In this document: piece after piece, positions 1 to 64,000 of the stretch | How positions within the stretch are numbered: the stretch's first letter is position 1 | Layout: every line of letters starts with the position of its first letter | Sequence record: NC_027402.1 | Reading direction: 5' to 3' (one strand) | DNA: 64,000 nt | Program-made: the position numbers and the translations under genes | Notes under the pieces: model-generated | Databases searched by the model: none | Seen by the model: the letters and a program-made list of their open reading frames with translations, nothing else | What the model was told of the DNA's origin: nothing

Positions 1-873
1 ATTGAAATCTACCGCAAGGAAGGTTGGAACGCAACAATCGACGTTTACAATCCAGGCACACCCCACGCAACTTTATCAGGCAACGCGGTAGAGTTCGTAG
101 ATAATATCGATACCCTGACGAAGAATACAACCTATCGTTATTGGGTAGCTGCTGTGAAGGACAGTGAACGACTTATCGGCAATCCGATTACGCAAGGATT
201 CTATCCGGACACCGGGCCGGGTCCGCAAACAATCCTGCGCGGTGACTGGGCTTCAGGTTATTTCGGTACAGTACCGAATACAGAGTTCTTTAATACTGCC
301 GAGTTAAAACTCATGTTAACTGCGCAGCAGGGAAACATGTTTGTCTACGACCCTCAGGAATGGCACAAGTTTATTTTCCGTGGGAGAATTGTCTTCTTCC
401 CAGCGACGATGCATTCGAAAACCAACTCGGTACAAATGGCGTATCAGTACGGTATGATGTACGGGACCGATGATGACGGAAGTATTGTTCCGCTGGGAGC
501 CACGGCGACTAAACAAGATTGTAAGGTCACGAAGGATGGTCGTACGTACCGTATCCGATTACCTTACGCAGTCCCGTACGACGCTGTTCTCTCAGGACAG
601 GATTACAACAACGGTGAATGGCGAAACACAATGGGCCGTTTGTATCCTGTCGGTGCACAGTTCGCAGCCCTCGGTCTTGGTGCGATTGACTCACTTGCAA
701 GACAAGGCGCGACTGCGCAGCCGAATGAGTCAGGTGCCGCTGTATTAGCTCCTTTGTGGAGCAACAACATATTCGCTTATGCGTATGGCACCGTGCCTAT
801 GGGGATTAGTAACACCGCAGGTGTCGGGAACTCGGCCACGATATTCTTTGCTTTTGAATTAGTCTTACCGTAA
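1..873 (+). CDS. Tail/baseplate-fibre paralog A1, 5' partial (FN3/Ig-like N-terminus + GPGP domain, phiKZ gp131-like family)
   Basis: Frame 1 is open from base 1 (IEIYRKEGW...YRYWVAAVKDSER) and aligns with A2/A3. Motifs DTGPGPQ..GDW..GYFG and WHKFIFRGRI. Confidence 0.75.
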   Translation: MEIYRKEGWNATIDVYNPGTPHATLSGNAVEFVDNIDTLTKNTTYRYWVAAVKDSERLIGNPITQGFYPDTGPGPQTILRGDWASGYFGTVPNTEFFNTAELKLMLTAQQGNMFVYDPQEWHKFIFRGRIVFFPATMHSKTNSVQMAYQYGMMYGTDDDGSIVPLGATATKQDCKVTKDGRTYRIRLPYAVPYDAVLSGQDYNNGEWRNTMGRLYPVGAQFAALGLGAIDSLARQGATAQPNESGAAVLAPLWSNNIFAYAYGTVPMGISNTAGVGNSATIFFAFELVLP

Positions 874-886
874 TGGAGTAAATACC

Positions 887-2383
887 ATGGGGTTGTATAC
901 AGAACCTTCAATGGAACTGCTCTGCCAACAAATTGTGCGTGACAATCCCGGTTTAGCAGGAAAAATCACTGCTGACTCCATTGGGGTCAGGGGTGTTCCT
1001 GTTGCGAAAAACGTTAACGGACGAAACACACAGATTACGTTGGTAGGAAAACCCGGTAAAGGATTTGCTGGGGAAATAACGGTATATTACGACCGGTTGA
1101 ATCTGGCCAGTCTGTTCAAGTCTGGCCCGAATACGGTGAGTATTCCACGTAGCGCACAAACCCATGCGGAAACGTTACCGGCGTTCAATGAATTGAACGG
1201 GTTGAACTTAACCGCGAGTGACATCACCAGTCCAAACGTTGCATTAATGAAATACGCTACGCCGGAAACTATAACTCTGACGGCGCACGCTAACTCCTTG
1301 TGTTATACCGGGTCATGCAAGATGACCTATGTTTACGAACCGATTGCGATGTATCCGAAGTCGGGTCCTGGGCCAAAAGGATTAATGGCTGGTAATGAGT
1401 TATACGGATTCTTTGGGCTGGTAAGCGCGGAAGAGTTATTCACATCTGATGAAATGGTGTATGCCCTCTATAACGGCACCAACTGGCCTAACCGCTACGC
1501 TATCAAGTGGCTCAAATTCTTTCTGAATGGGGCGGTAGTGTTTGTTCCGACCCGTGCGATTTGCAACGTTACCTGGGCAGACCTGTACAACAAGGGTGCA
1601 ATATTTGATTCCGGAGACGCAGGACCTCGCCCGAAGTCGACTTACACACCTGTCGATGTTGAACAGTTGAAATACATGGTAAAACGGGATGATGAAGGAA
1701 CGCATTATTTCAGAATGTCTATCCCGTATTACACCGAGAACGCCGCCGCGCCTGATTGGAGTAAACCGCCGTCAATCACCTCTATCCTGTCACTGACCAG
1801 CAAATTGGGGTCGGTGAACGTATATGGGGAATGGGGAACTCTTAGCACGACTGATGCTAACTTCCTGGATTACGTGTGGTTACGACACCAGTTCGGTGCC
1901 GACCAAGCGTATTACCAGTCTATCAGTGGGAGCTATCGTTCATACACCTACATTTACACCTCTTCTGGCTTTTGGCCAATCTTGGAGATGTTTGATGTTG
2001 CCAATGAACCTGTGCCGTTGATTGACGAAGGTGCAGAACTGACATGGGCACCGTCCGTGGTTACTCTGACGGACATCGACCAAAATGAATCGCTTCGTGT
2101 GGTGCCTATTACGGAAACCTCCGCTGCAGCGAATCCACGTCCGTTAGTTTTCAACACCGACAACACCGAAACTGCCACCCCTGCCTGGGTGCGGGAAACG
2201 TCATCAGACTCACCACGTCCTCTGCTTGCCACGACGGACAATGATGAACGTGCATATTCCGTCGCGGTAACAGGCATGGCTAGCGTTAAGATTAGACCGA
2301 TTATTCTCACGACTGACCAAATCGCCCAACCTTCAAAAATTACTCTGGGCGATACTAACGGTGAGTTGGATGGATTCCAATAA
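887..2383 (+). CDS. Virion structural paralog B1 (N-terminal YYDRLNL domain, GPGP domain, PRPL repeats, NGELDGF end)
   Basis: 498 aa ORF with GGAG SD; colinear with 4299-5741. Confidence 0.75.
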   Translation: MGLYTEPSMELLCQQIVRDNPGLAGKITADSIGVRGVPVAKNVNGRNTQITLVGKPGKGFAGEITVYYDRLNLASLFKSGPNTVSIPRSAQTHAETLPAFNELNGLNLTASDITSPNVALMKYATPETITLTAHANSLCYTGSCKMTYVYEPIAMYPKSGPGPKGLMAGNELYGFFGLVSAEELFTSDEMVYALYNGTNWPNRYAIKWLKFFLNGAVVFVPTRAICNVTWADLYNKGAIFDSGDAGPRPKSTYTPVDVEQLKYMVKRDDEGTHYFRMSIPYYTENAAAPDWSKPPSITSILSLTSKLGSVNVYGEWGTLSTTDANFLDYVWLRHQFGADQAYYQSISGSYRSYTYIYTSSGFWPILEMFDVANEPVPLIDEGAELTWAPSVVTLTDIDQNESLRVVPITETSAAANPRPLVFNTDNTETATPAWVRETSSDSPRPLLATTDNDERAYSVAVTGMASVKIRPIILTTDQIAQPSKITLGDTNGELDGFQ

Positions 2384-2395
2384 GAGGTAACGACA

Positions 2396-3385
2396 ATGGC
2401 TTTTACAATTCGTTGGACGAACAATAACCCTGGGGCTTCGACCGTGAAGCTGTACCGCGACACCAAACCTCTGGTGCGTACGGCATTACCTGAACCCCTG
2501 GCAACGTTCACTAACGGGGAAACTGAGTATACTGACCGAACAGCGATACTGGGGACAACGTATTACTACATGACCACTGTGACAGTGGGAAGCCGAACAC
2601 TGTTCAGTCCGCAGAAATCAATTCTGATTCAGAACCGTCGCGGTATCGGCATCGTGGCTCCACAGTACGGTGATGACCGCTTTGCGTATTACGGGTACGT
2701 GACGTACGGTGAATTACCTAGCGCGGGTGATTATCCGCCGGGGTTTGTGGCCCTTTCTGGATACGACCCAACTGTTAAGCCGGGCTTGATGAAGTTCCAG
2801 CTAGACGGTAAAATTCTGTATCTGTTTAGTGGTCTTCGTGCGAACGGCAACACGCTGTATAGCCGTGATGCGATTTATAACGCGGGTTTGCTGTACGGTG
2901 TGGCGGGACCTGGTCCGGAAGGCGGTCATGGCGATTTACCTGACGTTGACCAGGCTGGGGAGTTTACGTGGTTGGGTGACCGCTATCGGATGCGCCTGCT
3001 GCGCGGTTTAACACTCGACAGTGAAAGCCCGGTCATGACACTCGACGCACAGTGGAACGGTAAACTCCATGACGAGTCGCCGTATACTGCCGATAGCGAA
3101 TACAACCGACTCATCTATGGGATAAGTAGCTGGTTCCCAGAAAAGAAAAAAGTGATGTCCCTGATAAAGTGGTCGAACACCAGCATATTCGGAAGTGGAT
3201 CGCTGGTGGCAGGCCGTGGGGCGCATTGTCAGGAGTTTGACCCAGACAGTAAGTTGGGGCTGACGCGCGGATGGGCGGCGGCGGATTCCACTGATACCGT
3301 GGATAACCTCCAGCGTATACAACATGTCCCTGGTGCGACCGTGGGCGGTATTTGGATTCCAGTAATCGAGCTTATCGAGGATTAA
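2396..3385 (+). CDS. Virion structural paralog C1 (FN3-like N-terminus + gp131-like domain)
   Basis: 329 aa; MAFTIRW start, YNAGLLYG and YRMRLLRGL shared with 5752-6750. Confidence 0.75.
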   Translation: MAFTIRWTNNNPGASTVKLYRDTKPLVRTALPEPLATFTNGETEYTDRTAILGTTYYYMTTVTVGSRTLFSPQKSILIQNRRGIGIVAPQYGDDRFAYYGYVTYGELPSAGDYPPGFVALSGYDPTVKPGLMKFQLDGKILYLFSGLRANGNTLYSRDAIYNAGLLYGVAGPGPEGGHGDLPDVDQAGEFTWLGDRYRMRLLRGLTLDSESPVMTLDAQWNGKLHDESPYTADSEYNRLIYGISSWFPEKKKVMSLIKWSNTSIFGSGSLVAGRGAHCQEFDPDSKLGLTRGWAAADSTDTVDNLQRIQHVPGATVGGIWIPVIELIED

Positions 3386-3387
3386 TC

Positions 3388-4287
3388 ATGCCTATTACAT
3401 TAAACTTTGCACAACGGAAGCCACAGGCGCTCGATAACATTGAAATCTATCGCAAGACGCCGGGCAACGCCACCATTGATGTTAATGCACCGGGAACGCC
3501 TCTGGCAACCCTTCCGGGTGACGCTACATCGTACGAAGACAACGCTGTGGAAAACAACACCACTTACCGTTATTGGATAGCTGCGGTTAAAGACGGTGAG
3601 CGTGTCTTCAACACCCCTACCGCCCAAGGGTTCTTTTTAGACACCGGGCCTGGCCCCCAGAAGCTGTTATACGGCGACTGGCACGCTGGATACTTTGGAA
3701 CAGTAACGCCAGCAGAGTTATTCACTAACACGGAACTGAACAGCCTCGTGGTGAATATGTTCAGTTCCGCCGTTGGTGCCTGGCATAAGTTCATTTACAA
3801 AAACCGTATTCTGTTTATGTCCGATAACTCGATAATATACGCTAGCCCGCAGTTCATTTATAACCAGGGGCTGATGTACGGCCAGGATGGCAACGGATAT
3901 GTACCGGGCTGGGCTACTGCACGTAACCAACGCCGCACGGTGACGAAAAACGGTTACGAATACGTGGTGCGCTTGCCGTATTTGTTCGACTATAAATTCT
4001 GGACGTCTTACGTTGGAAGCGGTAACACTGAGTTGTATCTCGACGGTGAGTGGTTTAACACCTTCGCGCGCCTGTACAACTACAATGGGCAGTTTCCGCG
4101 CTTTGACGACATTCCGGTCGGTCCAATCGATTCGGTTACTGCCCAACAATCTGCATTCTTTGCGGCTATGAATAACACGTCCAGTCAGTGGTACAACCGT
4201 CCACCTTACCCTGAGTCGCCGTCGTGGAGTAACTACGGTACCACTACAATACGCTCCATTGCGGTACTTGAACTTGTTCTGCCTTAA
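3388..4287 (+). CDS. Tail/baseplate-fibre paralog A2
   Basis: Start moved to MPITLNF (GAGG SD, matches A3 MSIILNW). DTGPGPQKL..GDWHAGYFG motif; ends ELVLP like A1. Confidence 0.75.
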   Translation: MPITLNFAQRKPQALDNIEIYRKTPGNATIDVNAPGTPLATLPGDATSYEDNAVENNTTYRYWIAAVKDGERVFNTPTAQGFFLDTGPGPQKLLYGDWHAGYFGTVTPAELFTNTELNSLVVNMFSSAVGAWHKFIYKNRILFMSDNSIIYASPQFIYNQGLMYGQDGNGYVPGWATARNQRRTVTKNGYEYVVRLPYLFDYKFWTSYVGSGNTELYLDGEWFNTFARLYNYNGQFPRFDDIPVGPIDSVTAQQSAFFAAMNNTSSQWYNRPPYPESPSWSNYGTTTIRSIAVLELVLP

Positions 4288-4298
4288 CAGGAGACTTC

Positions 4299-5741
4299 AT
4301 GGGATTGTATAGCGCACCCGAACTGGAATTACTCTGCCAACAAGTCGTAAGGGATAACCCTGAACTCGCAGGAAGAATCAGCGCTGATTCGATTGGGGTG
4401 AGGGGTATTCCTGCCGAGACCACTAAGAATGGTCGTAACACGGTAATTACGTTGGTAGGAAAACCCGGTAAAGGTTTCTCTGGGGAGTGCACGGTTTATT
4501 ACGACCGTTTAACATTATCAGATCTATTTAAAATAGCTCCGCGCATCTACGTACCACAAACGGCCAAGACCGTGCGGGATCTTCTCCCAGCTCTACGCGA
4601 TTTATACGGTGTTTGGTTATCTGATAGCAGTGTACAGTCGGTAGACGCGCCTATCAAATCGCTGGCAACGCCAACACGTATTAATTTAACCGCGTATAAT
4701 AGCGTATGCTATCGCGGCTATATCCCGGTCGATTATTTGAATGAAGCCGTGGGGTACTATCCAGATTCTGGGCCAGGCAATAAATATTTGTTGGCAGGGG
4801 ACAGCACAAACGGATACTTCGGCCACGTTTCTCAGCAAGAGTTATTTACCTTTGCTGAACTAAACAACCTAATTCGTCCTGATGTTGCCCCAACGAAAAT
4901 GACTTTCGAGTGGTTGAAATTTTTCAAGGATGGTAAGATTGTTTATCTACCGACTACCGGAACGTTAACAGCAACCTGGACGGCCCTTTATCAAGCGGGT
5001 GCCATTTTCGGTACAGGTGACGCTGGTCCTTATCCAGACGGTATCGAACCTGTTGACCAGGCTTTGATTGTCACGAAAACTGAGAATAACAAGACGCATT
5101 ATTACCGCGTCTCCGTTCCGGTTAGCCCTGATTTATCAAAGGCCACACCGTTGTGGCTTATTTCACAACTCGGTGATGGTTCTACGGGCGGCGACTGGGC
5201 AAATGACACCACGTTAACCAGAACCACCGTCTTCTTCACGCAACAACTGTTAACCGGGGGTAACCCTGTTAAAGTACAACGTTGCAATATGCGTGGTGGC
5301 TCAGTTGAATGGGTAACCCTTACAGATACCACTTACTGGTGGCCTGTTTTAGAGGAAATCAATAAGGACGACATCGTCTTACCTTTAGCTGATGTGGAAG
5401 GGGATGTTGTGTGGCGCGTTAGGGTTATTCCTAATGTACCATCACCACAACCTGATAGCATTCGCCCTCTTGCAGTCGAGGTTGCGACAACAGATGCGCC
5501 GAGACCTCTAGCAACAACTGCGGAACAGGTGGAAGAACCTATCAGCCCGATTGTGGTGGGTGAACCAAACGTCGATACTGCGCTGCCGTTATCGACAGTG
5601 TCGAACAGCGTAGGTACAGTTAGGCCGATGGTTGTACTTGAACCACGCGTCGACGCACCGCGTCCACTACCGCCTACTCAGGCAGAACCTCCACTTAAAA
5701 CAGATTTAGCAACCGCGAACGGTGAGTTGAACGGCTTCTAA
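4299..5741 (+). CDS. Virion structural paralog B2
   Basis: 480 aa; MGLYS..ELLCQQ..RDNP start, YYDRL, PDSGPG, PRPL repeats, ANGELNGF end. Confidence 0.75.
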   Translation: MGLYSAPELELLCQQVVRDNPELAGRISADSIGVRGIPAETTKNGRNTVITLVGKPGKGFSGECTVYYDRLTLSDLFKIAPRIYVPQTAKTVRDLLPALRDLYGVWLSDSSVQSVDAPIKSLATPTRINLTAYNSVCYRGYIPVDYLNEAVGYYPDSGPGNKYLLAGDSTNGYFGHVSQQELFTFAELNNLIRPDVAPTKMTFEWLKFFKDGKIVYLPTTGTLTATWTALYQAGAIFGTGDAGPYPDGIEPVDQALIVTKTENNKTHYYRVSVPVSPDLSKATPLWLISQLGDGSTGGDWANDTTLTRTTVFFTQQLLTGGNPVKVQRCNMRGGSVEWVTLTDTTYWWPVLEEINKDDIVLPLADVEGDVVWRVRVIPNVPSPQPDSIRPLAVEVATTDAPRPLATTAEQVEEPISPIVVGEPNVDTALPLSTVSNSVGTVRPMVVLEPRVDAPRPLPPTQAEPPLKTDLATANGELNGF

Positions 5742-5751
5742 GGAGTAACAG

Positions 5752-6750
5752 ATGGCTTTCACACTACGCTGGAAAAATGAAAATCCGGCAGGTTCAATTG
5801 TTAACATTTATCGGGGCACGGCTAAAATAAATACAGCCGCATTACCAGCCCCTATTGCAACTTTAAGTAATGGCGAAACGGAATGGACGGACGAAACCGT
5901 TATTCTTAACACCCGTTACTGGTATCTTTTAACAGTAACTGTTAACGGTCGTACCGTAGGTAGTCCACAAAAATCCTTTGTCATTAAAAACCGTCGTGGT
6001 GTGGGTGGCGTCGACCAGATTAACTATTCCGATACTGACGACTTGGCGTTTCTGGGGCAGTTGCCGTTCGAAGAACAGATGACCTATGACGCGTTGCCTG
6101 CAGGCTTTCGTGCATTAACAGGGATATCGGGCACGGGCACGCTAATCATGAACAAGTTTTATCGTCATGGTAAAGTTTACTACATGATGAACAACGGCGG
6201 ACGATTTAACTCTACACTTTACTCGTGGAATGACATTTATAACGCGGGGCTTGTGTACGGCGTTGATGGATTTGGCCCTGATAACGGACGTGGTGATTTG
6301 GCGGGTGTTGACCAGAGTGGGTTGTTTGAATGGCAAGGCGACACCTATCGGATGCGCCTGCTGCGCGGTTTAACCGACGGGGACGAACCGACAGTAATGA
6401 CGTTGGATGAATCGTTACGAAACGCAGACCATGATGACTTGGAATATGGTCGCTGCGAATATAACGACTTTGTTTATCCGTTCGCGGATTGCATCCCTAA
6501 CAAACAAATGCTCCCCAACTGGACTAATACCAGTCCGGCGTACATTTATGGGAGCGGTAGCGCTTACCAAGGCAAAGGTTTCTTGTGCCAGGAACGTGAT
6601 CCTGAATCGGGATTAGTTCTGGTTCGTGGGTCTGCGCCTATCGATTCAAGCACAACCAATACGTCGAAACGTAACCTCTCTCAAGTTACGTTAATTGACA
6701 GTGCTGAGAAGGTCGGTTTGTACGCATTCGTTATCGAGTTAGTGGAGTAA
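5752..6750 (+). CDS. Virion structural paralog C2
   Basis: 332 aa; colinear with C1. Confidence 0.75.
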   Translation: MAFTLRWKNENPAGSIVNIYRGTAKINTAALPAPIATLSNGETEWTDETVILNTRYWYLLTVTVNGRTVGSPQKSFVIKNRRGVGGVDQINYSDTDDLAFLGQLPFEEQMTYDALPAGFRALTGISGTGTLIMNKFYRHGKVYYMMNNGGRFNSTLYSWNDIYNAGLVYGVDGFGPDNGRGDLAGVDQSGLFEWQGDTYRMRLLRGLTDGDEPTVMTLDESLRNADHDDLEYGRCEYNDFVYPFADCIPNKQMLPNWTNTSPAYIYGSGSAYQGKGFLCQERDPESGLVLVRGSAPIDSSTTNTSKRNLSQVTLIDSAEKVGLYAFVIELVE

Positions 6751-6753
6751 AAC

Positions 6754-7656
6754 ATGTCGATTATCTTAAACTGGAAACAACAGCCAGGCCAGACTTTAGA
6801 TTCCATTGAAATCTATCGTTACGACAACCCTAGACAAAGTGTTAACCCAGTAGCACCGGGGGAACCTATTGTAACACTACCAGGTAACACAACGACGTAC
6901 GAGGACAAGACCACCGAAGCGTATAAAACGTATCAATATCGCATCGTGGCGGTAAAGGGCACTGAAAAGGTTATGGGGCTGCCGATTGTACAGGGCGACT
7001 TTCCAATGACAGGACCCGGCCCACAGGAACTTATTCGTGGCGACTGGCATCGTGGCTACTTTGGCACACTGACAAACAAAGAATTTATTCTTAACCATGC
7101 CGAGCTGAATGGTTTAATTGGCTTTAATGCCTGGAACCAAGCTCCAACATTGTTCCATAAATTCGTTTTCAAAGGACGCATTCTGTTCATTCCTGACACG
7201 GTGACCCGTTTAGGGACGACGTGGAACGAACAATACCAGCAAGGTCTGGCCTGGGGAACAGATGACTACGGTTTCCCGCCACGGGGCGTCGCTACCACTA
7301 ACCAGCGTCGGACATTTAATAAAGACGGTTACGAGTATGTGGTACGTTTGCCTCGACTCGGAGACTACAGTTATGGGCACAGCACCTACCTAAGCAGCGG
7401 TGGTTATTTTCAAGACGGCGAGTGGCACAACACGTTCGCAAGCTTGTTCCGCTACGCGGGCCTCGTAAGACGTTTTGGCGACTTACCGAGGCGCTCCGGC
7501 GGTAGTCCAACCGATTCAAGCGCAACATTGTTTGCCAACGGTTATGACAACGCCACCCCATGGTACTATCGCAGCAACTCACCAGACACACCATCGTACA
7601 CCTCTTCGACCAATAGCGCGTCGGTAGTCCACGTTATCGAACTGGTTCTTAGCTAA
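6754..7656 (+). CDS. Tail/baseplate-fibre paralog A3
   Basis: 300 aa; TGPGPQEL..GDWHRGYFG; ends ELVLS. Confidence 0.75.
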   Translation: MSIILNWKQQPGQTLDSIEIYRYDNPRQSVNPVAPGEPIVTLPGNTTTYEDKTTEAYKTYQYRIVAVKGTEKVMGLPIVQGDFPMTGPGPQELIRGDWHRGYFGTLTNKEFILNHAELNGLIGFNAWNQAPTLFHKFVFKGRILFIPDTVTRLGTTWNEQYQQGLAWGTDDYGFPPRGVATTNQRRTFNKDGYEYVVRLPRLGDYSYGHSTYLSSGGYFQDGEWHNTFASLFRYAGLVRRFGDLPRRSGGSPTDSSATLFANGYDNATPWYYRSNSPDTPSYTSSTNSASVVHVIELVLS

Positions 7657-7667
7657 CAGGAGCTAAT

Positions 7668-7760
7668 ATGGGGTTTTACTCATCCACTGCACTTGAGCTG
7701 TTGTGTCGGCTCATTCAGCGGGATAATCCCCAACACGCAGGTCGAATCAGCTGGAGTTAA
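7668..7760 (+). pseudogene. Truncated relic of a third B-type gene (30 aa)
   Basis: AGGAG SD, then MGFYSSTALELLCRLIQRDNPQHAGRISWS*, which aligns with the B2 start MGLYSAPELELLCQQVVRDNPELAGRIS. Confidence 0.8.
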
Positions 7761-7789
7761 AGGGATAGCGTACTTCACCATAACAGCTA

Positions 7790-7822
7790 AAAATAGGCCC
7801 TGAAGGGCCTATTTTCTTTTTT
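7790..7822 (+). terminator. Intrinsic terminator
   Basis: AAAATAGGCCC-TGAA-GGGCCTATTTT followed by a T tract. Confidence 0.8.
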
Positions 7823-7834
7823 TAGGACGTTGCA

Positions 7835-9154
7835 ATGATCAACTATAACAAACCTGTCATGCAGCTGGTTTGGGATCAGATTAATCGTGATAACCCGCAG
7901 CTCAAGAAACCACTCAACGCAACCAACGTGGCGTTATTACAAGGTCCTTTAACCAATGCCTTGCGCGATGGCCGCAACAGCCGTATAGTGGTAAACGGAT
8001 TACAGGGTGGCGGTTACAGCGGTAAGATGGACATCTACTACGACCGCTTAAACCTTTCGCAGTATTTTAAAGGCGTCAGCGTACCGGTTAAAGTACCTTA
8101 TCGGGCGACGTCCTACCGCGACATCATCGACCGGATTTCCGCAGCTTGTGGGCTGGTGCTTACTGCTGACGATTTAACGTATCCTGACAGCCAGTTTGCA
8201 ATGATCACTGTGGCAACGGGCGATCGGACGGTGGCGATTAAATCGGATAACCCCGCATTCACGGGTCACATTCCTATTAGCTTTATTCGTGAAGAGCCCA
8301 GCTTTGCCGACTTGTACCACACCACCGAAACCGGAGCTTGGGAACCCATGGATGTTTACAGCACGGTCTATCGACTCGACTGGAGCATGTACACCCAACA
8401 GATAATCAATATCCCGATGGGTACCCCGCTGCGACTAAACAGTAACTCGTACATGACCCAGTTCATCGCGGCGCTGTCGGCATGGTCGGGCATCCCGTTC
8501 ACTATCGGTAATGCTGCTACTGATAACCCGTATGACCTCTATGGGTATGTCGCTACACGCAATAACAACCCAGGCTTAGACCCTGATATGCGTGGGGAGT
8601 ACAATTACTGCGTGAAGTTGACGCCACCTGAGGATATGGGTAATCTCCGCCGTCCGTTCTTCTTGCACTTTGGTCCGAAAAATAACGTGGCCTATTTGGC
8701 GCAGGAAAAGGACGTCGAACGTTATGCGCGTTACATGAGTTTCCGGGAAACCAGCCCAAATTCGATGAGCGTCACGTTGTATCAAAACGAGTACGTGTTG
8801 ACTCGGGCAGAATCGCCTGAAACTGCGGATGATTTAACGGGTTCCCCGTATGGCACTCGATACTGTACCGGGAGTATTCGACGGCTGATGCAACACGCGT
8901 TTCCGACCGAAGAGATGTTCCAAGAAAGTATTGCTAACCGACGTCGGGTACTGTACCACACTGCTTACACCACCACGACATCAGCTATTACTTACCAGGG
9001 ACTATACCGTAACGGATACCAATCCAAACAAATGACGAGCCTCTACTCGAATTACTGTAACTATTTCATCTATTACGACCCAAGCAAAGGCGGCTATATG
9101 GTCTACAGTCCATATAGCAAAACCGCCCCGGTCCCTTGGTATCCAGCGCTATAG
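7835..9154 (+). CDS. Virion structural/tail protein with N-terminal YYDRLNL domain
   Basis: 439 aa; RDNP...RN..I...G..G.G.SG....YYDRLNL shared with B genes; C-terminal YYD..PY.K.AP.PW shared with the next gene. Confidence 0.65.
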   Translation: MINYNKPVMQLVWDQINRDNPQLKKPLNATNVALLQGPLTNALRDGRNSRIVVNGLQGGGYSGKMDIYYDRLNLSQYFKGVSVPVKVPYRATSYRDIIDRISAACGLVLTADDLTYPDSQFAMITVATGDRTVAIKSDNPAFTGHIPISFIREEPSFADLYHTTETGAWEPMDVYSTVYRLDWSMYTQQIINIPMGTPLRLNSNSYMTQFIAALSAWSGIPFTIGNAATDNPYDLYGYVATRNNNPGLDPDMRGEYNYCVKLTPPEDMGNLRRPFFLHFGPKNNVAYLAQEKDVERYARYMSFRETSPNSMSVTLYQNEYVLTRAESPETADDLTGSPYGTRYCTGSIRRLMQHAFPTEEMFQESIANRRRVLYHTAYTTTTSAITYQGLYRNGYQSKQMTSLYSNYCNYFIYYDPSKGGYMVYSPYSKTAPVPWYPAL

Positions 9155-9168
9155 ACTAAGGTGTCACC

Positions 9169-11346
9169 ATGTCATACACTCCCGATTTAGTGGCGACCGT
9201 GATTCGGTCGCTCAACCGTAAAAACGCGGTCGCCAAAGCAGTAGACCCCGCTAACGTACGCCTGGTGTCCGTGGCGCATCGTGACGAAAAAACCCTAGAC
9301 GTCACACTGACAGGGGGTCCGGGGTATTCAAGTTACGGTCAAATTACGGCCCAAGTGACGAAGCAAAATATTGCTGATTATTTCGCTAAGGTTAAGTTGG
9401 ATGCCATTCCCACTTGTGCGTCCATCCACGAACTGTTGCCACATTTAGACACTCTACTAGGGATTACCTTTTTAACCGACGACTTTGAAGACCTGCCCAT
9501 CACTTGGACAAACAATGCTGCGCGCATCACGTTCCAGGCGAAACAGACAAGTCTTATCTGGTACGGCAGCCAAACGCTAGATGTGATAAACGGTGACGTG
9601 GATATCAACACCGTCTACACTGTTACCAACATCATTCTCACGCTAAAGGCTGCGAATAAACAGCAGTGGATTAACTTCTACTCTAATGCAGCCAAACGGA
9701 TCGTGGATCTTGATAAAGTCGATGTCAGTGCCCCGATGTCCCCGGAGGATATAGGCCAAACCTCTGCGTATAACAGCGTCGTAGCTTTGACCGCTAGACC
9801 GGGGAGCGGGATGTTTGGAACGAAGTATGTGTTCTTCTCACGTAACAAACTCGAGACATATTCAGGCAAAACCACATACGTCCCGGATGATTTCACCGGT
9901 AGCCTGCACGATGCTCTGGCCATCGAGACACTCGGCATTCGGAGCGTTTTTGATGTAAACGAAATTGCTCCTGTAGAGAGCCTGGCAGGCGAGTGGCCGA
10001 GACAAGTGCAATTGGCACCCGTAGAGGGTTCGTACAAAGTCATGGGCAGCGCCACGTTGAATGTGGCACGCTATCAAGATAACGAGCAAACCCTTAACCT
10101 GAACTACACAACTACGTCGCAACTTTCGGACAGCTACTGGGCCACAACGTTGACCAACCACGCGGCGTGCGGGCGTTTGTTTGTTAACGTGACCGTAGAT
10201 GCGGGGGCTTTCGTTTATCGCGACAGCAACCTGAAACCGACGTTCGTTATCGACGAATTGCCGCAAATTGGCGAGGTGGTTTGGAACTTCGTTAACCGGG
10301 GAACCATTCTTGGTCGTGGTGGTTCGGGTGTGGTCTACTCTATGCCTGCGAACACATCAGCGGACGGAGCTGACGCAATCCACATTAGCGATACCTTCCG
10401 TGGCAAAGTCACCATCGAAAACTACGGCACCATCGCCGGTGGTGGGGGTGGGGGTGACTACTATGCGTTTAGCACCACCAAGATCGGTGGAGCTGGTGGT
10501 GCGCCTCTCGGGCCAGGCGCGGCGGTGCCCAGCGGCACCAATAACCGTAACGGCTTAGCTGGGTCCCGTGACAAAGGCGGTGCTACCCAGTTAGTCGTCG
10601 CACAATTTACCGGCTACCAGAGTCGCTACTATGGCGGTCCGGGTGGGGATTGGGGCCAGCCGGGACGATATACAGCGTTCGAGCAATGGAACACCCCGGC
10701 TACCGGCTCGCCAGTCTATGTCTACGGTCGTGAAGACGGGATGTCATGGACTCGCCCTGGGATGGCAGGCGAAGCCGTCGGTGGGAATAAAAGTATCGTC
10801 AACTGGGTATCCGTCGGAACGGTGAAACCGAATGTTACCGACGAGTACCAAGAATTCCTCGACTACCTCGCAGTTTTAGATGCCAACCGACTGGCCAGTG
10901 CGGATGGGATAGATAAAGTCACCGACCCAACCAAGCCTGTAGTTGTGGAGTTCTTAGGTACGATTATTTCAGGTACGCTGTTCAAAAAGCAAAACATACC
11001 CGGCGGTTTGGTGGGAACACCATACGGTGATGCTGTAGCCAATTTACCGAGCACCACATTGTTTGGTATCATGGCACACAGTGTATCGGAGTTTGATATT
11101 GTGCACGATATTTGGCGTTACAACCGTGCGGTGATGTTCACGCTAAAACCCGCGCCTACCGGGACGATTAACCTCGCTGTGGAACGCAACCGGGTGAAAT
11201 CGGCTACCAGTAGTGCACCGGTGGAGAAGTTCTATGTCGATCGCTTCGTGTATTACGATGCCTACCTCGGTAAGATGATGGAATGTAATCCGTATACCAA
11301 ATCCGCCCCTAAACCGTGGGTGCGGCCAAAGATATCGTTATCATAA
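9169..11346 (+). CDS. Tail-associated receptor-binding protein with internal T-even gp38-like Gly-rich adhesin domain
   Basis: 725 aa; GRGGSG, AIH, NYGTIAGGGGGG, GGAGGAPLG, GGPGGDWG, G.AGEAV.G, NW..VGT follow the order of gp38 glycine-rich motifs. Confidence 0.7.
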   Translation: MSYTPDLVATVIRSLNRKNAVAKAVDPANVRLVSVAHRDEKTLDVTLTGGPGYSSYGQITAQVTKQNIADYFAKVKLDAIPTCASIHELLPHLDTLLGITFLTDDFEDLPITWTNNAARITFQAKQTSLIWYGSQTLDVINGDVDINTVYTVTNIILTLKAANKQQWINFYSNAAKRIVDLDKVDVSAPMSPEDIGQTSAYNSVVALTARPGSGMFGTKYVFFSRNKLETYSGKTTYVPDDFTGSLHDALAIETLGIRSVFDVNEIAPVESLAGEWPRQVQLAPVEGSYKVMGSATLNVARYQDNEQTLNLNYTTTSQLSDSYWATTLTNHAACGRLFVNVTVDAGAFVYRDSNLKPTFVIDELPQIGEVVWNFVNRGTILGRGGSGVVYSMPANTSADGADAIHISDTFRGKVTIENYGTIAGGGGGGDYYAFSTTKIGGAGGAPLGPGAAVPSGTNNRNGLAGSRDKGGATQLVVAQFTGYQSRYYGGPGGDWGQPGRYTAFEQWNTPATGSPVYVYGREDGMSWTRPGMAGEAVGGNKSIVNWVSVGTVKPNVTDEYQEFLDYLAVLDANRLASADGIDKVTDPTKPVVVEFLGTIISGTLFKKQNIPGGLVGTPYGDAVANLPSTTLFGIMAHSVSEFDIVHDIWRYNRAVMFTLKPAPTGTINLAVERNRVKSATSSAPVEKFYVDRFVYYDAYLGKMMECNPYTKSAPKPWVRPKISLS

Positions 11347-11390
11347 TTTAACGAGGAACTTGACGGGGTTAAAGCCTGAGAATAACCCAT

Positions 11391-11425
11391 GCCCTCTTCC
11401 CCACGGGGAAGAGGCTTTCTTTTTA
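11391..11425 (+). terminator. Intrinsic terminator
   Basis: CCTCTTCCC-CACG-GGGAAGAGG followed by CTTTCTTTTT. Confidence 0.8.
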
Positions 11426-11451
11426 TGACCCTATCAACGCAGGAGGTTATC

Positions 11452-12042
11452 GTGGTCGATCGTTGGAGTAAAGAGGGCATTATTCGTGCCAAAGTAAACA
11501 TCGAAGCCGGTTACGTTAATAACCCGAAAGATTTGGGTAAAGCAACTAACCGTGGTGTCACCGAACTCACGGCGCGTGAATATGGCTATAAAGGGGATAT
11601 GCGTGACCTGAGCCTAGAAACCGCGTTAGACATTTACAACAAGCTCTGGTGGCAGCGGATGCGCTTAGACCAGATTATGAAAATGAATGTCCTGCTAGCT
11701 GACCGGATGTTTGATTTCGGCATCAACGCAGGTCGCGGTAACTGTATCAAGTCCCTGCAGCGCATTCTGAACGTATTAAACCGTCAGGGTAAACTGTACG
11801 ACGATATCGATGCCGACGGTGGTATTGGACCACGTACGTTAACAGCGTTAGATGGCTTTATCAAAGCTCGTGGGGAAGAGGGCCTGAATCGACTGATGTT
11901 CGCTTTAACCTGTCATCAGGTGGCGTACTACACCGAAATCAGTGAAGAGCGTGAGGATAACGAAGAGTTTACTTACGGCTGGTATGGGCGCGTCTATCAG
12001 GAAATGCCAGACTACGTGGCTAAGTTGGGAATGTGCAAATGA
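11452..12042 (+). CDS. Glycoside hydrolase family 108 lysozyme with C-terminal peptidoglycan-binding domain (putative endolysin)
   Basis: GTG start after AGGAGG; EAGYVNNPKDLGKATNRGVT (GH108 EGGY-type motif), FDFGINAG, DADGGIGPRT, EEFTYGWYGR. Confidence 0.85.
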   Translation: MVDRWSKEGIIRAKVNIEAGYVNNPKDLGKATNRGVTELTAREYGYKGDMRDLSLETALDIYNKLWWQRMRLDQIMKMNVLLADRMFDFGINAGRGNCIKSLQRILNVLNRQGKLYDDIDADGGIGPRTLTALDGFIKARGEEGLNRLMFALTCHQVAYYTEISEEREDNEEFTYGWYGRVYQEMPDYVAKLGMCK

Positions 12043-12140
12043 AACAGAATTGGTTTGCTGCCTTAATGAAAGCTATCTGGCGTGCTCTTGTGTTTGCCGC
12101 GAGGAGAAAACGTAATGACCCACCGTCCAACTCCGCCTAA
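12039..12140 (+). CDS. 33 aa cationic amphipathic micro-protein
   Basis: ATGA overlap with the GH108 stop; MKQNWFAALMKAIWRALVFAARRKRNDPPSNSA. Confidence 0.5.
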   Translation: MKQNWFAALMKAIWRALVFAARRKRNDPPSNSA

Positions 12141-12267
12141 GTTCCCCGAAGTACAAACCGTTCCGGAAACGTATTACGATTCTGGGTTCTTCAAACTATT
12201 ACGTGCGATCTTCTGTCGGAGGGTAAAGCCATGCAATACGACAACGACGACTGGCCGAAAGGCTTAA
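12115..12267 (+). CDS. 50 aa micro-protein with amphipathic basic helix
   Basis: GAGGAG SD; MTHRPTPPKF...FFKLLRAIFCRRVK. Confidence 0.5.
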   Translation: MTHRPTPPKFPEVQTVPETYYDSGFFKLLRAIFCRRVKPCNTTTTTGRKA

Positions 12268-12323
12268 TGCCCATTTTACTGGGATTAATGGTCCTCACGA
12301 TGCTCGTGCGTTATATGACGTGA
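12231..12323 (+). CDS. 30 aa single-TM micro-protein
   Basis: GGAGG SD; MQYDNDDWPKGLMPILLGLMVLTMLVRYMT. Confidence 0.5.
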   Translation: MQYDNDDWPKGLMPILLGLMVLTMLVRYMT

Positions 12324-12330
12324 GGCCAGT

Positions 12331-12972
12331 ATGGAAGCACTTAAGTATAAGTTGTTAGAGAAGCCGTGGTTTATTCTCACGGATGATTTCCATTTCGAGT
12401 TTACGTTGCGCAGCTTGTATCGTGAAGACACCGGAATGGATGCGATGGTAGCATTATCAGGTGTACATCCGGATACTCCGTTATGGGTAACGGTGCCGAA
12501 AGGATTTGTAACAGACCTGGCAAGCATTCCAGAAGCGTTACGTCCTATCCTGCATCCAGATGGCCCTTGGGCTGCTGCCGCTTGTGTGCATGATTTGTTT
12601 TACCAGAAACGTTCATCGGTAGGCTTTTACCCTGACACCGTTGAAGGTAATCTATCTCGTGCTTGCGACAAAACATTCGCTGACCTGATGTTCTTACGCA
12701 TCATGGAGGCATTAGGCGTTGACACCTTTATTCGTAAGTCCTTCTACCGTGCCGTTCACGAGTTTGGTTGGCCGTCCTATGTAGACGATAACTCTAAAGT
12801 GGTTTATAGCCGGCCGGTAGAAAAGACGTTGTCCTATAATCGCAACTACCTGTTCTTTAGAACATCTCGTACGTTAGCGATTCCTGAACACGAACGTGTT
12901 GACATTACTAATGGGCAACCGGTAAACGTGCAGTATTTGAATATCAAACGTGCGTTCCTGACCGCCCCTTAA
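12331..12972 (+). CDS. DUF1353-family protein
   Basis: VPKGFVTDLASIP...P.GPWAAAACVHDLFY motif. Confidence 0.8.
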   Translation: MEALKYKLLEKPWFILTDDFHFEFTLRSLYREDTGMDAMVALSGVHPDTPLWVTVPKGFVTDLASIPEALRPILHPDGPWAAAACVHDLFYQKRSSVGFYPDTVEGNLSRACDKTFADLMFLRIMEALGVDTFIRKSFYRAVHEFGWPSYVDDNSKVVYSRPVEKTLSYNRNYLFFRTSRTLAIPEHERVDITNGQPVNVQYLNIKRAFLTAP

Positions 12973-12981
12973 GGAGAGAAA

Positions 12982-13497
12982 ATGTTTCATCCGAATCCTG
13001 CCAACTTCGCGTTAAAAGAGTTGATGCCGCAGGAGTACATCGCGAAATACGGTGAAGGTGCTATTCGTTTCCTTAATCCGTTACTGCTAATCTCACTCCA
13101 ACAGATTCGTAATCGTTTTGGACGGATGGTGATTTTAACCAGTTCCCAGCAACAGCGTAGTCTGCGTACCCTGCAGTTCTTTATTAATCAAGAGAAACCA
13201 AAGGGTGGCGATTGGCAAACTCGTGCAAACAAACTGTACGCCGAATCAGGCAGTATGCATAAATTCGGTAATGCGTTTGATGCAACAATGCTCGATACTC
13301 CGTTGCAGAAAGTCCACGATTATATTGCCGCGAACCCTGACGAGTTTCCATTTATTCACTTTATCGAGTGCGATATTACCTGGCTGCATGTTGACGTACG
13401 CAACCAACCTGATATCACCTTCTGGTCACCAACGCGTGGTACCGTTAAAGTGGTAAAACAACAACCCATCGATTGGAGCAAGCTAGTTAAAATCTAA
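12982..13497 (+). CDS. Peptidase M15-family Zn peptidase (peptidoglycan hydrolase)
   Basis: SMHKFGNAFD (H-x6-D) and WLHVDVR zinc-ligand motifs. Confidence 0.8.
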   Translation: MFHPNPANFALKELMPQEYIAKYGEGAIRFLNPLLLISLQQIRNRFGRMVILTSSQQQRSLRTLQFFINQEKPKGGDWQTRANKLYAESGSMHKFGNAFDATMLDTPLQKVHDYIAANPDEFPFIHFIECDITWLHVDVRNQPDITFWSPTRGTVKVVKQQPIDWSKLVKI

Positions 13498-13589
13498 GCT
13501 ACTTTAATCAAAAGTAATATAATTTATCATCTAATACGTTTAACGCTTTTAGAGAGCGTTACAGAGCGTTTTAGAGGGTAAATAAAGCC

Positions 13590-13620
13590 CTTACCCACTC
13601 CCCTTACGGGAGTGGGTAAG
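13590..13620. terminator. Bidirectional terminator, TACC(C/T)ACTCCC family
   Basis: 13-bp stem CTTACCCACTCCC/GGGAGTGGGTAAG between convergent genes. Confidence 0.75.
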
Positions 13621-13622
13621 CA

Positions 13623-14114
13623 CTATTTATTTTCTTCTAACGGAACAATCGTAATCGGGGTAGGAACTTCGTCAATAAGGCCGCCACTGCAGCGAAAGAA
13701 CGTCATCCCTTTACCTTCCCCGGTATGCGGGTTCACATCCGAAAAAGAATAAGTAGGGCCATCGTTTACGGTTTTATTAATACGGTAATAACGTTCGCCT
13801 GTGGTGGTGTTAATATTCCCGTCGATTTTGCCGATCACGTCTTTAAACATCATCGGTGACTCTAGTTTGCCACCGTCCCACGTTGCTACCCAGTTTGCAC
13901 CCACATCCATTACTGTTACTGACCGCGGCATCATTTGTAGGTTGTCCAGTACCGGACGGTAGTCTACAAACTTCTCCTGCGTCCCTGTGCATGTATAAAT
14001 CACCAAGTCGTGATTCTTTACTGGTGTGGCGCTAAATTGCCCTATGTTGCTTGGCGACTGAACACAACCGGCCAACAGGTTTATAATCGCGAATACGATA
14101 AATAGACGTTTCAT
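13623..14114 (-). CDS. Lipoprotein of unknown function
   Basis: MKRLFIVFAIINLLAGC: signal peptide with LAGC lipobox. Confidence 0.75.
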   Translation of the reverse strand: MKRLFIVFAIINLLAGCVQSPSNIGQFSATPVKNHDLVIYTCTGTQEKFVDYRPVLDNLQMMPRSVTVMDVGANWVATWDGGKLESPMMFKDVIGKIDGNINTTTGERYYRINKTVNDGPTYSFSDVNPHTGEGKGMTFFRCSGGLIDEVPTPITIVPLEENK

Positions 14115-14238
14115 AAGGTATCCTTTCGGTGGTAAAAATTTTCTCGTTTAACAGCCAACTTTACTGTCATATTAAGCCCACTATGTATTTTTTAGAATGA
14201 TTTAGTATGCACCACAAACCTACTATAAGGAAACAACC

Positions 14239-14766
14239 ATGGCAGTCATCTCTGCAAAAGACCAACTCGTCGCGCTGTTTAATGCTGCAAACAGCGGACT
14301 GTCTAGTCCGTTAACTGCTGCTGACGTTACATTCGGCGCTGTTGCTGACTATTCACCAGCTGATTCCGGAGACACACGCAACTCCAAACTTACCATCACC
14401 GCCACCGAGGAATCCGCTAACTTTACTGGCGAGAAAGAGCTGCATTATACCCGCCTCAATTCATTGAACATCATCGGTGCGAAAGCAGTGACCGCTGACC
14501 AGGCAGAATGGGATACCGATGAAGAAGTGCTTGCTTTTGTCAACGCAGATCTAATTGCTGCCGGTAAAACGGAAGATGCGTTTGCATTGTCTGAACTCAC
14601 CATTACACGCGAGGACGGCAGCAGTGGTGAGAAAATCATCACTGTTAAGGTGAAAGAAGGCCACATCAAATACCAACCTGCCAGCCTTGCGGTTTATACT
14701 GTAACACAGCCAATCGTTAAAACTGACCTGAGCACCACCAACGGTGAACTGGACGGATTCGTTTAA
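14239..14766 (+). CDS. Small virion structural protein (YTRLN domain, TNGELDGF end)
   Basis: 175 aa acidic protein sharing N- and C-terminal motifs with the B genes; AAGGA SD. Confidence 0.7.
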   Translation: MAVISAKDQLVALFNAANSGLSSPLTAADVTFGAVADYSPADSGDTRNSKLTITATEESANFTGEKELHYTRLNSLNIIGAKAVTADQAEWDTDEEVLAFVNADLIAAGKTEDAFALSELTITREDGSSGEKIITVKVKEGHIKYQPASLAVYTVTQPIVKTDLSTTNGELDGFV

Positions 14767-14806
14767 CAAAACAACTTAGTAGTTTCTAAGAAATAAATAA
14801 AAGGTA

Positions 14807-14830
14807 CCTACCTCCCCGAAGGGAGGTAGG
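14807..14830. terminator. Bidirectional terminator ending the radical SAM/tail-fibre operon
   Basis: CCTACCTCCC-CGAA-GGGAGGTAGG with an A tract before and a T tract after. Confidence 0.75.
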
Positions 14831-14847
14831 GCCTTTATTTTCTTTGC

Positions 14848-15519
14848 TTACATGCCGAGAGATTCGGACAATGTTTTTAATCCAGTGTAATCGCGCTTTT
14901 CAGCTAACTCACGGATTTGGCGTTTGTTATCTGCCATTGCTGAGTGCAACACCTGGTCACGTGCAACAATAGCGCCCAACAACGCTTTACATTGGTCTAC
15001 TGTAAACGGACTGTGCTTAGTATTCAGCGTATCGAGCCAGTATTCTGGTGCGGTATCTGCCTGAATGTATTGACCGAGGATGGTACGCGACGATTCATCG
15101 GCTTGAAAGTGACTACCTTCAAACTCGATATAACCATGACGCTCATCTTCGTACCGGTGGTCAAGTTCCAACAGCATCTTCTGCACGTCTTCGTAAATGT
15201 AACGTGCGGTAGATTTCAGATTCCCGCGAATTTCGTCGAGGTCAATCTCCAGCACATTAGCAATGAACTCTTTCGTGCGTTTCAATGTGAAGTTAGCTTC
15301 AATCTCCGACATCTCATACAGCTTCATGCGTGCCAGGGCTTCTTTATCAGACATCCCTTCGATGAGATGATAATGGAGCAGAGCGCAAAAGCCTGTACGG
15401 CCCTGATCCTGCGCACCGATTCGTTCCATGAAATTACCGTGACGATCAATCGGCAAATCACGCTGGAAATAACGGGCGCGGATCTCTTCGTTCGTTAAGC
15501 TTTTGTCAGTAACAGACAT
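14848..15519 (-). CDS. Protein with C-terminal DUF4376-like (tail-fibre assembly-associated) domain
   Basis: GYIEFEGSHFQADESSR...WLDTLN....FTVDQCKALLGAI resembles DUF4376 as I recall it. Confidence 0.55.
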   Translation of the reverse strand: MSVTDKSLTNEEIRARYFQRDLPIDRHGNFMERIGAQDQGRTGFCALLHYHLIEGMSDKEALARMKLYEMSEIEANFTLKRTKEFIANVLEIDLDEIRGNLKSTARYIYEDVQKMLLELDHRYEDERHGYIEFEGSHFQADESSRTILGQYIQADTAPEYWLDTLNTKHSPFTVDQCKALLGAIVARDQVLHSAMADNKRQIRELAEKRDYTGLKTLSESLGM

Positions 15520-16061
15520 TCGTCCTCCTCAATCAGGCCAAGTTCTAACAACAAACCGAAGTCCAGCATCTGGAAGTCCTGATCGAGGTTACCGGCCCAC
15601 AACAGAGAAATGTTGTGTTGCTCTTCTTCTTCCAACTGCGGGAGCAGGTGTTCTTCGAAGATTTGACGCTCTGTGTAATAAGCGTCAACCGGGTTATTGG
15701 AGCGTAAGTTACGAATACGCATCCGCGGGAAAGACAAGCCCAAAGCCACTAAACTTTCAGGACTGGCTTCATCAATAGAGTGACGTAGCAGTTCGATTTT
15801 GTGGCGTGGGTATGCAAGCAGTCGCTTCTCAAAGCCAGGGTTGCGCTTTTCGATTTCCGCGACAGACTCGTGTCCTTTCTCAACGCAGTAGACCGGGATC
15901 ATCACATTCAGCCCGTATTTAATCAACAGGCTTTGGATTTCATCAGTGAAGTCTTCCCCTGCCACAATTGCGTGCACATTGTACAGCTTGCTTTTGCGCA
16001 GGAAGCGATCGACCAAGTGCAGTTTACGCTTCGTAAAATTGTGAATCAGTATTGACTTCAT
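15495..16061 (-). CDS. Hypothetical protein in radical SAM operon (188 aa)
   Basis: Start moved to MKSILIH (GGAG SD); overlaps both neighbours. Confidence 0.6.
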   Translation of the reverse strand: MKSILIHNFTKRKLHLVDRFLRKSKLYNVHAIVAGEDFTDEIQSLLIKYGLNVMIPVYCVEKGHESVAEIEKRNPGFEKRLLAYPRHKIELLRHSIDEASPESLVALGLSFPRMRIRNLRSNNPVDAYYTERQIFEEHLLPQLEEEEQHNISLLWAGNLDQDFQMLDFGLLLELGLIEEDECLLLTKA

Positions 16062-17352
16062 TCTGGGCTCCGTTTTGTAATTTTTCTGCTTCAGCACGTT
16101 GGCGTACACAACGTGAACAATAGCACATGGATTTATCATGCAAATCTGATGCGCGGGTCGTACCAGTTTTCTGATACCAATATTCCGCCGCCATCAGCTT
16201 CGCAGTAGTCCAACCACACTGACGACGCTCGGCGTGATACGCTTTACGGTCTTCCAGTGTACCTTCACCGTTTTCGTACGATGCTGCTGCGCAGCTACCG
16301 CAGCTGTGTTTCATCGGACACCCTAAACAGGTTTCTGGGTAGTTGGTGTACTGCGTTTGAATCTCTTCTAACAGCTTACCACCGTCCAGGCTCACAAACT
16401 CACGACCGACCAGTTCTGCTACAGCAGAACGGGAAGTTACCGTGGACATGAAACGGTTACAACCGTAAATCTTGCGATCAAAGCCGAGACAGGTCATGTG
16501 CGTCAACGTACCGCAGTACGGTTTCAGGCGTTCTGGGTCGAGACGAACAGAGTCGTCATGTAAGAGTTTGTCACGCCAATCCGGGTCCCAAGTTGCCATA
16601 AAGTTCAGGCCATCCGGGATGATGTGTGTAATCGTGTTACGCGGGTTGGTGTGCAGACCCTTCTCAATCCAGTAGTCCATCACGTCCATCATCTGGTTCG
16701 CGATATCCAACGCCATATGGCGCGGCAGGATATCTTCGTACGTTACGTTACCAGAAATGGTACCACCGCCGGACATGTCAATTAACGATTTCATGCTGGC
16801 GGCATAGTGCGGCAATGTATCGATCGTAAACGTCGCCTTTACGCCCAGTTCAGCGATGCCAACACTCTTCAGATAATTGTAACCGCGTACCGCAGCTTCG
16901 TACGACCCTTCACGCGTCGTGGTAAAGATACGATATTTGTCATGGACTTCAGGTAAACCATCGATGGAGACCCCAATAGACAGTTTGTCTTTCCAGCGCT
17001 CGATAATTTCTTTGTTCAGCGGACGGTCCAGAAGTGTACCGTTCGTGGAGATACTGAACATATACGGGCGATTGTGTTCTGCGCATAACTTCTCTGCGGT
17101 TTCAAAGGCCGCCAAAAGAAGTTTAGGCTGCATGAACGGCTCACCACCGATGATATCGATGATGACTTCAACGTTCGGGATATCTTTATCACGCTCGAAA
17201 CAAGCGTGGATAAAATCAATCACGTCTGCTACTTTGTTGTTACGAGGATATTTACGCTCGTAGCAGTATTCGCAGTCCAGGTTACATGACAGGTTAGTCA
17301 CAACCTGATACGTGCGTGGTGTGTACTGGATTTGCTGTTCGCTGTTACTCAT
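16024..17352 (-). CDS. Radical SAM/SPASM peptide maturase, CXXX-repeat-target type (TIGR04115-like)
   Basis: CNLDCEYC (CX3CX2C), GGEP, STNGTLL, SIDG; SPASM-type YCG..C....IYGC...CLGCPMKHSCGSC...C. Confidence 0.9.
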   Translation of the reverse strand: MSNSEQQIQYTPRTYQVVTNLSCNLDCEYCYERKYPRNNKVADVIDFIHACFERDKDIPNVEVIIDIIGGEPFMQPKLLLAAFETAEKLCAEHNRPYMFSISTNGTLLDRPLNKEIIERWKDKLSIGVSIDGLPEVHDKYRIFTTTREGSYEAAVRGYNYLKSVGIAELGVKATFTIDTLPHYAASMKSLIDMSGGGTISGNVTYEDILPRHMALDIANQMMDVMDYWIEKGLHTNPRNTITHIIPDGLNFMATWDPDWRDKLLHDDSVRLDPERLKPYCGTLTHMTCLGFDRKIYGCNRFMSTVTSRSAVAELVGREFVSLDGGKLLEEIQTQYTNYPETCLGCPMKHSCGSCAAASYENGEGTLEDRKAYHAERRQCGWTTAKLMAAEYWYQKTGTTRASDLHDKSMCYCSRCVRQRAEAEKLQNGAQNEVNTDSQFYEA

Positions 17353-18259
17353 TGTTCGCCGCCCGTTTACGCTTAGCAGAAATTACACGGTTGATGTAGT
17401 TATACGCATCAACGCCGATAGAACGCGCCAGGCGATTACAGCCGACTTCCAATATCTCTGGCGCGTTCTGAATTTGCTCCTGCGTACCGTCGGCGTTAAG
17501 CCACAGCACTTCACTGCACGTGTTGCACTCGGTATCGAACATTTTACTGATTGCAAGCCCACATTCAGAATCGTTCTGCATGTTAAGGCGTTCGATATTG
17601 TCGAGTATTTTCCAATACCCGTACATGAAGTTCATGACGTGGTCCGGCGATAACGGTTTCGGCATCATCGCATCAAACAACAACGACACACCACCTGGAC
17701 GGTAATGATAGATTGCTCGGTGCAGCTCGATGAAATCTTCGTACCAGCGTTTATCACCTAACTGGTCACGCGTCATCACACCCCAGGTGTAATAGTTGTC
17801 CAGCTCGTACAGCACTTCCAGCGCTTCATGATTACCACCGTTTACAAAGTTCATAAACGGACGTTCCGACTTCTTGTAGCCGTCAATGGACACAAAGATA
17901 AGGTCGAACTGTTTCAGCAACGGCAGATGTGATTTACGCATCTTTAAACCGTTGGTGTACATGTGATGACGGAGGTTCGGATGAGACTCCTTCAACTCGT
18001 TCACGAAGTCTTCAATCTTGCGCTGCGCTAACAGCGGCTCACCACCCGTCCAATGAATCTCACCGATATCCGGATTCTTCTCTAAAATCGAGAGAATCTC
18101 TTCACGTTGAAACTCACGAGAAGTATCTTCTCTATCCATGTAATAAGCCCCTCCACAGAAGCTACAGTCTAAGTTACACTTAGAAGTTGCGACAACCGAC
18201 AGAATTGACGGTTTGTCGTACAGTTCAGACGAGATCCTGGATTCTACTTGATCTGTCAT
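17345..18259 (-). CDS. Second, shorter radical SAM enzyme
   Basis: CNLDCSFC, WTGGEPLL, YTNG, VSIDG; only CNTC...C at the C-terminus. Confidence 0.88.
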   Translation of the reverse strand: MTDQVESRISSELYDKPSILSVVATSKCNLDCSFCGGAYYMDREDTSREFQREEILSILEKNPDIGEIHWTGGEPLLAQRKIEDFVNELKESHPNLRHHMYTNGLKMRKSHLPLLKQFDLIFVSIDGYKKSERPFMNFVNGGNHEALEVLYELDNYYTWGVMTRDQLGDKRWYEDFIELHRAIYHYRPGGVSLLFDAMMPKPLSPDHVMNFMYGYWKILDNIERLNMQNDSECGLAISKMFDTECNTCSEVLWLNADGTQEQIQNAPEILEVGCNRLARSIGVDAYNYINRVISAKRKRAANNE

Positions 18260-18280
18260 TGCAGGTTGCTCCAGTATTTT

Positions 18281-19168
18281 TTAAATATAATCAATGGCGA
18301 ATAAAGGATCTTCGTCTACATTAGCGCCAGGCACCAGTAACATCGGGTCGTGATAGGCAGCTAAAATTTTGTTCAAGTCGGCATGTCTTTCGTTCAAGCG
18401 TTTCAAATCGGCCAACGTTACCGAACGACTACGAATCTCAGAAACAGCTTCTGCTTCTTCTTTCGTTAAATCCACCTTCGTTAAGAGGAAGCTTACCAGC
18501 TTACTCAAATCCGCTTCTGTCGCCGGGTAGTCCCCATATCGGGTTTGAACCAGGTGTTGCATCCACGGCTTACGAATGCGTTTGGTGATTTCAAAATCGT
18601 CAGTCAACGCATACCAGACAGAACGCTTTTTATCCCACACGAACTTATAGCTATACGCCATCATGTCCGCTAAACGGGTGATGCCGAGTTCTTTATATCC
18701 CTCGATATCGATGTACGGTTCGGTGTCGAAATACGTTTCCGTATCGGCAGGTACCAGTACAAAGTAGTAAGGGAACGAGCCCAGATAGTCCGGACTCCAC
18801 CAACGGCGCGCCATCGGTTTTGCTTCGAGTTCGTCAAACGGTGTAAACATCAGTTCTAAATCGACACTGTTGTTCAGAATCCCTTCACTGAAGAAATACT
18901 TACCGTCAACCAACACGCCGCGAGAGTTACCATCGCCGTTAAAGATAACGATGGCCTCTGCAACCATATCACGGATCTTAAACGTATTTTCTACGGTGTA
19001 GTTCTTCTTGTCGGTCAAGAAGCGACCACGAACCTTTGGCCACTCACCAGGAATCTGTGCAATCAGTCTGACTTTGTCAGCGAGGTGTGCACGCACCGAA
19101 TCTGGGGAAGATAGATGCAGCGGGTGGTTGAATGTGGTTTTATACGCAAGATGCAAATCGTTTTTCAT
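18281..19168 (-). CDS. Hypothetical protein between the CXXX peptides and the radical SAM genes
   Basis: 295 aa ORF with GGAG SD; no family recognised. Confidence 0.6.
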   Translation of the reverse strand: MKNDLHLAYKTTFNHPLHLSSPDSVRAHLADKVRLIAQIPGEWPKVRGRFLTDKKNYTVENTFKIRDMVAEAIVIFNGDGNSRGVLVDGKYFFSEGILNNSVDLELMFTPFDELEAKPMARRWWSPDYLGSFPYYFVLVPADTETYFDTEPYIDIEGYKELGITRLADMMAYSYKFVWDKKRSVWYALTDDFEITKRIRKPWMQHLVQTRYGDYPATEADLSKLVSFLLTKVDLTKEEAEAVSEIRSRSVTLADLKRLNERHADLNKILAAYHDPMLLVPGANVDEDPLFAIDYI

Positions 19169-19190
19169 TTAATACTCCGAACGTTTTCTG

Positions 19191-19397
19191 TTATCGATTC
19201 CCCGCTCCACGGCTACAGCTTCCGCTGCAGGACCAGCTACACCCACCATTACAGTTATAGTGAGAAAGCGGTAAGCCAGCCAGGTTATTTGTGGTCGACA
19301 CGGTGCCCTGGTTAGCGATATAGTTGTTTGCCTGTGCGGTTGTAATGTAACCTTCTGCCGTAACGAGACGGTTTCGAATAGTCTTGAGACTGATCAC
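19191..19397 (-). CDS. CXXX-repeat precursor-like peptide 3 (68 aa, 4 Cys)
   Basis: GGAGG SD and GTG start; 48-aa leader ISLKTIRNRL..., core CNGGCSWSCSGSCSRGAGNR. Confidence 0.8.
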   Translation of the reverse strand: MISLKTIRNRLVTAEGYITTAQANNYIANQGTVSTTNNLAGLPLSHYNCNGGCSWSCSGSCSRGAGNR

Positions 19398-19412
19398 ATA
19401 AGCCTCCGTCAG

Positions 19413-19817
19413 TTAGGAGTTAGGACCTGAACAACCACCAGAGCACGCACCTGAGCAGTTTGCGGAGCAGGATTTACCACAACCCCCAGAACAGCTGCCT
19501 GTGCACGTGCCGCTACAACCACCAGAGCACGAAGAGCTACAGCCCGTGCAGCTGCTGCTACAGCCTGATACACAGTTTGCCGAACAAGTCGACCCACAAC
19601 CGCCCGTAGCAGACCCAGTACATCCGCCAGAACAACTCGAGCAACTAAAAGAGCATGTTCCACCACAGTCATAGTGCGAACGACCTTGACCTGCGAACAA
19701 GTCAGCGTTATTCGTAGCTTTATTGCGAATGTAGTTTTGCACATTCGTGGTATTCTTTAGAGCGTTTGCATCGATCGTGTTTAATCGGTTATTCAGTTCT
19801 TTTAATCCAATTGCCAT
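19413..19817 (-). CDS. CXXX-repeat precursor-like peptide 2 (134 aa, 20 Cys)
   Basis: 50-aa leader, then a Cys/Ser/Gly core starting CGGTCSFSC. Confidence 0.88.
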   Translation of the reverse strand: MAIGLKELNNRLNTIDANALKNTTNVQNYIRNKATNNADLFAGQGRSHYDCGGTCSFSCSSCSGGCTGSATGGCGSTCSANCVSGCSSSCTGCSSSCSGGCSGTCTGSCSGGCGKSCSANCSGACSGGCSGPNS

Positions 19818-19827
19818 TTAATCCCCC

Positions 19828-20220
19828 TTAGCGACCTGAACAGCCGCCGGAGCAGGCCCCGGAACAACTGGAAGAACATGAGCCACCGCAACCACCTGTG
19901 CAGTTACCGGTACAGCTACTACTGCAACCACCAGAACAACCAGAGCAACCAGAACAGTTACCGCCACACGTCGAAGAACAGCTACCGATACAAGAAGCAG
20001 AACAGCTTCCTGAACAGCTCGAACAGCCATGCGAGCAACCGTTAGAGCACGTCCAAGAACATGTCCCGCCGCAATCTAGCTGTGCTTTCGTCCAACCCCC
20101 AAATCGGTCTGCCGCGTTATGGGCTTTAGAGGCCACTTGCGCGTCGATACGGGGGCCTGTCGCCATGTTAGCTTCGACTATCTGGACGCGGTTTCTGACG
20201 TCTTTAATAGATATCGCCAT
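19828..20220 (-). CDS. CXXX-repeat precursor-like peptide 1 (130 aa, 21 Cys)
   Basis: AGGAAG SD; 49-aa leader, then a Cys/Ser/Gly core starting CGGTCSWTC. Confidence 0.88.
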   Translation of the reverse strand: MAISIKDVRNRVQIVEANMATGPRIDAQVASKAHNAADRFGGWTKAQLDCGGTCSWTCSNGCSHGCSSCSGSCSASCIGSCSSTCGGNCSGCSGCSGGCSSSCTGNCTGGCGGSCSSSCSGACSGGCSGR

Positions 20221-20241
20221 TACGCTTCCTTAAAAAGTAGA

Positions 20242-20278
20242 ACGAGCGGACTATGTCCATAAACATAGTCCGGCTCGT
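20242..20278 (-). promoter_or_regulatory. Long bulged hairpin immediately upstream of the CXXX peptide genes
   Basis: - strand ACGAGC-C-GGACTATGT-TTATGG-ACATAGTCC-GCTCGT, then TCTACTTTTT; contains TATG twice. Confidence 0.55.
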
Positions 20279-20285
20279 AAACAAG

Positions 20286-21488
20286 TTACTTAGTACCCGC
20301 TTCAGCTTGAACATCGTCGCGCGAGGTGAGGTTGTTGTTGACGTGAACAGCAGCCTGCACAACACCGCCATACTGTTTATGGAGGTAATTCGGGTGTGGG
20401 TTATCCGCAGCCGCATGGTTCGCCAGATTCTGGTTTGCCTGCGAAATTGCGTTGGTGTTGTTTACAACCTGAGTTTTAAGACTGTTGATTTGTCCTTGCA
20501 GGTTATCAATTTGCTGTTGGAAGTCTTTGCCCTGATTCTCAAGATCCGTGACGCGCTGATTCGTTTCATTCAGTGCAGACTGAAGATCGTTAACCTTCTT
20601 CTGTAATTGCAACACCAGAGAATTAAGGTTAGCTAATGCTAACGACATTTTCTGGTAATTTTGAGCAACTACATTAAGCTGGTCGTTCCACGCGGCTAAC
20701 GAAGCCACAACTGCATCGATGCGTTGCCCCAACGCCGTGTCTGCTGCTCTTAAGTCGCCGATATCTTTGATGGTGGCGTCAATGGCAGTCTGTACACTTT
20801 GAATCAAAGCACGAATCTCCGTCTCCGTCAGGCCATTAACCTGATGAATGTCGAGATTGTGTACGTTACCTTCGGCGTTGATGTGGGTATTTAAGGCATC
20901 GAGGAAGTCGTTTTTCAGACCGTCCAGAATACCTTTAATTTCTTCCAGCTGTACTGCAGAGCCGGAGTTAATCGCATCTTTAATCCCCGCGAGTACGGTA
21001 ATGATATACTCAAAACCGTAGATATCGCCAAGGTCTTTATACGTCGGTGCGGACGGGAACGTATCGGGTACGTTCCGAAGATCCTTGAAGTCCACCACAC
21101 GGTCTTCAATTTTCAAAGATGCAATCGCTTGTCGGATGCCTTCGACGTTCGCGGACTGAAAACCACCAACGACTTGCGCAGAGACTTCGATATCAGTAGG
21201 AATGGCCGAGTTAGTTACCACCACACCCATGACCACTTCGCGGTTCTTGGTCATTTTCTGATATGCAGTATGTGCAAAAATCAGCTCGTAGTCTGTACCG
21301 CGTTTGTACGGGTAGACACCTGGTTTATTCGCAGCCGCCAAGCGGAAGGTATCCGCGTAGAAAGCTCCGTCAGGAAATGCAAAAGCCCGGTTAACTTTAC
21401 CAGAACCTAACGTAATACGCCGCGTAACGGCGTTCGACGTTAATGTCCCGGTAAGGTCAAGCGGGTACTGATAAATGATTTCGGCCAT
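20286..21488 (-). CDS. Coiled-coil tail-fibre-like protein (400 aa)
   Basis: Start moved to MAEII (AAGGAG SD); YPLDLTG N-terminus like the large fibres, long heptad region, HAAADNPHPNY fibre motif. Confidence 0.7.
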   Translation of the reverse strand: MAEIIYQYPLDLTGTLTSNAVTRRITLGSGKVNRAFAFPDGAFYADTFRLAAANKPGVYPYKRGTDYELIFAHTAYQKMTKNREVVMGVVVTNSAIPTDIEVSAQVVGGFQSANVEGIRQAIASLKIEDRVVDFKDLRNVPDTFPSAPTYKDLGDIYGFEYIITVLAGIKDAINSGSAVQLEEIKGILDGLKNDFLDALNTHINAEGNVHNLDIHQVNGLTETEIRALIQSVQTAIDATIKDIGDLRAADTALGQRIDAVVASLAAWNDQLNVVAQNYQKMSLALANLNSLVLQLQKKVNDLQSALNETNQRVTDLENQGKDFQQQIDNLQGQINSLKTQVVNNTNAISQANQNLANHAAADNPHPNYLHKQYGGVVQAAVHVNNNLTSRDDVQAEAGTK

Positions 21489-21535
21489 TGCCAAACTCCT
21501 TTGATTGGGGCTTCCTTGCCCCATAGCGCCATCTG

Positions 21536-24500
21536 TTAGGTACGGAACATAAGATTGACCTGGATAACATCAGGCTGTTGACGTCCTCTCTCGTTCACCC
21601 AATCATGCGCAATCGTTAACGTAAGATTATCGCCATCCCACGACATGATCGGCGGTGGGAATAAACCCTGAGCACCTGTGGTAACAACCGGGATTGCACC
21701 TGCCACATTCGTAAACGTATAGCTACGACTGTTCAGAACAACCGGTGTGCCGTGGGTCTCTCCCGGATGTGGTAAGATTTGAATCTTACTATCCGAAAGA
21801 TCGGTGGTGATTGGTAGTCCCCCAGCGTCCGTGAAAAGCCAAGAGCAAATATGCTGTTTAGCTGTTTCGAGCGCTGAAGAACTTACCGACGCGACAAACG
21901 TAAAGGTGCACGGCACGCCTGCTGGCAGAGAGTGCTGTTTGTGGTGCACGGTATGTGGTGACGGCAATAACACTTCTGGGTTTTCGTCAATGTTAACATC
22001 CGTACCTTCCGCTTCGACGTTGTAGAAAAAGCCATCCACCGCCTCCCATGGGGCAACGTGGACATTAAAGGTCGTTTCTACTCCCGGTGTACCTGGGACG
22101 ACGAATTTACTTTGCACCACCACCATCAGGTTTGTTGAAGTCGGAGCGAAAGCGGGCGTTGGAATACCTACCCACTCCATTCCCAACGATGCCGCTTCAC
22201 CGTTCTCATCGGCCGTTACCGTCGCAATTGTTGTAGGATGTTTCCAAAACGCCCCCGACTTGTTTGCCTGAGTAAACGCCGGCAAAGTTTTCAAGCCTTC
22301 GAAACGTTTGGACACCATCGCTTTACCGCGACGCTGTGCGTCAGATACGGTATAAAGCAACTGACTATCTAGATAGCCTTTCGTAGCATCGACTGACAAA
22401 GGACCCATCGCTTCTTTACGCAATGGTGCCAGTCTGCCCGTTGCTGCATCCCTTCCCACTTCCACATCATGCTTATTCTCAACCGCCGCATGTTCCAACA
22501 GCTGTTTTACCGCCCCCAATCGCTTAGCATGGTCGACGTTAGTCTCGACGACTCGCGACGAGCCCGTTTTAACATACCCGATGTATAGTTCCGTTTCAGT
22601 GTCTGGATGTTGAACCACGTCCATTACGTACTTCGGTGTACCATTTTCTACCTTAGCGTGCAGGTAGAATGTCCGGTTCTGATGGTTTGTTGGAAATGCT
22701 TCGCTGAGGTCAATATACCACGTAGGCAGCTTATAAGTGCTCGAGCCGAAACGCAGGTTAACTTCCTCAGTCACATATACCAGCCAACCTTCGGCTGTTT
22801 CCACACCAGCAATGACGACCGATTCAGTCGGGCCACTAAAATTAGGAGCCGTAACAAAATCTCTCGACGACGTTGCGATACCACCACAGTAGACGTAGTT
22901 GAGAGATGAGTTGTGCAGCATCACCTGATCACGATGAGCCAGATAAGCTGGGCTGACTGGAGTGTGTGACGGTGCCATACGCCCAACGCCGTGTGGAGCA
23001 GAAGAACGCGTCCAGGTACCATTAGACAGCGTAAGACCAACAGCGTAGTTAAGCGCACCCAAGTCGCCAATCTGCTGCAAAGTTAACGTGTGTGGAAGAT
23101 ACAACCCGAACTGCGTACCATCTACCGACACCAAGGTAGGTTGTCCCGGCCGGCGTGTTTTTCCTCCCGTTATCTCACCCAACGTAGCGTACTTCAAGCC
23201 ATAGTCGAGGTTGTTATAGAAGTCAAACAATGTCAATATCGCCGCGGGGAATGTTACCTGCCCGTTGCTGATTGTTGGTTTCAGTGTAAAGTAGTAGATA
23301 TCCAACACGTTAACATTGTTCACAGTACGTGTACATGCTACTTGTGCTAATGTGAGCGGTGTGGCTGTACCGATACCGATGAACCAAACGGAGAACAGTG
23401 CCTTTCCTGCGTTATTTGCGGCAAGGATATATTCCGAAGCATAACCATTCGCAGCGCCTGCCGGTGCTCCGTCGATGATCATCTGCTTCATCTTATTCCA
23501 TTCAGCTTGTGACAGCGTCAATCGATCGGCATGAATCGTGAAAGTGCCGGAAACGTTGTGGTAAGGGAATGTTTCTGGTCCTGTGCAATACCAGCCGTTT
23601 AACTCTGTACCAGGCGACGCCGGTGTAACAATGTGGCACATCTGCGACAGATTCTCATACGTGATAGAATCTACTAGACGACGATTGTTAGTTGGGCCAT
23701 ACCCCGCCTTACCTGAGTAAGTGGTGTTCGGATCAAACTCAACTTCAATTGCCAAGCGGGAACGCGGCTGTGACAACCAGATAAGTCTGGAATCCGCTCC
23801 CAGAGTCAGCGGATACGCCATACCCAGCTCGTAGATAGAACCACGTCCCTGGTTTAACGTTACCACACTAAACCTTCTGGCAGTGAAGTTGTAGTCGCAC
23901 GACAGGTACTCGTACCAACTCACACCGTCATCTAACGTTGTAATCACGACAATTGGCATTAGGTCACGATCGCCGGCATGTCCTTGCGAAACGATATATT
24001 TGTCTTGCGATGTTGCAAAGGTTTGGTTATTAGCTTGACCTTCGCCCCACTTCCGGCTCGGAATCCCAATCTCAGCACCACCGTTATAACGAACCGCGGT
24101 AAGATCAGCCACAATAGGGAATCGATCGGCACCTTCCAGCGTTACCGTCATTGAACTGCAATCAACAACAAAGCTTGACACCCATTGTTTAAAGTTAATA
24201 GTTTGCCCTGTAGTAGAAGCAAACCAGACTGTTGGCGTTAAACCAACACGAAAGTTCAGCCCATCCACAGCAATCGCGTGATTACATTCCGGACCATGTA
24301 CAAAGTTGGTTGCATTGTTCCACTTCGCTAACGCGTCTGCGTAGATCTGTGTAACTGGTGCTGGGAGCGCATCGGAAGGTGCACGTTTCTGTCCCTGTCG
24401 CAGATAAACGTTTTCACCCGACGTTAATATCCCGCCTGTTAACGCATCCGCCACAAACGTGTTGCTACCACCCGGATTAAGTTCGTTGAGTGCGATGCTA

Positions 24501-26719
24501 CGCATACTCACGAAATAGTTACCGGAGGTAAGCACCGTACGCAACAGGTAGACACGTTCATTACAAACAATCAAATCGTCTGTAGAAGCGTTTGGAGCCC
24601 ACGGTGCTGTCGTTACTGTGCCCGCACCATTACCGTTCTTGTAATCACCCAACACCACTTTAACAACACGATGATGTTTTGCATGGTCAATCGTCCCATC
24701 GAAGATGACCAAGTAGTACGCACCGTCACTGCCTAAGCAGATCATTGCATCTGTACCGGTAATCACAATAGCAACCAGATTCACCCCAGGATACGCCGAC
24801 ATTCCAGCGGGTCGATAACGTACGGACGTCTGCTGCATATTTTCCAGCGTATTGCTTGGCGACACATCAGCATAGGCGTAATAGATAGCCCAGTCACCAG
24901 GTGGGTTCCCGTTAGAACCGTTACGGAGCGAGTAAACCTTACCAGACTCGTAACGCGCCAAACCTTTCTGCCAGGTTTGGTTTTTGGTATACCCTTCGTA
25001 GTTCCCCTGGACAGGTATAGGCAAGAAGTTATTGTTGCCGTACGATGATCCGCCGACAGTCCACGCCGGTAATAACGTAGCAATCTTGTCATTCAGCATG
25101 TCAATCTTCTGTTCAAGCAAGAAGCCTTGACGCGAAGTGACCATCTTATCCGAGGTAGTGTCGATTGCATCCCACAGTTTAGCCAAACCTGTAACAGACG
25201 TGGATGCGTACGGCACGTTATCGAGATCGGCAATGGTGTGGGTGTGCGTTGTAAGCGCTTTGCCTGATAGCACGGTGCGCAACGCATTAGTAACCGGTTT
25301 CTCCAGCGGTCCGGTATTGTTCATCTTCTCAATACCGAAATCTGCCGCGGTTAAGGTCAGATGCATCTGCCCGTTTGAATCTAATACAAACCCTTTACCG
25401 TTGACTGTATACGTGTCGTCCACATATCCGTCGAGTTTGTTCTTCAAGTCAGTAACAGCTTTTTGGGAAATCGCTGTGGACGCTGCAGCGGACGCCGAAA
25501 GGTTAGTAATCGCAAACAAACCCTGCACAGTTGTGGTTGCTGCAGGCAGCTCAGCATTCATGTAAAGTTTGTTTGTTTCTTTACCAGAGCCGTAAATCTT
25601 CAACGTGTCGCTGGACTTGAAGTAGGCGTTTGCTGGAAGTATCTTCACCGAGGTCAAGTACATCTTAACCATATCCGGCGTAACGAGATACACGCTGTTA
25701 TACACAGGTGCAAGCACACCTGCATCATAAGCGCCCCACTTGTCACCTGCTTTACCCGAGTGAACCCAAAGCGTGTTCAGACCAGCACTGAACTCCGTAG
25801 CGATACCCGGTTCGTTGTTATCCTGGTCAGCTTTTAATACCAGCGGTTTTGTCGAGGTGATGATGAACTTCTCACCCTTCATGCTGATAACGTGACCAGA
25901 CGTTGTTTGGAACGTAATCGCGTCGTTATTCAGAACACGCATACGGCCCAGTAAATCACCCAGGGTATTATCCAGAAGCATGTCAACGTGTTTCTGTTGG
26001 ATGCCGCTGGTAGACATTAACGTCACTAGCTCTGCCAGGGTACGTCCGAATGCCTTAGTCGCATCTACGGCTTTGCCGAGTACCGGGAGAGCGCCAATGT
26101 CACCGCAGGTGTAACCATGTGCATTTTTAATCAGATGGTGTTGATACATTTCGTCATCAAACACCTTTTTACCGTTCTGATAAATCAAATCGGTAACTTC
26201 CGCAAAAGCCTCATCCAGTTCGTGGGCACGTTCTAAAATACCCAGACGGATATCTTCCAACGCCTTTACGATTTCATCGCGAAGAATCGCTTCTTCGAGG
26301 TCTTTTGGCGGGTCGATTGGCGAGATAATCGGCGGATATTTCATCAGCTCAGACCAATCGCAGTTACGCGGGTCTTTCATATCTGTCTTAACCAGATACT
26401 TGCCGATTTCAGAAGCAGGGATGCGATACTGTCGATCAACCGACAGTAACTCGTATTCTACCTCTGTGGCGTTCAGCAGCATTATGCTGCCGTATATTGC
26501 ATCGTTCTCAGCCTCGGCTAATTCCTGGAAGTAATGTCCTAAGAAATAATCGAGACCTTCTATTAACTTGCGTTTGGTTCCGGTTGTTTTATCGGTAACG
26601 GTTAACGTTAACCCGATGCGATAGAACGGTGCTTCGACGGGAATGACCGCCGAATAACGGTTCGGGTAAGTAGCGGTACTGAGCGTACCGTTAAACTGCG
26701 CCGCATCTTCTCTCGGCAT
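21536..26719 (-). CDS. Giant tail-fibre protein (about 1727 aa; phiKZ gp145/gp146-like)
   Basis: Start moved to MPRED (AGGAG SD); APFY, PAATTTVQGL and PYASTSVTGL fibre repeats, HTH motif. Confidence 0.75.
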   Translation of the reverse strand: MPREDAAQFNGTLSTATYPNRYSAVIPVEAPFYRIGLTLTVTDKTTGTKRKLIEGLDYFLGHYFQELAEAENDAIYGSIMLLNATEVEYELLSVDRQYRIPASEIGKYLVKTDMKDPRNCDWSELMKYPPIISPIDPPKDLEEAILRDEIVKALEDIRLGILERAHELDEAFAEVTDLIYQNGKKVFDDEMYQHHLIKNAHGYTCGDIGALPVLGKAVDATKAFGRTLAELVTLMSTSGIQQKHVDMLLDNTLGDLLGRMRVLNNDAITFQTTSGHVISMKGEKFIITSTKPLVLKADQDNNEPGIATEFSAGLNTLWVHSGKAGDKWGAYDAGVLAPVYNSVYLVTPDMVKMYLTSVKILPANAYFKSSDTLKIYGSGKETNKLYMNAELPAATTTVQGLFAITNLSASAAASTAISQKAVTDLKNKLDGYVDDTYTVNGKGFVLDSNGQMHLTLTAADFGIEKMNNTGPLEKPVTNALRTVLSGKALTTHTHTIADLDNVPYASTSVTGLAKLWDAIDTTSDKMVTSRQGFLLEQKIDMLNDKIATLLPAWTVGGSSYGNNNFLPIPVQGNYEGYTKNQTWQKGLARYESGKVYSLRNGSNGNPPGDWAIYYAYADVSPSNTLENMQQTSVRYRPAGMSAYPGVNLVAIVITGTDAMICLGSDGAYYLVIFDGTIDHAKHHRVVKVVLGDYKNGNGAGTVTTAPWAPNASTDDLIVCNERVYLLRTVLTSGNYFVSMRSIALNELNPGGSNTFVADALTGGILTSGENVYLRQGQKRAPSDALPAPVTQIYADALAKWNNATNFVHGPECNHAIAVDGLNFRVGLTPTVWFASTTGQTINFKQWVSSFVVDCSSMTVTLEGADRFPIVADLTAVRYNGGAEIGIPSRKWGEGQANNQTFATSQDKYIVSQGHAGDRDLMPIVVITTLDDGVSWYEYLSCDYNFTARRFSVVTLNQGRGSIYELGMAYPLTLGADSRLIWLSQPRSRLAIEVEFDPNTTYSGKAGYGPTNNRRLVDSITYENLSQMCHIVTPASPGTELNGWYCTGPETFPYHNVSGTFTIHADRLTLSQAEWNKMKQMIIDGAPAGAANGYASEYILAANNAGKALFSVWFIGIGTATPLTLAQVACTRTVNNVNVLDIYYFTLKPTISNGQVTFPAAILTLFDFYNNLDYGLKYATLGEITGGKTRRPGQPTLVSVDGTQFGLYLPHTLTLQQIGDLGALNYAVGLTLSNGTWTRSSAPHGVGRMAPSHTPVSPAYLAHRDQVMLHNSSLNYVYCGGIATSSRDFVTAPNFSGPTESVVIAGVETAEGWLVYVTEEVNLRFGSSTYKLPTWYIDLSEAFPTNHQNRTFYLHAKVENGTPKYVMDVVQHPDTETELYIGYVKTGSSRVVETNVDHAKRLGAVKQLLEHAAVENKHDVEVGRDAATGRLAPLRKEAMGPLSVDATKGYLDSQLLYTVSDAQRRGKAMVSKRFEGLKTLPAFTQANKSGAFWKHPTTIATVTADENGEAASLGMEWVGIPTPAFAPTSTNLMVVVQSKFVVPGTPGVETTFNVHVAPWEAVDGFFYNVEAEGTDVNIDENPEVLLPSPHTVHHKQHSLPAGVPCTFTFVASVSSSALETAKQHICSWLFTDAGGLPITTDLSDSKIQILPHPGETHGTPVVLNSRSYTFTNVAGAIPVVTTGAQGLFPPPIMSWDGDNLTLTIAHDWVNERGRQQPDVIQVNLMFRT

Positions 26720-26751
26720 TGCAAACACTCCTAATCTGTAATAAAACGGAG

Positions 26752-26813
26752 ACCGCCCTCCCAATAACGGAAGGGCGGTTTACCTACGGACTACCCGCCC
26801 GTAGGCAGTCCGT
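26752..26813 (-). other. Tandem intergenic hairpins between tail-fibre genes
   Basis: 26786-26813 is a bulged stem with a TACG loop; 26752-26779 is an 11-bp stem including one G-U pair. Confidence 0.5.
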
Positions 26814-26814
26814 C

Positions 26815-29800
26815 CTAAGAGGCCCACTCACCCGAGTTGTTGCCTTCGTTTCTACGTTCAGTATCCAACGTTTGTAAAATCCAATCCCATGTCCTGGTGG
26901 GGATGTGGAATGGATTACGCTTCTCAATGAGAAGCGTCTCGCCACCTGTGCGAAGTTCCACCGGTGTCGTTTCAGTAATCACGAACAATGGATTACCACT
27001 ACTGCCCACACCATTAATAGTGAACTTCGCTTGCAGCGGCGGCACAGAACCTTCCGGAGGCACGAACACGATGTGAATTGGCTGCATCGGTTTCGTGCGG
27101 GCAAGAGTCCCGGATATCTGAACAGCTGTTGTCGATGCACTGAAAGGTATAATATTACCCGGAATTTTCTCACTACCCACGATGATATATCCAGGGTAGT
27201 TAGAGAGCATTGTCCCATTTACCGACACAAAACGCTCATTTTGAGTTGGGCGATAAGCCCGCATAAAGCCGTACTTCCATTCACCACCGTTAGACGTATA
27301 GTCTGCAGGAGCCGACTCAAGTAGCGGAGCACCACGTTTCTGCAGTCCTTTGTAAAACGGTGCGGGGAGTTTACCGTTCGGTGCAAGTTCCGGATAACCC
27401 TCACCTGCAGCAGACAACGTGATGTATTCCGTAACCGGGTTATCGACGTTATCTCCAAAGTTCGCGAACGTGACGGTTGATATCGACATCTCCTCATGCC
27501 CAGAAGACTGGCTGTCTGGAGAACGCTCGATATACGACTCAAATAGTGAGCGTAGATAATGGAAACGATTTAAATCTACTTCTGTTGTGGAAGGGTCCAT
27601 CAAACCGTGGTTGATTGTGACACCTTCACCAGTTTCGAGGCCAGTAACACTAATCGATAAAGCGCCACCTTTAAAATAATCAATCGCGTCAAACGGAATG
27701 TCGTATTCTATCTCACGAACAGTTGCCGAAGCCTGGCCACCTATCTTACTAATCGTCGATATTCGCAGTATCTGCGTATCAACAATATAGCGATAACGAA
27801 TAAGCCAGCGTGAACCAATGGCTGCGAACTCGCTAGCGATTGAAACCGGGAGATAGTCTAAACAGTCAGGCGACTGAACTTCCACGCTCTTGATTACACG
27901 AGGAGCATCAACCAGCGTATTAGTAACGCTGGATTGTGCGCTGGCAATTCTTCCGGTTGGTTTATCGTACGGCGCAGCAATAAAGCCACAGTTTAAACTG
28001 GTCTTGGAATTACTCCACCGCAGAACTCTGGTTTTACCTTTCCCGTCAGCAGAAGGGGCCATGAAGTTTAATGAAACTTCGACGTCCGAGGTTTTTGGGA
28101 CTTCAGGATAATCAGTGTCGATTACCACCGAACCCTCGAATGTCGCCATTCCATTTTCTTTCGGGTTGCTTGGTGTAAACCAGCAATACGGGGACGCGTT
28201 TTCAGTGGAAACAACCGCCGCAAGAAGAATCCTGAGCGAGGTGGCACTTACGAATTTATAATCAAATAACCCACGATCTAAACGAACGAGGTTATCCCCA
28301 GAAACAGACGGGTTAGTTGGATACGCGTACAGCCATTGTTTAGGTAACGGATCAACCTTATTCAACGGCAGCATTTTCGGGTTATCCGTCAACGACCAGT
28401 CGGTGTTACTCACCCCGTGTGCTAGACGTGTTTCGAAGTGCCGTTTAAGTTCGGACGCCATGCCAAAATCAAACGTCGTTTCAAACTCGTAAGTCGTGCC
28501 TGCAACCAATCCCGCGTCAGGGACATCGATATGTCCGATATAGCCGCGTTCCAAGTTAATACCTTCCGTGTCCACAATAGGTTCGGCGCGCGAATATAAC
28601 GCATCGGTTATCATGTTCACATAGAGGTAATGCCTTAAACCGTTCGGCGTCTTAACAAACTCCTGCAGGCGGGCAACTTTGGTGTTTTTATCCGAGGCCC
28701 CAACCGCAAAGTCGCCGTCGTAAATTGTGTAACGAATTGCGGCTGCTTTAGCGCTATCGTTACACTCGGCACGGAATGCTAAGCAGTGTTGCTTCCACCC
28801 CTCCTTGACAGTCGCCTCCAGATACCCCGCTTCTGTAATACCCGCACCGATAATTTCACCGTCTAGATAAACAGAAACAGCACCACCGCCACGAACCCAA
28901 ATCCGCAGCTTACCAGAGTCGCAACGAACCCACGTTTTCGCCAAGAGGTTAACGACCGACAAATCACCCATTCCGGTTGTCGTTAAACCAATCTGCGCAC
29001 CGTAGTCTGTCTCCGGGACGGCAACCTCAAACCCACTAAAATCAATACCGGCACCGGTATTAATTACCGCGTTCTGCCACGTTGTCTCCATACGGTTATC
29101 TGGAGAGAACCACTGGAACATCGGTGTGGTTTGCAGGTCTATCGAACCCGACACCGTCCCCTCTTTACGTGCGCCATTTAACAGATAGAAATAATTCAAA
29201 TCCGTTACGGCGAGTGTGGTACGTGTAGATCCCACAGTCCAAGTCTTACCGCGCACAGCGGCAAAATCGGTCACGGTGTCCTCTTTCGCGTTTGCTAGCG
29301 CAGCTGCAACTACGTCTAAACGTTTTGACAAATCGTTCAGTACGTTCGGGGCAACGCCGCGATTATCCGACAAGCCGTTTAGGTTGGTAGAATATCGAGC
29401 GATACCAGGCACTGTTTGAGAAGCCGTTGGGATCTGTAAATCGGCGAAGTTGTGATGGTGGCCTTTATCACTAAGACCAGTAACTGCTTCTGCCAACGAA
29501 TCGGAAAGTGGTTTATCGACGTCAGCTGTGTTATCAGCCAAGTCCAGACCCAAATCCTTTTTCGTTAGCGTTCGGCTACCAGTGTCCATCGGCTGGTTAT
29601 TCAGCAGTGTTGTCTTCCTGACGTACGAAGACAGATCACCCTCGTACGGTAAGAGCGAAGCTGGGGTGGCTGCTTGTCCTTTGACTACATCGCTCGGCTT
29701 ATCAGTTAGCGTCACAACGCCGGGTTCAGAGGTCGTCGCGGGTTTGGCTGTGACCTTCCCGGTGACGGGATCGGCTTTTGACCCTTTACCCGTGAAAGTA

Positions 29801-30945
29801 ATGCCGTTCACCCCGCTAATGTACAGTTTGTTGTCATCCGGGTCAACGGTACCACCGCCGGTACCAGTGTCTTGTTGATAGCCCATGAGAGCGGTTGTGG
29901 TCAGTAACGTCGTACCATTAAGCGTCAGCTTATCCATCCCCAAGGCACTGCCAGTCGACTCAATACGTAATGTATTGATGCCTGCTTTCCACTCCATAAA
30001 CCGGACGGTTCCAGTAGTATCGGCATACCCACACGCCAACACAACAGAGCCATTAGATTTAAGAGTGAAAGCCTCAGCAGAGAACACAATTTCGGATTCG
30101 CCAGCAGGAGAACGGAACAGGGCACGAGTACCAGATATCGTCGCATTAAACACCCCTTTGGATTCTTTCGATACCCATTTAGAAATGTACTTGTCGATAT
30201 CCGATTGCTGCAGACCCAGTGCACGGACCTCGCTGGTTAACTGACGCAACGTCTTTCCGTACGCCAGGAAAGTATCTGGCGTTTTCAGGTTGACAGGATG
30301 CGCCCCGGCCTGCGCCGCGGTAGTCCCATGAGGGTTAGTGGACGCAATGTGTCCGGGGTAGTTAAATGTGGCGATTTCAGTTCCTAAGGCCAGAACCGCA
30401 TCTTTCAGCTCGGTAAGCTTTTCACGAATCTGCTCGTTGGCCGCCCCGGCATCTAACTCCACATCATGCACTGCAGAGGCAACATACTTTTTATTCAGCA
30501 TGTCTGACCAAGCTACCGCTGCGGGGGTGGCTGGGTACAGGGAAGGCCGATTACCTAAAAGCAGCCAATCTGCAGCCGTTGGGTTGTTGAGTGCCTTAAC
30601 TAGCTCATCCAACATCTCAATCAAACCACTGTAAAACGTACCCCCGAGCATCTGGCCTTCAAAGACCACCGCACCACGCAGTTTAGGGTTAATAAGATGC
30701 ACCCCGCAAAACACCGGGGTCGTCACCGAGTCGTCCAACGGTGTTAAAGCATACTCCAGCTCATAGTCCGTCCCGCGGGTAAGCGGTATGGACGAGCCGG
30801 CGAGCCTTACCACCAATCCTTCGAAAAACGGGCGATGATCTAGCATCACCACCCGGTCGTTAGGATTGTCGGAGTCGATGATACGTTCCTCGATGAAGTG
30901 ACACTCGGGATTTACACCCCGAGGATCGTAAGGATACGTTTTCAT
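26815..30945 (-). CDS. Giant tail-fibre protein (1376 aa)
   Basis: YPYDPRG start, HIASTNPHGTTAAQAGA, PATTSEPG and PTASQTVPG repeats, HHH motif. Confidence 0.75.
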   Translation of the reverse strand: MKTYPYDPRGVNPECHFIEERIIDSDNPNDRVVMLDHRPFFEGLVVRLAGSSIPLTRGTDYELEYALTPLDDSVTTPVFCGVHLINPKLRGAVVFEGQMLGGTFYSGLIEMLDELVKALNNPTAADWLLLGNRPSLYPATPAAVAWSDMLNKKYVASAVHDVELDAGAANEQIREKLTELKDAVLALGTEIATFNYPGHIASTNPHGTTAAQAGAHPVNLKTPDTFLAYGKTLRQLTSEVRALGLQQSDIDKYISKWVSKESKGVFNATISGTRALFRSPAGESEIVFSAEAFTLKSNGSVVLACGYADTTGTVRFMEWKAGINTLRIESTGSALGMDKLTLNGTTLLTTTALMGYQQDTGTGGGTVDPDDNKLYISGVNGITFTGKGSKADPVTGKVTAKPATTSEPGVVTLTDKPSDVVKGQAATPASLLPYEGDLSSYVRKTTLLNNQPMDTGSRTLTKKDLGLDLADNTADVDKPLSDSLAEAVTGLSDKGHHHNFADLQIPTASQTVPGIARYSTNLNGLSDNRGVAPNVLNDLSKRLDVVAAALANAKEDTVTDFAAVRGKTWTVGSTRTTLAVTDLNYFYLLNGARKEGTVSGSIDLQTTPMFQWFSPDNRMETTWQNAVINTGAGIDFSGFEVAVPETDYGAQIGLTTTGMGDLSVVNLLAKTWVRCDSGKLRIWVRGGGAVSVYLDGEIIGAGITEAGYLEATVKEGWKQHCLAFRAECNDSAKAAAIRYTIYDGDFAVGASDKNTKVARLQEFVKTPNGLRHYLYVNMITDALYSRAEPIVDTEGINLERGYIGHIDVPDAGLVAGTTYEFETTFDFGMASELKRHFETRLAHGVSNTDWSLTDNPKMLPLNKVDPLPKQWLYAYPTNPSVSGDNLVRLDRGLFDYKFVSATSLRILLAAVVSTENASPYCWFTPSNPKENGMATFEGSVVIDTDYPEVPKTSDVEVSLNFMAPSADGKGKTRVLRWSNSKTSLNCGFIAAPYDKPTGRIASAQSSVTNTLVDAPRVIKSVEVQSPDCLDYLPVSIASEFAAIGSRWLIRYRYIVDTQILRISTISKIGGQASATVREIEYDIPFDAIDYFKGGALSISVTGLETGEGVTINHGLMDPSTTEVDLNRFHYLRSLFESYIERSPDSQSSGHEEMSISTVTFANFGDNVDNPVTEYITLSAAGEGYPELAPNGKLPAPFYKGLQKRGAPLLESAPADYTSNGGEWKYGFMRAYRPTQNERFVSVNGTMLSNYPGYIIVGSEKIPGNIIPFSASTTAVQISGTLARTKPMQPIHIVFVPPEGSVPPLQAKFTINGVGSSGNPLFVITETTPVELRTGGETLLIEKRNPFHIPTRTWDWILQTLDTERRNEGNNSGEWAS

Positions 30946-30957
30946 TCAAAAATCTCC

Positions 30958-33900
30958 TTAATCACGAATAATAAGTGTTCGAGCTGACGTGTTTTTCGGA
31001 TTGAACGTCATCATCTTGGATGGGTGTGCCACCAGTGGAATTTTACCTGCATCCACTGGTCGGAACGAACTGTATGAATAGTTGCACATCGCGCTGTTCA
31101 TCTCATTAATCGTTGAACCTGCATCCACCACGCCAGTAAAGAATCTTGCGCGGTTTAAGCCGGAATAGTTAATCGCATAGTCAAGGAACGTGGCGTAATA
31201 ACGATTCTTTGTCGGCATCGTGTTCAGGTTAGCGTAAGTCAAACGCGCTTCTGTGTCGGAACTAAACAAACCACCCATGCCGTGATAAATCGGCGTACTC
31301 GGATCGGTAATCAGATTCGTCAAGTCGATATAGTCAGGACGGAGACGGGTAGACAAATCCTCAGTCCACGACTCGCCGGTCGACTGCAAGGTGTATTTCA
31401 GCGTCTTTGTTGTCGCGGTTAGCGTCAGCTCAAAGTTAATCGTTTTGGAATCGATGTTAATCGTTCCCTCGAACGAAATACCGTCCGCTGTTCGCGTGTG
31501 GCTGAAACGCACCGATGGATTAAGTGCCGTCCAGTCATGGCCGGAACCAGTAACACCGTTCAAGCCAATAACAACCTGAGCAGCACGTCCGTAGTTAACC
31601 GCGATTCCCGCATACGTGCTCACGCCGCCTGGAGTGGTAATACGCCCTGCGGTACGTGCGACGAGTACAGAAATACGGTGCATGAATGTGGCCGAGTGAT
31701 GGCAACACCCAATTACCGTTTCTAGCACACTGTCCGCTGCTGCGGTTAAAGGTGTCCACGTTGCGGTAATACCGTTATTCTGGAACATCGGGAATGTGTT
31801 GTGGACAAAACGATAATCGGCTACAGATAAACTGGTTGTTTTAAACGTCCATTTATCAGCAGCCGGATCGTAGTCCGCTTTCAACATAGGCGTATAGCTG
31901 CTAGCCTGCGCGTAACGCCAATCGGCATCTATACGTTTTGTACCCGGTGCGCCTGTGGACCACACAGGCCCGCCCGTGCCGTAAGTAAATCCGAATTCAG
32001 CTTGCGACATACCCCGACGAATATGGGCGTTATCGTCCTCGATATGCTCGCCTAATTCACGAAACTCACCTAAACGCGTTACGTTGCGGATTTCTACAAA
32101 AACCACACCGGTTTCACTGGTGATGATGGAACCTATTTTGGTCATCGTCTCAGTTTCTGCCGTGTTTGGATTTTCGTAGATAATGTACTTGCCATCATCG
32201 CCCGCCGCGTCAACATACACGCCAAACTCAGCATCTTCGTGCGTCGCTGGGAATAGCTCAGCCAAGTTAAATGTGGAGAGAGGTACTTTGTACTCGCGAC
32301 CAACGAAATAATCGTTCGCTTTAATAGTAACCATCCAGTCGGTGTAAGTGATGCCGTTTTCAATGATATCCGTGCCGGGTAAACCGTAACGAATAATATT
32401 GATTGAAGCACCAGAGTCGACTGTCTTCGCAACCTTCTCTATCTCTGTGATGGCGTCCGCCTGTCGGATGACCTCACCGCCGTCTAATGCCAGCGTGGCA
32501 TCATCAACCGCGGTGCCGAACTGTACTAAACCGAACTCCGTCGTTGTTGCACGCTTAATCCCGAACGCAGCAGAAGTGTGTGTGTGACCAACGAATGCAT
32601 ACTTGTCCAGCTCAGCTTGTTGGAGCGGGGAGATCGGCAATTGTACATCTGGGACGTTCTGTACGTTCGATAAGCCAAAGTTAGTTTTATCGATGTAAAT
32701 AGAACTCGTCAGTGGCATGTCGTTGATGTACGATTTAACGGCAACCAACTTGCCCGTAAACTGCTGATCCAATTTCTTGATGAGTGCCGGCGTTGCGGCC
32801 AAGTCCTCACGATCACCGAATTCAGTAGCCAACAAACGGACAGCCATCAGGCCAAGGTCATCGGACTCCGGTGGAACAAAGGTACAAATAAACGGAACAG
32901 ACTGAATACCGTTACCGTTAATGGTTACAGTAGCTGTGGAAGTTCCGTAAAACAGTCCATCGCCACCTGACTCGTTACCCGGCAAATACGGCCCGACCGT
33001 AGTAGGGTCCAACAGTTTCTTACCGTTGAACTCCAATCCACGGGAATCCGGATAAAGGATGAGCTGGTTAGCCCCACTTTGCCATGTAATCGGGTTGTTC
33101 CCGGCGTTAACGGTTTGCGAATCGCGTCCAATAAAACGGATAACCCTCGGGTCAACCGTGAATTGTGCACCCACGCCTTCAGACTCATCGGTACCCACTG
33201 CCGACGTTATCGAAGTCAGGCCAGGCTTCATACCGAACGTGCCGTTGATAGACTGTGCAGCCGCCGGTAAACGTAAAAGCTTATTCGCCAGCGTTGACAG
33301 TTTCGGCAACAGATTGTTAACGTAATCTGTCAGCTGCGGTTGCGTTTTTCCGTATACCAGTGTCGCGTCCGAAGCAATACCGTTATTCTCCAAAGCACGG
33401 ATTGCGCCCCACGAATCGCGATGTGGGTTATCCTTGCGCGGCACGTGCGTATGTGCCGGTGCATCACGGTACAGTTTATCGACAATCTGGTGATATTTTA
33501 CCAGCAGCTGGTACACGTCATTGTTAACGTCAGGTGCCGGTGCGCCTGGTAATGAACGAATCTGGGCGTAATCGTTCTCACCTGCCCACCAGTTTAGGTT
33601 GACGCCCGATTTAAACTTCAACCATTTTGCGACATCAGTTTTCTGATACCCTGGTGCAAATTCGCTCGGTGGGTTGTCAACGTTAAAGCTGTAGTTAACG
33701 GTTTGCTTGCTTGTTTTAACGGTGATGTCGTAAACGCCGTTACCTTCGCGTCTGACCACGCTAAACTCAACCTCACCCACCAACTCGGTATCGGTCAGGC
33801 CAGTCGTCAACGTATAGCTGTAATTGGACGAACCGGAACCAATCGCTGTCGTTAAAGTAAGATAAATCGCGCGTTGCTTCAACTGAAGACGCAGGATACT

Positions 33901-34671
33901 CGCCCCACCGTTTGCGTAACAGAGCATCCAATCGATCAGCTCGCCTGGGTTCAACGTTGTTTCCGGTGGAATGCTCGGTAAACGGTGTTTTACCGCTAAC
34001 GAATACGCATCGAACGTCGTGTTCTGGTAAGATAACGAATAATGTCGACGTGGCGCGTTATACGTGTATCCGCCAGTGCCGTCGTACGTCGCATACTGCT
34101 CGGATGTGATAAGCGTGACGCCGGCGCGATATTGAAGGTCTAACGTGTTACGAGCAATCGGGTCAACGCGACTGATCGCTTCACCGAGCTTAGCACCAAC
34201 CGCAACAATGGCTTCCATCAACTCAGATTCGCCACGCCAGTTTTCCCAATCGAACTTAATATCGACCGGTGGGAAATATAAATCCCCAATGACGTTATCC
34301 CATTGGCAGTCTACGGGATAGCGATCTTTATTCGCTTCTCGTTCTGCGGCGATCATTTCTGCAGTGGCTTCGCCGATACCAATTGCATGGTAATCGAGTG
34401 TAAAGCCACTCTGGTATTTCGGGTTGGTAATCCACACGCCGCCGTGACAAACATGACCAGTGCGGGCCATGCCCGTAACGTACGCATGGGTGATGACGTA
34501 ATCATCACCTAATGTTAATTTCTTGCCGCCACTCTTGACCACCAGGGATGTGGTATAAAAGGGGGCGTGTGCGGGGAACAGCATCCGGTACTTAGTACCG
34601 ATCGGCGTTACCGCTTCACCGGTCTGCATATTCCCCGGTTCTTGATAGTGCGGGTCAGGGACGACAGCCAT
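30958..34671 (-). CDS. Giant tail-fibre protein (1237 aa)
   Basis: HAPFY, DNPH, GHTH, RATTTEFGLVQF fibre repeat, two HIxD-type motifs; paralogous to its neighbours. Confidence 0.75.
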   Translation of the reverse strand: MAVVPDPHYQEPGNMQTGEAVTPIGTKYRMLFPAHAPFYTTSLVVKSGGKKLTLGDDYVITHAYVTGMARTGHVCHGGVWITNPKYQSGFTLDYHAIGIGEATAEMIAAEREANKDRYPVDCQWDNVIGDLYFPPVDIKFDWENWRGESELMEAIVAVGAKLGEAISRVDPIARNTLDLQYRAGVTLITSEQYATYDGTGGYTYNAPRRHYSLSYQNTTFDAYSLAVKHRLPSIPPETTLNPGELIDWMLCYANGGASILRLQLKQRAIYLTLTTAIGSGSSNYSYTLTTGLTDTELVGEVEFSVVRREGNGVYDITVKTSKQTVNYSFNVDNPPSEFAPGYQKTDVAKWLKFKSGVNLNWWAGENDYAQIRSLPGAPAPDVNNDVYQLLVKYHQIVDKLYRDAPAHTHVPRKDNPHRDSWGAIRALENNGIASDATLVYGKTQPQLTDYVNNLLPKLSTLANKLLRLPAAAQSINGTFGMKPGLTSITSAVGTDESEGVGAQFTVDPRVIRFIGRDSQTVNAGNNPITWQSGANQLILYPDSRGLEFNGKKLLDPTTVGPYLPGNESGGDGLFYGTSTATVTINGNGIQSVPFICTFVPPESDDLGLMAVRLLATEFGDREDLAATPALIKKLDQQFTGKLVAVKSYINDMPLTSSIYIDKTNFGLSNVQNVPDVQLPISPLQQAELDKYAFVGHTHTSAAFGIKRATTTEFGLVQFGTAVDDATLALDGGEVIRQADAITEIEKVAKTVDSGASINIIRYGLPGTDIIENGITYTDWMVTIKANDYFVGREYKVPLSTFNLAELFPATHEDAEFGVYVDAAGDDGKYIIYENPNTAETETMTKIGSIITSETGVVFVEIRNVTRLGEFRELGEHIEDDNAHIRRGMSQAEFGFTYGTGGPVWSTGAPGTKRIDADWRYAQASSYTPMLKADYDPAADKWTFKTTSLSVADYRFVHNTFPMFQNNGITATWTPLTAAADSVLETVIGCCHHSATFMHRISVLVARTAGRITTPGGVSTYAGIAVNYGRAAQVVIGLNGVTGSGHDWTALNPSVRFSHTRTADGISFEGTINIDSKTINFELTLTATTKTLKYTLQSTGESWTEDLSTRLRPDYIDLTNLITDPSTPIYHGMGGLFSSDTEARLTYANLNTMPTKNRYYATFLDYAINYSGLNRARFFTGVVDAGSTINEMNSAMCNYSYSSFRPVDAGKIPLVAHPSKMMTFNPKNTSARTLIIRD

Positions 34672-34703
34672 TTTACACTCCTTTTCTCTGAGGGCGTCGA
34701 GTT

Positions 34704-34712
34704 CATACTATG
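34704..34712. promoter_or_regulatory. Possible back-to-back late promoters (CATA-C-TATG)
   Basis: TATG on both strands at a divergent junction between structural genes; TATG is the phiKZ late promoter consensus. Confidence 0.35.
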
Positions 34713-34738
34713 ACCCGAATCCTTAGAGGAAACAGCCA

Positions 34739-36001
34739 GTGACTACTGCTTATCAAGTGCGGGCCGACAGCGCTTTTGGCTTCTCTCGAGACACCCGAAC
34801 TTGGGGAACCATCGATGTCACGCAGCCCTTAAATACCCTTTGTGCTAACTACCACTTTTTCGAAGTAGGACTAGAAGCACTAGGTGCTGAATATACCTTC
34901 TATAGCCAGTATCACCTGGCTGATTTACAAAACCGTACGGACACGTTGCAAGATTGGTTAAACACCAAGTCAGGAATCGCAATTCCAACGCTTGGGAAGG
35001 GCCTACCGAAGCTCGAATTCGTTGAGGCACACTACCAGTCTATTAATGCAGATGTGCCCGTAGAAACGCACCTGTGCCCTCCTGGGTACCATTACACTCA
35101 GGACTTCAATCCTGATGATGCACACGACGTTGTTGTAGTCTGCGACGATGAGTGGAAAGAGAAATACCGTACCGGGGTACTGTACAACATCAACGGTCAA
35201 TGGGTACCTCACCAATCTGACCCAGTGGGTGTTCGCTTAACCGGCGCTGGTAACATCGTGCGGCGTGCCAATACACCTGACATCGGCTGTCTGGTGATGG
35301 CAAACATCGGTAAAGTAAAGACCTACCCCATATCCGGTTTAACGATGAACAAACTCGATACTACGCGAGATTACTATTCTTCGTTAATGTTGACCTTACC
35401 CGATTCCATTACAGGGAAAACCGTTGGGTTCGTCATCGGGGGTATTCTGCATTGGTTGCCGCCGCAGGGCTATTTCAGCGACCGTGCGATTATGCTGAGT
35501 CTGCCAAACCTTAGCGTGGCGAAGATTGTATTGGAAACCCGTCGCTATTACGATTGGGACGCCATCGGTGTAGGTGATTTAAGTACGCCTACGTCCGTTC
35601 AACGTATTCGTAACTCAGAAACGTTAAAAGCGTTGCTGACGCACGAATCCTCGTTTATCTTTACGATAGACAACCCGTATCTCGAAAAAGAGATTCACGG
35701 AATAAGCCACAACGCTATCTGGGGCCGGTTCTATTTAAAAGACCCGACTGACCCAGATGGGAAGAAGACGCTAGGTCCTATCTTTAACCGTATTGGTAAA
35801 TGTGTAGGGTACTGGCCGACCTGGGAAGAAGGGGAGTGGGTTTTCAATACCACATTCTTCGACCGGGAAAACTTTTTGTTGGGGAACGCGCGTTGGTATA
35901 ACCAGAATTTGGTAAACGACGCGCAGGCGATCGTCGGGCCTTTCGGGGCTTGGGGTAAGCCATTTGTTGAAATGCATCGCTACAAAGCACGAAAAAAATA
36001 A
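34739..36001 (+). CDS. Probable virion structural protein (420 aa)
   Basis: Long ORF with GAGG SD and GTG start; function inferred from context only. Confidence 0.5.
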   Translation: MTTAYQVRADSAFGFSRDTRTWGTIDVTQPLNTLCANYHFFEVGLEALGAEYTFYSQYHLADLQNRTDTLQDWLNTKSGIAIPTLGKGLPKLEFVEAHYQSINADVPVETHLCPPGYHYTQDFNPDDAHDVVVVCDDEWKEKYRTGVLYNINGQWVPHQSDPVGVRLTGAGNIVRRANTPDIGCLVMANIGKVKTYPISGLTMNKLDTTRDYYSSLMLTLPDSITGKTVGFVIGGILHWLPPQGYFSDRAIMLSLPNLSVAKIVLETRRYYDWDAIGVGDLSTPTSVQRIRNSETLKALLTHESSFIFTIDNPYLEKEIHGISHNAIWGRFYLKDPTDPDGKKTLGPIFNRIGKCVGYWPTWEEGEWVFNTTFFDRENFLLGNARWYNQNLVNDAQAIVGPFGAWGKPFVEMHRYKARKK

Positions 36002-36009
36002 AAGGTAAA

Positions 36010-36032
36010 CCCTACTCCCGTTGGGAGTAGGG
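36010..36032. terminator. Bidirectional terminator, same family
   Basis: CCCTACTCCC-GTT-GGGAGTAGGG between convergent genes. Confidence 0.7.
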
Positions 36033-36062
36033 TACCTATATCTTTTTTTGCCTGCAGGCCGA

Positions 36063-36272
36063 TTACGCGTTTACGTAATAGATGGCGTTGCCGAACATTT
36101 TGTTGTTGCCGCCACAAGCGGTAACTTTAAATGCTACGCCGCCTTCAGCTTCGGCTTTCTTAGCCAGCGCTTCGGTAACTTCGGTAACGGTGCTCAGTCC
36201 AGAAACCTGAACGGTGCCTGCTTCTACCAGACCAGAAACGTCGCTGCCTGCGGTGATTTCACGAATGCTCAT
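36063..36272 (-). CDS. DUF1471 (YdgH/BhsA/McbA-like) domain protein without signal peptide
   Basis: GTVQVSG.ST..EV..ALAKKAEAEG...FKVT..GGNNKMFGNAIYY; GGAG SD; in-frame TAA directly before the ATG. Confidence 0.75.
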   Translation of the reverse strand: MSIREITAGSDVSGLVEAGTVQVSGLSTVTEVTEALAKKAEAEGGVAFKVTACGGNNKMFGNAIYYVNA

Positions 36273-36479
36273 TTACTTATCTCCATTAACAAATGATAGC
36301 AGAAGAACCCTATGTTCAACTACTTGTACTTCGAGGCATATTAACTGCCCCGACTCGTAAATTAGTTGACAATAAACCGGCTTTTGTGCGAAAAAAGTGG
36401 CTAACTGTGCACAAGCGATTCGGGTTATCGTTACAGTTAGGGGTTTATTGTCACATTATACCCCACACACGTAAATAAC

Positions 36480-37412
36480 TTAGTGTGGTGTACTGGTGTC
36501 GTTGCCCGGACCATGGCCAGTATGTACGTGAAGAGTAAAGGTGATGCCGCCGATAACCGATTCGGTAACTGTGAATGTGCCCTTACCCTCACCCTTGCCG
36601 TTATAGAGGAAATCCTTACCTACTTCCAGGTTACCGGTAAATAGATTCGTTGGGCATGTGGTCTTCCAGTCTTCAGTCGTCCATGCCATGTTTTTCGACG
36701 CTGTAGAGTTGCGAGTTTCGCACTTCTCGTTAATCGTCTTTGTCTCGAGATTAATAGAACGTTTAGCATAAATGAAAGCGTCCTCTTTATTGATATTAAT
36801 CTTCGACCGGCAGGCGTTTTCAAACCCTAAGTCATCCTCCGGAGAATTGAGGTAGAACTTACGCCCTTCGTCATCCACTAACTGGCAAAACCCATCACGG
36901 GTATTCAGCTGGAGCAAATACGCATTTTTCTCGCCGTTAGTCATACTGGTACGTAAAGTAACGTGACCATCCATCGGGGAGATATTCAATACGTAGGCGT
37001 TAGAGAGGTCATCGGCCATCTGGTTTACTGGGTCAGCAGACCAAGCGTATACCCCATCTTCCAGTCGCTTAACGTTACTGTTGTTTAAATCTTCCCAGAA
37101 GTACATATCGGTTTCACCGATACGCCAGATTCTTACATAGTCTTCTTTTTTCACATCCGGAGGGTTAACCCGGTTGCTGTTGGACTTCATCCATTTTGCA
37201 GTGATGGCATTACCTTGCTTTACAGTAAGGTTGTCAGTACCACTTAAACTGTTGTGTTGCTTCTCTACAGGCGTCTCTGTTGCATCGACAGCTGTTGGAT
37301 TAATAAAGTTAACTTCGATAGGGATGACTTTAACTCGAGTGGCACCACGAGGTTTATCTTCCGCGACGATACCTATCGAGAAGATGTGCAACCCTGACTT
37401 AGATTTGTTCAT
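36480..37412 (-). CDS. Baseplate central spike protein (gpV/gp138-like, phiKZ gp164-like)
   Basis: OB-fold-like N-terminus, beta-repeat middle, C-terminal HVHTG (HxH iron-binding tip). Confidence 0.75.
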   Translation of the reverse strand: MNKSKSGLHIFSIGIVAEDKPRGATRVKVIPIEVNFINPTAVDATETPVEKQHNSLSGTDNLTVKQGNAITAKWMKSNSNRVNPPDVKKEDYVRIWRIGETDMYFWEDLNNSNVKRLEDGVYAWSADPVNQMADDLSNAYVLNISPMDGHVTLRTSMTNGEKNAYLLQLNTRDGFCQLVDDEGRKFYLNSPEDDLGFENACRSKININKEDAFIYAKRSINLETKTINEKCETRNSTASKNMAWTTEDWKTTCPTNLFTGNLEVGKDFLYNGKGEGKGTFTVTESVIGGITFTLHVHTGHGPGNDTSTPH

Positions 37413-37592
37413 ACCACCCTCCTCTCATACTACACTTTTTTACGTTTCGATCTCATCGTTTGACAATCGAGGAGAGTACGGGGGTAAGGGGGTTTATGTA
37501 TTGGATGCGAACATAGACGGAGGTATCCGTAGGATACCGACATCCTTTTTGTAGTTGACCTTGACTTTTAACCTAACGAGGAGTGCAGTACC

Positions 37593-37910
37593 ATGTCTTT
37601 ATTTCAAACCATTAAAAGTGCATTAGAGCGTAATGATGCAGACAGTGCCTTTACTGCGTTACAGAAAGCCAGTAACGGGAAGCTAGACAGCGTCTTTGCT
37701 AACAATCAAAGAATGCGCTTTTACAAAGTCGGGGAAGTAGACCAGTTCTACGACGAACTGTTTACGGGAGTAGTGCAAAGCGCGGTATACGCCATGCCGA
37801 CTGAACAATTAAGTCAGTTTGAAAAAGGGATGCGTTACCAGCGGTTAAGTAACGACTACTCATTACTGAATCTGGCTATCGATGACTGCGTCGTACTGGT
37901 CGTATACTAA
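37593..37910 (+). CDS. Hypothetical protein
   Basis: 105 aa; GAGGAG SD. Confidence 0.6.
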   Translation: MSLFQTIKSALERNDADSAFTALQKASNGKLDSVFANNQRMRFYKVGEVDQFYDELFTGVVQSAVYAMPTEQLSQFEKGMRYQRLSNDYSLLNLAIDDCVVLVVY

Positions 37911-37916
37911 GTTTTT

Positions 37917-37940
37917 ACAGATAGATGTCATCTTAGTGAG
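37917..37940 (+). promoter_or_regulatory. Putative early promoter motif
   Basis: ACAGATAGATGTCATCTTAGTGAG; one of five similar intergenic motifs. Confidence 0.5.
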
Positions 37941-38030
37941 CATTGTGTATAAACCCACAGTCGCTTAAACACCAACTGTTCTTTAGTAACAGTTTTTGGT
38001 CACTTTAGTGTACTTTAAAGGAAATACCGA

Positions 38031-39269
38031 ATGTATAACGAATACGAATTAGTTTACCAGACACCGAAAGAAGCATTCTTTAATGCAGTAATTACTAACT
38101 CAATTGTACTGTTGGGAATGCAGTTCAGTATTCGGAGTATGGCTTACAGCGACGTAACGTGGCAGGATTGTGCGCACCTGCCACAAAAGCTCTCAACCGT
38201 TGTCGAAAAGCGGCTGCTTGACAAAGGGGAAGTAAAGTGCCGTTTAGGCCACCACGTCTCTGACTTAGCACCGTGGGTTGAGTTAACCATGATGTTCGAA
38301 GGGGATTCGCGGGTAGTTTACCTATCGGGTAATCAAAACATCGGACGCGCCATTGCCGAGGGTAACACAATGTGGGTGCACTACATTCTTACTCTGCTGA
38401 CCGGTAAACCGGTGTTCGAGTTAACACCTGACATGCCGGCACTAAGCGATAGCAACTGGTGGACTGGCGGTGAGCTGAATATAGGGTTTAATGAGAAATT
38501 ACAAAACTTTAATTCAGAGCGACTCGATGTTGATGCGGAAGTGTTGGTGCAGCAGTTCCCCGAATTCACTGCGTACCAAATTACTACCGTATGGAATAGA
38601 GCGGTAAGCAAGCGCAGATTCTACACGAAAAACGCACCGCGTGAAGCAGCCAAGTCTGTGGAAATTGACGAAGACACCAAGGAAGCACTGCGTGATCTAG
38701 CCACCACTGCCAATGACGGTAATACGATGTTCTGGACATCTGATGAAAACGCTAACCATTATTTCGGTGAGATGTTAGACGCCGATGTTTGGTCAGTAAT
38801 GCCGATAACAGAGCCAGGAAACCTTAAAGATTACTATAAGGTCGAAAAGGATGAGGTGGTTAATGAGAAGGTCGTCGCTCTTCTTGCTGTTTTCCGCGAA
38901 GTTATCCAGTCAGAAATACTGTTAAGCATCTATAAACGCAAGACCCCGGCCAGTGAAAATGACACGGCGTGGGTATTTGACTGTCGACCGACAGATACAA
39001 TATCGCCTGCGTTCTGGATACAGGTGACAGGAACGCTGCAGCGTGTGAACAGTTCCGTTGTTTCTCGCCTGCCAGATTCTGAAATGCGCTCCGTTGCCGA
39101 ACCTGCTTATTTGATGTCGGCGAAGGCGGTACGGGATGCGTGGGGTACCAACGAACTGAAACAATGGCATTACGACGCTATCATCAAATGGGGTATTAAC
39201 AATGGCTGGAAAGAAGTGACTAAGTACGGCCGTCAACTGTTGTTTGTCGCAGATTTGCGTTTACTGTAA
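38031..39269 (+). CDS. Hypothetical protein (412 aa)
   Basis: Long ORF with AAGGA SD; no family recognised. Confidence 0.65.
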   Translation: MYNEYELVYQTPKEAFFNAVITNSIVLLGMQFSIRSMAYSDVTWQDCAHLPQKLSTVVEKRLLDKGEVKCRLGHHVSDLAPWVELTMMFEGDSRVVYLSGNQNIGRAIAEGNTMWVHYILTLLTGKPVFELTPDMPALSDSNWWTGGELNIGFNEKLQNFNSERLDVDAEVLVQQFPEFTAYQITTVWNRAVSKRRFYTKNAPREAAKSVEIDEDTKEALRDLATTANDGNTMFWTSDENANHYFGEMLDADVWSVMPITEPGNLKDYYKVEKDEVVNEKVVALLAVFREVIQSEILLSIYKRKTPASENDTAWVFDCRPTDTISPAFWIQVTGTLQRVNSSVVSRLPDSEMRSVAEPAYLMSAKAVRDAWGTNELKQWHYDAIIKWGINNGWKEVTKYGRQLLFVADLRLL

Positions 39270-39329
39270 TCTCGCCATCGGGGGTCTTGTACCCCCTTCT
39301 TATTTTTTAACCGTAAAGAGTATTTAATC

Positions 39330-39911
39330 ATGCCACAACCAATTATTGAACAACATGAAATGAACTACGAAGAACTGACCCGCCGCTATCGCGTGAAAGC
39401 CCCACGGGTAGTAGAAGGTTGCGAGAAATACAAAGAAGCAGACTTCGTGGTATTCCAACGCGAAGGTGTTCCGATGTTGGTGTTCGTAAAACACGTCACC
39501 ACCGATAACGACGACCGTCTAGTGATGCTGTATAACGTGATGGCTACCGTACTAGATACCGATATTGGACTGTTACGTCGTTATAAATCGTCCTACGAAC
39601 AGAAAGCGAAGGTGGTTGCTTTTGACTTACCACGCACGGTACTAGTAGATGGTTCCCGTCCGGCTATTCTTCGTTTTACGAGAAGTGAAGACGACAGTAA
39701 CCCAGCGCATACCGTTCAGCCACTAACGCTGTCGCAAGATACGTTACAGCAGAACGGCGGGATGGATTGGCTAAACGTCATGTTACCGGGCCTAGCTGAA
39801 GGTCAGGAACTGCATCTGGTTTGCTACACCCCATCCGTCGAGCACACCTATGCGCGTTACCTTACCGAAGAACACGGTTTCCGTAACCACCGCGGTATTT
39901 ACATTGCGTAA
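39330..39911 (+). CDS. Hypothetical protein
   Basis: 193 aa ORF. Confidence 0.6.
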   Translation: MPQPIIEQHEMNYEELTRRYRVKAPRVVEGCEKYKEADFVVFQREGVPMLVFVKHVTTDNDDRLVMLYNVMATVLDTDIGLLRRYKSSYEQKAKVVAFDLPRTVLVDGSRPAILRFTRSEDDSNPAHTVQPLTLSQDTLQQNGGMDWLNVMLPGLAEGQELHLVCYTPSVEHTYARYLTEEHGFRNHRGIYIA

Positions 39912-39920
39912 GGTGAATGT

Positions 39921-40484
39921 ATGTTCCGTTTACTAGAAATTCGAAACGATATCTGGCAAGAGCACATCCGCAACGATCCGGAGTGGGAAGGAGTTGAAAG
40001 TGATTTACCGGATAACCCCGACCAGCTGCTGGTGTTCCTTTATAGCGATAAGGCCAAACAGATCAAGGGGATATTTGAACGTAAAACGACAAGCTTGTCG
40101 ACCTTACTGAGCTGCATTTGCTGCGGCGTCAGTGAGCTTGATCCCAATCTATTCACCAACTATCTTGCGCGTAAAGTCCGTACACCGCTACTGGAGGTTA
40201 CACTCCCGCCAGATATTCGTATCAGTAAAACCGTACCGACCGTTTTGCGTTTACAGGACGTGTCTGGTAGTAGCGACGACGGGGAAACAACGATTACTCT
40301 TTCCTCGTCAGAGAGTGAACTCGCAACCGAATCGTTTCTTAGCGAAGTCGAGGCCGGATTAAAGCAGGACGTAATCGTCTATAATCTCGGCGGTGTGCCC
40401 ATTGAGCCCATTTTACACTTCTTTGAAAGCCAAACCTGCCATCTCGTAGAAAGCTTAACATACCACTTTAAAGGAGCTTTATGA
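39921..40484 (+). CDS. Hypothetical protein
   Basis: 187 aa acidic ORF; AAGGT SD. Confidence 0.6.
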   Translation: MFRLLEIRNDIWQEHIRNDPEWEGVESDLPDNPDQLLVFLYSDKAKQIKGIFERKTTSLSTLLSCICCGVSELDPNLFTNYLARKVRTPLLEVTLPPDIRISKTVPTVLRLQDVSGSSDDGETTITLSSSESELATESFLSEVEAGLKQDVIVYNLGGVPIEPILHFFESQTCHLVESLTYHFKGAL

Positions 40485-41011
40485 TGAAACTCGAAGGCTA
40501 CGTTGTTACTGATAAACCTTTTGCTGAAGCCAACCTGTCGCGTTCACAGGTCGTTTATAAAGACATCGATGTGCCTGCCGAAATCGTTAAAGCGAATCCC
40601 AGCTGGCTAATCAACCACGTTTCTTTGGAAATCACCAATCCGTTTATCAACGATCCAACCGACCCATTTGTCGACATGGGTAATTTCCGCGATATTCTTT
40701 CCCCACATCAATACCAGACAGTGGCACAGAAGAAAGGGAAGTTGCTCACTGAAACGAATGAGTGGGAGCGTATCCAAGAGCGTCATCCTGAAAAGGGTTT
40801 AATGGAAATTTATCACCAACACCCTAAAGAGTTTGACAAATTACCTCTGTGGGCATCGGTGGCGTATAACTGCAGTGGGATATATGACCATCTGTTGCTG
40901 AGCGGATACGATGGCGCAATACACGCAGCCGAAGGCCCGCACACGCCGGTAACTGTTTATCACACATTTCACCCAGCGCGCATCACTTTCATCGAAACGT
41001 TGAGTGTGTAG
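40481..41011 (+). CDS. Hypothetical protein with possible ART-like (GYDG) motifs
   Basis: GYVVTD...A, LEITNPF, GYDGAIH...VYHTFHP. Confidence 0.45.
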   Translation: MMKLEGYVVTDKPFAEANLSRSQVVYKDIDVPAEIVKANPSWLINHVSLEITNPFINDPTDPFVDMGNFRDILSPHQYQTVAQKKGKLLTETNEWERIQERHPEKGLMEIYHQHPKEFDKLPLWASVAYNCSGIYDHLLLSGYDGAIHAAEGPHTPVTVYHTFHPARITFIETLSV

Positions 41012-41016
41012 TTTAT

Positions 41017-41043
41017 CTCCAGTAACCACGAGGGTTACTGGAG
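41017..41043 (+). terminator. Intrinsic terminator
   Basis: CTCCAGTAACC-ACGAG-GGTTACTGGAG followed by a T-rich tail. Confidence 0.75.
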
Positions 41044-41090
41044 TCCTCTTATTTTTTACACTTAACTCAAATTAATTTGAGGTGTGGTAT

Positions 41091-41678
41091 ATGACAGAAC
41101 GTATTTTACGACTGCAAGAGAACAGGTTAGAAGACCTGCACGTAATGCGTAGTCGTGGCTTGTTCCCAGTGGGGCTTGACGTAAGTGGGTTAATAACTTC
41201 TGCGCAGCACGGGGACAAGGTCATTACAATGCATTCACGTGGGAACGAAGTGGTCTCTGCGATTTTCATCGATAAGGTTATTCCGGACTCGGAAAGTGGT
41301 AAGGTGGCGGGACACATCATTTACGAATACTTTCGCAGCATTCTATACGAGGAAAAGATAAACGTCAAAACTTTTATGGAATACGCTAAGCGAAATAACT
41401 ACATCGATGCGCGGCTGATGGTCACGGAAGGCACTCCAACTATAAACGGTAAAGTCCACCATCGTTTACTTGGAGCACAGTTGCCGAGACTAGGCGAGAT
41501 ACCAACGACGATAGAGCTGCACCAAAAAACAGATTGGCGACACAAAATCGAAGTGCTTCACAAGCTTTACGATTTATCGATCGTTCAAATCAAACTGGTG
41601 GACTTTACGCCTGCAAATATGCAAATCGCTAAGCGCGCGTTGGGTTTTCGTATTCTTAACACAACCTTCACATTGTAA
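41091..41678 (+). CDS. Hypothetical protein
   Basis: Start moved to ATG 41091 after GAGG. Confidence 0.6.
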   Translation: MTERILRLQENRLEDLHVMRSRGLFPVGLDVSGLITSAQHGDKVITMHSRGNEVVSAIFIDKVIPDSESGKVAGHIIYEYFRSILYEEKINVKTFMEYAKRNNYIDARLMVTEGTPTINGKVHHRLLGAQLPRLGEIPTTIELHQKTDWRHKIEVLHKLYDLSIVQIKLVDFTPANMQIAKRALGFRILNTTFTL

Positions 41679-41682
41679 AATA

Positions 41683-41708
41683 TCTCAGATATATATTACC
41701 TAGGTGAG
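41683..41708 (+). promoter_or_regulatory. Putative early promoter
   Basis: TCTCAGATATATATTACCTAGGTGAG contains TATATTAC, the phiKZ early promoter core. Confidence 0.6.
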
Positions 41709-41728
41709 AGTTAAGAGATTAACTCAAT

Positions 41729-41746
41729 GGCTACCTTCGGGTAGCC
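41729..41746 (+). terminator. UUCG hairpin terminator
   Basis: GGCTACC-TTCG-GGTAGCC then TATTCTTTTTT. Confidence 0.7.
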
Positions 41747-41782
41747 TATTCTTTTTTAAACCAATCGACTGTAGAGCAAAAC

Positions 41783-42184
41783 ATGACTATCAAGAAGTTC
41801 TTACAAACAGTAGTAGTTCTGGCCGCATGTGGTATCGCAGCAACTTATGCTTTCGATAAGCCAGACGTGACTGAATACGTATCTGCGGATTCCGATTACG
41901 GTATTGCACCGAATGAAAAACCGGAACTGATGCGTGAGGTCGAACAGTTACAAATCTACAAACTGACGGATGGTAAGAACTGCACAGGGCTGGTTATCGC
42001 TGATAAGAAACTGAAAATGTATCAGCGATTAATCGACATATCGTGCGATCAACCAAAAGTCACTTCGGTCAGCGTATCGCCGTTGGAATTGCCAGATCTG
42101 GTTGCTGTGAGTTTTTATCACAACGATGTGCTCGTTGGTCGCATCACCCTCATTCGTGGAGATATCAAAAATGAAATGCAATAA
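41783..42184 (+). CDS. Exported protein with signal peptide
   Basis: MTIKKFLQTVVVLAACGIAATYA. Confidence 0.6.
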   Translation: MTIKKFLQTVVVLAACGIAATYAFDKPDVTEYVSADSDYGIAPNEKPELMREVEQLQIYKLTDGKNCTGLVIADKKLKMYQRLIDISCDQPKVTSVSVSPLELPDLVAVSFYHNDVLVGRITLIRGDIKNEMQ

Positions 42185-42662
42185 CGTTAATCACCACCTG
42201 ATTAAGGTGGTGCTTTTTACTGTGCTGTTGATGGCACTTGTTGTTGGGCTACGGATTTCTAAGGCGCACGCTGACGAATTCAGCGGGTTCCAGGGCAGTA
42301 TTAACGGCAGCATTCCAGCATATACCCGCACCATTAATCTTAATGATAAGCCGTTCTGGTGCAATGCGCGTAAGCTGCTTAAGAAACAGTGTCGTGTAGT
42401 TGACATATCCTTCAACGGACGTGTCGCTATCGTACACCGTCCGGGCGATAAAGATTGCCCAGGTGGTTGGTGGGGTGCAGTCGACCGTCACAACGGTGAC
42501 GCGTTATGGCTTATCCCTAATCGTGATGAACTATCAGTGGAGAAAATTTGCAGCAAAGATTTCAGGGCCGGTTTTGTACAGCGACCTGATACCAAAACTC
42601 TGGCCTCCATCGCTATGTACTACGGTATGGAAACCATCAAAACAATCGACTATTCAGAATAA
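42171..42662 (+). CDS. Exported protein with signal peptide or anchor
   Basis: Start moved to MKCNN (GGAG SD); hydrophobic stretch ending in an AHA cleavage-like site. Confidence 0.6.
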   Translation: MKCNNVNHHLIKVVLFTVLLMALVVGLRISKAHADEFSGFQGSINGSIPAYTRTINLNDKPFWCNARKLLKKQCRVVDISFNGRVAIVHRPGDKDCPGGWWGAVDRHNGDALWLIPNRDELSVEKICSKDFRAGFVQRPDTKTLASIAMYYGMETIKTIDYSE

Positions 42663-42684
42663 CTCAAAAAATTGAGGTGCTATT

Positions 42685-43095
42685 ATGAAACATTTTTTAT
42701 TACCAGTTTTACTTGCTACTCTGGCCATTAGCTTCTTCGCTCGTGCTGGAAGTATCGAGTTACCAAAAGTTGTTAACGATCACGAATACGGCGGAGAGTT
42801 CTGGTGCCAGAACTCTGACGTACAAGGCGGTAGCTGCCAGATCGTTGCGATGTCCGATAACAACCGTTATCTGTTAGTGAAAACAATGGGCGGTGTCGCA
42901 TGTGGCGACCCTGAATACGGGGTCATTAACATGGCAACCGGGCAAGCCGAATCCATGAACTATAATGATAACCAAGCCTGCAGTGGTGAAGCCGTTGCTG
43001 AGTTTACTCGCGACCCAGGTGATAATGCCCTGACGGTTATCATGTATGACCCTACGATTAAGAAAAATGTAGGCATCAATAAACTCGACTTTTAA
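42685..43095 (+). CDS. Exported protein with signal peptide
   Basis: MKHFLLPVLLATLAISFFARA. Confidence 0.65.
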   Translation: MKHFLLPVLLATLAISFFARAGSIELPKVVNDHEYGGEFWCQNSDVQGGSCQIVAMSDNNRYLLVKTMGGVACGDPEYGVINMATGQAESMNYNDNQACSGEAVAEFTRDPGDNALTVIMYDPTIKKNVGINKLDF

Positions 43096-43108
43096 GTAAG
43101 GAAACAAC

Positions 43109-43492
43109 ATGCGTGGATTTATGGGTATTATCGTGGCGGTGTTCTTTACCGCTTCTGCTTCAGCTACAACTAGCGTAGAAGATTTACTACCAGGCACACC
43201 GTATCAGTACAACCCGCCTTCGTTCGAAGTCTGTACTGGCGACGATGGTAGATGTGAAGAAGTCAGCCGGCACGACGAGTACATCCTAGTCCACGCAAAG
43301 GGCGAGGAAACTTGTCCGGCAGGTTACTACTTTCTGTTGAACTCAAAGGCACAAGAGATTGTGCCTGTAGAGACAATAACGTGCGACCCGACGCTTCGCG
43401 CGTCTCTCGCTTACAATACGAAAACCAAACAACGCCTCCTGGTTATTGAACAGCAAGGGGTGGTGCGTGGTTCAGTTGCGCTCGACCAGTAA
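43109..43492 (+). CDS. Exported protein with signal peptide
   Basis: MRGFMGIIVAVFFTASASA. Confidence 0.65.
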   Translation: MRGFMGIIVAVFFTASASATTSVEDLLPGTPYQYNPPSFEVCTGDDGRCEEVSRHDEYILVHAKGEETCPAGYYFLLNSKAQEIVPVETITCDPTLRASLAYNTKTKQRLLVIEQQGVVRGSVALDQ

Positions 43493-43501
43493 CCGAAAAG
43501 T

Positions 43502-43526
43502 TTTCAGACAGATGTTATAACGTGAG
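43502..43526 (+). promoter_or_regulatory. Putative early promoter motif
   Basis: TTTCAGACAGATGTTATAACGTGAG. Confidence 0.5.
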
Positions 43527-43615
43527 ATGACGACCCATCTCACTTTGGCCCTGCGGTGATATCCCCAACACTTAGCCGCAGGGTCCTTTTTAATCGACTA
43601 TTACTCGTAAGGATT

Positions 43616-44122
43616 ATGCAAATGAACATGAACATTCTCGACGATACCCGTTCTTCTTTCTTTACTCAGATGAACGTCAATCCCGAACGTACCCGTGCTA
43701 TTCTTTCCACCGGCTGGAAATTAAAGCTGTTAGGCGAGTTAACCCTAAACCGCACCGACTGGCCAGAAGAAGCAACCGTATTAATTAACACCATTCACAG
43801 CGAGTGGCTAGATGCTACTCTGAATGCCCCACAACTTCGCCCGTACTACCGGATGCTTCATGCGGGTTATGAAGCATACCGTAAGGGCTGGTACGCTGCA
43901 GCCACTTATTGCAACACCCCAGAAGGTCGTGAAGACAACACCGTCGACCATGTATTGGTGAATAACTTCTGGGGCGACCAAATTGAAGTCTTACAACTCT
44001 CTACCGGTGACCGTATTCCGGCCTGTGAGTTATTCGAAACTAACGCACAAATGTACGAACCGTATGCAATGATTCGTGGCCGTAAGGTCCCAATCATTTC
44101 CCTTATGCATATGGGGCTGTAA
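43616..44122 (+). CDS. Hypothetical protein
   Basis: Start moved to MQMNM after AAGGA. Confidence 0.6.
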   Translation: MQMNMNILDDTRSSFFTQMNVNPERTRAILSTGWKLKLLGELTLNRTDWPEEATVLINTIHSEWLDATLNAPQLRPYYRMLHAGYEAYRKGWYAAATYCNTPEGREDNTVDHVLVNNFWGDQIEVLQLSTGDRIPACELFETNAQMYEPYAMIRGRKVPIISLMHMGL

Positions 44123-44129
44123 ATACGAG

Positions 44130-44149
44130 AGGTAGCCTACGGGCTACCT
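44130..44149 (+). terminator. Intrinsic terminator
   Basis: AGGTAGCC-TACG-GGCTACCT followed by a T tract. Confidence 0.75.
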
Positions 44150-44176
44150 TCTTTTTTTGTTGAAGAAGGATTAAAC

Positions 44177-44803
44177 ATGAACGAGATTACCCTGATTCGT
44201 TTCATCGACGACATGGTGACGTGTCAGAAAGCGAATCGTCAGGATACCAAACTGCGTATCAATCTGATGGAAGAAGAGGTAGAAGGGTTTCTGGAATACC
44301 CGCGATTGGTGAAGTGGTTTAAAGAAGCACTGCCGCGTAGCTGGGGGCAGCTCGAAGCGTGGTTTGCTCTACCTATTGCAGAACGTAATCCCAATAATAC
44401 GATCTTCACCGGAACTACTGCATTAGATTTGGCTGGTTCGGTGGAGCAACCTAAACGTTTAGTTTTCTTCTACGTCAATGGCGATTCAATAATGGCTGAT
44501 ACCGTTAACTGGATTTCTGATGAGTTAACTGTAAACACCACTTTGGTCGGTAGCGCTGCCGATGCCTGGGTTGTTGGTCAGCACCAATCGCAACCGTACG
44601 AAGAAATCAAAACCGGTTATTTAATTCCGATATATCTCGACGGTGTAGCACCCGGTCGTAGCGCTGAACTGTTCAAATTTCTGCTTACTGAAACGTTAAA
44701 GGTTGTCGATTCCGATGCCGGGCGTGCGTGGTATGAATTAACCAAAGAGCGCACCGACAGTTTTTGGGAATCGCTCGGACACCGTAAGTTTATTCCGCAG
44801 TAA
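44177..44803 (+). CDS. Hypothetical protein
   Basis: 208 aa; AAGGA SD. Confidence 0.6.
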   Translation: MNEITLIRFIDDMVTCQKANRQDTKLRINLMEEEVEGFLEYPRLVKWFKEALPRSWGQLEAWFALPIAERNPNNTIFTGTTALDLAGSVEQPKRLVFFYVNGDSIMADTVNWISDELTVNTTLVGSAADAWVVGQHQSQPYEEIKTGYLIPIYLDGVAPGRSAELFKFLLTETLKVVDSDAGRAWYELTKERTDSFWESLGHRKFIPQ

Positions 44804-44813
44804 CTCTCCTCTC

Positions 44814-44833
44814 TGGAACCCTTCGGGGTTCCA
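44814..44833 (+). terminator. UUCG hairpin terminator
   Basis: TGGAACCC-TTCG-GGGTTCCA followed by a T-rich tail. Confidence 0.75.
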
Positions 44834-44899
44834 TTTCTTCTTTTTTACGCATGGCCTTTTGGATATGAACGACTAATACTTTCTCATTAGAAGGCAAAC

Positions 44900-47410
44900 A
44901 TGCTCAAGGTCGAACGTATCATTTTGAAAGGATTTACCGGCATGGGGTTACACGAAATCGAAACGTTTGATTTCACCCTTAAGTCAACCGTTACCATCAT
45001 CCTCGGTGGCAATGGTTGCGGTAAAACAAGCCTCCTGTCTGTTTTTCTCCCCTTAGCTCCAGCAAAATCTGAATTCCGTGAAGGTGGTTCTTACACTAAC
45101 TACGCGTTAGTCGGGGACGACCGTCTTAAGTTTGAAGTCCTGCGACGTGGGTCTTCTTTGTCTTGTAGTATTTTCAATATCACCAAAGGCGTCCCCATTG
45201 TGGACTCGGTAAACGCCAAAGTTTACAACTCCATGGTGGAACAGTTAACCGGAATCACCAAAGAAATCAAAGAGTTAATTAATGGCGAGACCTTATTAAC
45301 TGACGCCACTACCGAAGTTCGTCGCAAATGGTTTACGTTAATGTCAGAATCTGATCTGACGTACGTTGTTGGTTGTTATCGACGTTTGCGTAAACTCGCT
45401 TCCAGTTTAAGCGGGGCCATCGAACACACCGGACGAAAAATCGGCGAAGCAAAAATGCGCGTCGTTGACGATGAAGAAGATCGTGCACGTTTAGAAGTTC
45501 GTTTGAAAGAACTCGATGCTGAGCTTCAAGAATTAAACCGCACAATTGAAGCAAGGCCCGGTTTAGATAACGCTGTTTCGGTTGACAGTATCCGGAAACG
45601 CATTGCTTCGTTGCAACCGGCTGTAAAACTCATTATGGAACGTTATGGCGTTCTGCCTTCTGACGAACTGATTAACGAGTTTCAAAGTCGTGTGGTTGCC
45701 TGGCGTGAGCAAGCTGCCTCTGCTGAAACTGAATGCAACATGTACAATAAAGAGTTGTCACAGCTACTGGATGAGGAGTCGCGTCAAGCATATCTGATGC
45801 GCAACCATACCGGTCTAAAACAAACAATCGACAGCTTAAAACAGGAACTGGCAACATTCCAACAGAACTGGATGTTCCCGGCTCTGTTTGAAGGTACCCG
45901 CATCGATGTGGATAGCATTCAGAACGCGTTAAACGACGCCTGTAACTGGAACTTGCCGTTGTCTATGCATCTGGACCAGTTAAAGACAACAGAGCGCCTG
46001 GGAGCGTTAGAGAAGCGTTTACAGGGTATGGATTTAACCTCTGCGGGTCTATCTGAAAAGCTGCAACGTTGTGAGAATGTGCTACACGGTTTATACCACG
46101 ACCGTCAACACTTCTTAGAAACTGCAGAAGTTGATTGCCCACAGTGTAACCACCGTTTCCGTCCTGGGATTCGTAAGTCGTTACCTGAAATTGAAAAGGC
46201 CATCAACGATAATGAAGGTTGGAAAAAACAGCTGAAAGACGAAATGGATAGTCTTTTGCGTGACCGCAAAGAGATCGAAGAGGACGTCCGTAGCCTACGT
46301 ACAATTCGCGAAATTGTCATGTCGTATTCCAATCATCCCGTTGTCGGTTTGTTTTTCCGTAAACTGCAGGAGCTGGATATCTTCACTACGGCGCGGGATC
46401 GTTATGGTGCCATTGCACGTGCCTTTACCGAAGAGTTAGATTCGGCCATGATGTATCTGCGTCAATCAGCGAAGCTTGCAACAGCGGAACGGGAATGGCA
46501 AGAGGCTGTTGCCGCAGTAGGTAATGTTGATGGTGCGCTGAGTCAGAAAATTGAACATATCCGTTCACAACTAGACGGGGCTAACCGTCGACTGATAGAA
46601 TACCGCAGACAAGCCAATGAGCTGGAACGCGAAACCATCCAACTGCAACAAACCAAAGAAGCAATCGAACGTTTCCAAAAGGGCTACGAACATCTGGTAT
46701 CGGAAATGAACATCTCCGTTAACAACGTCGTGGTTCGTGAGTTGTTAAACCGACGCGAAGCGAAGCTCGATGCGTATACTTCAGCTCGTGAACGGTTTCG
46801 TCAAATGGAAGGGGCTATTGCACGTTTAGCGGAACTGGAAAAGGAACAAGCTGAACTGCTCAAAGAGCATCACCATGCCAGATTGATTATCAATGCTGTC
46901 TCCCCCGAAAAAGGATTATTGCGTCGTTACTTTTATGCTGCGATTACACGCATCATGGATTTAATGAATCGGTATATCGAAATGGTGTGGGCATATCCGA
47001 TGCAGGTTATTCCGTGCGATTTAACCGACGGGGATTTGGATTACACATTCCCGGTACGATTAAAAGACCATGAAGAACTGGTACCTGACGTGAAGAAAGG
47101 TTCAAAAGCACAGCGTATCATTTTCAACATGATGTTTCGTTTAACGGCGTATAAAGCACTTGGTTTACAAAATTATCCTTTGTTATTGGATGAACCATCT
47201 GAAGGCATGGATGAAGAACACAAAAACCGATTAGTTAACTTCATTAAATCGTTGGCGTTGTCGGGAGAGTTTTCTCAATTGCTGGTCGTTTCGCATGAAG
47301 CGGAAGTTCATTCTAAACTTAACGAAGCCACCTACTGTGTCGTAGAACCAGAAGGTGTAACGCTTCCACCGGTGTATAACGAAGGGGTAATAATCAAATA
47401 TGCATCATAA
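44900..47410 (+). CDS. sbcC: SbcC/Rad50-like SMC ATPase
   Basis: Walker A GGNGCGKTS, coiled coils with CPQC zinc hook, LLLDEPSEGMD Walker B/D-loop, VSHE H-loop. Confidence 0.9.
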   Translation: MLKVERIILKGFTGMGLHEIETFDFTLKSTVTIILGGNGCGKTSLLSVFLPLAPAKSEFREGGSYTNYALVGDDRLKFEVLRRGSSLSCSIFNITKGVPIVDSVNAKVYNSMVEQLTGITKEIKELINGETLLTDATTEVRRKWFTLMSESDLTYVVGCYRRLRKLASSLSGAIEHTGRKIGEAKMRVVDDEEDRARLEVRLKELDAELQELNRTIEARPGLDNAVSVDSIRKRIASLQPAVKLIMERYGVLPSDELINEFQSRVVAWREQAASAETECNMYNKELSQLLDEESRQAYLMRNHTGLKQTIDSLKQELATFQQNWMFPALFEGTRIDVDSIQNALNDACNWNLPLSMHLDQLKTTERLGALEKRLQGMDLTSAGLSEKLQRCENVLHGLYHDRQHFLETAEVDCPQCNHRFRPGIRKSLPEIEKAINDNEGWKKQLKDEMDSLLRDRKEIEEDVRSLRTIREIVMSYSNHPVVGLFFRKLQELDIFTTARDRYGAIARAFTEELDSAMMYLRQSAKLATAEREWQEAVAAVGNVDGALSQKIEHIRSQLDGANRRLIEYRRQANELERETIQLQQTKEAIERFQKGYEHLVSEMNISVNNVVVRELLNRREAKLDAYTSARERFRQMEGAIARLAELEKEQAELLKEHHHARLIINAVSPEKGLLRRYFYAAITRIMDLMNRYIEMVWAYPMQVIPCDLTDGDLDYTFPVRLKDHEELVPDVKKGSKAQRIIFNMMFRLTAYKALGLQNYPLLLDEPSEGMDEEHKNRLVNFIKSLALSGEFSQLLVVSHEAEVHSKLNEATYCVVEPEGVTLPPVYNEGVIIKYAS

Positions 47411-47591
47411 AGGTTGGCGCTTATGGGCTTGGTGGGGTTTTCAGTTCCTTCAGTTTGTTGTGATGGTACTGTACCTCTCCTTTTGTGCAGCCGTGGTGGT
47501 TATCGCTGCAGTTGTCTATTTAGCCTCTGCTCTTAAAGAACGCCTTTTTGACACGCGTTGTGAGTGGCGAGATATAGGAGAACGGATATGA
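47400..47591 (+). CDS. Small membrane protein
   Basis: 63 aa with a long hydrophobic stretch. Confidence 0.5.
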   Translation: MHHKGWRLWAWWGFQFLQFVVMVLYLSFCAAVVVIAAVVYLASALKERLFDTRCEWRDIGERI

Positions 47592-47692
47592 TTGAAGGTA
47601 TCGTATTAACCGGTATTGCACTGTGGTTGATTCGTGGTGCCTGGGGTTGGATTATCCGCACGAAAGGATGGGCATTCCATGGCAAGACGTAA
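47588..47692 (+). CDS. 34 aa membrane micro-protein
   Basis: ATGA overlap; MIEGIVLTGIALWLIRGAWGWIIRTKGWAFHGKT. Confidence 0.45.
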   Translation: MIEGIVLTGIALWLIRGAWGWIIRTKGWAFHGKT

Positions 47693-47882
47693 ACCCGGTC
47701 GTTTAAAGTTTTGGGCAGTTGTGGTAATGCACACTGTGGTGCTACTGGGTATTTTCATGTCTCGCGCCACGCCTGCCTTTTGGGGCTTAGTTGTTTTGGT
47801 GTTCTTAGAAGGGGTTTACTTCGGTAATCTGTGGAGCAAGCCCCCGCGTTTAAGGGACCCGGCTTATGACAGTCGTGAATAG
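47679..47882 (+). CDS. Small two-TM protein (67 aa)
   Basis: MARRKPGRLKFWAVVVMH... with two hydrophobic segments. Confidence 0.5.
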   Translation: MARRKPGRLKFWAVVVMHTVVLLGIFMSRATPAFWGLVVLVFLEGVYFGNLWSKPPRLRDPAYDSRE

Positions 47883-47997
47883 TGTCAACGCAGCCATGAT
47901 TGCAACAGGTGCGTATGATGGTGCCACCTGGACAGACCTTGGCATTACGATTATCATCTGTGCAATCGGAGCATTTCTGGCATCATGGTTATTTTAG
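47866..47997 (+). CDS. 43 aa membrane micro-protein
   Basis: MTVVNSV...LGITIIICAIGAFLASWLF. Confidence 0.4.
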   Translation: MTVVNSVNAAMIATGAYDGATWTDLGITIIICAIGAFLASWLF

Positions 47998-48110
47998 TGA
48001 AGTGGGTTGGGTGTATCATCTGTAGCCTGGTACTAGGAGCAGGCGCATACGCCCTAGGCGCAATCCTTGCATTGACGCAAGGTTGGTTTTAACAGGAGGG
48101 TAATTACGAA

Positions 48111-48389
48111 GTGGGAGAAGTATCATGTGACTGTGAAACAGTCTCTGATCCCGTGGTCGTGGGTTCAGGGGCGGCCGTGCCAACCCAGCGTATCGTTCTT
48201 TCGTGCGCGGGGATGGCTATAGGGTCTTCAAAGAACCTTCTAGCAGACATCGCGGAAGTCTGCGGGCCGGATGATTTTGCAGTTTCACGTACAGTCGGGG
48301 AAGACTGGCGTGGTAATCAGAAGCGCCATGAGCGAATGTGGCGACGGAAGGTTACCTCAGCATCGCGACGTTTTCAACGTCGTTGCTGA
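48111..48389 (+). CDS. Hypothetical protein
   Basis: 92 aa after an AGGAGG SD; start uncertain. Confidence 0.35.
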   Translation: MGEVSCDCETVSDPVVVGSGAAVPTQRIVLSCAGMAIGSSKNLLADIAEVCGPDDFAVSRTVGEDWRGNQKRHERMWRRKVTSASRRFQRRC

Positions 48390-48535
48390 TTAAAGACACG
48401 GTTCCAATAGAGAACTGGTCTTCACCTCTGGCGGTATGCGCCGCTAAGCTTTACCGGTAAACTTAAGAAAACACAAACGCAATTCTTCGTTACTCGCTTT
48501 CATCGCAGGTGAAAGCTCACTTAGGAATTCAGCTC

Positions 48536-49024
48536 ATGGCCGAAATTGTTATTCTTTCCTCATCTTCAGATTTAACGGAAGCACAAAATAAACAGCTGTT
48601 GGGGCTGCATTATAAATTTCTGAACCACCAACGTACCATACTCCATATCGAAAAAGGTGAGATTCCGAACCTCACTCTGGAGAAACTGTTGGCGGGGAAC
48701 CGTGCTTGTGTTGCTCTGGAAGGGGGTACCCCTGTTGGTTACTGTCTCTATCGCGTAATCGCTGGGGTTCTGAAGATTCGTACGATGTTCGTGTCCGAAA
48801 TGGCACGCCGTCGCAAAACGATGACGCAGATTTTTGATGCGCTTGATGTGAATGAAAAGTTCACCAGTGCGCATGGGGGAATATACGCTTGCCAGGAAGC
48901 TGGTATTGCGTTCTTTACCGCTCGCGGTTTTGACAAGACCGTCTCTACAGACGGACAATGGCTTGAATTTACGAAGCAGGTTCCTGCGGAAGCAGATGAA
49001 CCTTTAAGGACTGCGGTAGCATAG
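48536..49024 (+). CDS. GNAT-fold acetyltransferase-like protein
   Basis: PVGY...LKIRTMFVSEMARRR....I...AIAFF..RGF pattern; start moved to MAEIV. Confidence 0.65.
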   Translation: MAEIVILSSSSDLTEAQNKQLLGLHYKFLNHQRTILHIEKGEIPNLTLEKLLAGNRACVALEGGTPVGYCLYRVIAGVLKIRTMFVSEMARRRKTMTQIFDALDVNEKFTSAHGGIYACQEAGIAFFTARGFDKTVSTDGQWLEFTKQVPAEADEPLRTAVA

Positions 49025-49094
49025 TCCTGTTTTAGCACTCCTTACGATTATGCCTCACTATGAGTGGGGTATTTTTACGCGAGGAGTGCTATTT

Positions 49095-49304
49095 ATGTTT
49101 CACCGTCCTGGGTTTTCAGCTTTAAACACCGATGTCTGTTGGGCTGAGTACGAGCGGGTGAAGGAGTTCTTACCCGTAAATCCAAAACACATCAACGTGG
49201 GTACTATCGGGCGTGTTGCGTTCGATGATACTCCGCTGAGTACGTGTATTAAAGCTGCGCTTGGTACGCTGCCGGCGTCTATAGTGTTTGAGGAATTAAA
49301 ATGA
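49095..49304 (+). CDS. Hypothetical protein
   Basis: GAGGAG SD; start moved to MFHRP. Confidence 0.5.
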   Translation: MFHRPGFSALNTDVCWAEYERVKEFLPVNPKHINVGTIGRVAFDDTPLSTCIKAALGTLPASIVFEELK

Positions 49305-49819
49305 CGGACATTCGTGTTGACATATATGGGGAAATTCATACCACGGCCGATCGTAATCGTGTTGAATGGGCGATCATCGATAACCATCGGAAAAAACCAT
49401 ACGATTTTTTACTGTGTGAAGAACTGGGGCCGTATGAACATCACACTGCAAAAGCGCAAGATAAGGCATTAAAGGAGAAGATGTACTCTATTGGGCCCAT
49501 GGGGCTGGAGTTGGCTAAGAAACTCGGCATCCCTGCTATTGGGATCGATGACTGGAGCGACGCAACCTACGCTAAAGATATCAAGGATAAAAAGGGAATG
49601 GCTGTAAACTTTAGCCGTTCTTTTTATATTCGTGAAACTAAAATGGTTGCAAAAATTAAAAAGTATATGGCAAAAGGGCGTTGTGCTGTTATGCTTGGCG
49701 ACTCACACTTGCGCACCACGAAAACTAAAGAGCTTAGTGATGCGTCCCTTATCTGGGAAACGTTTAAGGATAATCCTGAAGTGAAGTTTCACAGGAGCCC
49801 TAAACGCGAGATTGATTAA
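49301..49819 (+). CDS. Hypothetical protein, possible TraB/GumN/ChaN-like fold
   Basis: GEIH, LCEE, GIDD, RE..M, AVMLGDSHL spacing. Confidence 0.4.
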   Translation: MTDIRVDIYGEIHTTADRNRVEWAIIDNHRKKPYDFLLCEELGPYEHHTAKAQDKALKEKMYSIGPMGLELAKKLGIPAIGIDDWSDATYAKDIKDKKGMAVNFSRSFYIRETKMVAKIKKYMAKGRCAVMLGDSHLRTTKTKELSDASLIWETFKDNPEVKFHRSPKREID

Positions 49820-49836
49820 ATCTAAAGGAGCATTAA

Positions 49837-50259
49837 ATGGTTACCGCTATTCGCGAAACAAAATCACTATACGATCATTTATCAGAAGAAGAAACAGCCT
49901 TATTCTACGACCTGTTACCTGAAACCAAAGCAAATGTTCAGTGGTGGTTACGTTTAGCGCTACGTGATAAAGTTGGGGAAACGCCGGTTAGTATTCTCGC
50001 ACACACGTTGGACATGACACCCATGATTGAAATCGCGATTACCCGCCCTAAATTCTGGCGGCCTGGTATGGTGCGTGAGGCGTATCTACTCCAACGCTTA
50101 GGTGTTGACCCGGAGAAGTGTTGGCGTAAGATGGACGACCATCGCTACCGTGAAGAAATTACGAATAGCCTCAACACTATGTTGGCAATGAAACGGCTCG
50201 GTATCGAACACGAAGGTTTCGAGTCTGCGGTGCGAGCGTGGGTGAGAAGGAATAGCTAA
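49837..50259 (+). CDS. Hypothetical protein
   Basis: 140 aa; AAGGAG SD. Confidence 0.6.
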   Translation: MVTAIRETKSLYDHLSEEETALFYDLLPETKANVQWWLRLALRDKVGETPVSILAHTLDMTPMIEIAITRPKFWRPGMVREAYLLQRLGVDPEKCWRKMDDHRYREEITNSLNTMLAMKRLGIEHEGFESAVRAWVRRNS

Positions 50260-50508
50260 ATGCAAAAAACAATCATCGGAATAATGGTTAGTTCTTTCTG
50301 TGGTTTCCCTACCCCGCAGACAGAACCCCAATATTTGGGCGCAGGCAAACCTGATCCGGAAGTCCGTAAGTTGCGCGAAGAAGCAAAAGCCAGAGTTCTT
50401 ACTGAGCTGGAATCATTGCTTCAGTCTCCGGTTATTTCACAATGGGGTATGGCAATAGATGTCACTCGAACTGATCGACGAGGGCGTTATCTCCCACGAC
50501 TTGTTTAA
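50260..50508 (+). CDS. Hypothetical protein
   Basis: 82 aa; abuts the previous stop codon. Confidence 0.4.
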   Translation: MQKTIIGIMVSSFCGFPTPQTEPQYLGAGKPDPEVRKLREEAKARVLTELESLLQSPVISQWGMAIDVTRTDRRGRYLPRLV

Positions 50509-50959
50509 CGCGCCTGAGCGCTTCAAGGTCGTTACAGTTAACTGTGTTGGTGCGATGGGAAGGGGCATTGCCTTGGCGTGCCGAGAACGCTTCCCATCGC
50601 TTTATAACGACTATCGCCAGAAATGTCGTAAAGAGCAAATCGTTATCGGTGAGGTCTATTGTTATCCTGAGGAAGGGGTAATACTCCTTCCTACTAAAAC
50701 CCATTTTCGCTATAAATCGCAGATTTACTATGTCACGTCCGGCATTGATGCGCTGGCGCGACTAGGGGAAGACTTAGAAGGAGGGATTGCGATACCGCCC
50801 CTAGGGATGGCTAACGGTTGGTTACGTTACCATGAGCGATTGGAAATCTTTATACACTTACAGAAACGACTACAGCACACGGAGCAGACTTATCGATTCT
50901 ATTTACCAGACACCCTGCTGAGGGAAGCAGAGAAAATCATCCCAAAAAGTTTCAAATAG
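50459..50959 (+). CDS. Macrodomain protein (DarG/Poa1-like ADP-ribose hydrolase)
   Basis: HDLF...VVTVNCVGAMGRGIALACRERFP, LLPTKTH, IAIPPLGMANG. Confidence 0.85.
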   Translation: MSLELIDEGVISHDLFNAPERFKVVTVNCVGAMGRGIALACRERFPSLYNDYRQKCRKEQIVIGEVYCYPEEGVILLPTKTHFRYKSQIYYVTSGIDALARLGEDLEGGIAIPPLGMANGWLRYHERLEIFIHLQKRLQHTEQTYRFYLPDTLLREAEKIIPKSFK

Positions 50960-50974
50960 ATATTATTATCAGGG
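50950..50974 (+). promoter_or_regulatory. Putative early promoter motif
   Basis: TTTCAAATAGATATTATTATCAGGG. Confidence 0.45.
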
Positions 50975-51057
50975 CACATTACAAAGGAGCACAATGCCGT
51001 CCGCGCCGTCTTCCCGGATTGGGAACGGAAAAGTATAAATCCGTTTGGAGAACATCC

Positions 51058-51780
51058 ATGTTTCGCACCATTTTATTTCTTCTGGTAGCAGTGACCACAT
51101 TCAACAGCAACGCTTCTTACCAGTCCACCAGTAACAAACATCAAAAAGAATTTGTCCTTATCCAGGACCAGTTCAATGAGATTAAACCTCTCATTGTCTC
51201 CGCATCTCAAAAGCAAGGTGTACATGCCGGGATGCTCGCGACCACCATTTACCGTGAATCCCGTTTTAATAAAAACGTGGGTAAGAATAAATCGAGCAGT
51301 GCTAGTAGTGTTGTCCAAATGACGACAGGCACTAAACGCTCCATGATACGTCTGTATGGGAAACAACTTAACATCCCAAAGAACGCAGACCTTAATAAAC
51401 CGAAATATGCTGTACAGCTTGCTGCTGTTTACATGAAACACATCGAGGATCATCTGACAAAACAACTCAAACGCAAGCCGAGCACAGCCGAAATCGCATT
51501 AGGCTACCGCTTCGGTGAGAGCGCTGCTGTTGCGATGATTAAAAAGAAATCATCGGTCGGGAAACGCTGGATGGACAGCTACCGAAAAGACGCAGCATTC
51601 TACGGTGCGAAAATGACGCCACCGAAAGCTGAAACACGTCAGCTTGCTTTTGCGAAGGAAGACCGCGACCAACGCGTCGCTGAGCTTCAGAAAATCTGGG
51701 ATACGCTGTACAGCAAAGTATCACCTGCGGCCGGTACATTACTGGCAAATAACACTATCATGAAAGGAGCACTGCTTTGA
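51058..51780 (+). CDS. Lytic transglycosylase (SLT, phiKZ gp144-like) with N-terminal signal peptide
   Basis: MFRTILFLLVAVTTFNSNA; IYRESRFN (catalytic Glu), SSASSVVQMTTGT, LKRKPSTAEI..GYRFG..AA. Confidence 0.75.
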   Translation: MFRTILFLLVAVTTFNSNASYQSTSNKHQKEFVLIQDQFNEIKPLIVSASQKQGVHAGMLATTIYRESRFNKNVGKNKSSSASSVVQMTTGTKRSMIRLYGKQLNIPKNADLNKPKYAVQLAAVYMKHIEDHLTKQLKRKPSTAEIALGYRFGESAAVAMIKKKSSVGKRWMDSYRKDAAFYGAKMTPPKAETRQLAFAKEDRDQRVAELQKIWDTLYSKVSPAAGTLLANNTIMKGALL

Positions 51781-52370
51781 CACTCGTAACACGCCCCTGG
51801 TATCCAGGTCTTAAAACAGCCGCACAAATCACCGCCAAAGATGTCTACGAATTAATTCGCGCGGGTGCGGAACACGTTCAAACCAACCCGAACTATGTAG
51901 AGCGTCCTATCGGTGAGGTCGATGGGGAAGCTGTCGAAGCACCGGTCTACGTTGAGTACGGCGAATGGTTCGCAGAGAACCACGGTTTCTACGATGCGTT
52001 AAACGCGGCGTTTGGTGATGACGAAGACGAAGGTATCGAATTCGACTGGAACGTTAATCTGGCGCTGATGTGGATTTGTGGTTTACGTCCAGCAATTGAC
52101 GAAACCGAAGCAGGTTTCGTGCTGACGTGGCGACAGTCGGCGGGTTACAATAAAGAACTCGACTTCAAACAGGCGTATATGGATGTGTCGATTGCACTGC
52201 AGAAACTGTTCTTCGGCGATCGTGCTTTCTGCCAGCTCAGCTGGTTGACCATCCTGGAAAAACTGGCAACGTGCCACAAACTGTGGCGAGCAGAAGATGC
52301 CCCAGAACATCTCTTCGTGCTCGAATACGCAGTGGTGCCGAACCAGCCGTTCTTTGAGGCCGAAGCGTAA
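51777..52370 (+). CDS. Hypothetical protein
   Basis: 197 aa acidic ORF. Confidence 0.55.
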   Translation: MTLVTRPWYPGLKTAAQITAKDVYELIRAGAEHVQTNPNYVERPIGEVDGEAVEAPVYVEYGEWFAENHGFYDALNAAFGDDEDEGIEFDWNVNLALMWICGLRPAIDETEAGFVLTWRQSAGYNKELDFKQAYMDVSIALQKLFFGDRAFCQLSWLTILEKLATCHKLWRAEDAPEHLFVLEYAVVPNQPFFEAEA

Positions 52371-52374
52371 TTAA

Positions 52375-52398
52375 CGGTCAGACCTTCGGGTCTGACCG
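52375..52398 (+). terminator. UUCG hairpin terminator
   Basis: CGGTCAGACC-TTCG-GGTCTGACCG then CCTTTTATTT. Confidence 0.8.
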
Positions 52399-52421
52399 CC
52401 TTTTATTTAATTCTTGGATGT

Positions 52422-52688
52422 GTGCTCGTGAAACGTTTAATAAATTTTCTCTACTGGATGGAGAAACGCTATAGCCACAACATTCCGATGATGTACGGTT
52501 TGCTATTCTCCACGGTAATGTTGGTAATCGGTGCGATTGTCGCACATCTGATGGAACTCACGTCCCCATGGGCGCAACTCTTTCTTGCCATCTGGATGTT
52601 GTTCTCAGGCTACCACGTGCGTGGTTTCATGACCCGATTCTTTCGCTGGCGTAGTACCTGGCACGTCTTTAATTCCGACCGTAACTAG
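52422..52688 (+). CDS. Small two-TM membrane protein
   Basis: 88 aa with two hydrophobic segments. Confidence 0.5.
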   Translation: MLVKRLINFLYWMEKRYSHNIPMMYGLLFSTVMLVIGAIVAHLMELTSPWAQLFLAIWMLFSGYHVRGFMTRFFRWRSTWHVFNSDRN

Positions 52689-52748
52689 TTTTTTACAGCA
52701 GTAACTAATCATCTGAAAATACCGTTTACTTTTATAAGGACTATTAAC

Positions 52749-53882
52749 ATGCAATTTCCAATTTCCGTAATCGAAGATATGGCTCGTGTAGTACGTAACC
52801 GTGCCTATGTGCTTAGCTACGAAGGTGTTCGTGCTTATTCAGAAGCTCTGATTGCACAACACGTCACTGGCACCGGTGTTATCAACCCGGATCTTTACAA
52901 TGCGCTGGTCGATAACAATGTGGAGGCTTACCTGCCGCTGCCGCACCTGCGTAATAAGTTGTGCCTTTCTTCTCAAACTCTTCAGTTTGATAACCTGCCG
53001 CCACTGAAATATTCGCCGGATGACCGTTGGGGAAGTATGCTGGGCGTAGCTTTCCAAAATTGCCACGCGCCTTATAACTGGTCTATTCTCGTTGAAGGTG
53101 TTGATGGTGTCTGGTATGCCATTGCACATTCTGACGAATTCTTCTTCGAGCCAGGTGAACTGATTAAACCCGTAAGTGCTCCACATGGTCGTGTTAAGGT
53201 TGGGCATTGTTACATTGAATTGACTCATGTTCAGTGGACTATCGAAGACTGGCGTGCTGCCTCCGTTATCTTCGGTGACGGTAAACCACACTCAGTCACT
53301 TTCGAGCGTTGCGAAGCAGTGCATGTTGAAGAGCCTGACAATGACGAAGTGGGAGATCGCTACGCGCCGCTGGAAGAGTGTCGCAGCATCGCAAACATCG
53401 ACTGGGTGAAAGTCTTTACGGCCAACCCCGGTTTCCGTGGTCAGACTATCAACCCCGGCGAAGTAACCTGGGAAGGTTTCGTACAACTCGCAGATAAACT
53501 CGGTTATGATGTGTGGGATTACACCTACAAACGTCCATACCCGAATGCGTCAGAAGATGAAGGCCACGATGAGATCATTCTGGAAAACTTAGTTGATGTC
53601 GAAAATGTGTTTATTGACGACGAAATCTTTGTTACCCTCGGTATCGAACGTCCAAAATCAACAGCTTATCCGGTATCGGTTGCCAGTGTGATTCAGGAAC
53701 TGGGCAAAATGCAGGAGCAGACCGTCGAAGTGAAAATCGACGAAGAGCAAATGCAGATTGTTGCTCAGGTACAGAAAACTCTGAACCTGGATAAACTGTA
53801 CGCGGAAATCCGCAAGCTGCCGAAAAAGAAACGTACTGCTGCCACAATCAAAGCAATGGTCCGCGACATCGTCGGTAAATAA
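52749..53882 (+). CDS. Hypothetical protein (377 aa)
   Basis: Long acidic ORF with a basic C-terminal tip; AAGGA SD. Confidence 0.65.
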   Translation: MQFPISVIEDMARVVRNRAYVLSYEGVRAYSEALIAQHVTGTGVINPDLYNALVDNNVEAYLPLPHLRNKLCLSSQTLQFDNLPPLKYSPDDRWGSMLGVAFQNCHAPYNWSILVEGVDGVWYAIAHSDEFFFEPGELIKPVSAPHGRVKVGHCYIELTHVQWTIEDWRAASVIFGDGKPHSVTFERCEAVHVEEPDNDEVGDRYAPLEECRSIANIDWVKVFTANPGFRGQTINPGEVTWEGFVQLADKLGYDVWDYTYKRPYPNASEDEGHDEIILENLVDVENVFIDDEIFVTLGIERPKSTAYPVSVASVIQELGKMQEQTVEVKIDEEQMQIVAQVQKTLNLDKLYAEIRKLPKKKRTAATIKAMVRDIVGK

Positions 53883-53901
53883 TGCGATAAAAAATAAAAG
53901 C

Positions 53902-53927
53902 CTACCTACTCCCAAGGGAGTAGGTAG
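53902..53927. terminator. Bidirectional terminator, same family
   Basis: CTACCTACTCCC/GGGAGTAGGTAG between convergent genes. Confidence 0.75.
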
Positions 53928-53939
53928 TTCTTTTTTTCT

Positions 53940-54563
53940 TTAATTTGTTAACCCGTTATCTTTCAGGATTTTCAACATCGCATCATTCAACGCCTGCAGT
54001 TCTTGATTCTGCTTAGTGAGTGTTGCAACTTGTTCTGTCAGAGGAACCTGCTCACGGATTTTGGCTTTACGCACCGCTTCCATTTGCAAGTGTTCTTCTT
54101 CCGTCACCGTTCCTTCGTAATCCATCGATGTGATGTCCACACGTGCATCGATTCCTAAACCGCGTTCTAAAATGCTTTTCAGGTCGTTCGTTAGCAGTGT
54201 GACGTCGACGTATTCGGGTATTAATGCCAGGTCAATAACCACAACATTGCGTCTATAATTTAACCCGTTCAGTCCGGGATACGTCTCAATGTACGTATCA
54301 GGCAACTCGTAGACTTGACCGTCCCTCGACTTTAATGTTACAATCGAAGCTTCGACATTAGCGTCGCTGATATAGTCGTCACGAGTTAGGCCGACGGGTT
54401 TATAATACTTGCTATAAACGTCAATATTATTACGTTGGAGCTTCGGAAAGTTCTGTACCGCGTCAACACGGTAAATCACTTTATCTGGCAACGTATAAGG
54501 TGCCTTAACCTTGAACAACCCCTCAAGGTTAACCTGAGGCGTATTAGGCAACAGTTGTGCCAT
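53940..54563 (-). CDS. Probable virion structural protein (207 aa)
   Basis: AGGAGG SD; conserved-looking phiKZ-type ORF; function inferred from context. Confidence 0.5.
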   Translation of the reverse strand: MAQLLPNTPQVNLEGLFKVKAPYTLPDKVIYRVDAVQNFPKLQRNNIDVYSKYYKPVGLTRDDYISDANVEASIVTLKSRDGQVYELPDTYIETYPGLNGLNYRRNVVVIDLALIPEYVDVTLLTNDLKSILERGLGIDARVDITSMDYEGTVTEEEHLQMEAVRKAKIREQVPLTEQVATLTKQNQELQALNDAMLKILKDNGLTN

Positions 54564-54573
54564 TTAACCCTCC

Positions 54574-55953
54574 TTAGGCTTCTGGCTCTACCGCAGGGAC
54601 ATCCCAAACAGCTTTGCGGGCCAAGACACGATACTCCACGTTATCGAATTCGAAGACGTAGAAGTAAACATTAGGATCAACGTCGTCTACGAGCTTCACG
54701 ATATCCAGCGGGGTGGAATGTGGGTGATACTCTTCCGCTGCGATTAACGCCTGGAAGAACAGGTCCAGCCACTCGGTGGTTTTCTTCGACATTCTCGCAA
54801 TATCTGCATTGTTAGTGCCGATTAATGCGTAGTCGGGAATCGTATCGTGCAAGGTCGTTTTGCGTGAATCGTTTTCAGGGCCTGCGATAACTACAGCGTT
54901 TAGTGATTTATAGATGGACGGTAAATCCGTTACATCGGTAGTTGGAGTTGAGATTGCTCCACTATTTTTTTCCGTAATGGTTTGAACAGTCCACTCCCCA
55001 AATCGGGAGATTGCTTTGACCCAGAAATCATATGGGAGAATCGGCGAGTATAATGCCGCAACATCTTCCTCATTTGGAATCCCACGAATTGACCAACCGG
55101 GAACAATTGTGAACTTGGTGGTCGTAAAGATTTCTGGGAACACCTTGACACCCAACGCCACAGTAAAACTGGAGTTTGCCAAAATGTAATCACGTAACGC
55201 TTGTTTAATCCTGCTCGGGTTACGACCTGCGCGGCCGTAGATGATAACCGACATCGGTATCGGTAAGGTGGAATCAAAGTCTTCCTGGTCGTGCCAAGTA
55301 TAGATGTTAGTAATCAGGCTAGTGTACGGATAACCGTCAGCTAATTCGTTAATCTTATTATGGTGATCCGGAAGGTTGAACCCTTCCATTGCCTTTTCGA
55401 CTACAGATTTCACAGCCAAGAAAGTATCAACCGGTAATATCGGCATTTGGACTTCAATTTCAAATCCGGTATAGTCCTGATTGAAATCTTCATCAGCAAA
55501 CCAGAGAATAATCTGGTTATTCACATCAGATGGGTCTTCGACTTTATCTGCTGTGGTTTCAAGTTTCCAACTGACCCAACGTGGGAACCAGTTACTGTTA
55601 GTCTGAATCATCGCGCCAGACTGAACACCGCTGATGACACTATTAAATTGCCCCAACAGCAAACGCTGGAATTCAACTTCGTCGTTTCTTAAGTTGCCCA
55701 GGATAGACTGTTGGTAGATCCATTGGGAAACAGTAAGAACGTGGTCGCTAAAGACGGCCGGGGTCTTAATAGGCAACTCGTCACGTTTAGAAGTAAAAGC
55801 AACCAGTTCCACCTGCAGATTTTCTTTAGTAAAATACTGCTTGCTTTTAGCGAACGAATATGACAGCTCAGACAACTCACCTACCGGAGCGGTGTTGCCA
55901 GGGCCATTATCAATCAGAGCCGCTATTTGAATAAAGCCTTGTAAATCATACAT
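54574..55953 (-). CDS. Probable virion structural protein (459 aa)
   Basis: Long ORF; function inferred from context. Confidence 0.5.
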   Translation of the reverse strand: MYDLQGFIQIAALIDNGPGNTAPVGELSELSYSFAKSKQYFTKENLQVELVAFTSKRDELPIKTPAVFSDHVLTVSQWIYQQSILGNLRNDEVEFQRLLLGQFNSVISGVQSGAMIQTNSNWFPRWVSWKLETTADKVEDPSDVNNQIILWFADEDFNQDYTGFEIEVQMPILPVDTFLAVKSVVEKAMEGFNLPDHHNKINELADGYPYTSLITNIYTWHDQEDFDSTLPIPMSVIIYGRAGRNPSRIKQALRDYILANSSFTVALGVKVFPEIFTTTKFTIVPGWSIRGIPNEEDVAALYSPILPYDFWVKAISRFGEWTVQTITEKNSGAISTPTTDVTDLPSIYKSLNAVVIAGPENDSRKTTLHDTIPDYALIGTNNADIARMSKKTTEWLDLFFQALIAAEEYHPHSTPLDIVKLVDDVDPNVYFYVFEFDNVEYRVLARKAVWDVPAVEPEA

Positions 55954-55977
55954 AATTAAAAACTCTCCGAGGTGAGC

Positions 55978-56487
55978 ATGATAGCATCAGTTTTCAAACT
56001 GCTTCCATTCTTACAGATGCTGTGGGAAGCATTTAAACCGGGCGAGGGGGAGAAAGTAACACGAGCCGGGAAAATAGTGACACTAGTGATAGTGGCACTG
56101 ATCGCGTTCTCTGCATTTGTCTCATATGCCTATATTGTTCAATACCACACACTGGTTAGCGTTCAATCGCGTACTCAGTATCTGGAGATATCCTATAAGG
56201 AGCTAAAAGAGAAGTCCGATCACGGCGAAGTGGAGAACAATAAGTTGTACGATCGTCTCTTCACGTGCCTGGGTTCTCGACCGCCATATGATGGTACCAA
56301 ATCTCCAACAGGAACAGGCACTGGGGCCGCGGTTCCGCCTGTAGAACCCAAGCCGGTAACACCGCCGGCACCGTTAAATCCGTCTAGCCCACCTGCCAAG
56401 AAACACCAGGCCGCTTCTCGCCCGGTAGGGTCGCAGGAGGCAAATGATTTCCGACAGGAGATTATCAGTACGCTTAATAATCCATGA
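55978..56487 (+). CDS. Candidate inner-membrane spanin (i-spanin)
   Basis: Single TM, then a helical region, one Cys and a Pro-rich linker; directly upstream of a lipoprotein gene. Confidence 0.5.
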   Translation: MIASVFKLLPFLQMLWEAFKPGEGEKVTRAGKIVTLVIVALIAFSAFVSYAYIVQYHTLVSVQSRTQYLEISYKELKEKSDHGEVENNKLYDRLFTCLGSRPPYDGTKSPTGTGTGAAVPPVEPKPVTPPAPLNPSSPPAKKHQAASRPVGSQEANDFRQEIISTLNNP

Positions 56488-56496
56488 GGAGCATAC

Positions 56497-56976
56497 ATGA
56501 AGTTATTTTTGGCGGCGATATTGGTGCTATTGTTGACAGGATGCCCTGGGGTCATCCGTCACGTAGACCCAGATTACTCCTCAACCGGAGATTGGCCTTT
56601 TCGTCCTTTAGAACACCCACCAGTTTATGTCGGTGGGAACAGTCCTGAGGCGAAAAAGCTGGCAGGGAAAATGTTTGTTGCGGATGTGAACGCTTATGCT
56701 TATTACGTTTATCTGTACGCTAAGTCGTTGAACAATTACGCAGAAGCTAAGGGGTGGCGCACCCCGATGGCCGCACCGCTTTGTGAAGAGTTTATTCGCC
56801 CCACTCTTCATGATATACCCACTGGGATATATCTCGACCCTGGTTCTCGTAGCCCTCAAGACATTAGTCGTGATTTGTCACGACAGATTAAGTCTCTCAT
56901 TCGCGGCTATCGCGAAGACAGAGAGTCTTTTAATCGTGCCTACGAACGGCACAGAAGTAGTTGCCTTGTGCAATGA
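56497..56976 (+). CDS. Lipoprotein, candidate o-spanin
   Basis: MKLFLAAILVLLLTGC lipobox; Pro-rich N-terminal part; two further Cys. Confidence 0.55.
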   Translation: MKLFLAAILVLLLTGCPGVIRHVDPDYSSTGDWPFRPLEHPPVYVGGNSPEAKKLAGKMFVADVNAYAYYVYLYAKSLNNYAEAKGWRTPMAAPLCEEFIRPTLHDIPTGIYLDPGSRSPQDISRDLSRQIKSLIRGYREDRESFNRAYERHRSSCLVQ

Positions 56977-56980
56977 AAAC

Positions 56981-57006
56981 TCCCTCTTACCTTCGGGTAA
57001 GAGGGA
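56981..57006 (+). terminator. UUCG hairpin terminator
   Basis: TCCCTCTTACC-TTCG-GGTAAGAGGGA followed by a T-rich tail. Confidence 0.8.
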
Positions 57007-57063
57007 TTTCCTTTTTTACGTTAGTAGTTAATAGTGTGATATATAATCTCGTGGAGAGTTGAA

Positions 57064-57783
57064 ATGACCTATCCTAAAATTCTGCCTGTTTTAACACCAA
57101 CCGTGGTTGTTGGTACAGACTTAGAGACCCTGGCTTTACGTCCAGATGCCTACATCTTAACGTTGGCAAACGTGGCATTCGATGTTCCGACAATGAAAAT
57201 GATCGGTTCATGTTACCACAAAATCGACCCCAATGATGCAAAGGCAAAAGAAATCTTCTACATCGACCCACAAACGGTCGGCTATTGGGAAGGTAAAGGC
57301 GACCCCGAATACGCACCGAGCGAGAAAGCACGTATTGAAGCGTTTTCTGGGACCACTCCACTGCCAGAGGCACTGTGGGCGGCCAAAAAATGGTTGGATG
57401 ATCTGGGCAACGTGAAAATGGTTATCACCATGCGCGGTCCCGATTTTGATGCTCCAATTCTGATGAACGCGTTCGCGCAGTGCGATATCCCGCCGGGCAA
57501 GTACCGCAAGTTTTCTATATTGGACTCTGACCGGACCGCAGAACGTATTGCATATGCGTTTGGCCTGGAACCGAACTGGCACGCAGAAGCGCACCACTGG
57601 ACCCGTGGCAAAGAAGCGTACGAGCATAACGCTAACTTTGATGCTGCGAAGGAAGCGTATTCTACGGCACGCATCTATCATTTGGCCCTGGTCGCACGTA
57701 CGTACGGCTTCGAACGCATGTTAGAAGCCCACCGCGAAATGTGCACAGGTGAATACATTCCACCGCAGTTGCGAGGAGAATAA
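57064..57783 (+). CDS. DEDDh 3'-5' exonuclease
   Basis: GTDLETL (Exo I), RGPDFDAPIL (Exo II), HNANFDA (Exo III). Confidence 0.85.
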   Translation: MTYPKILPVLTPTVVVGTDLETLALRPDAYILTLANVAFDVPTMKMIGSCYHKIDPNDAKAKEIFYIDPQTVGYWEGKGDPEYAPSEKARIEAFSGTTPLPEALWAAKKWLDDLGNVKMVITMRGPDFDAPILMNAFAQCDIPPGKYRKFSILDSDRTAERIAYAFGLEPNWHAEAHHWTRGKEAYEHNANFDAAKEAYSTARIYHLALVARTYGFERMLEAHREMCTGEYIPPQLRGE

Positions 57784-59297
57784 TGAAAGACGTCGACGTA
57801 GCGGTTATTTATACCGATGGTAGTCATACTGAGTCCCCGAAAGGTTCGGGGGCTGGTATTCATGGTTATTTATTCAACAACGGAGATTTGGAAGACAGTC
57901 AGGCTTATAGCCATCCGGGTGTTTCAGAACGGATTACCACTGTTGGATACAAAAAAGTGCCGCAGGATGTGAAGTGTCCGGAGTTGCCGGACACCGTTCA
58001 ATTTGTCGACGCCGTTATTCCCGTTCCGAAAGAGTTCTACTCAGATGTGGGCGAGTTAATCGCCTTCATCACGTTGTTTGAGAACGCGCCATTCCGTGCG
58101 AAGAACTATATCATCTACGTGGATGCCAGTTACGTTGTAAACACTTTTAACGAGTGGATAGACGGCTGGCATAAACGTGGTTGGGTTCGTGCTGATGGTA
58201 CTCCGCTGGCGAACAAAGAACTTATTGTTCGTATCTGGGAAATCAAACAGCAGATGAAAAAAGAAGGACGGGGTGTTAAGGTTATCAAAATCAAAGGACA
58301 CTCCGGCCACTACGGTAACGACCGGGCGGACGAATTGGCTAGAAAAGGTTCAGCTATCACAGCGACCAACGACGGCGTTCCATATCAGCCGTACTGGTCG
58401 AAGGATGAGTTGCCTGCATCCGCGGAACCCGAGCCCATCGCCGCTGGGATGAACCTTGCGGCATATCCGCCGATTTGTACGGTTAAATATTGCTATCCGT
58501 TGGTGAACGAGGACCATCCTACTGTAAAAGTGAAAGATGAAACTTTCTATTACATGTTTGGTGGTAACCATGCAAAGAACAAGGACGACTTGGTGTTTAT
58601 TGGGAAAATGATTCCTGATGCACACTTTTCCGTAATGTTCACTAAACAACCGTGGGATAACATCTACACGATTGTAAATACCCACGCCGCCCTGGCATGG
58701 AAAGATACACCGAAGATGCGGCAGTATGATCCAATCGGTGTTGTTAACAATGAGTTCGTTAAACGTAAGAAGTTCGTTGATGTGGCAGGTGATGGATTAC
58801 CGGCAGACAAGATGCATTTCAGTGGAGAAGATTCCAATGTCTGGTTCTTTGAAGACCTGGCCATCTCCAGAATGCTTCGCCCGCCCTTATTGTCGTATCG
58901 TGCGCTGGATATTCGTGACGAACTCGCTACAACGTTGAGAGATGTTCTGCATCAGGAAAAGGGTTATGTCTTAAACGACATTACCGACTTGCTATTCGAC
59001 GACAAAGGTAAACCTGTCAAGGAATACTACCGTAGCGTCGATAAGTCAATAACGTTAAAGATTGACTTTCCGATGGGTAAACGACCTGTCTCGGTTATTT
59101 TGACTCGCGGCATCGATATTCCATCGCGTACGGAAATCAACCGTATTAAAGAACCGGAAGGCCGTTATTACATCGCGGTGTGTCGTCCTGAAAAATACTA
59201 CATCCGTTACTTCTTAATCTATATCGGTAAAGAGTATCATGGGTTGTGGTGTGCGTATTACGCAAACCGTCGCATACTGCGAGAAGAAGAGGTGTAA
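57783..59297 (+). CDS. rnhA: Ribonuclease HI with long C-terminal extension
   Basis: IYTDGS, GEL.A, YVDASYV, W...GW, KGHSGHYGNDRADELARKG. Confidence 0.9.
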   Translation: MKDVDVAVIYTDGSHTESPKGSGAGIHGYLFNNGDLEDSQAYSHPGVSERITTVGYKKVPQDVKCPELPDTVQFVDAVIPVPKEFYSDVGELIAFITLFENAPFRAKNYIIYVDASYVVNTFNEWIDGWHKRGWVRADGTPLANKELIVRIWEIKQQMKKEGRGVKVIKIKGHSGHYGNDRADELARKGSAITATNDGVPYQPYWSKDELPASAEPEPIAAGMNLAAYPPICTVKYCYPLVNEDHPTVKVKDETFYYMFGGNHAKNKDDLVFIGKMIPDAHFSVMFTKQPWDNIYTIVNTHAALAWKDTPKMRQYDPIGVVNNEFVKRKKFVDVAGDGLPADKMHFSGEDSNVWFFEDLAISRMLRPPLLSYRALDIRDELATTLRDVLHQEKGYVLNDITDLLFDDKGKPVKEYYRSVDKSITLKIDFPMGKRPVSVILTRGIDIPSRTEINRIKEPEGRYYIAVCRPEKYYIRYFLIYIGKEYHGLWCAYYANRRILREEEV

Positions 59298-59298
59298 C

Positions 59299-60039
59299 AT
59301 GTTGCGAGTCGTGAGTGAATCGCTCACGCTCCACACACAAAGTCTGATTAACTGTGTGGAGCAATACGGATGGATGTCGTGGATGGCAACGAACCGTGAG
59401 TTCGGTGCTGCGCCCATGGAAGATTACGACGTGTTGTACAAGTGGGGATTTGAAGCGGCTTGTGATGTTGTGGCAGAGCTGGTTACCGAAACAATTGCGC
59501 GTTACAATGCAAGATGTGATGAACCGATGCCTAAACAAGTCCCGCCGCAAATACCTCCCCTACCGACAATCGATCGTGAGCAGTGTCGAATCTGGACAAT
59601 GGAAGAGTTGTACGACGAACACGTTAGAATGCTGAAACCGAACGAGCTAATAACCGGTGCGTTGAACTGGTTCTTACATCGTTTCTGGACAGAGTTGGTC
59701 GATGTGGCGGGTGACGAAGATAATTGTTCTCAGGTTATTTGGTACGATCGAGCGATGTTTCATCGCAGTCTTAAAGATCGCAGTCTCTGCAACCTGTATA
59801 TTGTTGACCCGTGTGTAGACATTGTAAGGGTAGCAGAAGGTAACTCTTATTCGGACTTAGTGATGCCCGTGGTAGAAAAACCGATGGGTATTTTCCTGCA
59901 AGGGGACGCTTGGGTTTTAACGGATGATATCTCGGGCTACCTGCTGGACCCGGACGACATTCACTCGGACGAACCTGATACCATCGAGTATTTTCACTTT
60001 ACAGAACAGGCAGCACGCTTCTTGCATCTCTTAAAGTAA
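59299..60039 (+). CDS. Hypothetical acidic protein
   Basis: Start moved to MLRVVSES after GAGG. Confidence 0.6.
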   Translation: MLRVVSESLTLHTQSLINCVEQYGWMSWMATNREFGAAPMEDYDVLYKWGFEAACDVVAELVTETIARYNARCDEPMPKQVPPQIPPLPTIDREQCRIWTMEELYDEHVRMLKPNELITGALNWFLHRFWTELVDVAGDEDNCSQVIWYDRAMFHRSLKDRSLCNLYIVDPCVDIVRVAEGNSYSDLVMPVVEKPMGIFLQGDAWVLTDDISGYLLDPDDIHSDEPDTIEYFHFTEQAARFLHLLK

Positions 60040-60064
60040 TCTGAGATAGATATTATCTACAGGG
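60040..60064 (+). promoter_or_regulatory. Putative early promoter motif
   Basis: TCTGAGATAGATATTATCTACAGGG. Confidence 0.5.
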
Positions 60065-60092
60065 ACGTAACCTTAAGGAGAATTTATTCACG

Positions 60093-60827
60093 ATGCTTAA
60101 AGTCGAAGTGCCAGTGCTTTTAAACCTCACGCCCCAGTTCTTTGAAGCGTTGTTCGAAAAGCATTGGCCCGCGTTCGCGAAGAACGAACTAAAGGATAAC
60201 CCACAGTGGTATCCTCTGCGCGATGAATTCAAGTATACAGCCATCAACGTCTGTATAGAAGTCTTCACTGCATGGTTACAAGAGATGTACGACTGCATCA
60301 ACACCGAACGGTTGTTCACGCTAGAACATGTAGAGATTAATGTTGTTGACGTCTACGAAGGTTACTCCTACGAAGAAGGCATTACTGCCACGGGGTTAAG
60401 CCAGCAAGACGTTGAAGAACAAATCTTTGCGTGGATCGAGTGGTTCACGGAAAAGTTGATGCTGGCTGATTTTGTCACGCAAGTGGAGGACGTATTCATC
60501 CCAATGTACGAGCGGTTAGCTGAGATACGTCGTAACCATCGACTGCTCGGTTACTGGTATGACACTTATACCACCTCCTCAACACTGTGGTCTTCCGCTA
60601 CTGCCGCATTTGGCATAACTGATGGCGATTACGATGTCGTTCATTCCGGCCCTTGGCAGTATGGTTTCGGCACCCTGTGGCACGAGCTGACCGATGCCAT
60701 GTGTCTGGACTTTTATCTGTGTGAAGGTAAGTTTTACACGGATAACTGCGTGAGCCAAATTCCGAATGGTGCGATGGTGGTGATGTGTCGCATCCGTAAA
60801 GAAGTCTCTGAGAAACTAAACTACTGA
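60093..60827 (+). CDS. Hypothetical acidic protein
   Basis: 244 aa; AAGGAG SD. Confidence 0.6.
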   Translation: MLKVEVPVLLNLTPQFFEALFEKHWPAFAKNELKDNPQWYPLRDEFKYTAINVCIEVFTAWLQEMYDCINTERLFTLEHVEINVVDVYEGYSYEEGITATGLSQQDVEEQIFAWIEWFTEKLMLADFVTQVEDVFIPMYERLAEIRRNHRLLGYWYDTYTTSSTLWSSATAAFGITDGDYDVVHSGPWQYGFGTLWHELTDAMCLDFYLCEGKFYTDNCVSQIPNGAMVVMCRIRKEVSEKLNY

Positions 60828-60840
60828 AGGAGTATTTAAA

Positions 60841-61212
60841 ATGACGCAAGACGAATTTGAAACGATGGTAAAACAATACTTTAAAGAAGGGACTATTCTG
60901 TACATAGTCGCACCCGAGAGCGAAAACTGGTTGACGTTATCGTCGCGGGTAACCACCCTACGCGGCCCAGTTTCTCAAGAAATAAGACAGATGGCTCGTA
61001 TAGTTCGAGATACCGCCATCCAGGGCGGTAAAGTCGTCAGCTTCTCCCACCTCTTTCCGATCGGCCACTCTAACTTAGAAACCGAAGTTGATGTGGTTGC
61101 AACCGTCGGTTTCGATTTAGACGGCTCCCCAGGCACTAGCCTTGTTGCCATTAAGAAATGGCGTGGATACGATGCGATTCCATCGCCGGGGGTTTGGCCA
61201 GCTACCAGCTAA
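60841..61212 (+). CDS. Hypothetical protein
   Basis: 123 aa; AAGGAG SD. Confidence 0.6.
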   Translation: MTQDEFETMVKQYFKEGTILYIVAPESENWLTLSSRVTTLRGPVSQEIRQMARIVRDTAIQGGKVVSFSHLFPIGHSNLETEVDVVATVGFDLDGSPGTSLVAIKKWRGYDAIPSPGVWPATS

Positions 61213-61222
61213 TGGGGGCGGT

Positions 61223-61630
61223 ATGTTAAAGGTGTATAGCGAGTCATTGATGGACTTGCAAGAGTATCTAAAGCATGTGGAAATTAACGGCAACCGTGGA
61301 ATGATATACTCCATGGTTGTCGAGATTTTAATTAAAATCGTGCTTGTTTCATTCCACGCGGCAGAAAATGGCACTGCTGTACCAGGAGATGTTTATAAAG
61401 GCGTTATTAAGCATCTTAGCGACCGCTACAGTTGTTTACGTGAACCGGATATCTTTAATGAGGTGCAGCGTGTTGTGTTGCTTATCCTCGACAACCGTGA
61501 AGATTTGGCGTACAAGCTTGCGCATGAACTGGCAGACACGTCACAGCACGGCGGACAACTGAAGTATAACGTTGTGGATCTCGTAGCGTGCAGATACTGG
61601 TATACGCAGCCCGAGGTAAGTAACTTCTAA
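61223..61630 (+). CDS. Hypothetical protein
   Basis: Start moved to MLKVYSES. Confidence 0.55.
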   Translation: MLKVYSESLMDLQEYLKHVEINGNRGMIYSMVVEILIKIVLVSFHAAENGTAVPGDVYKGVIKHLSDRYSCLREPDIFNEVQRVVLLILDNREDLAYKLAHELADTSQHGGQLKYNVVDLVACRYWYTQPEVSNF

Positions 61631-61640
61631 GGAGTATTAG

Positions 61641-62180
61641 ATGCAAATCGTAATAGACTTCGCTCTGTCGGAGTCGAGACGTCAGTTAGATGAAATTCTG
61701 TTAGGATTAAAACGTGACGTGGAATTTGAACTTCACGACGCGTTGACCGTCCACGAAAATCGTTTGTCTGACGAAATAGGTTCGGGTGTAGATGTGGCTA
61801 TCTGCGACACTGGGGATATGGTAAATCAGCTTATTGAACGTATGTTCACTCGGCTGCGTAACATTCTGAACTATCCCCATCGTTTTGAACTGGTAGAAGG
61901 GACGGACCAAATTACCGACTTATTGAGTGAAGCCTTTGATAAGGTCGGTGAGTCTCTGGCGGGGTTACATCAAGAGAACCTGGGCGAGACATACGTTGCT
62001 GTGGTCATTAACGGGCAATCATCGAACGTTACGGACACGGTAACATGGTCTGATATCGTTGACCAGCCAATCATTGACAAAATCACCAAGCTGTATCGTG
62101 AGGCGGAAATGAAGGTGCTGGCTATCTGTCGTCGTGAACTACTGTATCTCGGCGAGAAATATGGGAAACCTGTTGAATGA
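61641..62180 (+). CDS. Hypothetical acidic protein
   Basis: 179 aa; AAGGAG SD. Confidence 0.6.
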   Translation: MQIVIDFALSESRRQLDEILLGLKRDVEFELHDALTVHENRLSDEIGSGVDVAICDTGDMVNQLIERMFTRLRNILNYPHRFELVEGTDQITDLLSEAFDKVGESLAGLHQENLGETYVAVVINGQSSNVTDTVTWSDIVDQPIIDKITKLYREAEMKVLAICRRELLYLGEKYGKPVE

Positions 62181-62719
62181 AAATATTCATTGATTTACTC
62201 GATGACGAATTTCGCGAAATATTTCCAGCGGCGTTGTTCGAGTTTAAGCGTAAGTGTGAAGACTATCTGATACCAAAGAATATCGATCGTCAGCACCTCG
62301 CCGGGCTTATCTCTGCGGCGTACGTCAACATCGCGGTAAATGAAGTTCATCAACTCGCGCAACGTATTGCTTGTTTTGAATACAACGATGAAGACATTGA
62401 AGACGGCTTCCTGCAGTCTAAGATGGGTCGTTTCTCGCTCGAACTTAAAACCGATGAGGTTATTGATAAAGTCGGTAAGGCGTTTGATGAGATGAAAGAC
62501 ATCGAAATGATGATCAAGATGTCTGGTCCAGAAGCAGGCCCATTGAAAGAAGCGTGGGAACATCTCAACCGCGACGAGTATAAAGAGATGTACATGGGTG
62601 AGTTCACCACCATGTTACGTCACCTTGAAGCACAGGTCTGGGAGCATATCGTTTCGCGTCTGAAAGAAATACTGATTGTGGTCGAGCCAATGCAGCCTCT
62701 TTCTATCAGTAAATTCTAA
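62177..62719 (+). CDS. Hypothetical acidic protein
   Basis: 180 aa; ATGA overlap with the previous gene. Confidence 0.6.
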   Translation: MKIFIDLLDDEFREIFPAALFEFKRKCEDYLIPKNIDRQHLAGLISAAYVNIAVNEVHQLAQRIACFEYNDEDIEDGFLQSKMGRFSLELKTDEVIDKVGKAFDEMKDIEMMIKMSGPEAGPLKEAWEHLNRDEYKEMYMGEFTTMLRHLEAQVWEHIVSRLKEILIVVEPMQPLSISKF

Positions 62720-62743
62720 ATCGGTCCGAAATAAAATAAAGCC

Positions 62744-62770
62744 TACCCACTCCCGTAAGGGGAGTGGGTA
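62744..62770. terminator. Bidirectional terminator, same family
   Basis: TACCCACTCCC-GTAAG-GGGAGTGGGTA between convergent genes. Confidence 0.75.
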
Positions 62771-62781
62771 CTGCTTACTTT

Positions 62782-63537
62782 TTATTTTTTGTTTGCTTTC
62801 AGGGTCTTGAGGCGATCACCGGTTACGTTCAGGCATTCTGTCAGTTCATTAATCTGTTTCATAAACAGTCCGAACAGCTCAACCCAGTCAGCACCCATGT
62901 CAGCCATTTTCACTAACTCTGCCGCCACATTAGGATGGACTTGTGAATTAGAGATAATGTCCACAGAGACATTGATGCTTTCAACTGTACGGTCAATACT
63001 TTTCTGAAGTTTCTTAGTCACTTCCAGGTTCAGCGCTTTGGCACGATTAAATGCAACGTCAATCTCGCCTGCGCTGTGGTAGGTCTTTTCAATCGGACGC
63101 TGGTCAATGACGTTGTTGGTATACGACTTCGCCAGTTTCTCAACCAGATCTTTTGGATTGATATTTTTCAGCGGGTAGTTCAGGTCTTTGAACTTAAACC
63201 CAATCGGCAGAGTTAACATGCCCAGGTCATGGGTCATCGCACCGAAACGTTTATCGATGGGTGTTAAAACCCCTTCCTGAATCTTCTGGAGCACAGCCCA
63301 TACAGATTCCAACCGTTCTATGTGGTCCATCACATACGTGTTGAAGCCCGGAGGTACGGGTACAAGCATTCCGGTAAAGTTTAAAAACTTCTCTTGCTGC
63401 ATCCACTTGGACACATCAGACATGTCGTCATAGGTGGTCAGCGCGAGTTCCTGTTGAGAGCCGCTAAAGGCTTTAGGCAGAATCGTGGATGCTTTGGCAA
63501 CAAAGCCCGACAACGCTGCAAGTGGATTAACATTCAT
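62782..63537 (-). CDS. Probable virion structural protein (251 aa)
   Basis: GAGG SD; helical ORF; function inferred from context. Confidence 0.45.
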   Translation of the reverse strand: MNVNPLAALSGFVAKASTILPKAFSGSQQELALTTYDDMSDVSKWMQQEKFLNFTGMLVPVPPGFNTYVMDHIERLESVWAVLQKIQEGVLTPIDKRFGAMTHDLGMLTLPIGFKFKDLNYPLKNINPKDLVEKLAKSYTNNVIDQRPIEKTYHSAGEIDVAFNRAKALNLEVTKKLQKSIDRTVESINVSVDIISNSQVHPNVAAELVKMADMGADWVELFGLFMKQINELTECLNVTGDRLKTLKANKK

Positions 63538-63635
63538 TCTATCAACCTCGAATATATAAGGGATTGGGCTACATAGTAAGTCTTTTACGTATCACCCAAA
63601 CCTTATGTACGAGAACTGCATAAAGGTAACATCTG

Positions 63636-63935
63636 ATGAGAATCAAATTACTGACTCGCGCTTTAACCTCTCGTATCGAACCTGAGATTTACACCACCCC
63701 GACGAAGAAGAATACCGATGGTAGTCCGATCGTGGTTGGTAAAATCCTGAACGTGACCACTCGTGCTGATGGTCAGCGCGTTCTGGAAATCGAAATCGAC
63801 GAACGTAACCGTAACCGCTTCAAGGGCATTTCTAATATCAACCCTAAAGATGACAGTCAAGTCACCGAGTGGGCAGAAATGCATTTCGAAGTTTGGCATA
63901 AACGTCGTCTGTTACTCCCACTGAAAAAACGCTAA
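63636..63935 (+). CDS. Hypothetical protein
   Basis: 99 aa ORF. Confidence 0.55.
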   Translation: MRIKLLTRALTSRIEPEIYTTPTKKNTDGSPIVVGKILNVTTRADGQRVLEIEIDERNRNRFKGISNINPKDDSQVTEWAEMHFEVWHKRRLLLPLKKR

Positions 63936-63950
63936 TTGACGGAGCGCTAA

Positions 63951-64000
63951 ATGGCAGGTCCAGCTAAACAAGTCATGGGTGAAGTGATTCGCCCTCGTTT
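63951..64000 (+). CDS. 5' fragment of a gene running off the window (possibly UvsX/RecA-like by synteny)
   Basis: GGAG SD, then MAGPAKQVMGEVIRPR; identity inferred only from recalled phiKZ gene order. Confidence 0.3.
   Translation, partial: MAGPAKQVMGEVIRPR

Follow-up and report, generated by a model that had tools for sequence, protein, structure and literature searches.

The gp155 gene of Salmonella phage SPN3US raises the question of why a receptor-binding domain akin to the gp38 adhesin of T-even phages should be lodged in the middle of a jumbo-phage virion protein, and of where on the particle it might act. The open reading frame occupies the forward strand at positions 9169-11346 of the window (the whole stretch of 64,000 nucleotides that was analysed), is 100% identical to positions 133169-135346 of JN641803/NC_027402 and encodes SPN3US_0155, a product of 725 residues and 78.3 kDa. 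In the SPN3US virion it is present as a structural component at low copy number; it belongs to the DUF7941 family and carries a gp38-type domain in cis. A preliminary description of this DNA had listed a series of glycine-rich motifs as the mark of a gp38-type adhesin domain between 10170 and 10830, and all of them are found in gp155 within that interval, in the order given and far beyond what chance would produce. Delimited by predicted fold, the domain slightly exceeds this span and does lie mid-protein, as had been proposed:

9169-11346, forward strand: gp155 coding sequence (open reading frame list and translation; protein seen in virions by mass spectrometry).
10084-10839, forward strand: complete gp38-type polyglycine-II adhesin domain, residues 306-557, as predicted by Pfam and AlphaFold2 fold.
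10285-10827, forward strand: Pfam GP38 envelope (PF05268), residues 373-553.
10312-10329, forward strand: motif GRGGSG, residues 382-387, conserved in the fused and stand-alone gp38 sets.
Residues 404-406: motif AIH, from the gp155 translation.
10414-10455, forward strand: motif IENYGTIAGGGGGG, residues 416-429, its six-glycine run invariant in 19/19 aligned sequences.
10486-10512, forward strand: motif GGAGGAPLG, residues 440-448, conserved in the fused and stand-alone sets.
10636-10668, forward strand: motif GGPGGDWGQPG, residues 490-500, conserved in the fused and stand-alone sets.
10756-10821, forward strand: last glycine motif PGMAGEAVGG (residues 530-539) together with the closing strand, conserved in both sets.
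10801-10821, forward strand: closing strand NWVSVGT, residues 545-551, from the gp155 translation.

The Pfam model PF05268 matches gp155 with an E-value of 7.1e-18 (65.7 bits, curated cut-off 25), a six-frame search of the genome yields a match of 70.1 bits, and the domain is the sole one of its family in the 240 kb of SPN3US. PHROG 2056, annotated as 'tail fiber protein; host specificity', also matches the protein (E 2.5e-19), and the only PDB entries recovered with phmmer are the gp38 adhesins of phages S16 (6f45_D) and PP01 (9v85), which a gp38 family profile, stand-alone gp38 rows included, matches with E 1e-31. Prediction from the single sequence with AlphaFold2 gave an unusable model (pLDDT 34.7); the one analysed here was built with a 19-row alignment and reaches a pLDDT of 85.9. 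VIA-align superimposes this model on S16 gp38 with Z 23.2 (rmsd 3.6 A, 214 residues) and on PP01 gp38, chain 9v85_A, with Z 22.4 (2.7 A, 210 residues), Foldseek returns E-values of 1.3e-10 and 1.8e-8 for the S16 and PP01 structures, and identity to the solved adhesins is 26-27% over about 210 residues. The polyglycine II sandwich expected from the motifs is recovered in the prediction at the level of the overall fold and, by HMM and predicted fold, residues 306-557 make up a full gp38-type domain.

A tblastn search with this domain against 50,697 phage records (E 10) recovered zero T-even gp38 sequences; its low-complexity filter hides the stretches of glycine. Profile and fold comparisons are accordingly what the likeness to the T-even adhesin rests on. 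When the excised domain or a stand-alone gp38 relative (P0028) was used to query a word index of proteins, almost nothing but fragments of the same gene came back, and pattern searches from the full-length and domain alignments found two loci each, the patterns chosen being lineage-specific. The IMG/VR loci L022-L024 were left out of the gp38 set, since they encode T4-type chaperone gp38s of 166-175 aa that lack the adhesin domain. We found no paper discussing the gp38 domain of gp155, although the Pfam call itself is already present in databases. Across 13 fused and 12 stand-alone gp38 sequences the glycine motifs are kept in a fixed order, and gp155 bears two long, lineage-specific loop inserts at residues about 476-486 and 506-527. 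Pfam finds the gp37-binding domain Gp38_N (PF21721) neither in gp155 nor in its fused relatives, whereas the stand-alone P0028 carries it (E 2e-13).

The N-terminus of gp155 consists of two DUF7941 modules, and this is the domain of the SPN3US 'paralog family B':

9169-9630, forward strand: first DUF7941 module, residues 1-154 (Pfam PF25613 at residues 11-154; phiKZ gp127 fold).
9685-10116, forward strand: second, DUF7941 N-terminal-like module, residues about 173-316 (PF25613 on the excised piece; jackhmmer).

PF25613 matches the first module with E 1.9e-23 (83.8 bits, cut-off 27); the second emerges when residues 155-372 are excised (E 1.7e-6, 28.2 bits against the cut-off of 27) and when jackhmmer is seeded with the first, which recovers residues 173-316 with an i-E of 1.1e-27. 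With jackhmmer the N-module is further tied to 15 other SPN3US proteins, which are those of the published family B list. This family comprises about 20 virion proteins to which the defining group gave no function (PMC5694885), and gp155 is not on the Thomas laboratory's list of its members. The preliminary description had seen here a phiKZ-type attachment region. The phiKZ-type module is real: residues 1-140 of the model superimpose with Z 9.9 (rmsd 3.7 A, 130 residues) on chain 9xqd_0, which is PHIKZ127 (phiKZ gp127) in the outer peripheral baseplate structure 9XQD, and a profile of gp155-type N-terminal domains matches PHIKZ127 with E 0.005. Attachment to the tail, on the other hand, is unproven, because gp155 has been found on tailless heads in published proteomics. 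The Pfam match ends at profile position 166, and the DUF7941 linker and C-terminal part (positions about 170-276), which in Goslar gp22 mediate head-to-tail docking, have no match in gp155. When the last 171 residues of gp155 were scanned with Pfam, no DUF7941 match arose even at E 10, and the idea that the C-terminus is a DUF7941 docking domain was dropped for this reason.

What follows the adhesin domain is instead shared with the neighbouring gene, as had also been suggested:

7790-7815, forward strand: terminator-like hairpin upstream of gp154 (11-pair stem and T run).
7835-9154, forward strand: gp154, a DUF7941 protein with a gp155-like C-terminal domain (Pfam, PHROG).
10840-11343, forward strand: gp155 C-terminal domain, residues 558-725, common to gp154 only (BLASTP, PHROG 6409, jackhmmer).
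11344-11379, forward strand: TAA stop and, beyond it in the same frame, FNEELDGVKA and TGA, a remnant, read from the sequence, of the C-terminal 'NGELDGF' tail.
11393-11414, forward strand: terminator-like hairpin downstream of gp155 (9-pair stem with 6 GC pairs, and T run).

BLASTP aligns residues 614-717 of gp155 with residues 334-435 of gp154 (E 6e-7), PHROG 6409 matches both proteins, and a jackhmmer search with the C-terminal domain finds gp154 as the sole other match in the SPN3US genome; gp154 itself is matched by Pfam DUF7941 (E 1.6e-26) and PHROG 1037 (E 1.7e-66). The domain has no match in Pfam or in a search of the ESM Atlas, and its nearest fold is the LCCL domain 1jbi, at a score that is borderline for this tool (residues about 570-693, Z 8.8 over a background of Z 7-8; rmsd 2.6 A, 99/100 residues). 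The gp154-gp155 cassette, flanked by the two hairpins, keeps its synteny in CR5, and in a 237-kb IMG/VR contig the two genes have been duplicated together. Several relatives of gp155 (P0005, P0006, P0014, P0020 and P0022) terminate in ...NGELDGF.., and SPN3US gp145, gp148, gp151 and gp160 also end in a tail of this type; judging from the sequence, gp155 has lost its own through a stop codon, and the remnant persists in frame on the 3' side.

About 13 jumbo-phage proteins, 700-755 aa long and deeply diverged, are built like gp155. Identity between them is even across domains, and in an unrooted tree a single branch (support 94/89) separates their gp38 domains from the stand-alone gp38s. As far as sequence comparison can tell, the DUF7941-gp38 fusion is old and the fused clade monophyletic and deep. 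The horizontal capture of a host-range module put forward in the preliminary description is not borne out by this pattern: recent capture from T-even phages was rejected in view of the even domain identities and the deep monophyletic clade, and neither donor nor direction of transfer is readable from an unrooted tree. The expected variability of the loops is met with between genera, where they are 15-23% identical and carry indels while the scaffold is 33-50% identical, but not as any additional loop variation within Seoulvirus. In this genus the domain is 92-100% identical among phages whose recorded hosts are Salmonella, E. coli and Proteus, and hence does not track host genus; moreover, variable sites (9/101 in loops, 17/151 in scaffold) show no enrichment in the loops, so that the domain is not evidently a host-range determinant. 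Such low variation within the genus, without focus on the loops, is what might be expected if the gp38 domain were a decayed structural relic, devoid of binding and kept as a spacer in a decoration protein, and the loss of the C-terminal tail points in the same direction. Nonetheless, the glycine motifs are all intact, the model is confidently predicted and scores at Z 23 against solved adhesins, every diverged relative has retained the domain, and it has been duplicated along with its partner gene, all of which makes decay a very improbable explanation.

The location of gp155 in the virion is addressed by published proteomics. Mass spectrometry detects the protein in virions with 60% coverage (PMC5694885 Supp. 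Table 1), and from the published spectral counts we estimate that a virion holds between about ten and a few tens of copies. The protein is also found on tailless heads, with 398 PSMs versus 626 in the wild type, and remains at 89% in an experiment in which true tail proteins drop to 0.4-7% (PMC10052503 Table S2). Two independent tailless mutants lead to the same head assignment and all family B members behave alike. Its presence on tailless heads makes gp155 a candidate host-recognition protein acting elsewhere than at the tail fibres. It is conceivable, if unlikely, that gp155 sits on the tail after all, with its DUF7941 module at the outer peripheral baseplate like that of phiKZ gp127, and that the head signal stems from self-assembled DUF7941 filaments co-purifying or tangling with tailless heads. 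The fold and profile match to phiKZ gp127 would fit such a placement, as would the universal baseplate anchoring that the 2026 Goslar preprint proposes for DUF7941 proteins and the tailless to wild-type ratio, which we calculate from PMC10052503 Table S2 as 0.89 for gp155 against 1.39 for the major capsid protein and portal, that is, about one third lower relative to capsid protein in tailless heads; it is hard to reconcile with the near-complete loss of true tail proteins from heads that keep gp155, and with the concordance of both mutants and of the whole family.

The same head signal could come from the inside. The abundant members of family B have been labelled 'Head ejection?' by the Thomas laboratory, that is, as possibly internal head proteins, and SPN3US heads contain large amounts of internal protein; gp155 might then be packaged and ejected with the DNA, its gp38-like fold working inside the host envelope or the capsid. 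We deem this improbable, given that the family's accessory domains (gp38 in gp155; carbohydrate-binding, glycoside hydrolase or LRR domains in three Goslar DUF7941 proteins, according to the preprint) are typical of external host recognition and that the place where phiKZ gp127 has been observed, the baseplate, lies outside the capsid.

The role that we favour for gp155, and hold to be rather probable, is that of a candidate adhesin presenting its gp38-type receptor-binding domain via the DUF7941 filament system. The DUF7941 modules would link gp155 to this filament system of the virion or to its anchor, with gp154, its cassette partner, probably taking part in the joining, and the polyglycine-II sandwich would turn its variable loops toward the host surface for first contact. 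Such a role would parallel that of gp38 at the tips of the long tail fibres of T2 and S16, the covalent link to the DUF7941 modules standing in for the gp37-binding N-domain of gp38. An external location, incorporation into filaments and adhesin activity are what we infer for gp155. The lack of a match to the DUF7941 linker and C-terminal part, the lost NGELDGF tail and the Thomas laboratory's view that family B might be internal and serve in 'head ejection' were weighed against this role.

Among known systems, gp155 resembles the chimallivirus DUF7941 proteins (Goslar gp22/gp23 and gp86/gp92/gp161; phiKZ gp126/gp127) in its N-module, by HMM and fold, in its association with the virion and in a common modular plan, in which a DUF7941 module is followed by a putative host-recognition domain. 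It differs from them in its two tandem N-modules, in the absence of any recognisable linker or C-terminal part of DUF7941, and in its accessory domain, a gp38 adhesin, which is absent from the preprint's account. With the gp38 of T2, T6, PP01 and S16 it shares PF05268, the order of glycine motifs separating variable loops and the predicted fold (Z 22-23). The T-even adhesin, however, is a stand-alone protein of ~260 aa encoded between gene 37 and the holin gene, equipped with Gp38_N and located at the tail-fibre tip, where it binds an outer-membrane protein, whereas the domain of gp155 sits inside a larger protein, fused between DUF7941 modules and a C-terminal domain and devoid of Gp38_N, is encoded between gp154 and the endolysin gene and is found on tailless heads.

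Capsid- or neck-borne structures that make contact with the host are known in other phages, such as Hoc and the whiskers of T4 and the head filament of the flagellotropic Caulobacter phage phiCbK. No sequence or fold relation of gp155 to any of these was found, but they offer a possible analogy, that of a non-tail appendage making the first, reversible contact. SPN3US has been reported to use flagella, and we tentatively put forward, as a possibility that we would not call likely, that in this flagellum-dependent jumbo phage the gp38-type adhesin is borne by flexible DUF7941 filaments whose anchor is the head or neck instead of the tail, first capture of the host being made by a capsid-borne fibre cloud.

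The case of gp155 suggests that the reach of the polyglycine-II adhesin extends beyond stand-alone T-even fibre tips, and that it can work, or at least persist, inside a larger protein. The existence of an amber-mutant genetic system for SPN3US makes the adhesin idea directly testable. More generally, a confident receptor-binding domain in one member of family B provides independent evidence that this family faces the host, in agreement with the 2026 proposal that DUF7941 proteins form host-recognition filaments (a 'DUF7941 fibre cloud'). The preprint's baseplate anchoring, on the other hand, conflicts with SPN3US proteomics, in which tailless heads retain the whole of family B. If anchoring to the head or neck were to hold true, the 20-member family B, unexplained since 2017, would constitute an external host-recognition apparatus, anchored differently from what the baseplate model put forward for Goslar and phiKZ holds.

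The window is 100% identical to the deposited genome of Salmonella phage SPN3US (JN641803 / NC_027402), its base 1 corresponding to base 124001 of the record, and its gene for gp155 encodes a mosaic protein. As the preliminary description rightly had it, a gp38-type domain lies mid-protein, between an N-terminal region, now recognizable as DUF7941, and a C-terminal domain held in common with the neighbouring gp154.

Layout of the gp155 gene and protein
Window 9169-11346, + strand: ORF of gp155 (SPN3US_0155), 725 aa, annotated 'hypothetical protein'
gp155 residues 1-154: first DUF7941 N-terminal module (Pfam E 1.9e-23)
gp155 residues ~173-316: second, weaker DUF7941 module (Pfam 28.2 bits for the excised piece; jackhmmer i-E 1e-27)
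gp155 residues 306-557: gp38 domain
gp155 residues 558-725: C-terminal domain, common in the SPN3US genome only to gp154 (BLASTP E 6e-7)

The identification of the gp38 domain is borne out by sequence and by predicted fold. All seven glycine-rich and closing motifs listed in the preliminary description occur in the order proposed, between residues 382 and 551. The HMM search it called for finds the Pfam GP38 family (PF05268) at residues 373-553 (E 7.1e-18; 65.7 bits, curated cut-off 25), and residues 370-553 are assigned to PHROG 2056 ('tail fiber protein; host specificity'; E 2.5e-19). A plain PDB sequence search returns two matches only, the gp38 proteins of S16 (6f45_D, E 0.005) and PP01 (9v85, E 0.007). 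The AlphaFold2 model built on an alignment of 19 rows, of which 13 are fused proteins, gp155 among them, and six are stand-alone gp38s, has a mean pLDDT of 85.9, against 34.7 for the single-sequence model, and superposes in VIA-align on both solved gp38s (6f45_D: Z 23.2, rmsd 3.6 A, 214 residues; residues 306-557 on 9v85_A: Z 22.4, rmsd 2.7 A, 210 residues). Hence the gp38 assignment holds on both counts, HMM and structure. In Foldseek searches of the PDB, PP01 gp38 ranks first (E 1.3e-10), S16 gp38 second (E 1.8e-8) and 9xqd_0, an outer peripheral baseplate chain of phiKZ, third (E 4e-5), with no significant match beyond these. Pfam detects no Gp38_N, the gp37-binding domain, in gp155, although a stand-alone relative (P0028) carries it, and a genome-wide profile search yields no second GP38 domain in SPN3US. 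Precomputed Pfam calls already list both domains of gp155, and in the GenBank record of SPFM19 the orthologue bears the name 'Phage tail fiber adhesin Gp38'; our literature search found no paper discussing the fusion. The likeness of residues 570-693 to LCCL domain 1jbi (VIA-align Z 8.8) is close to the tool's background level and is thus a lead only.

The phiKZ chain 9xqd_0 is PHIKZ127. Residues 1-140 of the gp155 model align with it (VIA-align Z 9.9, 130 residues), and it is also the best PDB match (E 0.005) of a profile made from N-terminal modules of the SPN3US lineage. According to jackhmmer, 16 SPN3US proteins carry the DUF7941 N-terminal module, a set coinciding with the published 'paralog family B'; gp155 has no family entry in the published table (PMC5694885), so that its membership constitutes a small new annotation. 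The authors who defined that family found no function for it and put forward 'head ejection?' for its abundant members. DUF7941 is described as specific to chimalliviruses in a 2026 preprint on phage Goslar (10.64898/2026.04.21.720040), which predicts head-to-tail oligomers, shows purified gp22 as filaments, and points to three members that contain carbohydrate-binding, glycoside hydrolase or LRR domains. From the position of phiKZ gp127 in the baseplate, the preprint suggests that a 'fibre cloud' anchored there serves host recognition; it names neither gp38 nor SPN3US.

The genes for gp154 and gp155 form a unit bounded by strong terminator-like hairpins, and the pair is syntenic in Cronobacter phage CR5. 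A 237-kb IMG/VR jumbo-phage contig carries the cassette twice in tandem (L015:1203-8172), and thus encodes two distinct proteins with a gp38 domain, which share 38% and 43% identity with gp155. The spectral abundances of gp154 and gp155 in virions are alike (SC/M 0.90 and 0.70; PMC5694885).

Hairpins and C-terminal tails
Window 7790-7815 and 11393-11414: terminator-like hairpins
Window 2339-2383, 5700-5741 and 14722-14766, and genome 122886-122930: K-x-x-L-x-x-x-NGEL(D/N)GF tails of gp145, gp148, gp151 and gp160
Window 11347-11376: remnant of the gp155 tail

Window 1-9154 consists of a repeated unit in which a ~300-aa protein ending ELVLP/ELVLS (gp147, gp150, gp153) precedes a DUF7941 protein (gp148, gp151, gp154). 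The first two units close with a ~330-aa protein (gp149, gp152), while gp154 is followed by gp155; Pfam has no match for either the ~300-aa or the ~330-aa type. Downstream, the longest ORF of the endolysin gene would start at 11389, which places the hairpin within it, and the annotated start at 11425, past the hairpin, is more plausible.

Four DUF7941 proteins of SPN3US (gp145, gp148, gp151, gp160) share a common C-terminal ending. Beyond the gp155 stop codon (TAA, 11344-11346) the frame continues with FNEELDGVKA up to a TGA. In relatives, both those at 78-82% identity and more distant ones, there is no stop at this position and the tail ends in NGELDGF. A nonsense change has therefore deprived SPN3US gp155 of a tail conserved in the family, and the remnant carries two more changes at conserved sites. 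The tail may serve the filament system as a docking peptide. In the E. coli-hosted Seoulvirus phages EC001 and Lh1B, the protein ends at codon 723, three codons before that of SPN3US.

An exhaustive phmmer search with the excised gp38 domain against 1.84 billion representatives gave only 13 proteins at E < 1e-3. Short same-gene fragments aside, all but one are 700-755 aa long and carry the domain around residues 340-560, the sole exception being a 282-aa stand-alone gp38; every full-length relative scanned contains GP38 and two stretches of DUF7941. Among annotated phages, orthologues occur in Seoulvirus (94-100% identity) and in Cronobacter phage CR5 and Erwinia phage Phobos (~39-40%). In relatives at close and middle distance, identity to gp155 is even over the protein's four parts, which argues against a recent domain swap. 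In the unrooted maximum-likelihood tree, one branch (94/89, not starred) parts 13 fused domains, themselves on long branches, from 12 stand-alone ones drawn from Straboviridae, one Ounavirinae record and metagenomic sequences. These data fit a single old fusion, with donor and direction not readable from the tree; given the even identity, the fused/stand-alone split and the absence of a root, the horizontal capture of a host-range module first proposed was overstated. Listeria phage LPML1, classed in Ounavirinae, encodes a 255-aa stand-alone gp38-type protein 3' of a long fibre gene (L030:1483-2250) and thus places such adhesins outside Straboviridae, its host label looking odd for the subfamily. 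In SPFM1, 5-10, 12, 14, 15 and 20 (LR535901, LR535903-LR535908, LR535911-LR535913, LR535917), all Seoulvirus, the orthologue is annotated as shorter or split and aligns in 5 to 33 pieces, which looks like sequencing or assembly frameshifts, not biology.

The expectation of variable loops held between genera but not within Seoulvirus. Between genera, the four segments separating the glycine motifs are 15-23% identical with indels, against 33-50% for the gp38 scaffold and 20-46% for the remaining protein, reproducing the combination of hypervariable segments with conserved motifs seen in T-even phages; two lineage-specific inserts set the fused domain apart from stand-alone gp38s. Within Seoulvirus, variable sites are not enriched in loops (9/101, versus 17/151 in the scaffold). 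Across phages recorded on Salmonella, E. coli and Proteus, the domain keeps 92-100% identity, which weighs against gp155 as a host-genus determinant. SPN3US is reported to use flagella as its receptor (PMC11428620, which cites the genome announcement).

The tail location implied for gp155 is contradicted by published mass spectrometry (PMC5694885, PMC10052503). Ali et al. 2017 (PMC5694885) identified gp155 in purified virions by 28 unique peptides that cover 60% of it, and they marked it 'Head' because it was also found in a tailless mutant. In a 2023 study, 626 PSMs were recorded for it in wild type against 398 in tailless 255(am107) heads (normalised ratio 0.89), while tail proteins gp167-170 fall to 0.004-0.013 and the major capsid protein and portal stand at 1.39 (PMC10052503, Table S2); by our calculation, gp155 per capsid in tailless heads is thus about two thirds of the wild-type level. 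With the portal (12 copies) or the major capsid protein (1560 copies) as the standard for PSM per kDa, the estimate is roughly 8 to 44 copies of gp155 in each virion. On tailless heads, every DUF7941 protein of SPN3US keeps its full level (PMC10052503, Table S2), in contrast with the universal peripheral baseplate anchoring proposed in the Goslar preprint, which, being silent on SPN3US, does not address the disagreement. The SPN3US proteomics describe a head fraction, which would include any neck-borne fibres, and the phiKZ structure places a homologous module on the baseplate. Retention on heads might suggest that gp155 is an internal head protein, but this reading fits poorly with the kinds of accessory domain that the DUF7941 family carries.

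The best-supported reading makes gp155 a minor virion protein within the DUF7941 system, presenting a putative gp38-type adhesin. Through its N-terminal modules it would be linked to other members of the family or to the anchor that they use, probably jointly with gp154. Since gp155 has neither the linker and C-terminal part of DUF7941 nor, any longer, the NGELDGF tail, we infer that it may form the chain end of a DUF7941 filament, not an internal link. Gp155 joins two known kinds of protein, the gp38 adhesin and the filament protein of DUF7941 type. Its value lies chiefly in the access that it offers to what a large, unexplained family of giant-phage proteins does and where these proteins are located.

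Follow-up and report, generated by a model that had tools for sequence, protein, structure and literature searches.

We describe a run of minus-strand genes in the giant Salmonella phage SPN3US which combines two radical SAM enzymes with small proteins carrying Cys at every fourth residue (CXXX proteins). With a probability of roughly 60%, we consider that this cassette matures a structural part of the tail fibre, a stapled module on the fibre protein gp167, and not a secreted peptide. The Cys ladder ends real fibre proteins in other phages, so that the cassette looks like a fibre-stapling enzyme kit rather than an antibiotic-type pathway. By analogy with related maturases, the distal fibre module would probably be crosslinked by radical SAM chemistry, through thioethers, SPN3US encoding it as separate small subunits. 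The window analysed is a stretch of 64,000 nucleotides, 100% identical to bases 124001–188000 of SPN3US, and all positions below refer to it.

Gene order and coding status of the CXXX proteins

Every gene of the run described in the first-pass annotation is present, on the minus strand and tightly packed. Upstream of the cassette lies gp168 (21536–26719, minus strand), by annotation a long tail-fibre/baseplate protein (paralog family C), which mass spectrometry and the study of mutants assign to the virion and its tail (PMC5105663, PMC5694885). It is followed by gp167 and, after a gap of 65 nt, by pepA. From pepA to gp161, the last gene, intergenic gaps are 10–22 nt or the genes overlap. The closing terminator placed at 14807 was also recovered: it is a bidirectional intrinsic terminator (14807–14830) at which both the minus-strand run and, from the other side, gp160 on the plus strand end. 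Its stem has 10 bp, seven of them G-C, and each strand carries a T tract.

A second structure, a terminator-like RNA hairpin with a U-rich tract, was found on the minus strand between gp167 and pepA (approximately 20242–20278). Its minimum free energy is −24.1 kcal/mol (z-score −4.5) and the structure is kept in four relatives whose stem sequences differ. The run may therefore not be one simple transcription unit. The hairpin hints at separate dosage or regulation, and counts against the fibre-module reading.

The three CXXX genes are pepA (19828–20220; 130 aa, 21 Cys), pepB (19413–19817; 134 aa, 20 Cys) and pepC (19191–19397; a short paralogue of 68 aa with 4 Cys), all on the minus strand and absent as annotated genes from both SPN3US records. 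Their existence, proposed from the letters of the DNA, is borne out by their codon-position statistics and by an own Shine-Dalgarno site for each, which establish the Cys frame as the coding frame. In comparisons of pepA and pepB with two relatives (about 80% DNA identity), 60–80 of 82–123 differences fall at the third codon position. Between pepA and its counterpart in phage SPAsTU, the ratio of synonymous to non-synonymous changes is 68:23 in the Cys frame, compared to 14:76 and 10:80 in the other frames, and the Cys frame is thus under purifying selection. The annotated gp166 (19409–19744) was rejected as a real gene: it is a wrong-frame call corresponding to the +1 frame of pepB.

The repeats are more than chance. 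Successive Cys in pepA–C are spaced by exactly 4 residues in 36 of 42 cases and by 3 in five, and in a six-frame translation of the window runs of at least six Cys at spacing 4 occur only in these ORFs. The residue after Cys is Ser or Thr in 75% of the repeats, the next one is Gly in 56%, and no Asp or Glu acceptor is present in the cores. In pepA, a segment of about 49 aa precedes a short junction and then the ladder; pepC carries the same N-terminal segment and junction, followed by its few Cys only. This segment is conserved among the three proteins while their cores vary. All three match phrog_6085 (E 7.5e-41, 3e-41 and 2.7e-24 for pepA, pepB and pepC, respectively), and against the CXXX-target model TIGR04114 they score 19.6, 17.1 and 13.7 bits, below the cut-off of 20. 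No exact copy of pepA exists among the 15 billion predicted proteins of one collection, and pepC is present in other records as a ‘hypothetical protein’. The trio of two long and one short peptide is kept at seven related loci (L003, L004, L009–L012 and L172).

The radical SAM enzymes and their accessory proteins

gp163 (16024–17352, minus strand, 442 aa) matches the radical SAM family PF04055 with 55.6 bits. Its CX3CX2C motif consists of the invariant C23, C27 and C30, and another seven Cys, of SPASM type, are likewise invariant. Among protein families, the CXXX-repeat maturase model TIGR04115 matches best and PapB second (113.6 bits, residues 22–357, below the family cut-off); all its top family matches are peptide maturases. 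The suggestion that it is a TIGR04115-type maturase thus stands as regards the best match and the SPASM-type Cys, and falls short as regards formal membership (125.6 bits for a cut-off of 350). That its scores stay under both the TIGR04115 and the PapB cut-off weighs against the fibre-module reading. Of the solved structures, CteB (5WGG, E 3e-10), which forms thioethers, comes closest. Since the alignment begins only at CteB residue 106, gp163 is without the N-terminal recognition domain. It is likely the crosslinking enzyme of the cassette.

gp164 (17345–18259, minus strand, 304 aa) is a smaller radical SAM enzyme (PF04055, 58.8 bits). Its CX3CX2C motif lies at residues 28–35 and is removed in the database entry, which starts at Met41. 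Towards the C-terminus, invariant Cys 248 and 274, with a further Cys 245, could possibly bind one auxiliary cluster. At the family level, MoaA, QueE, viperin and NrdG-type enzymes all match it with similarly weak scores. Partners of the gp164 type adjoin gp163 relatives in L005, L006 and L171 and, in two copies each, in L172 and L173.

Three further proteins complete the run. The conserved accessory protein gp165 (18281–19168, minus strand, 295 aa) has homologues at the equivalent place in L005 (E 1e-9), L171 (2e-26), L172 (1e-12) and L173 (2e-6). Its AlphaFold2 model (pLDDT 88.3) found no match in the PDB (best E 0.16) and only its own orthologue in a viral structure library, and the protein belongs to no Pfam or NCBIfam family. 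gp162 (15495–16061, minus strand, 188 aa; phrog_7988) is predicted to adopt a beta/alpha fold (pLDDT 89.9) without cluster motif, which TIM-barrel enzymes and the radical SAM cores of SkfB and ChlB resemble weakly (E 1e-3 to 3e-2); homologues directly follow the SPASM enzyme in L006, L171 and L172. gp161 (14848–15519, minus strand) is a DUF4376 protein (PF14301, 36.9 bits, cut-off 25) which also weakly matches a ‘tail protein’ PHROG. Its link to the cassette is limited to jumbo-phage relatives, homologues being present only in L003, L004, L009–L012 and L172.

CXXX ladders and tail fibres in other phages

The pairing of CXXX protein and enzyme proposed from this single locus was confirmed by a synteny survey. 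Of 80 viral contigs with a gp163 relative, 71 have a CXXX ORF next to it, in every case on the enzyme's strand and, in 63 loci, just upstream of the enzyme; of 60 loci where the radical SAM enzymes are of generic type only, a single one has such an ORF. The CXXX loci lie within modules for the baseplate and tail fibres. Against the fibre-module reading stands at least one locus of bacterial origin (L090), where no phage genes were recognised around the gene for a CXXX protein of 667 aa.

The surveyed CXXX ORFs (n = 71) are mostly not small: their median length is 268 aa, 52 reach at least 200 aa, and in 50 the repeat stops no more than 30 residues short of the C-terminus, so that they look like structural proteins. 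Relatives carry the CXXX run as the C-terminus of proteins of 258–600 aa, some of which match tail-fibre families. Thus, N-terminal parts of the CXXX proteins in L013, L015 and L016 match tail-fibre PHROGs (E 2e-40 and 1.4e-31) or a minor tail protein (2e-10), and the C-terminal parts of those in L015 and L016 also match phrog_6085, the family of the SPN3US peptides. In L005 and L173, fibres encoded after a lambda-type gpJ end in CXXX runs, and the 568-aa fibre of L007 contains the Pfam CXXX-target repeat. Relatives of gp165, gp164 and gp163 accompany the fibres in L005, L171, L172 and L173, including lambda-like prophages.

The junction preceding the first Cys of pepA–C recurs where the CXXX run starts in the 258–600 aa proteins, and the earlier view of the first ~50 residues as a leader to be cleaved off is not supported. 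Used alone as query against 1.8 billion proteins, the N-terminal segment retrieves nothing but small peptides from this one group of phages. This counts against the fibre-module reading, as pepA–C are then linked to the fused fibres by the short junction and a PHROG profile match.

gp167 (20286–21488 as annotated, minus strand; the ORF is open up to 21524) consists of a phrog_2163 N-terminal domain (E 5e-109) and a long coiled coil, its C-terminal half matching coiled-coil families only. Purified virions contain it in abundance (SC/M 1.90, 70% coverage), and it is not among the listed head proteins (PMC5694885). Members of its family adjoin CXXX and radical SAM genes in two distant phages, L006 and L058. 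In L058, the enzyme belongs to TIGR04115 proper (474 bits) and is encoded in a phage tail module beside the gp167-family fibre gene; 36 of the 80 viral loci encode a relative of the L058 fibre protein, its ORF ending, in the cases checked, just before the CXXX ORF. We propose that gp167 is the shaft or partner of the CXXX proteins. gp161–gp166 were not found in the published virion proteome. As the annotation searched lacked pepA–C, these data neither support nor refute their presence in the particle.

Alternative readings and a proposed model for fibre stapling

The first-pass annotation had proposed a RiPP-like crosslinking pathway. Its association of enzymes with substrates holds, and its free-peptide framing is not supported, in view of the fibre fusions, the median ORF length and the lack of a RiPP recognition element. 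A true RiPP pathway would have pepA–C as leader-bearing precursors whose cores are crosslinked by the radical SAM enzymes; a host or unrecognised protease would remove the leader and the free peptide, a bacteriocin, signal or metal binder, would leave at lysis. The enzymes indeed belong to a class of RiPP maturases, three small ORFs share a conserved N-terminal segment before variable cores, and NCBIfam files CXXX repeats as radical SAM targets; the hairpin also sets the cassette apart from the fibre gene, and gp161–gp166 are not found in virions. This last point is uninformative for pepA–C, which the search database did not include. Family and fold searches recognised no peptidase, exporter or RiPP recognition element in the cassette, in agreement with the earlier remark on exporter and peptidase, and no immunity gene is present. 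With homologous CXXX regions forming the C-termini of fibre proteins, and with loci lying within baseplate and fibre modules, we regard a free peptide as unlikely.

We also hold it unlikely that the ladders act inside the cell as scaffolds or chaperones of fibre assembly, or as metal or iron-sulfur binders serving the radical SAM enzymes, to be discarded before virion completion, with or without covalent crosslinks. Such roles would suit the capacity of regularly spaced Cys to bind metals, the weak tail-protein match of the DUF4376 protein gp161 and the lack of gp161–gp166 in the virion; genes directly downstream of fibre genes, moreover, often encode assembly factors. In the fused architectures the ladder belongs to the fibre polypeptide itself, which suits a domain that is kept better than a helper that is shed, an argument softened by the existence of fibres with self-cleaving chaperone domains. 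Its strict pairing with a SPASM maturase, in turn, suggests that the ladder is a substrate. Of the two destinations left open at first for the product, cell or virion, the latter is better supported. Finally, action of the enzymes on a nucleotide, a cofactor, DNA or another virion protein, next to unrelated or non-functional CXXX ORFs, would match the scattered family hits of gp164 and the use of radical SAM enzymes by phages in nucleotide pathways, but is already disfavoured, and very improbable, given the co-occurrence figures, the selection on the Cys frame and the maturase matches of gp163.

Among known systems, the cassette resembles the CXXX-repeat system (TIGR04115; targets TIGR04114 and TIGR04117; Pfam PF27846) in joining a SPASM-type enzyme to a co-oriented protein with Cys at every fourth position flanked by small residues. 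In the classical system there is a single enzyme, and the N-terminal domain, of about 140 aa, is a different one; the SPN3US type adds a second radical SAM enzyme, gp165, gp162 and the distinctive junction. We found no biochemical characterisation of either type in the literature, nor, in its searchable part, a published product of any CXXX-type maturase; the thioether chemistry is therefore argued by analogy. Further analogues are PapB/freyrasin (a ranthipeptide) and CteB/thermocellin (SCIFF), whose thioether-forming SPASM enzymes are close matches and whose substrates are Cys-rich and repetitive. The PapB substrate has repeated Cys-X3-Asp units (PMC10739248). Unlike these systems, pepA–C lack an acidic acceptor in their cores, gp163 lacks the recognition domain and scores below the family cut-offs, and SPN3US-type substrates are far longer and, in relatives, parts of fibre proteins.

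A functional analogy can be drawn with the distal adhesins of the T2/S16 gp38 type, which, like pepA–C, are small, encoded directly downstream of the fibre gene and made of short repeats rich in small residues, the module being fused to the fibre in some phages and separate in others. Those modules need no radical SAM chemistry. The period here is 4 and Cys-based, and the likeness is meant as one of function only, not of sequence or fold. Virion parts stabilised by covalent bonds are known from the HK97 capsid, an isopeptide chainmail, and from the fibres of cyanophage Pam3. In Pam3, fibre–baseplate disulfides anchor the fibres, and glycine-rich tip domains are described for S16 gp38 and Pam3 gp24 (PMC9942802). 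The HK97 and Pam3 bonds form spontaneously or by oxidation; here, phage-encoded radical SAM enzymes would install non-reducible bonds.

In the stapled-fibre model, pepA–C would be small fibre subunits made of about 50 N-terminal residues, ending in the junction, and of the four-residue-spaced ladder. gp163, with one SAM cluster and two auxiliary clusters, would use the 5′-deoxyadenosyl radical to bond the sulfur of each Cys to a carbon in a residue nearby, generating a chain of small thioether rings. gp164 may introduce a second type of modification or handle a subset of sites, and gp165 and gp162, as gp163 has no recognition domain of its own, may hold or present the substrate. The stapled ladder would form a rigid distal module, resistant to proteases and to reduction and carried on the coiled-coil gp167; in other phages, the same module is simply the C-terminal domain of the fibre polypeptide.

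Cassette layout and coding frame of the Cys-ladder genes

The window matches Salmonella phage SPN3US (JN641803, NC_027402) at 100% identity; this is a jumbo myophage of 240 kb, related to phiKZ and classified in the genus Seoulvirus. Record coordinates are obtained by adding 124000 to window coordinates. The genes considered here all lie on the minus strand. In transcription order, they encode gp168, a fibre/baseplate protein of 1727-1742 aa, gp167 (400-412 aa), three peptides with a Cys at every fourth residue, called pepA (19828-20220), pepB (19413-19817) and pepC (19191-19397) and measuring 130, 134 and 68 aa, then gp165 (295 aa), gp164 (17345-18259, 304 aa), gp163 (442 aa), gp162 (188 aa) and lastly gp161 (223 aa). 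From pepA to gp161, the stretch called the cassette, neighbouring genes overlap or are separated by 10-22 nt, and a bidirectional terminator with a 10-bp stem is found at 14807-14830. The first-pass annotation had described a packed, co-oriented run holding a fibre gene, three Cys peptides, two radical SAM genes and a terminator, and all of these are present. A 6.7-kb stretch of this run was found in 40 phage records, at least 80% of it being covered in 26; hosts or names of these 40 include Salmonella, Escherichia, Erwinia, Cronobacter and Proteus. In LR535901, LR535907, LR535908 and LR535911 (SPFM1, 9, 10 and 12), the cassette was matched only as 40 short pieces (37% covered, >99% identity), and in these and several sister SPFM records, the corresponding proteins cover no more than small parts of the SPN3US radical SAM enzymes, gp165 and gp162. 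Such fragmentary matches look like assembly or sequence-quality trouble and not biology.

gp167 and pepA are separated by a stable hairpin followed by a U-tract (about 20242-20278; MFE -24.1 kcal/mol, z-score -4.5). This terminator-like structure is kept in four relatives (L003, L004, L010 and L012, among the loci fetched around gp163 relatives), with differing stem sequences. Attenuation of transcription and protection of the mRNA 3′ end are both possible functions. The cassette may therefore be expressed below the level of gp167 or regulated apart from it. A sigma-70 promoter scan of the region was uninformative, since SPN3US uses its own RNA polymerases. Other strong hairpin terminators were observed at 13590-13620 (bidirectional, 13-bp stem), just below the 3′ end of the minus-strand gp159, and at 26752-26779 (minus strand), where the hairpin overlaps the extended (TTG) start of the gp168 ORF.

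The three peptides contain 21, 20 and 4 Cys, respectively. Spacing between consecutive Cys is exactly 4 in 36 of 42 cases and 3 in 5 of 42. Ser or Thr directly follows Cys in 75% of the repeats and Gly comes next in 56%, while no Asp or Glu is found in the cores. A six-frame translation of the window revealed no other ORF with a run of at least six Cys at such spacing. Verifying the coding frame matters here because a repeat with a 12-nt period leaves several frames open and because the databases chose another one. Between gp165 and gp167, both SPN3US records carry only ‘gp166’ (19409-19744), an Ala/Val-rich ORF in the +1 frame of pepB; pepA and pepC are unannotated. The annotation of phage pEa_SNUABM_29 likewise places plus-strand ORFs over the ladder genes.

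We compared the ORFs with those of phages SPAsTU and pEa_SNUABM_29, at about 80% DNA identity. In the Cys frame, differences fall mainly at third codon positions: 69/91 and 60/82 (SPAsTU and pEa_SNUABM_29, respectively) for pepA, 73/96 and 80/123 for pepB, and 27/35 and 33/45 for pepC. For pepA and its SPAsTU counterpart, synonymous and non-synonymous differences stand at 68:23 when read in the Cys frame; the two alternative frames give 14:76 and 10:80. For the gp166 ORF, which overlaps pepB, the ratio is 12:84. A Shine-Dalgarno sequence precedes each of pepA, pepB and pepC, and none was found at the annotated gp166 start. gp166 is a mis-called gene. Neither the pepA nor the pepB sequence has an exact counterpart in a collection of 15 billion predicted proteins, in which pepC figures as a ‘hypothetical protein’. 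All three match PHROG 6085, of unknown function (E 1e-41 to 3e-24), and the TIGR04114 CXXX target repeat gives 19.6, 17.1 and 13.7 bits, under its cut-off of 20.

Purified SPN3US virions contain abundant gp167 (85 spectra, 70% coverage, SC/M 1.90), which does not figure among the head proteins; gp168-173 were detected too and gp161-166 were not (PMC5694885, Supplementary Table 1). Elsewhere in the SPN3US proteome papers, nothing is said of gp161-gp167, which appear as table rows only. The absence of pepA-C from the virion data says nothing, since they are unannotated and hence outside the search database. Ordinary tryptic sites do occur in their N-terminal segments. If our reading is right, these unlisted sequences and an annotated gene in the wrong frame would explain why gene finders and proteomics missed them. 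The main text of PMC5694885 places gp161 in head paralog family B, and its Supplementary Table 1 gives family B, head, for gp160 (18.5 kDa, plus strand, 14239-14766) and does not list gp161; this mismatch is probably a numbering slip in the text.

Radical SAM enzymes, accessory proteins and pairing with Cys ladders

Both enzymes carry a CX3CX2C motif, C23/C27/C30 in gp163 and C28/C32/C35 in gp164, and score 55.6 and 58.8 bits, respectively, with PF04055 (gathering cut-off 29.5). Motif and profile together assign them to the radical SAM superfamily. In gp163, seven Cys beyond the motif (280, 298, 342, 345, 351, 354 and 379) are invariant among 19 homologues down to 32% identity. They fit a SPASM-like layout with two auxiliary 4Fe-4S clusters and the PapB model aligns through this region; the Pfam SPASM model gave no match at E <= 0.1. 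The first-pass annotation had proposed an HMM check of the CXXX families: TIGR04115 is the best curated family for gp163, at 125.6 bits against a curated cut-off of 350. PapB comes next (113.6 bits, cut-off 340). For comparison, relatives at loci L020 and L058 score 293.6 and 474 bits with TIGR04115. The nearest solved structure is CteB, a SCIFF thioether maturase (5WGG, E 3e-10), and since the alignment begins at CteB residue 106, gp163 lacks the N-terminal recognition domain. gp164 is a smaller second enzyme with a GGE motif and two invariant C-terminal Cys. Its database start, Met41 (18139), deletes the CX3CX2C motif at residues 28-35; among relatives, SPAsTU and pEa_SNUABM_29 annotate the long form.

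Among the accessory proteins, gp165 gave a confident AlphaFold2 model (pLDDT 88.3), which has no fold relative in the PDB (best E 0.16) and whose sole match in a viral structure library is its own orthologue; no sequence match was found in Pfam, NCBIfam or the PDB. The gp162 model is a beta/alpha partial barrel with weak, generic matches. SkfB and ChlB are among them, through their radical SAM cores, but this resemblance is too slight to carry an interpretation. gp161 is a DUF4376 protein (PF14301, 36.9 bits, cut-off 25).

Homologues of gp163 range from 100% to about 47% identity in contigs of jumbo-phage size, then from 32 to 39% in other contexts. Using an alignment of these homologues, we retrieved 80 loci from viral and 80 from genomic sequences and scanned every ORF in them for Cys ladders (runs of Cys at four-residue spacing). 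A ladder was found in 71 of the 80 viral loci, always on the enzyme strand, and just upstream of the enzyme in 63; in SPN3US, pepA-C are likewise co-oriented and lie 1.8-2.9 kb upstream of gp163. Ladders were also present in 11 of the 20 best genomic loci. As a negative control, only 1 of 60 genomic loci holding merely generic radical SAM relatives contained one. This synteny survey, which the first-pass annotation had suggested, confirmed the pairing of CXXX peptide and maturase that it had proposed. The viral ladder ORFs are long (median 268 aa, at least 200 aa in 52 of 71), and the ladder ends no more than 30 residues from the C-terminus in 50 of 71.

Large ladder proteins were seen next to gp163-like enzymes at several loci. 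The L085 protein (620-3412, 931 aa) has a C-terminal acidic ladder with repeated Cys-Glu-Thr-x and Cys-Gln-Thr-x, and matches in neither PHROG nor Pfam. In L089-L092, from Margulisiibacteriota/Termititenax MAGs, proteins of 498-672 aa with 60-112 CXXX Cys adjoin gp163 relatives. No phage-family match was obtained among the neighbours of L090 (a Termititenax MAG) and we therefore do not claim that the system is exclusive to phages.

Ladders fused to fibre proteins and tail-module context

The first-pass annotation had read the cassette as a RiPP-like peptide pathway, in which three peptides with a shared leader are crosslinked. Its remark that no exporter or leader peptidase is recognisable was borne out: searches with Pfam, NCBIfam and PHROGs across gp168 to gp161 revealed none, and none is annotated in the flanks. 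No PqqD-like recognition element was found in gp163, which starts at the radical SAM core, nor by family or fold in gp165 and gp162, and gp161 shows no such resemblance either. The common N-terminal segment of the peptides does exist, but fused relatives suggest another meaning for it. The junction, a short stretch just before the first ladder Cys, is common to all closer-group proteins and corresponds to the end of the SPN3US ‘leaders’ (pepA ...NAADRFGGWTKAQLDCGGTCSWTCS, L016 ...DAETLNGQAPDYYRCANGCSWTCS, L173 ...NASKLAGQTSGYYRCSGCSWTCT). Since the same junction stands at the ladder start of fused fibre proteins, the ‘shared leader’ is better read as the counterpart of the piece connecting fibre shaft and ladder in those fused proteins.

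Fused architectures were found at several loci. Two of them, a prophage of Deferribacter (L005) and the related contig L173, carry lambda-type K and J genes (with L too in L173), followed by two small genes and then by a protein of 302 or 258 aa, with typical fibre repeats and a C-terminal CXXX ladder. After this protein come a homologue of gp165 and two or three genes for radical SAM enzymes. A 213-kb phage contig (L007/L008) encodes a 568-aa fibre-like protein whose C-terminus is recorded as the Pfam CXXX-target repeat, followed by two radical SAM genes. The N-terminal parts of the L013 and L015 ladder proteins match tail-fibre PHROGs (E 2e-40 and 1.4e-31), that of L016 matches tail-protein PHROGs, and the C-terminal parts of L015 and L016 match PHROG 6085. 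By these sequence matches, a region homologous to pepA-C occurs within proteins of tail-fibre or tail families (L015, L016, and L013, which ends in a CXXX run); the fibre-like proteins of L005, L007 and L173 also end in such a run, with the junction in common. Pfam, in a set used without PF27846, gave no match on the fused fibres. A HMMER search of 1.8 billion representatives with the N-terminal segment alone returned 11 matches and no long fibre protein. The long proteins among these matches, P0197, P0199 and P0201, were rejected: they arise through several repeated stretches, and P0197 and P0199 are unrelated repeat proteins.

Other members of the cassette travel with the ladders. Relatives of gp165 were detected in L005 (E 1e-9), L171 (2e-26), L172 (1e-12) and L173 (2e-6), gp164-type enzymes in L005, L006, L171, L172 and L173, gp162 relatives in L006, L171 and L172, and a gp161 relative in L172. 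The trio of two long and one short ladder peptide is kept in L172 and in all Seoulvirus relatives. In L006, gp163, gp162, a 129-aa ladder protein, gp164 and a gp167-family protein are present in a different order and adjoin Peptidase_S74 fibre genes. Three radical SAM cassette genes instead of two were observed in L171 (928-2112), L172 (1868-2830) and L173 (7306-8992), L172 having two gp164 paralogues. Just upstream of the two ladder peptides of L171 lies a 73-aa gene (5877-6098) with an Acb2/Tad1 hairpin domain, from an anti-defence sponge family.

Unlike gp163, which stays below the cut-off, the L058 enzyme (474 bits) is a true TIGR04115 member, and it is also located in a tail module. Genes around it encode a tape-measure-like protein, tail proteins, a baseplate wedge protein and a fibre protein of 349 aa that belongs to the gp167 PHROG (E 1e-50). 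After this fibre gene come the enzyme, a ladder protein of 240 aa, then a tail protein and finally a reverse transcriptase. The layout of L020 is similar. An ORF related to the L058 fibre protein was found in 36 of the 80 viral loci and, in the cases checked, ends just before the ladder ORF. A profile search seeded with the L058 fibre reached the group B fibres, but one seeded with gp167 did not. An attachment domain shared by gp167 and gp168 was also considered and dropped, BLASTP similarity being undetectable. The reverse transcriptase genes of L020 (12604-13881) and L058 (13798-15024) lie a few kb downstream of the CXXX/radical SAM genes, by a tail protein, which suggests diversity-generating retroelements in the same fibre modules.

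Proposed role in fibre maturation

We propose a fibre based on gp167, in which pepA-C would be distal subunits encoded as separate proteins. gp163 would staple their Cys ladders, gp164 would add a second modification, and gp165 and gp162 may act as presenting or assembly factors. Thioether crosslinking is the chemistry we infer by analogy with the nearest enzyme families. Related ranthipeptide enzymes link Cys with a residue at a distance of three or four positions. With this spacing, the Ser or Thr after the preceding Cys becomes a candidate acceptor, which we offer as a lead and not as a result. In its general form, the reading is that phage radical SAM enzymes staple receptor-facing fibre ends by irreducible thioethers, and that the CXXX-repeat/TIGR04115 class would then serve largely in phage and prophage virion maturation; we hold it tentatively, at a probability of roughly 40%.

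The enzyme-target pairing is already known as a computationally defined kind, through NCBIfam and Pfam models. Within the searchable literature, its placement in a tail-fibre module, the fused fibre architectures and the extended set, in which the paired radical SAM enzyme is found with gp165 and gp162, are new: full-text searches returned nothing on SPN3US radical SAM genes, CXXX maturases or radical SAM chemistry in tail fibres. There is a substantial chance that the cassette represents a new kind of virion maturation.

The CXXX-repeat/TIGR04115 class has so far been filed as a RiPP-like bacterial system, and RiPP genome mining calls for caution here, as substrates of radical SAM maturases can be domains within large structural proteins and not natural-product precursors. 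If the reading is true, phage structural biology would gain a new class of post-translational modification, radical chemistry on a virion protein, and with it a new kind of enzyme-made covalent reinforcement of virus particles, which extends from jumbo myophages to prophages of the lambda type. The uncharacterised CXXX-repeat maturase family would in turn acquire a biological role and a tractable model in SPN3US, for which amber mutants and virion proteomes already exist.

Follow-up and report, generated by a model that had tools for sequence, protein, structure and literature searches.

Cysteine-repeat proteins in the tail-fibre operon of Salmonella jumbo phage SPN3US are probable substrates of a radical SAM enzyme

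What use would a lytic jumbo phage have for three tandem cysteine-repeat proteins encoded next to a pair of radical SAM enzymes in the midst of its tail genes? The question arises from a window of 64,000 nucleotides (the whole stretch of DNA that was analysed) of record NC_027402.1, the genome of the Salmonella phage SPN3US. The three open reading frames lie on the minus strand and are here termed pep1 (19828–20220, 130 aa), pep2 (19413–19817, 134 aa) and pep3 (19191–19397, 68 aa). The SPN3US annotation omits all three, and the annotated SPN3US_0166 (19409–19744) is a wrong-frame ORF that overlies pep2. The trio is nonetheless made up of real genes, because each has a strong Shine-Dalgarno site 5–7 nt upstream (AAGGAAG, AAGGGGGA and GGAGG), dN/dS ranges from 0.1 to 0.24, and the trio is kept in 22 of 22 related loci. 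Intergenic gaps within the operon span 10–65 nt, no strong terminator lies inside the stretch from pep1 to gp161, and gp161 is followed by a strong bidirectional terminator hairpin (14807–14830) with a 10-bp stem, 7 GC pairs and a T run on both strands. pep1, pep2 and pep3 belong to the tail-fibre operon of SPN3US and are transcribed together as late genes.

Each protein is composed of a conserved N-terminal region and a C-terminal cysteine-repeat core. The N-terminal regions, termed leaders in a first-pass annotation of the locus, can be aligned end to end, which bears out its view that the three proteins are paralogues. Direct reading and counting agree with it on the leader lengths of 49, 50 and 48 aa ahead of the first Cys, on the Cys counts of 21, 20 and 4, and on pep3 having a GTG start and only the first four cysteines. 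All three cores begin with C(G/N)G(T/G)CS(W/F)(T/S)CS, which is part of a longer junction motif, N-x-x-L-x-G-x5-Y-x-C-x-G-x-C-S-W-x-C-S, that follows the helical conserved N-terminal ~50 aa and precedes a core unit of the form C-(S/T)-G-(G/S/T). pep1 has 20 consecutive Cys spacings (17 CX3 and three CX2) and pep2 has 19, again nearly all CX3, the exceptions being two CX2 units and one seven-residue gap, CTGSATGGC. The earlier description of these breaks and of the Ala at a Cys slot in the gap was accurate, and the slot holds Cys in the CR5-like phages. The fraction of Asp plus Glu is 0.000 across 36 cores.

In a six-frame translation of the window, long (C-X2-3) runs are confined to the trio (78, 56+16 and 13 aa). 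The one additional run, at 21672–21707 (12 aa, 4 Cys), is of chance size since shuffled windows contain a mean of 0.56 minimal 4-Cys runs; the cysteine-repeat runs of the trio are not due to chance. Within the window, a profile of the leader by itself matches only these three ORFs (E 1e-22 to 1e-24). An AlphaFold2 model of pep1 from a 26-sequence alignment (pLDDT 42) contains two N-terminal helices only, with no fold predicted for the core. A Pfam search of the three peptides gave no match; relatives of the peptides carry a precomputed match to PF27846 (tSAM_targ_Cxxx_rpt).

Downstream of pep3 and on the same strand lie gp165 (18281–19168), rSAM2 (gp164, 17345–18259) and rSAM1 (gp163, 16024–17352), and the three peptides always occur together with these genes. 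rSAM1 is a 442-aa radical SAM/SPASM enzyme in which the three radical SAM cysteines and seven SPASM cysteines are invariant. Its nearest PDB entry is the thioether-forming SPASM enzyme CteB (thermocellin sactisynthase, 5wgg), matched over the radical SAM core at E 3e-10. The match starts at residue 22 of rSAM1, with the radical SAM motif from residue 23, and at residue 106 of CteB, behind an N-terminal leader-binding domain, so rSAM1 has no fused RRE and lacks this trait of sactipeptide maturases. rSAM2 (304 aa, phrog_1802) matches Pfam Radical_SAM at E 1e-15 and combines the motif C28-x3-C32-x2-C35 with four C-terminal cysteines; its database gene model begins at Met41 and has therefore lost the motif. 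gp165, a 295-aa accessory protein (phrog_8030, E 7e-151) found in 58 unnamed clusters, is a neighbour of the trio in every case. Its AlphaFold2 model (pLDDT 86) has no match in a Foldseek search of the PDB (best E 0.47) and no RRE-like fold.

The closest named relatives of this arrangement belong to the CXXX-repeat radical SAM target system, which Haft and Basu reportedly defined in silico in 2011 and which, to our knowledge, has never been characterised biochemically. The searchable literature on SPN3US, CXXX repeats, the TIGR accessions and SPASM with tail fiber yielded nothing on the present system. The CXXX system comprises the targets TIGR04114 and TIGR04117, the radical SAM maturase TIGR04115, a second maturase, TIGR04119, and a small protein, TIGR04116. 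As in SPN3US, its targets consist of small-residue C-X-X-X units in tandem, and a SPASM radical SAM enzyme is encoded alongside in the same orientation; such repeats are long in pep1 and pep2. The TIGR04114 repeat profile scores pep1 at 19.6 and pep2 at 17.1 bits, both below the cutoff of 20 that a bona fide target narrowly exceeds (20.5), and does not match pep3. TIGR04115 is the best NCBIfam match of rSAM1, at 125.6 bits in two stretches and far under the curated cutoff of 350 (members score 389–650); over its full length rSAM1 is 23% identical to a bona fide member, and it is a divergent relative of the maturases for CXXX-repeat targets. The accessory genes differ, being a true second radical SAM protein and gp165 in place of TIGR04119 and TIGR04116. 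The 25 top-ranking families listed for proteins of the operon do not include TIGR04119, and BLASTP finds no relation between rSAM2 and a cellular TIGR04119 protein (E 3.5). No operon protein matches TIGR04116, and gp165 was ruled out as a protein of this type, its profile aligning to a TIGR04116-type alignment with an hhalign probability of 0.2%. SPN3US differs further in its three paralogous targets of fixed size and in the distinctive junction motif C-x-G-x-C-S-W-x-C-S. Judged by sequence, pep1–3 are divergent members of the TIGR04114/TIGR04115 system.

In a quick enzyme tree, in which a long branch leads to the SPN3US group, rSAM1 falls within a clade of CXXX-associated radical SAM enzymes (SH-aLRT 96). 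The clade has 30 entries, made up of all 11 phage enzymes and 19 genome loci. A CXXX ORF was detected in 17 of these loci but not in the other two, one of which is on a short contig. One sister-group locus also has a CXXX ORF; the remaining genome loci lack one except for L110, whose enzyme is not placed on the tree. The pairing spans phages, Bacillota, Bacteroidota and Margulisiibacteriota, and such near one-to-one co-occurrence is the signature of an enzyme and its substrate. pep1–3 are very probably substrates of the neighbouring radical SAM/SPASM enzyme. The co-occurrence also weighs against a different idea, that the cores are structural or metal-binding domains held by disulfide networks, metal or Fe-S and that the radical SAM pair acts elsewhere, for example on a small molecule or one of the fibre proteins. 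NCBIfam curators define the CXXX protein and the enzyme as target and maturase, and two radical SAM enzymes would be needless for disulfides or metal sites. In favour of such domains, CXXX repeats of small residues resemble those that crosslink collagen-like fibres, and one homologue has a collagen-like N-terminus. When the peptide and leader alignments were searched as profiles against the PDB, no match was significant, the sole hits being the Cys-rich domains of NOWA (E 0.4). Minicollagens and NOWA of cnidarian nematocysts carry a C-X3-C-X3-C pattern on collagen-like or fibrous proteins and gain mechanical strength through sulfur crosslinks; the shared pattern is an analogy only, as theirs are disulfides made with no radical SAM enzyme. 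Also in favour of such domains, Bacteroidales homologues of the CXXX proteins are Tat substrates, and the Tat route is used by folded or cofactor-bearing proteins. On balance an unmodified Cys-rich domain is very doubtful.

If the cysteines are crosslinked, the chemistry can be compared with that of known maturases. rSAM1 matches the PapB family second best, over nearly its full length but at 113.6 bits against a cutoff of 340. PapB, which matures PapA to freyrasin and is grouped with the ranthipeptide and SCIFF maturases, has like rSAM1 a SPASM architecture without an N-terminal RRE, and it crosslinks repeated short Cys motifs in line. PapB joins Cys to Asp in C-X3-D motifs, whereas the phage cores hold no Asp or Glu; PapB-type Cys-Asp chemistry was therefore rejected, and a PapB-like locus falls outside the CXXX clade. 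A precedent for several Cys thioethers in a permanent protein subunit is the SPASM enzyme QhpD, which acts on QhpC, the gamma subunit of quinohemoprotein amine dehydrogenase; its family, TIGR03906, is among the family matches. That system differs in having no phage link, a much weaker similarity and a dedicated leader peptidase. Its thioether acceptors are Asp and Glu.

The first-pass annotation took the trio for RiPP precursors. In the classical form of this scheme, a host or other protease would cut off the ~50-aa leader after crosslinking, and free Cys-ladder peptides would be released at lysis as an antimicrobial, signal or anti-defence factor. The leader/core layout beside a radical SAM/SPASM enzyme fits this, as does the fact that the nearest named relatives of rSAM1 (PapB, SCIFF maturase and CteB) are RiPP maturases. 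Some cellular loci also resemble true RiPP clusters, with CXXX peptides of 66–80 aa and an ABC exporter (L049 and L058) and a radical SAM-TIGR04119 fusion among them. The SPN3US operon is unlike a typical RiPP cluster, in that family and domain searches of 14848–21524 found no peptidase or transporter and the operon lies in a tail-fibre module. The leader, on whose conservation among homologues the RiPP reading had been staked, is kept, with dN/dS of ~0.2. That it is disposable is contradicted by homologous segments located internally in other phage proteins, behind tail-fibre or collagen-like domains. In pep3 the leader is under purifying selection while core cysteines are lost (2–3 remain in the CR5-like phages), and some pep3 orthologues (P0017 and P0027) bear an extra globular C-terminal domain.

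The size and order of the trio are moreover fixed inside a structural operon of lytic phages. Over the 22 loci, which represent three phage genera, pep1 measures 127–131, pep2 130–142 and pep3 68–69 aa, with 21, 20–23 and 2–4 cysteines respectively. The graded cores had been taken as a sign of repeat expansion, and this idea was rejected because each protein keeps its length and Cys count throughout the three genera. pep1 matches phrog_6085 at E 7.5e-41; all 21 of its cysteines are invariant in 18 orthologues and its core has a dN/dS of 0.10. Strong conservation of exactly 21 cysteines suggests a defined final structure. What endures of the RiPP reading is the paralogy, the conserved leader and the probable role as radical SAM substrates, whereas the disposable leader, the typical cluster and the graded cores do not, and free peptides as the final product are unlikely.

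Where such a structure might be used is indicated by the surrounding genes. The trio is placed between gp167/gp168, which encode virion tail proteins, and a tail chaperone region. Directly upstream of pep1 is gp167 (20286–21488, minus strand, phrog_2163), a coiled-coil tail protein for which 85 spectra were obtained from purified virions (PMC5694885, Suppl. Table 1), and upstream of it in the same orientation is gp168 (21536–26719), annotated as a 188-kDa baseplate/tail-fibre protein and resembling phiKZ gp131 (PMC5105663, PMC5694885). The published SPN3US virion proteomes contain the flanking gp167–173 as virion tail proteins and list none of gp161–166. They are based on the annotated protein set only, so that the unannotated pep1–3 could not be found in them.

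Loci of independent phages repeat this context. In a P2-like locus (L037) the order is baseplate J, gpI, fibre, a 401-aa CXXX fibre, radical SAM, a phrog_8030 protein, radical SAM/SPASM and sheath. This is the same four-part cassette as in SPN3US, set between fibre and sheath genes, and the CXXX unit is here the C-terminal domain of the 401-aa tail-fibre-like protein. Two bona fide CXXX loci likewise lie in prophage tail modules, L045 and L030, the latter in the order tape measure, Dit, Tal, collagen fibre, CXXX protein, radical SAM and holin, and two further CXXX loci adjoin collagen-like tail fibres. BLASTP found no relation between gp165 and a 192-aa prophage protein. Temperate phages commonly carry cargo genes downstream of their tail-fibre genes, and position alone is therefore weak evidence for L030 and L045. 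In fusions, the part of phrog_6085 from position 5 to 128 matches the C-terminal half of proteins whose N-termini are of tail-fibre (phrog_5073, phrog_4120) or collagen-like type. The phrog_5073 N-terminus is found in four such fusions (P0035, P0045, P0049 and P0050), and in P0046 a collagen-like N-terminus stands ahead of the leader-plus-core unit. Several of the fibre-like homologues are on contigs too short for gene context.

The absence of gp161–165 from virions fits assembly or maturation factors, and the modified peptides might themselves be such factors, acting as a transient scaffold, chaperone or template for the folding or trimerisation of the fibres gp167–170. Many tail fibres need dedicated chaperones whose genes directly follow those of the fibres, and pep1–3 adjoin a region for tail assembly chaperones as well as gp161 (14848–15519, minus strand, 223 aa), a DUF4376 protein (Pfam E 5e-9) encoded by the last gene of the operon. 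Covalent presence of the homologous CXXX unit in fibre-like proteins would be unusual for a chaperone unless it were auto-cleaved, and the strict 21-Cys conservation points to a final structure, which together make a non-virion assembly factor improbable.

The favoured reading, which we hold at about even odds, is that pep1–3 are proteins associated with the tail fibre and that the radical SAM enzymes crosslink their Cys ladder. It is proposed that rSAM1, drawing on two auxiliary clusters in addition to its radical SAM cluster, would convert the Cys thiols after translation into a series of thioethers of the sactionine or ranthionine type, joined to nearby Ser, Thr or Gly carbons, while rSAM2 and gp165 would help rSAM1 or add a second modification. 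The product would be a rigid ladder able to withstand proteolysis and changes in redox state. As for the N-terminal region, it may act as a recognition handle for the enzymes and also be kept for oligomerisation or attachment, as a module homologous to a fibre-protein stalk. From a crosslinked ladder and a retained stalk-like N-terminal region we infer small proteins of the tail apparatus that are accessory to the fibres or form a tip, and not secreted peptides, possibly in the form of a pep1:pep2:pep3 hetero-oligomer.

A broader and more tentative proposal is that radical SAM enzymes build a thioether ladder domain into tail-fibre proteins, with RiPP-type chemistry serving as a structural virion modification. 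The trio of SPN3US-like phages would assemble through the N-terminal regions into a hetero-oligomeric mini-fibre of two crosslinked 21-slot Cys rods and a third chain, short or domain-bearing, that is swappable for host-range variation, and gut Bacteroidales would export the same domain by dedicated Tat systems. We know of no other radical SAM peptide crosslinking that builds part of a virus particle, so if the proposal holds this would be the first such case and the first biological role for the CXXX-repeat family; the variable third chain, pep3, may then matter for host recognition. A rigid Cys ladder that is genetically encoded and enzyme-installed would also be a useful building block for protein engineering. 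Amber-mutant genetics and virion mass spectrometry are available for SPN3US, and E. coli can serve for co-expression of the enzymes. The leaders of pep1–3 include tryptic peptides free of Cys, which makes them accessible to mass spectrometry irrespective of the fate of the core. In this genetic model jumbo phage three conserved genes were missed and a neighbouring enzyme was annotated without its catalytic motif, and both gaps would have kept these proteins out of all published proteomes. Between rSAM1 and gp161 the operon also encodes gp162 (15495–16061, minus strand), a conserved 188-aa protein for which a family search found no match, and gp161 and gp162 are syntenic in 18 of 18 IMG/VR loci.

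Pep1, pep2 and pep3 are encoded by three tandem paralogous genes on the minus strand, each comprising an N-terminal region of about 50 aa, the leader, followed by a Cys-repeat core. Pep1 (19828-20220; 130 aa) has 49 residues before its first Cys, 21 Cys and three CX2 units, pep2 (19413-19817; 134 aa) has 50 residues, 20 Cys and two CX2 units, and pep3 (19191-19397; 68 aa) has a GTG start, 48 residues and 4 Cys; window coordinates equal those of the record of Salmonella jumbo phage SPN3US (genus Seoulvirus) minus 124000, the two sequences being 100% identical. All three cores open with C-x-G-x-C-S-W/F-x-C-S and in pep2 an Ala occupies a Cys slot within CTGSATGGC; the first-pass annotation had read leader lengths, Cys counts, CX2 units and both motifs exactly. 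In a six-frame translation of the window, long Cys-repeat runs are confined to pep1-pep3, an extra 12-aa, 4-Cys run at 21672-21707 being of chance size (shuffled windows average 0.56 minimal runs), and a leader-only profile matches the three at E about 1e-23 with no further match in the window. Each gene is preceded by a Shine-Dalgarno site (AAGGAAG, AAGGGGGA and GGAGG). Comparison of 17-18 distinct orthologues of each paralogue shows variation in the third position of essentially all codons, Cys codons alternate between TGT and TGC with the Cys residue itself constant, and dN/dS is 0.10-0.24 in the leader as well as the core, so that the leader conservation first proposed is borne out by the alignment of homologues. 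These are real genes overlooked by databases. All three are absent from both SPN3US records (GenBank and RefSeq), where the sole CDS annotated at this site is SPN3US_0166 (RefSeq gp100; 19409-19744, minus strand), a different-frame ORF over pep2 that the low-complexity Cys/Ser/Gly codons of the gene allow to stay open. Pep1-pep3 are annotated in some related phage records, and all match phrog_6085, a PHROG of unknown function.

The trio was compared across 22 related loci from Seoulvirus, Erskinevirus (Stratton), Derbicusvirus (CR5) and IMG/VR contigs, whose orthologues of the radical SAM/SPASM enzyme rSAM1 are 63-100% identical. Gene order is invariant, and pep1, pep2 and pep3 measure 127-131, 130-142 and 68-69 aa and contain 21, 20-23 and 2-4 Cys, respectively. 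In pep1 all 21 Cys columns are invariant and the residues in between vary within the set Ser, Gly, Thr, Ala and Asn. CR5-like phages have Cys in the Ala slot of pep2, and in the same clade pep3 has lost two Cys and kept its N-terminal region. The graded cores had initially been taken to suggest repeat expansion or different mechanical or binding roles, but since sizes and order are constant in the 22 loci the three lengths are fixed features rather than stages of such a process. Two IMG/VR relatives (L008:2542-3453, plus strand, and L023) carry an extra 303-aa paralogue of the small radical SAM protein rSAM2 between pep1 and pep2, with its CNLDCSFC motif intact, and therefore have three radical SAM genes each. 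In several SPFM phage records (LR535901-LR535917), window positions 15500-21600 are matched only as ~40 short pieces (40% coverage, >99% identity) and the homologues of gp165 are shortened or anomalous (228-284 aa), which suggests that these records carry many frameshift-type sequencing errors.

rSAM1 (gp163) is a 442-aa protein encoded on the minus strand. Its CX3CX2C motif occupies residues 23-30, and all seven SPASM cysteines are present and do not vary when the protein is aligned with distant relatives. The best family match of rSAM1 is TIGR04115 ("radical SAM peptide maturase, CXXX-repeat target family") at 125.6 bits against a cutoff of 350, the PapB family scoring 113.6 bits (cutoff 340), and over its full length it is 23% identical to a bona fide TIGR04115 enzyme. 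The closest solved structure is that of the sactisynthase CteB, which unlike rSAM1 possesses an N-terminal leader-binding domain. In a quick tree of 86 related enzymes, on which the SPN3US branch is long, one clade (SH-aLRT 96) unites all 11 phage enzymes with 17 genome loci bearing a CXXX ORF and two in which none was detected, one of these lying on a short contig; inside the clade, a subclade (SH-aLRT 99) joins the SPN3US group to the P2-like locus L037. The CXXX-bearing locus L063 is placed in the sister group, and among the other genome loci a CXXX ORF is present only in L110, whose enzyme is not placed on the tree. That enzyme and CXXX ORF occur together almost one to one makes it very unlikely that the cores are disulfide or metal-binding Cys-rich domains untouched by the radical SAM enzymes.

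Downstream of the trio lie five same-strand genes, gp165, rSAM2, rSAM1, gp162 and gp161 (DUF4376), with overlaps or spacings of 10-22 nt. A strong bidirectional terminator at 14807-14830, formed by a perfect GC-rich hairpin of 10 bp plus a T run on each strand, separates gp161 from the convergent plus-strand gene gp160. rSAM2 (gp164; 17345-18259, minus strand; 304 aa) is a true radical SAM protein with the motif C28-x3-C32-x2-C35; the SPN3US records (SPN3US_0164, RefSeq gp102) start it at Met41 (window 18139) and so omit the cluster motif, and the annotation of phage SPAsTU gives the full 304-aa ORF. gp165 (18281-19168, minus strand; 295 aa) belongs to phrog_8030 and yields a confident AlphaFold model (pLDDT 86, pTM 0.81) in which a beta-sheet domain precedes a helical bundle. 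No Pfam domain or named relative was found for it, the model matches no PDB fold at E < 0.4, and the predicted fold may be new. Upstream of the trio are gp167 and gp168, both virion tail proteins in published SPN3US proteomes, in which none of gp161-166 was detected (PMC5694885, Suppl. Table 1). That the trio serves as a transient assembly factor is quite improbable.

The CXXX family occurs in three kinds of context. In Clostridia and Halanaerobiales (L049, L058) peptides of 66-80 aa accompany an rSAM-TIGR04119 fusion, a TIGR04116 protein and an ABC exporter, which is a classical RiPP layout. In Bacteroidales (Segatella copri, L064:8446-12470; a Bacteroides MAG, L052:8338-12368) the CXXX protein measures 166-209 aa and bears a twin-arginine signal, and the cluster encodes its own TatA and TatC beside TIGR04115, TIGR04119 and TIGR04116 genes. 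The third context is that of phages. A siphophage-type prophage (L030) encodes tape measure, Dit, Tal, a collagen-like fibre, a CXXX protein, two small proteins, a TIGR04115 enzyme (389 bits), holin and endolysin, and a myophage-type prophage (L045) encodes baseplate, fibres, a 376-aa CXXX protein, a small protein, an rSAM and endolysin. In two IMG/VR contigs (L038, L040) the CXXX/rSAM pair adjoins collagen-like tail fibres. On the P2-like contig L037, baseplate J, gpI and fibre are followed by a 401-aa protein that is homologous to tail-fibre/minor-tail proteins and has phrog_6085 as its C-terminal domain; then come a small rSAM, a member of the gp165 family (phrog_8030), an rSAM/SPASM enzyme and tail sheath. 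The four-part cassette of L037 is that of SPN3US, although the two phage types are unrelated.

A profile of the leader and first four Cys finds only 38 proteins among 1.84 billion representatives. In leader-profile and pep1 searches about a dozen proteins of 185-313 aa match at their C-terminal end and not at the N-terminus, phrog_6085 positions 5-128 (leader and core) aligning to the C-terminal half. The other, N-terminal half is of tail-fibre type (phrog_5073, phrog_4120) or, as in P0046 with its G-x-y repeats, collagen-like. The junction N/D-x-x-x-L-x-G-x5-Y-x-C-x-G-C-S-W-T-C is almost invariant across these fibre-type homologues, several of which come from contigs too short for neighbouring genes to show. 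Some pep3 orthologues of SPN3US relatives (P0017 on a 222-kb contig, P0027 in two independent samples) carry an extra C-terminal domain, of 140 aa in L041:6001-6633 and 80 aa in L042/L043:6001-6444, in otherwise syntenic jumbo-phage loci. In fibre proteins the N-terminal module usually serves for attachment and is conserved, and the distal parts vary. From these architectures the leader would be more than a leader. The RiPP precursor layout of the first-pass annotation finds an echo in the cellular relatives, but with no peptidase or exporter in the operon, and with the "leader" lying within the C-terminal half of fibre-type proteins, a true RiPP with a cleaved leader is unlikely.

The favoured reading is a crosslinked, tail-associated product. 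The nearest characterised relatives of rSAM1, namely PapB, the SCIFF maturases, QhpD and CteB, are all known to make Cys thioethers, and the dedicated Tat systems suggest that the Bacteroidales products are folded or crosslinked before export; for both reasons rSAM1 is predicted to convert the Cys thiols of C-(S/T)-G-x units into thioether crosslinks. Neither Asp nor Glu can be the acceptor, since both are absent from the cores. rSAM2 and gp165 may assist or add a second step. The N-terminal region would act as an enzyme handle and as a retained oligomerisation or attachment segment, and the products may belong to the gp167-170 fibre apparatus as small accessory or tip proteins. AlphaFold did not fold the core, and the alignments for structure prediction are shallow. 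A pep1:pep2:pep3 hetero-oligomer is speculation, based on the three co-linear leaders of equal length and the 21 Cys slots in each of pep1 and pep2.

The CXXX system is already known, solely as an in-silico NCBIfam/TIGRFAM system (TIGR04114-04119), and no experimental work on it was found in the literature searched, where its link to phage tail fibres also appears undescribed. The SPN3US variant falls below the curated thresholds, has gp165 and another true radical SAM enzyme in place of the TIGR04119 and TIGR04116 partners, and combines a fixed trio of targets with a distinctive junction motif and a tail-fibre operon setting. By far the largest targets seen are proteins of ~670 aa with 112-122 Cys beside a CXXX-clade rSAM in Margulisiibacteriota (termite-gut Termititenax; L060:6390-8408, L061:3868-5874).
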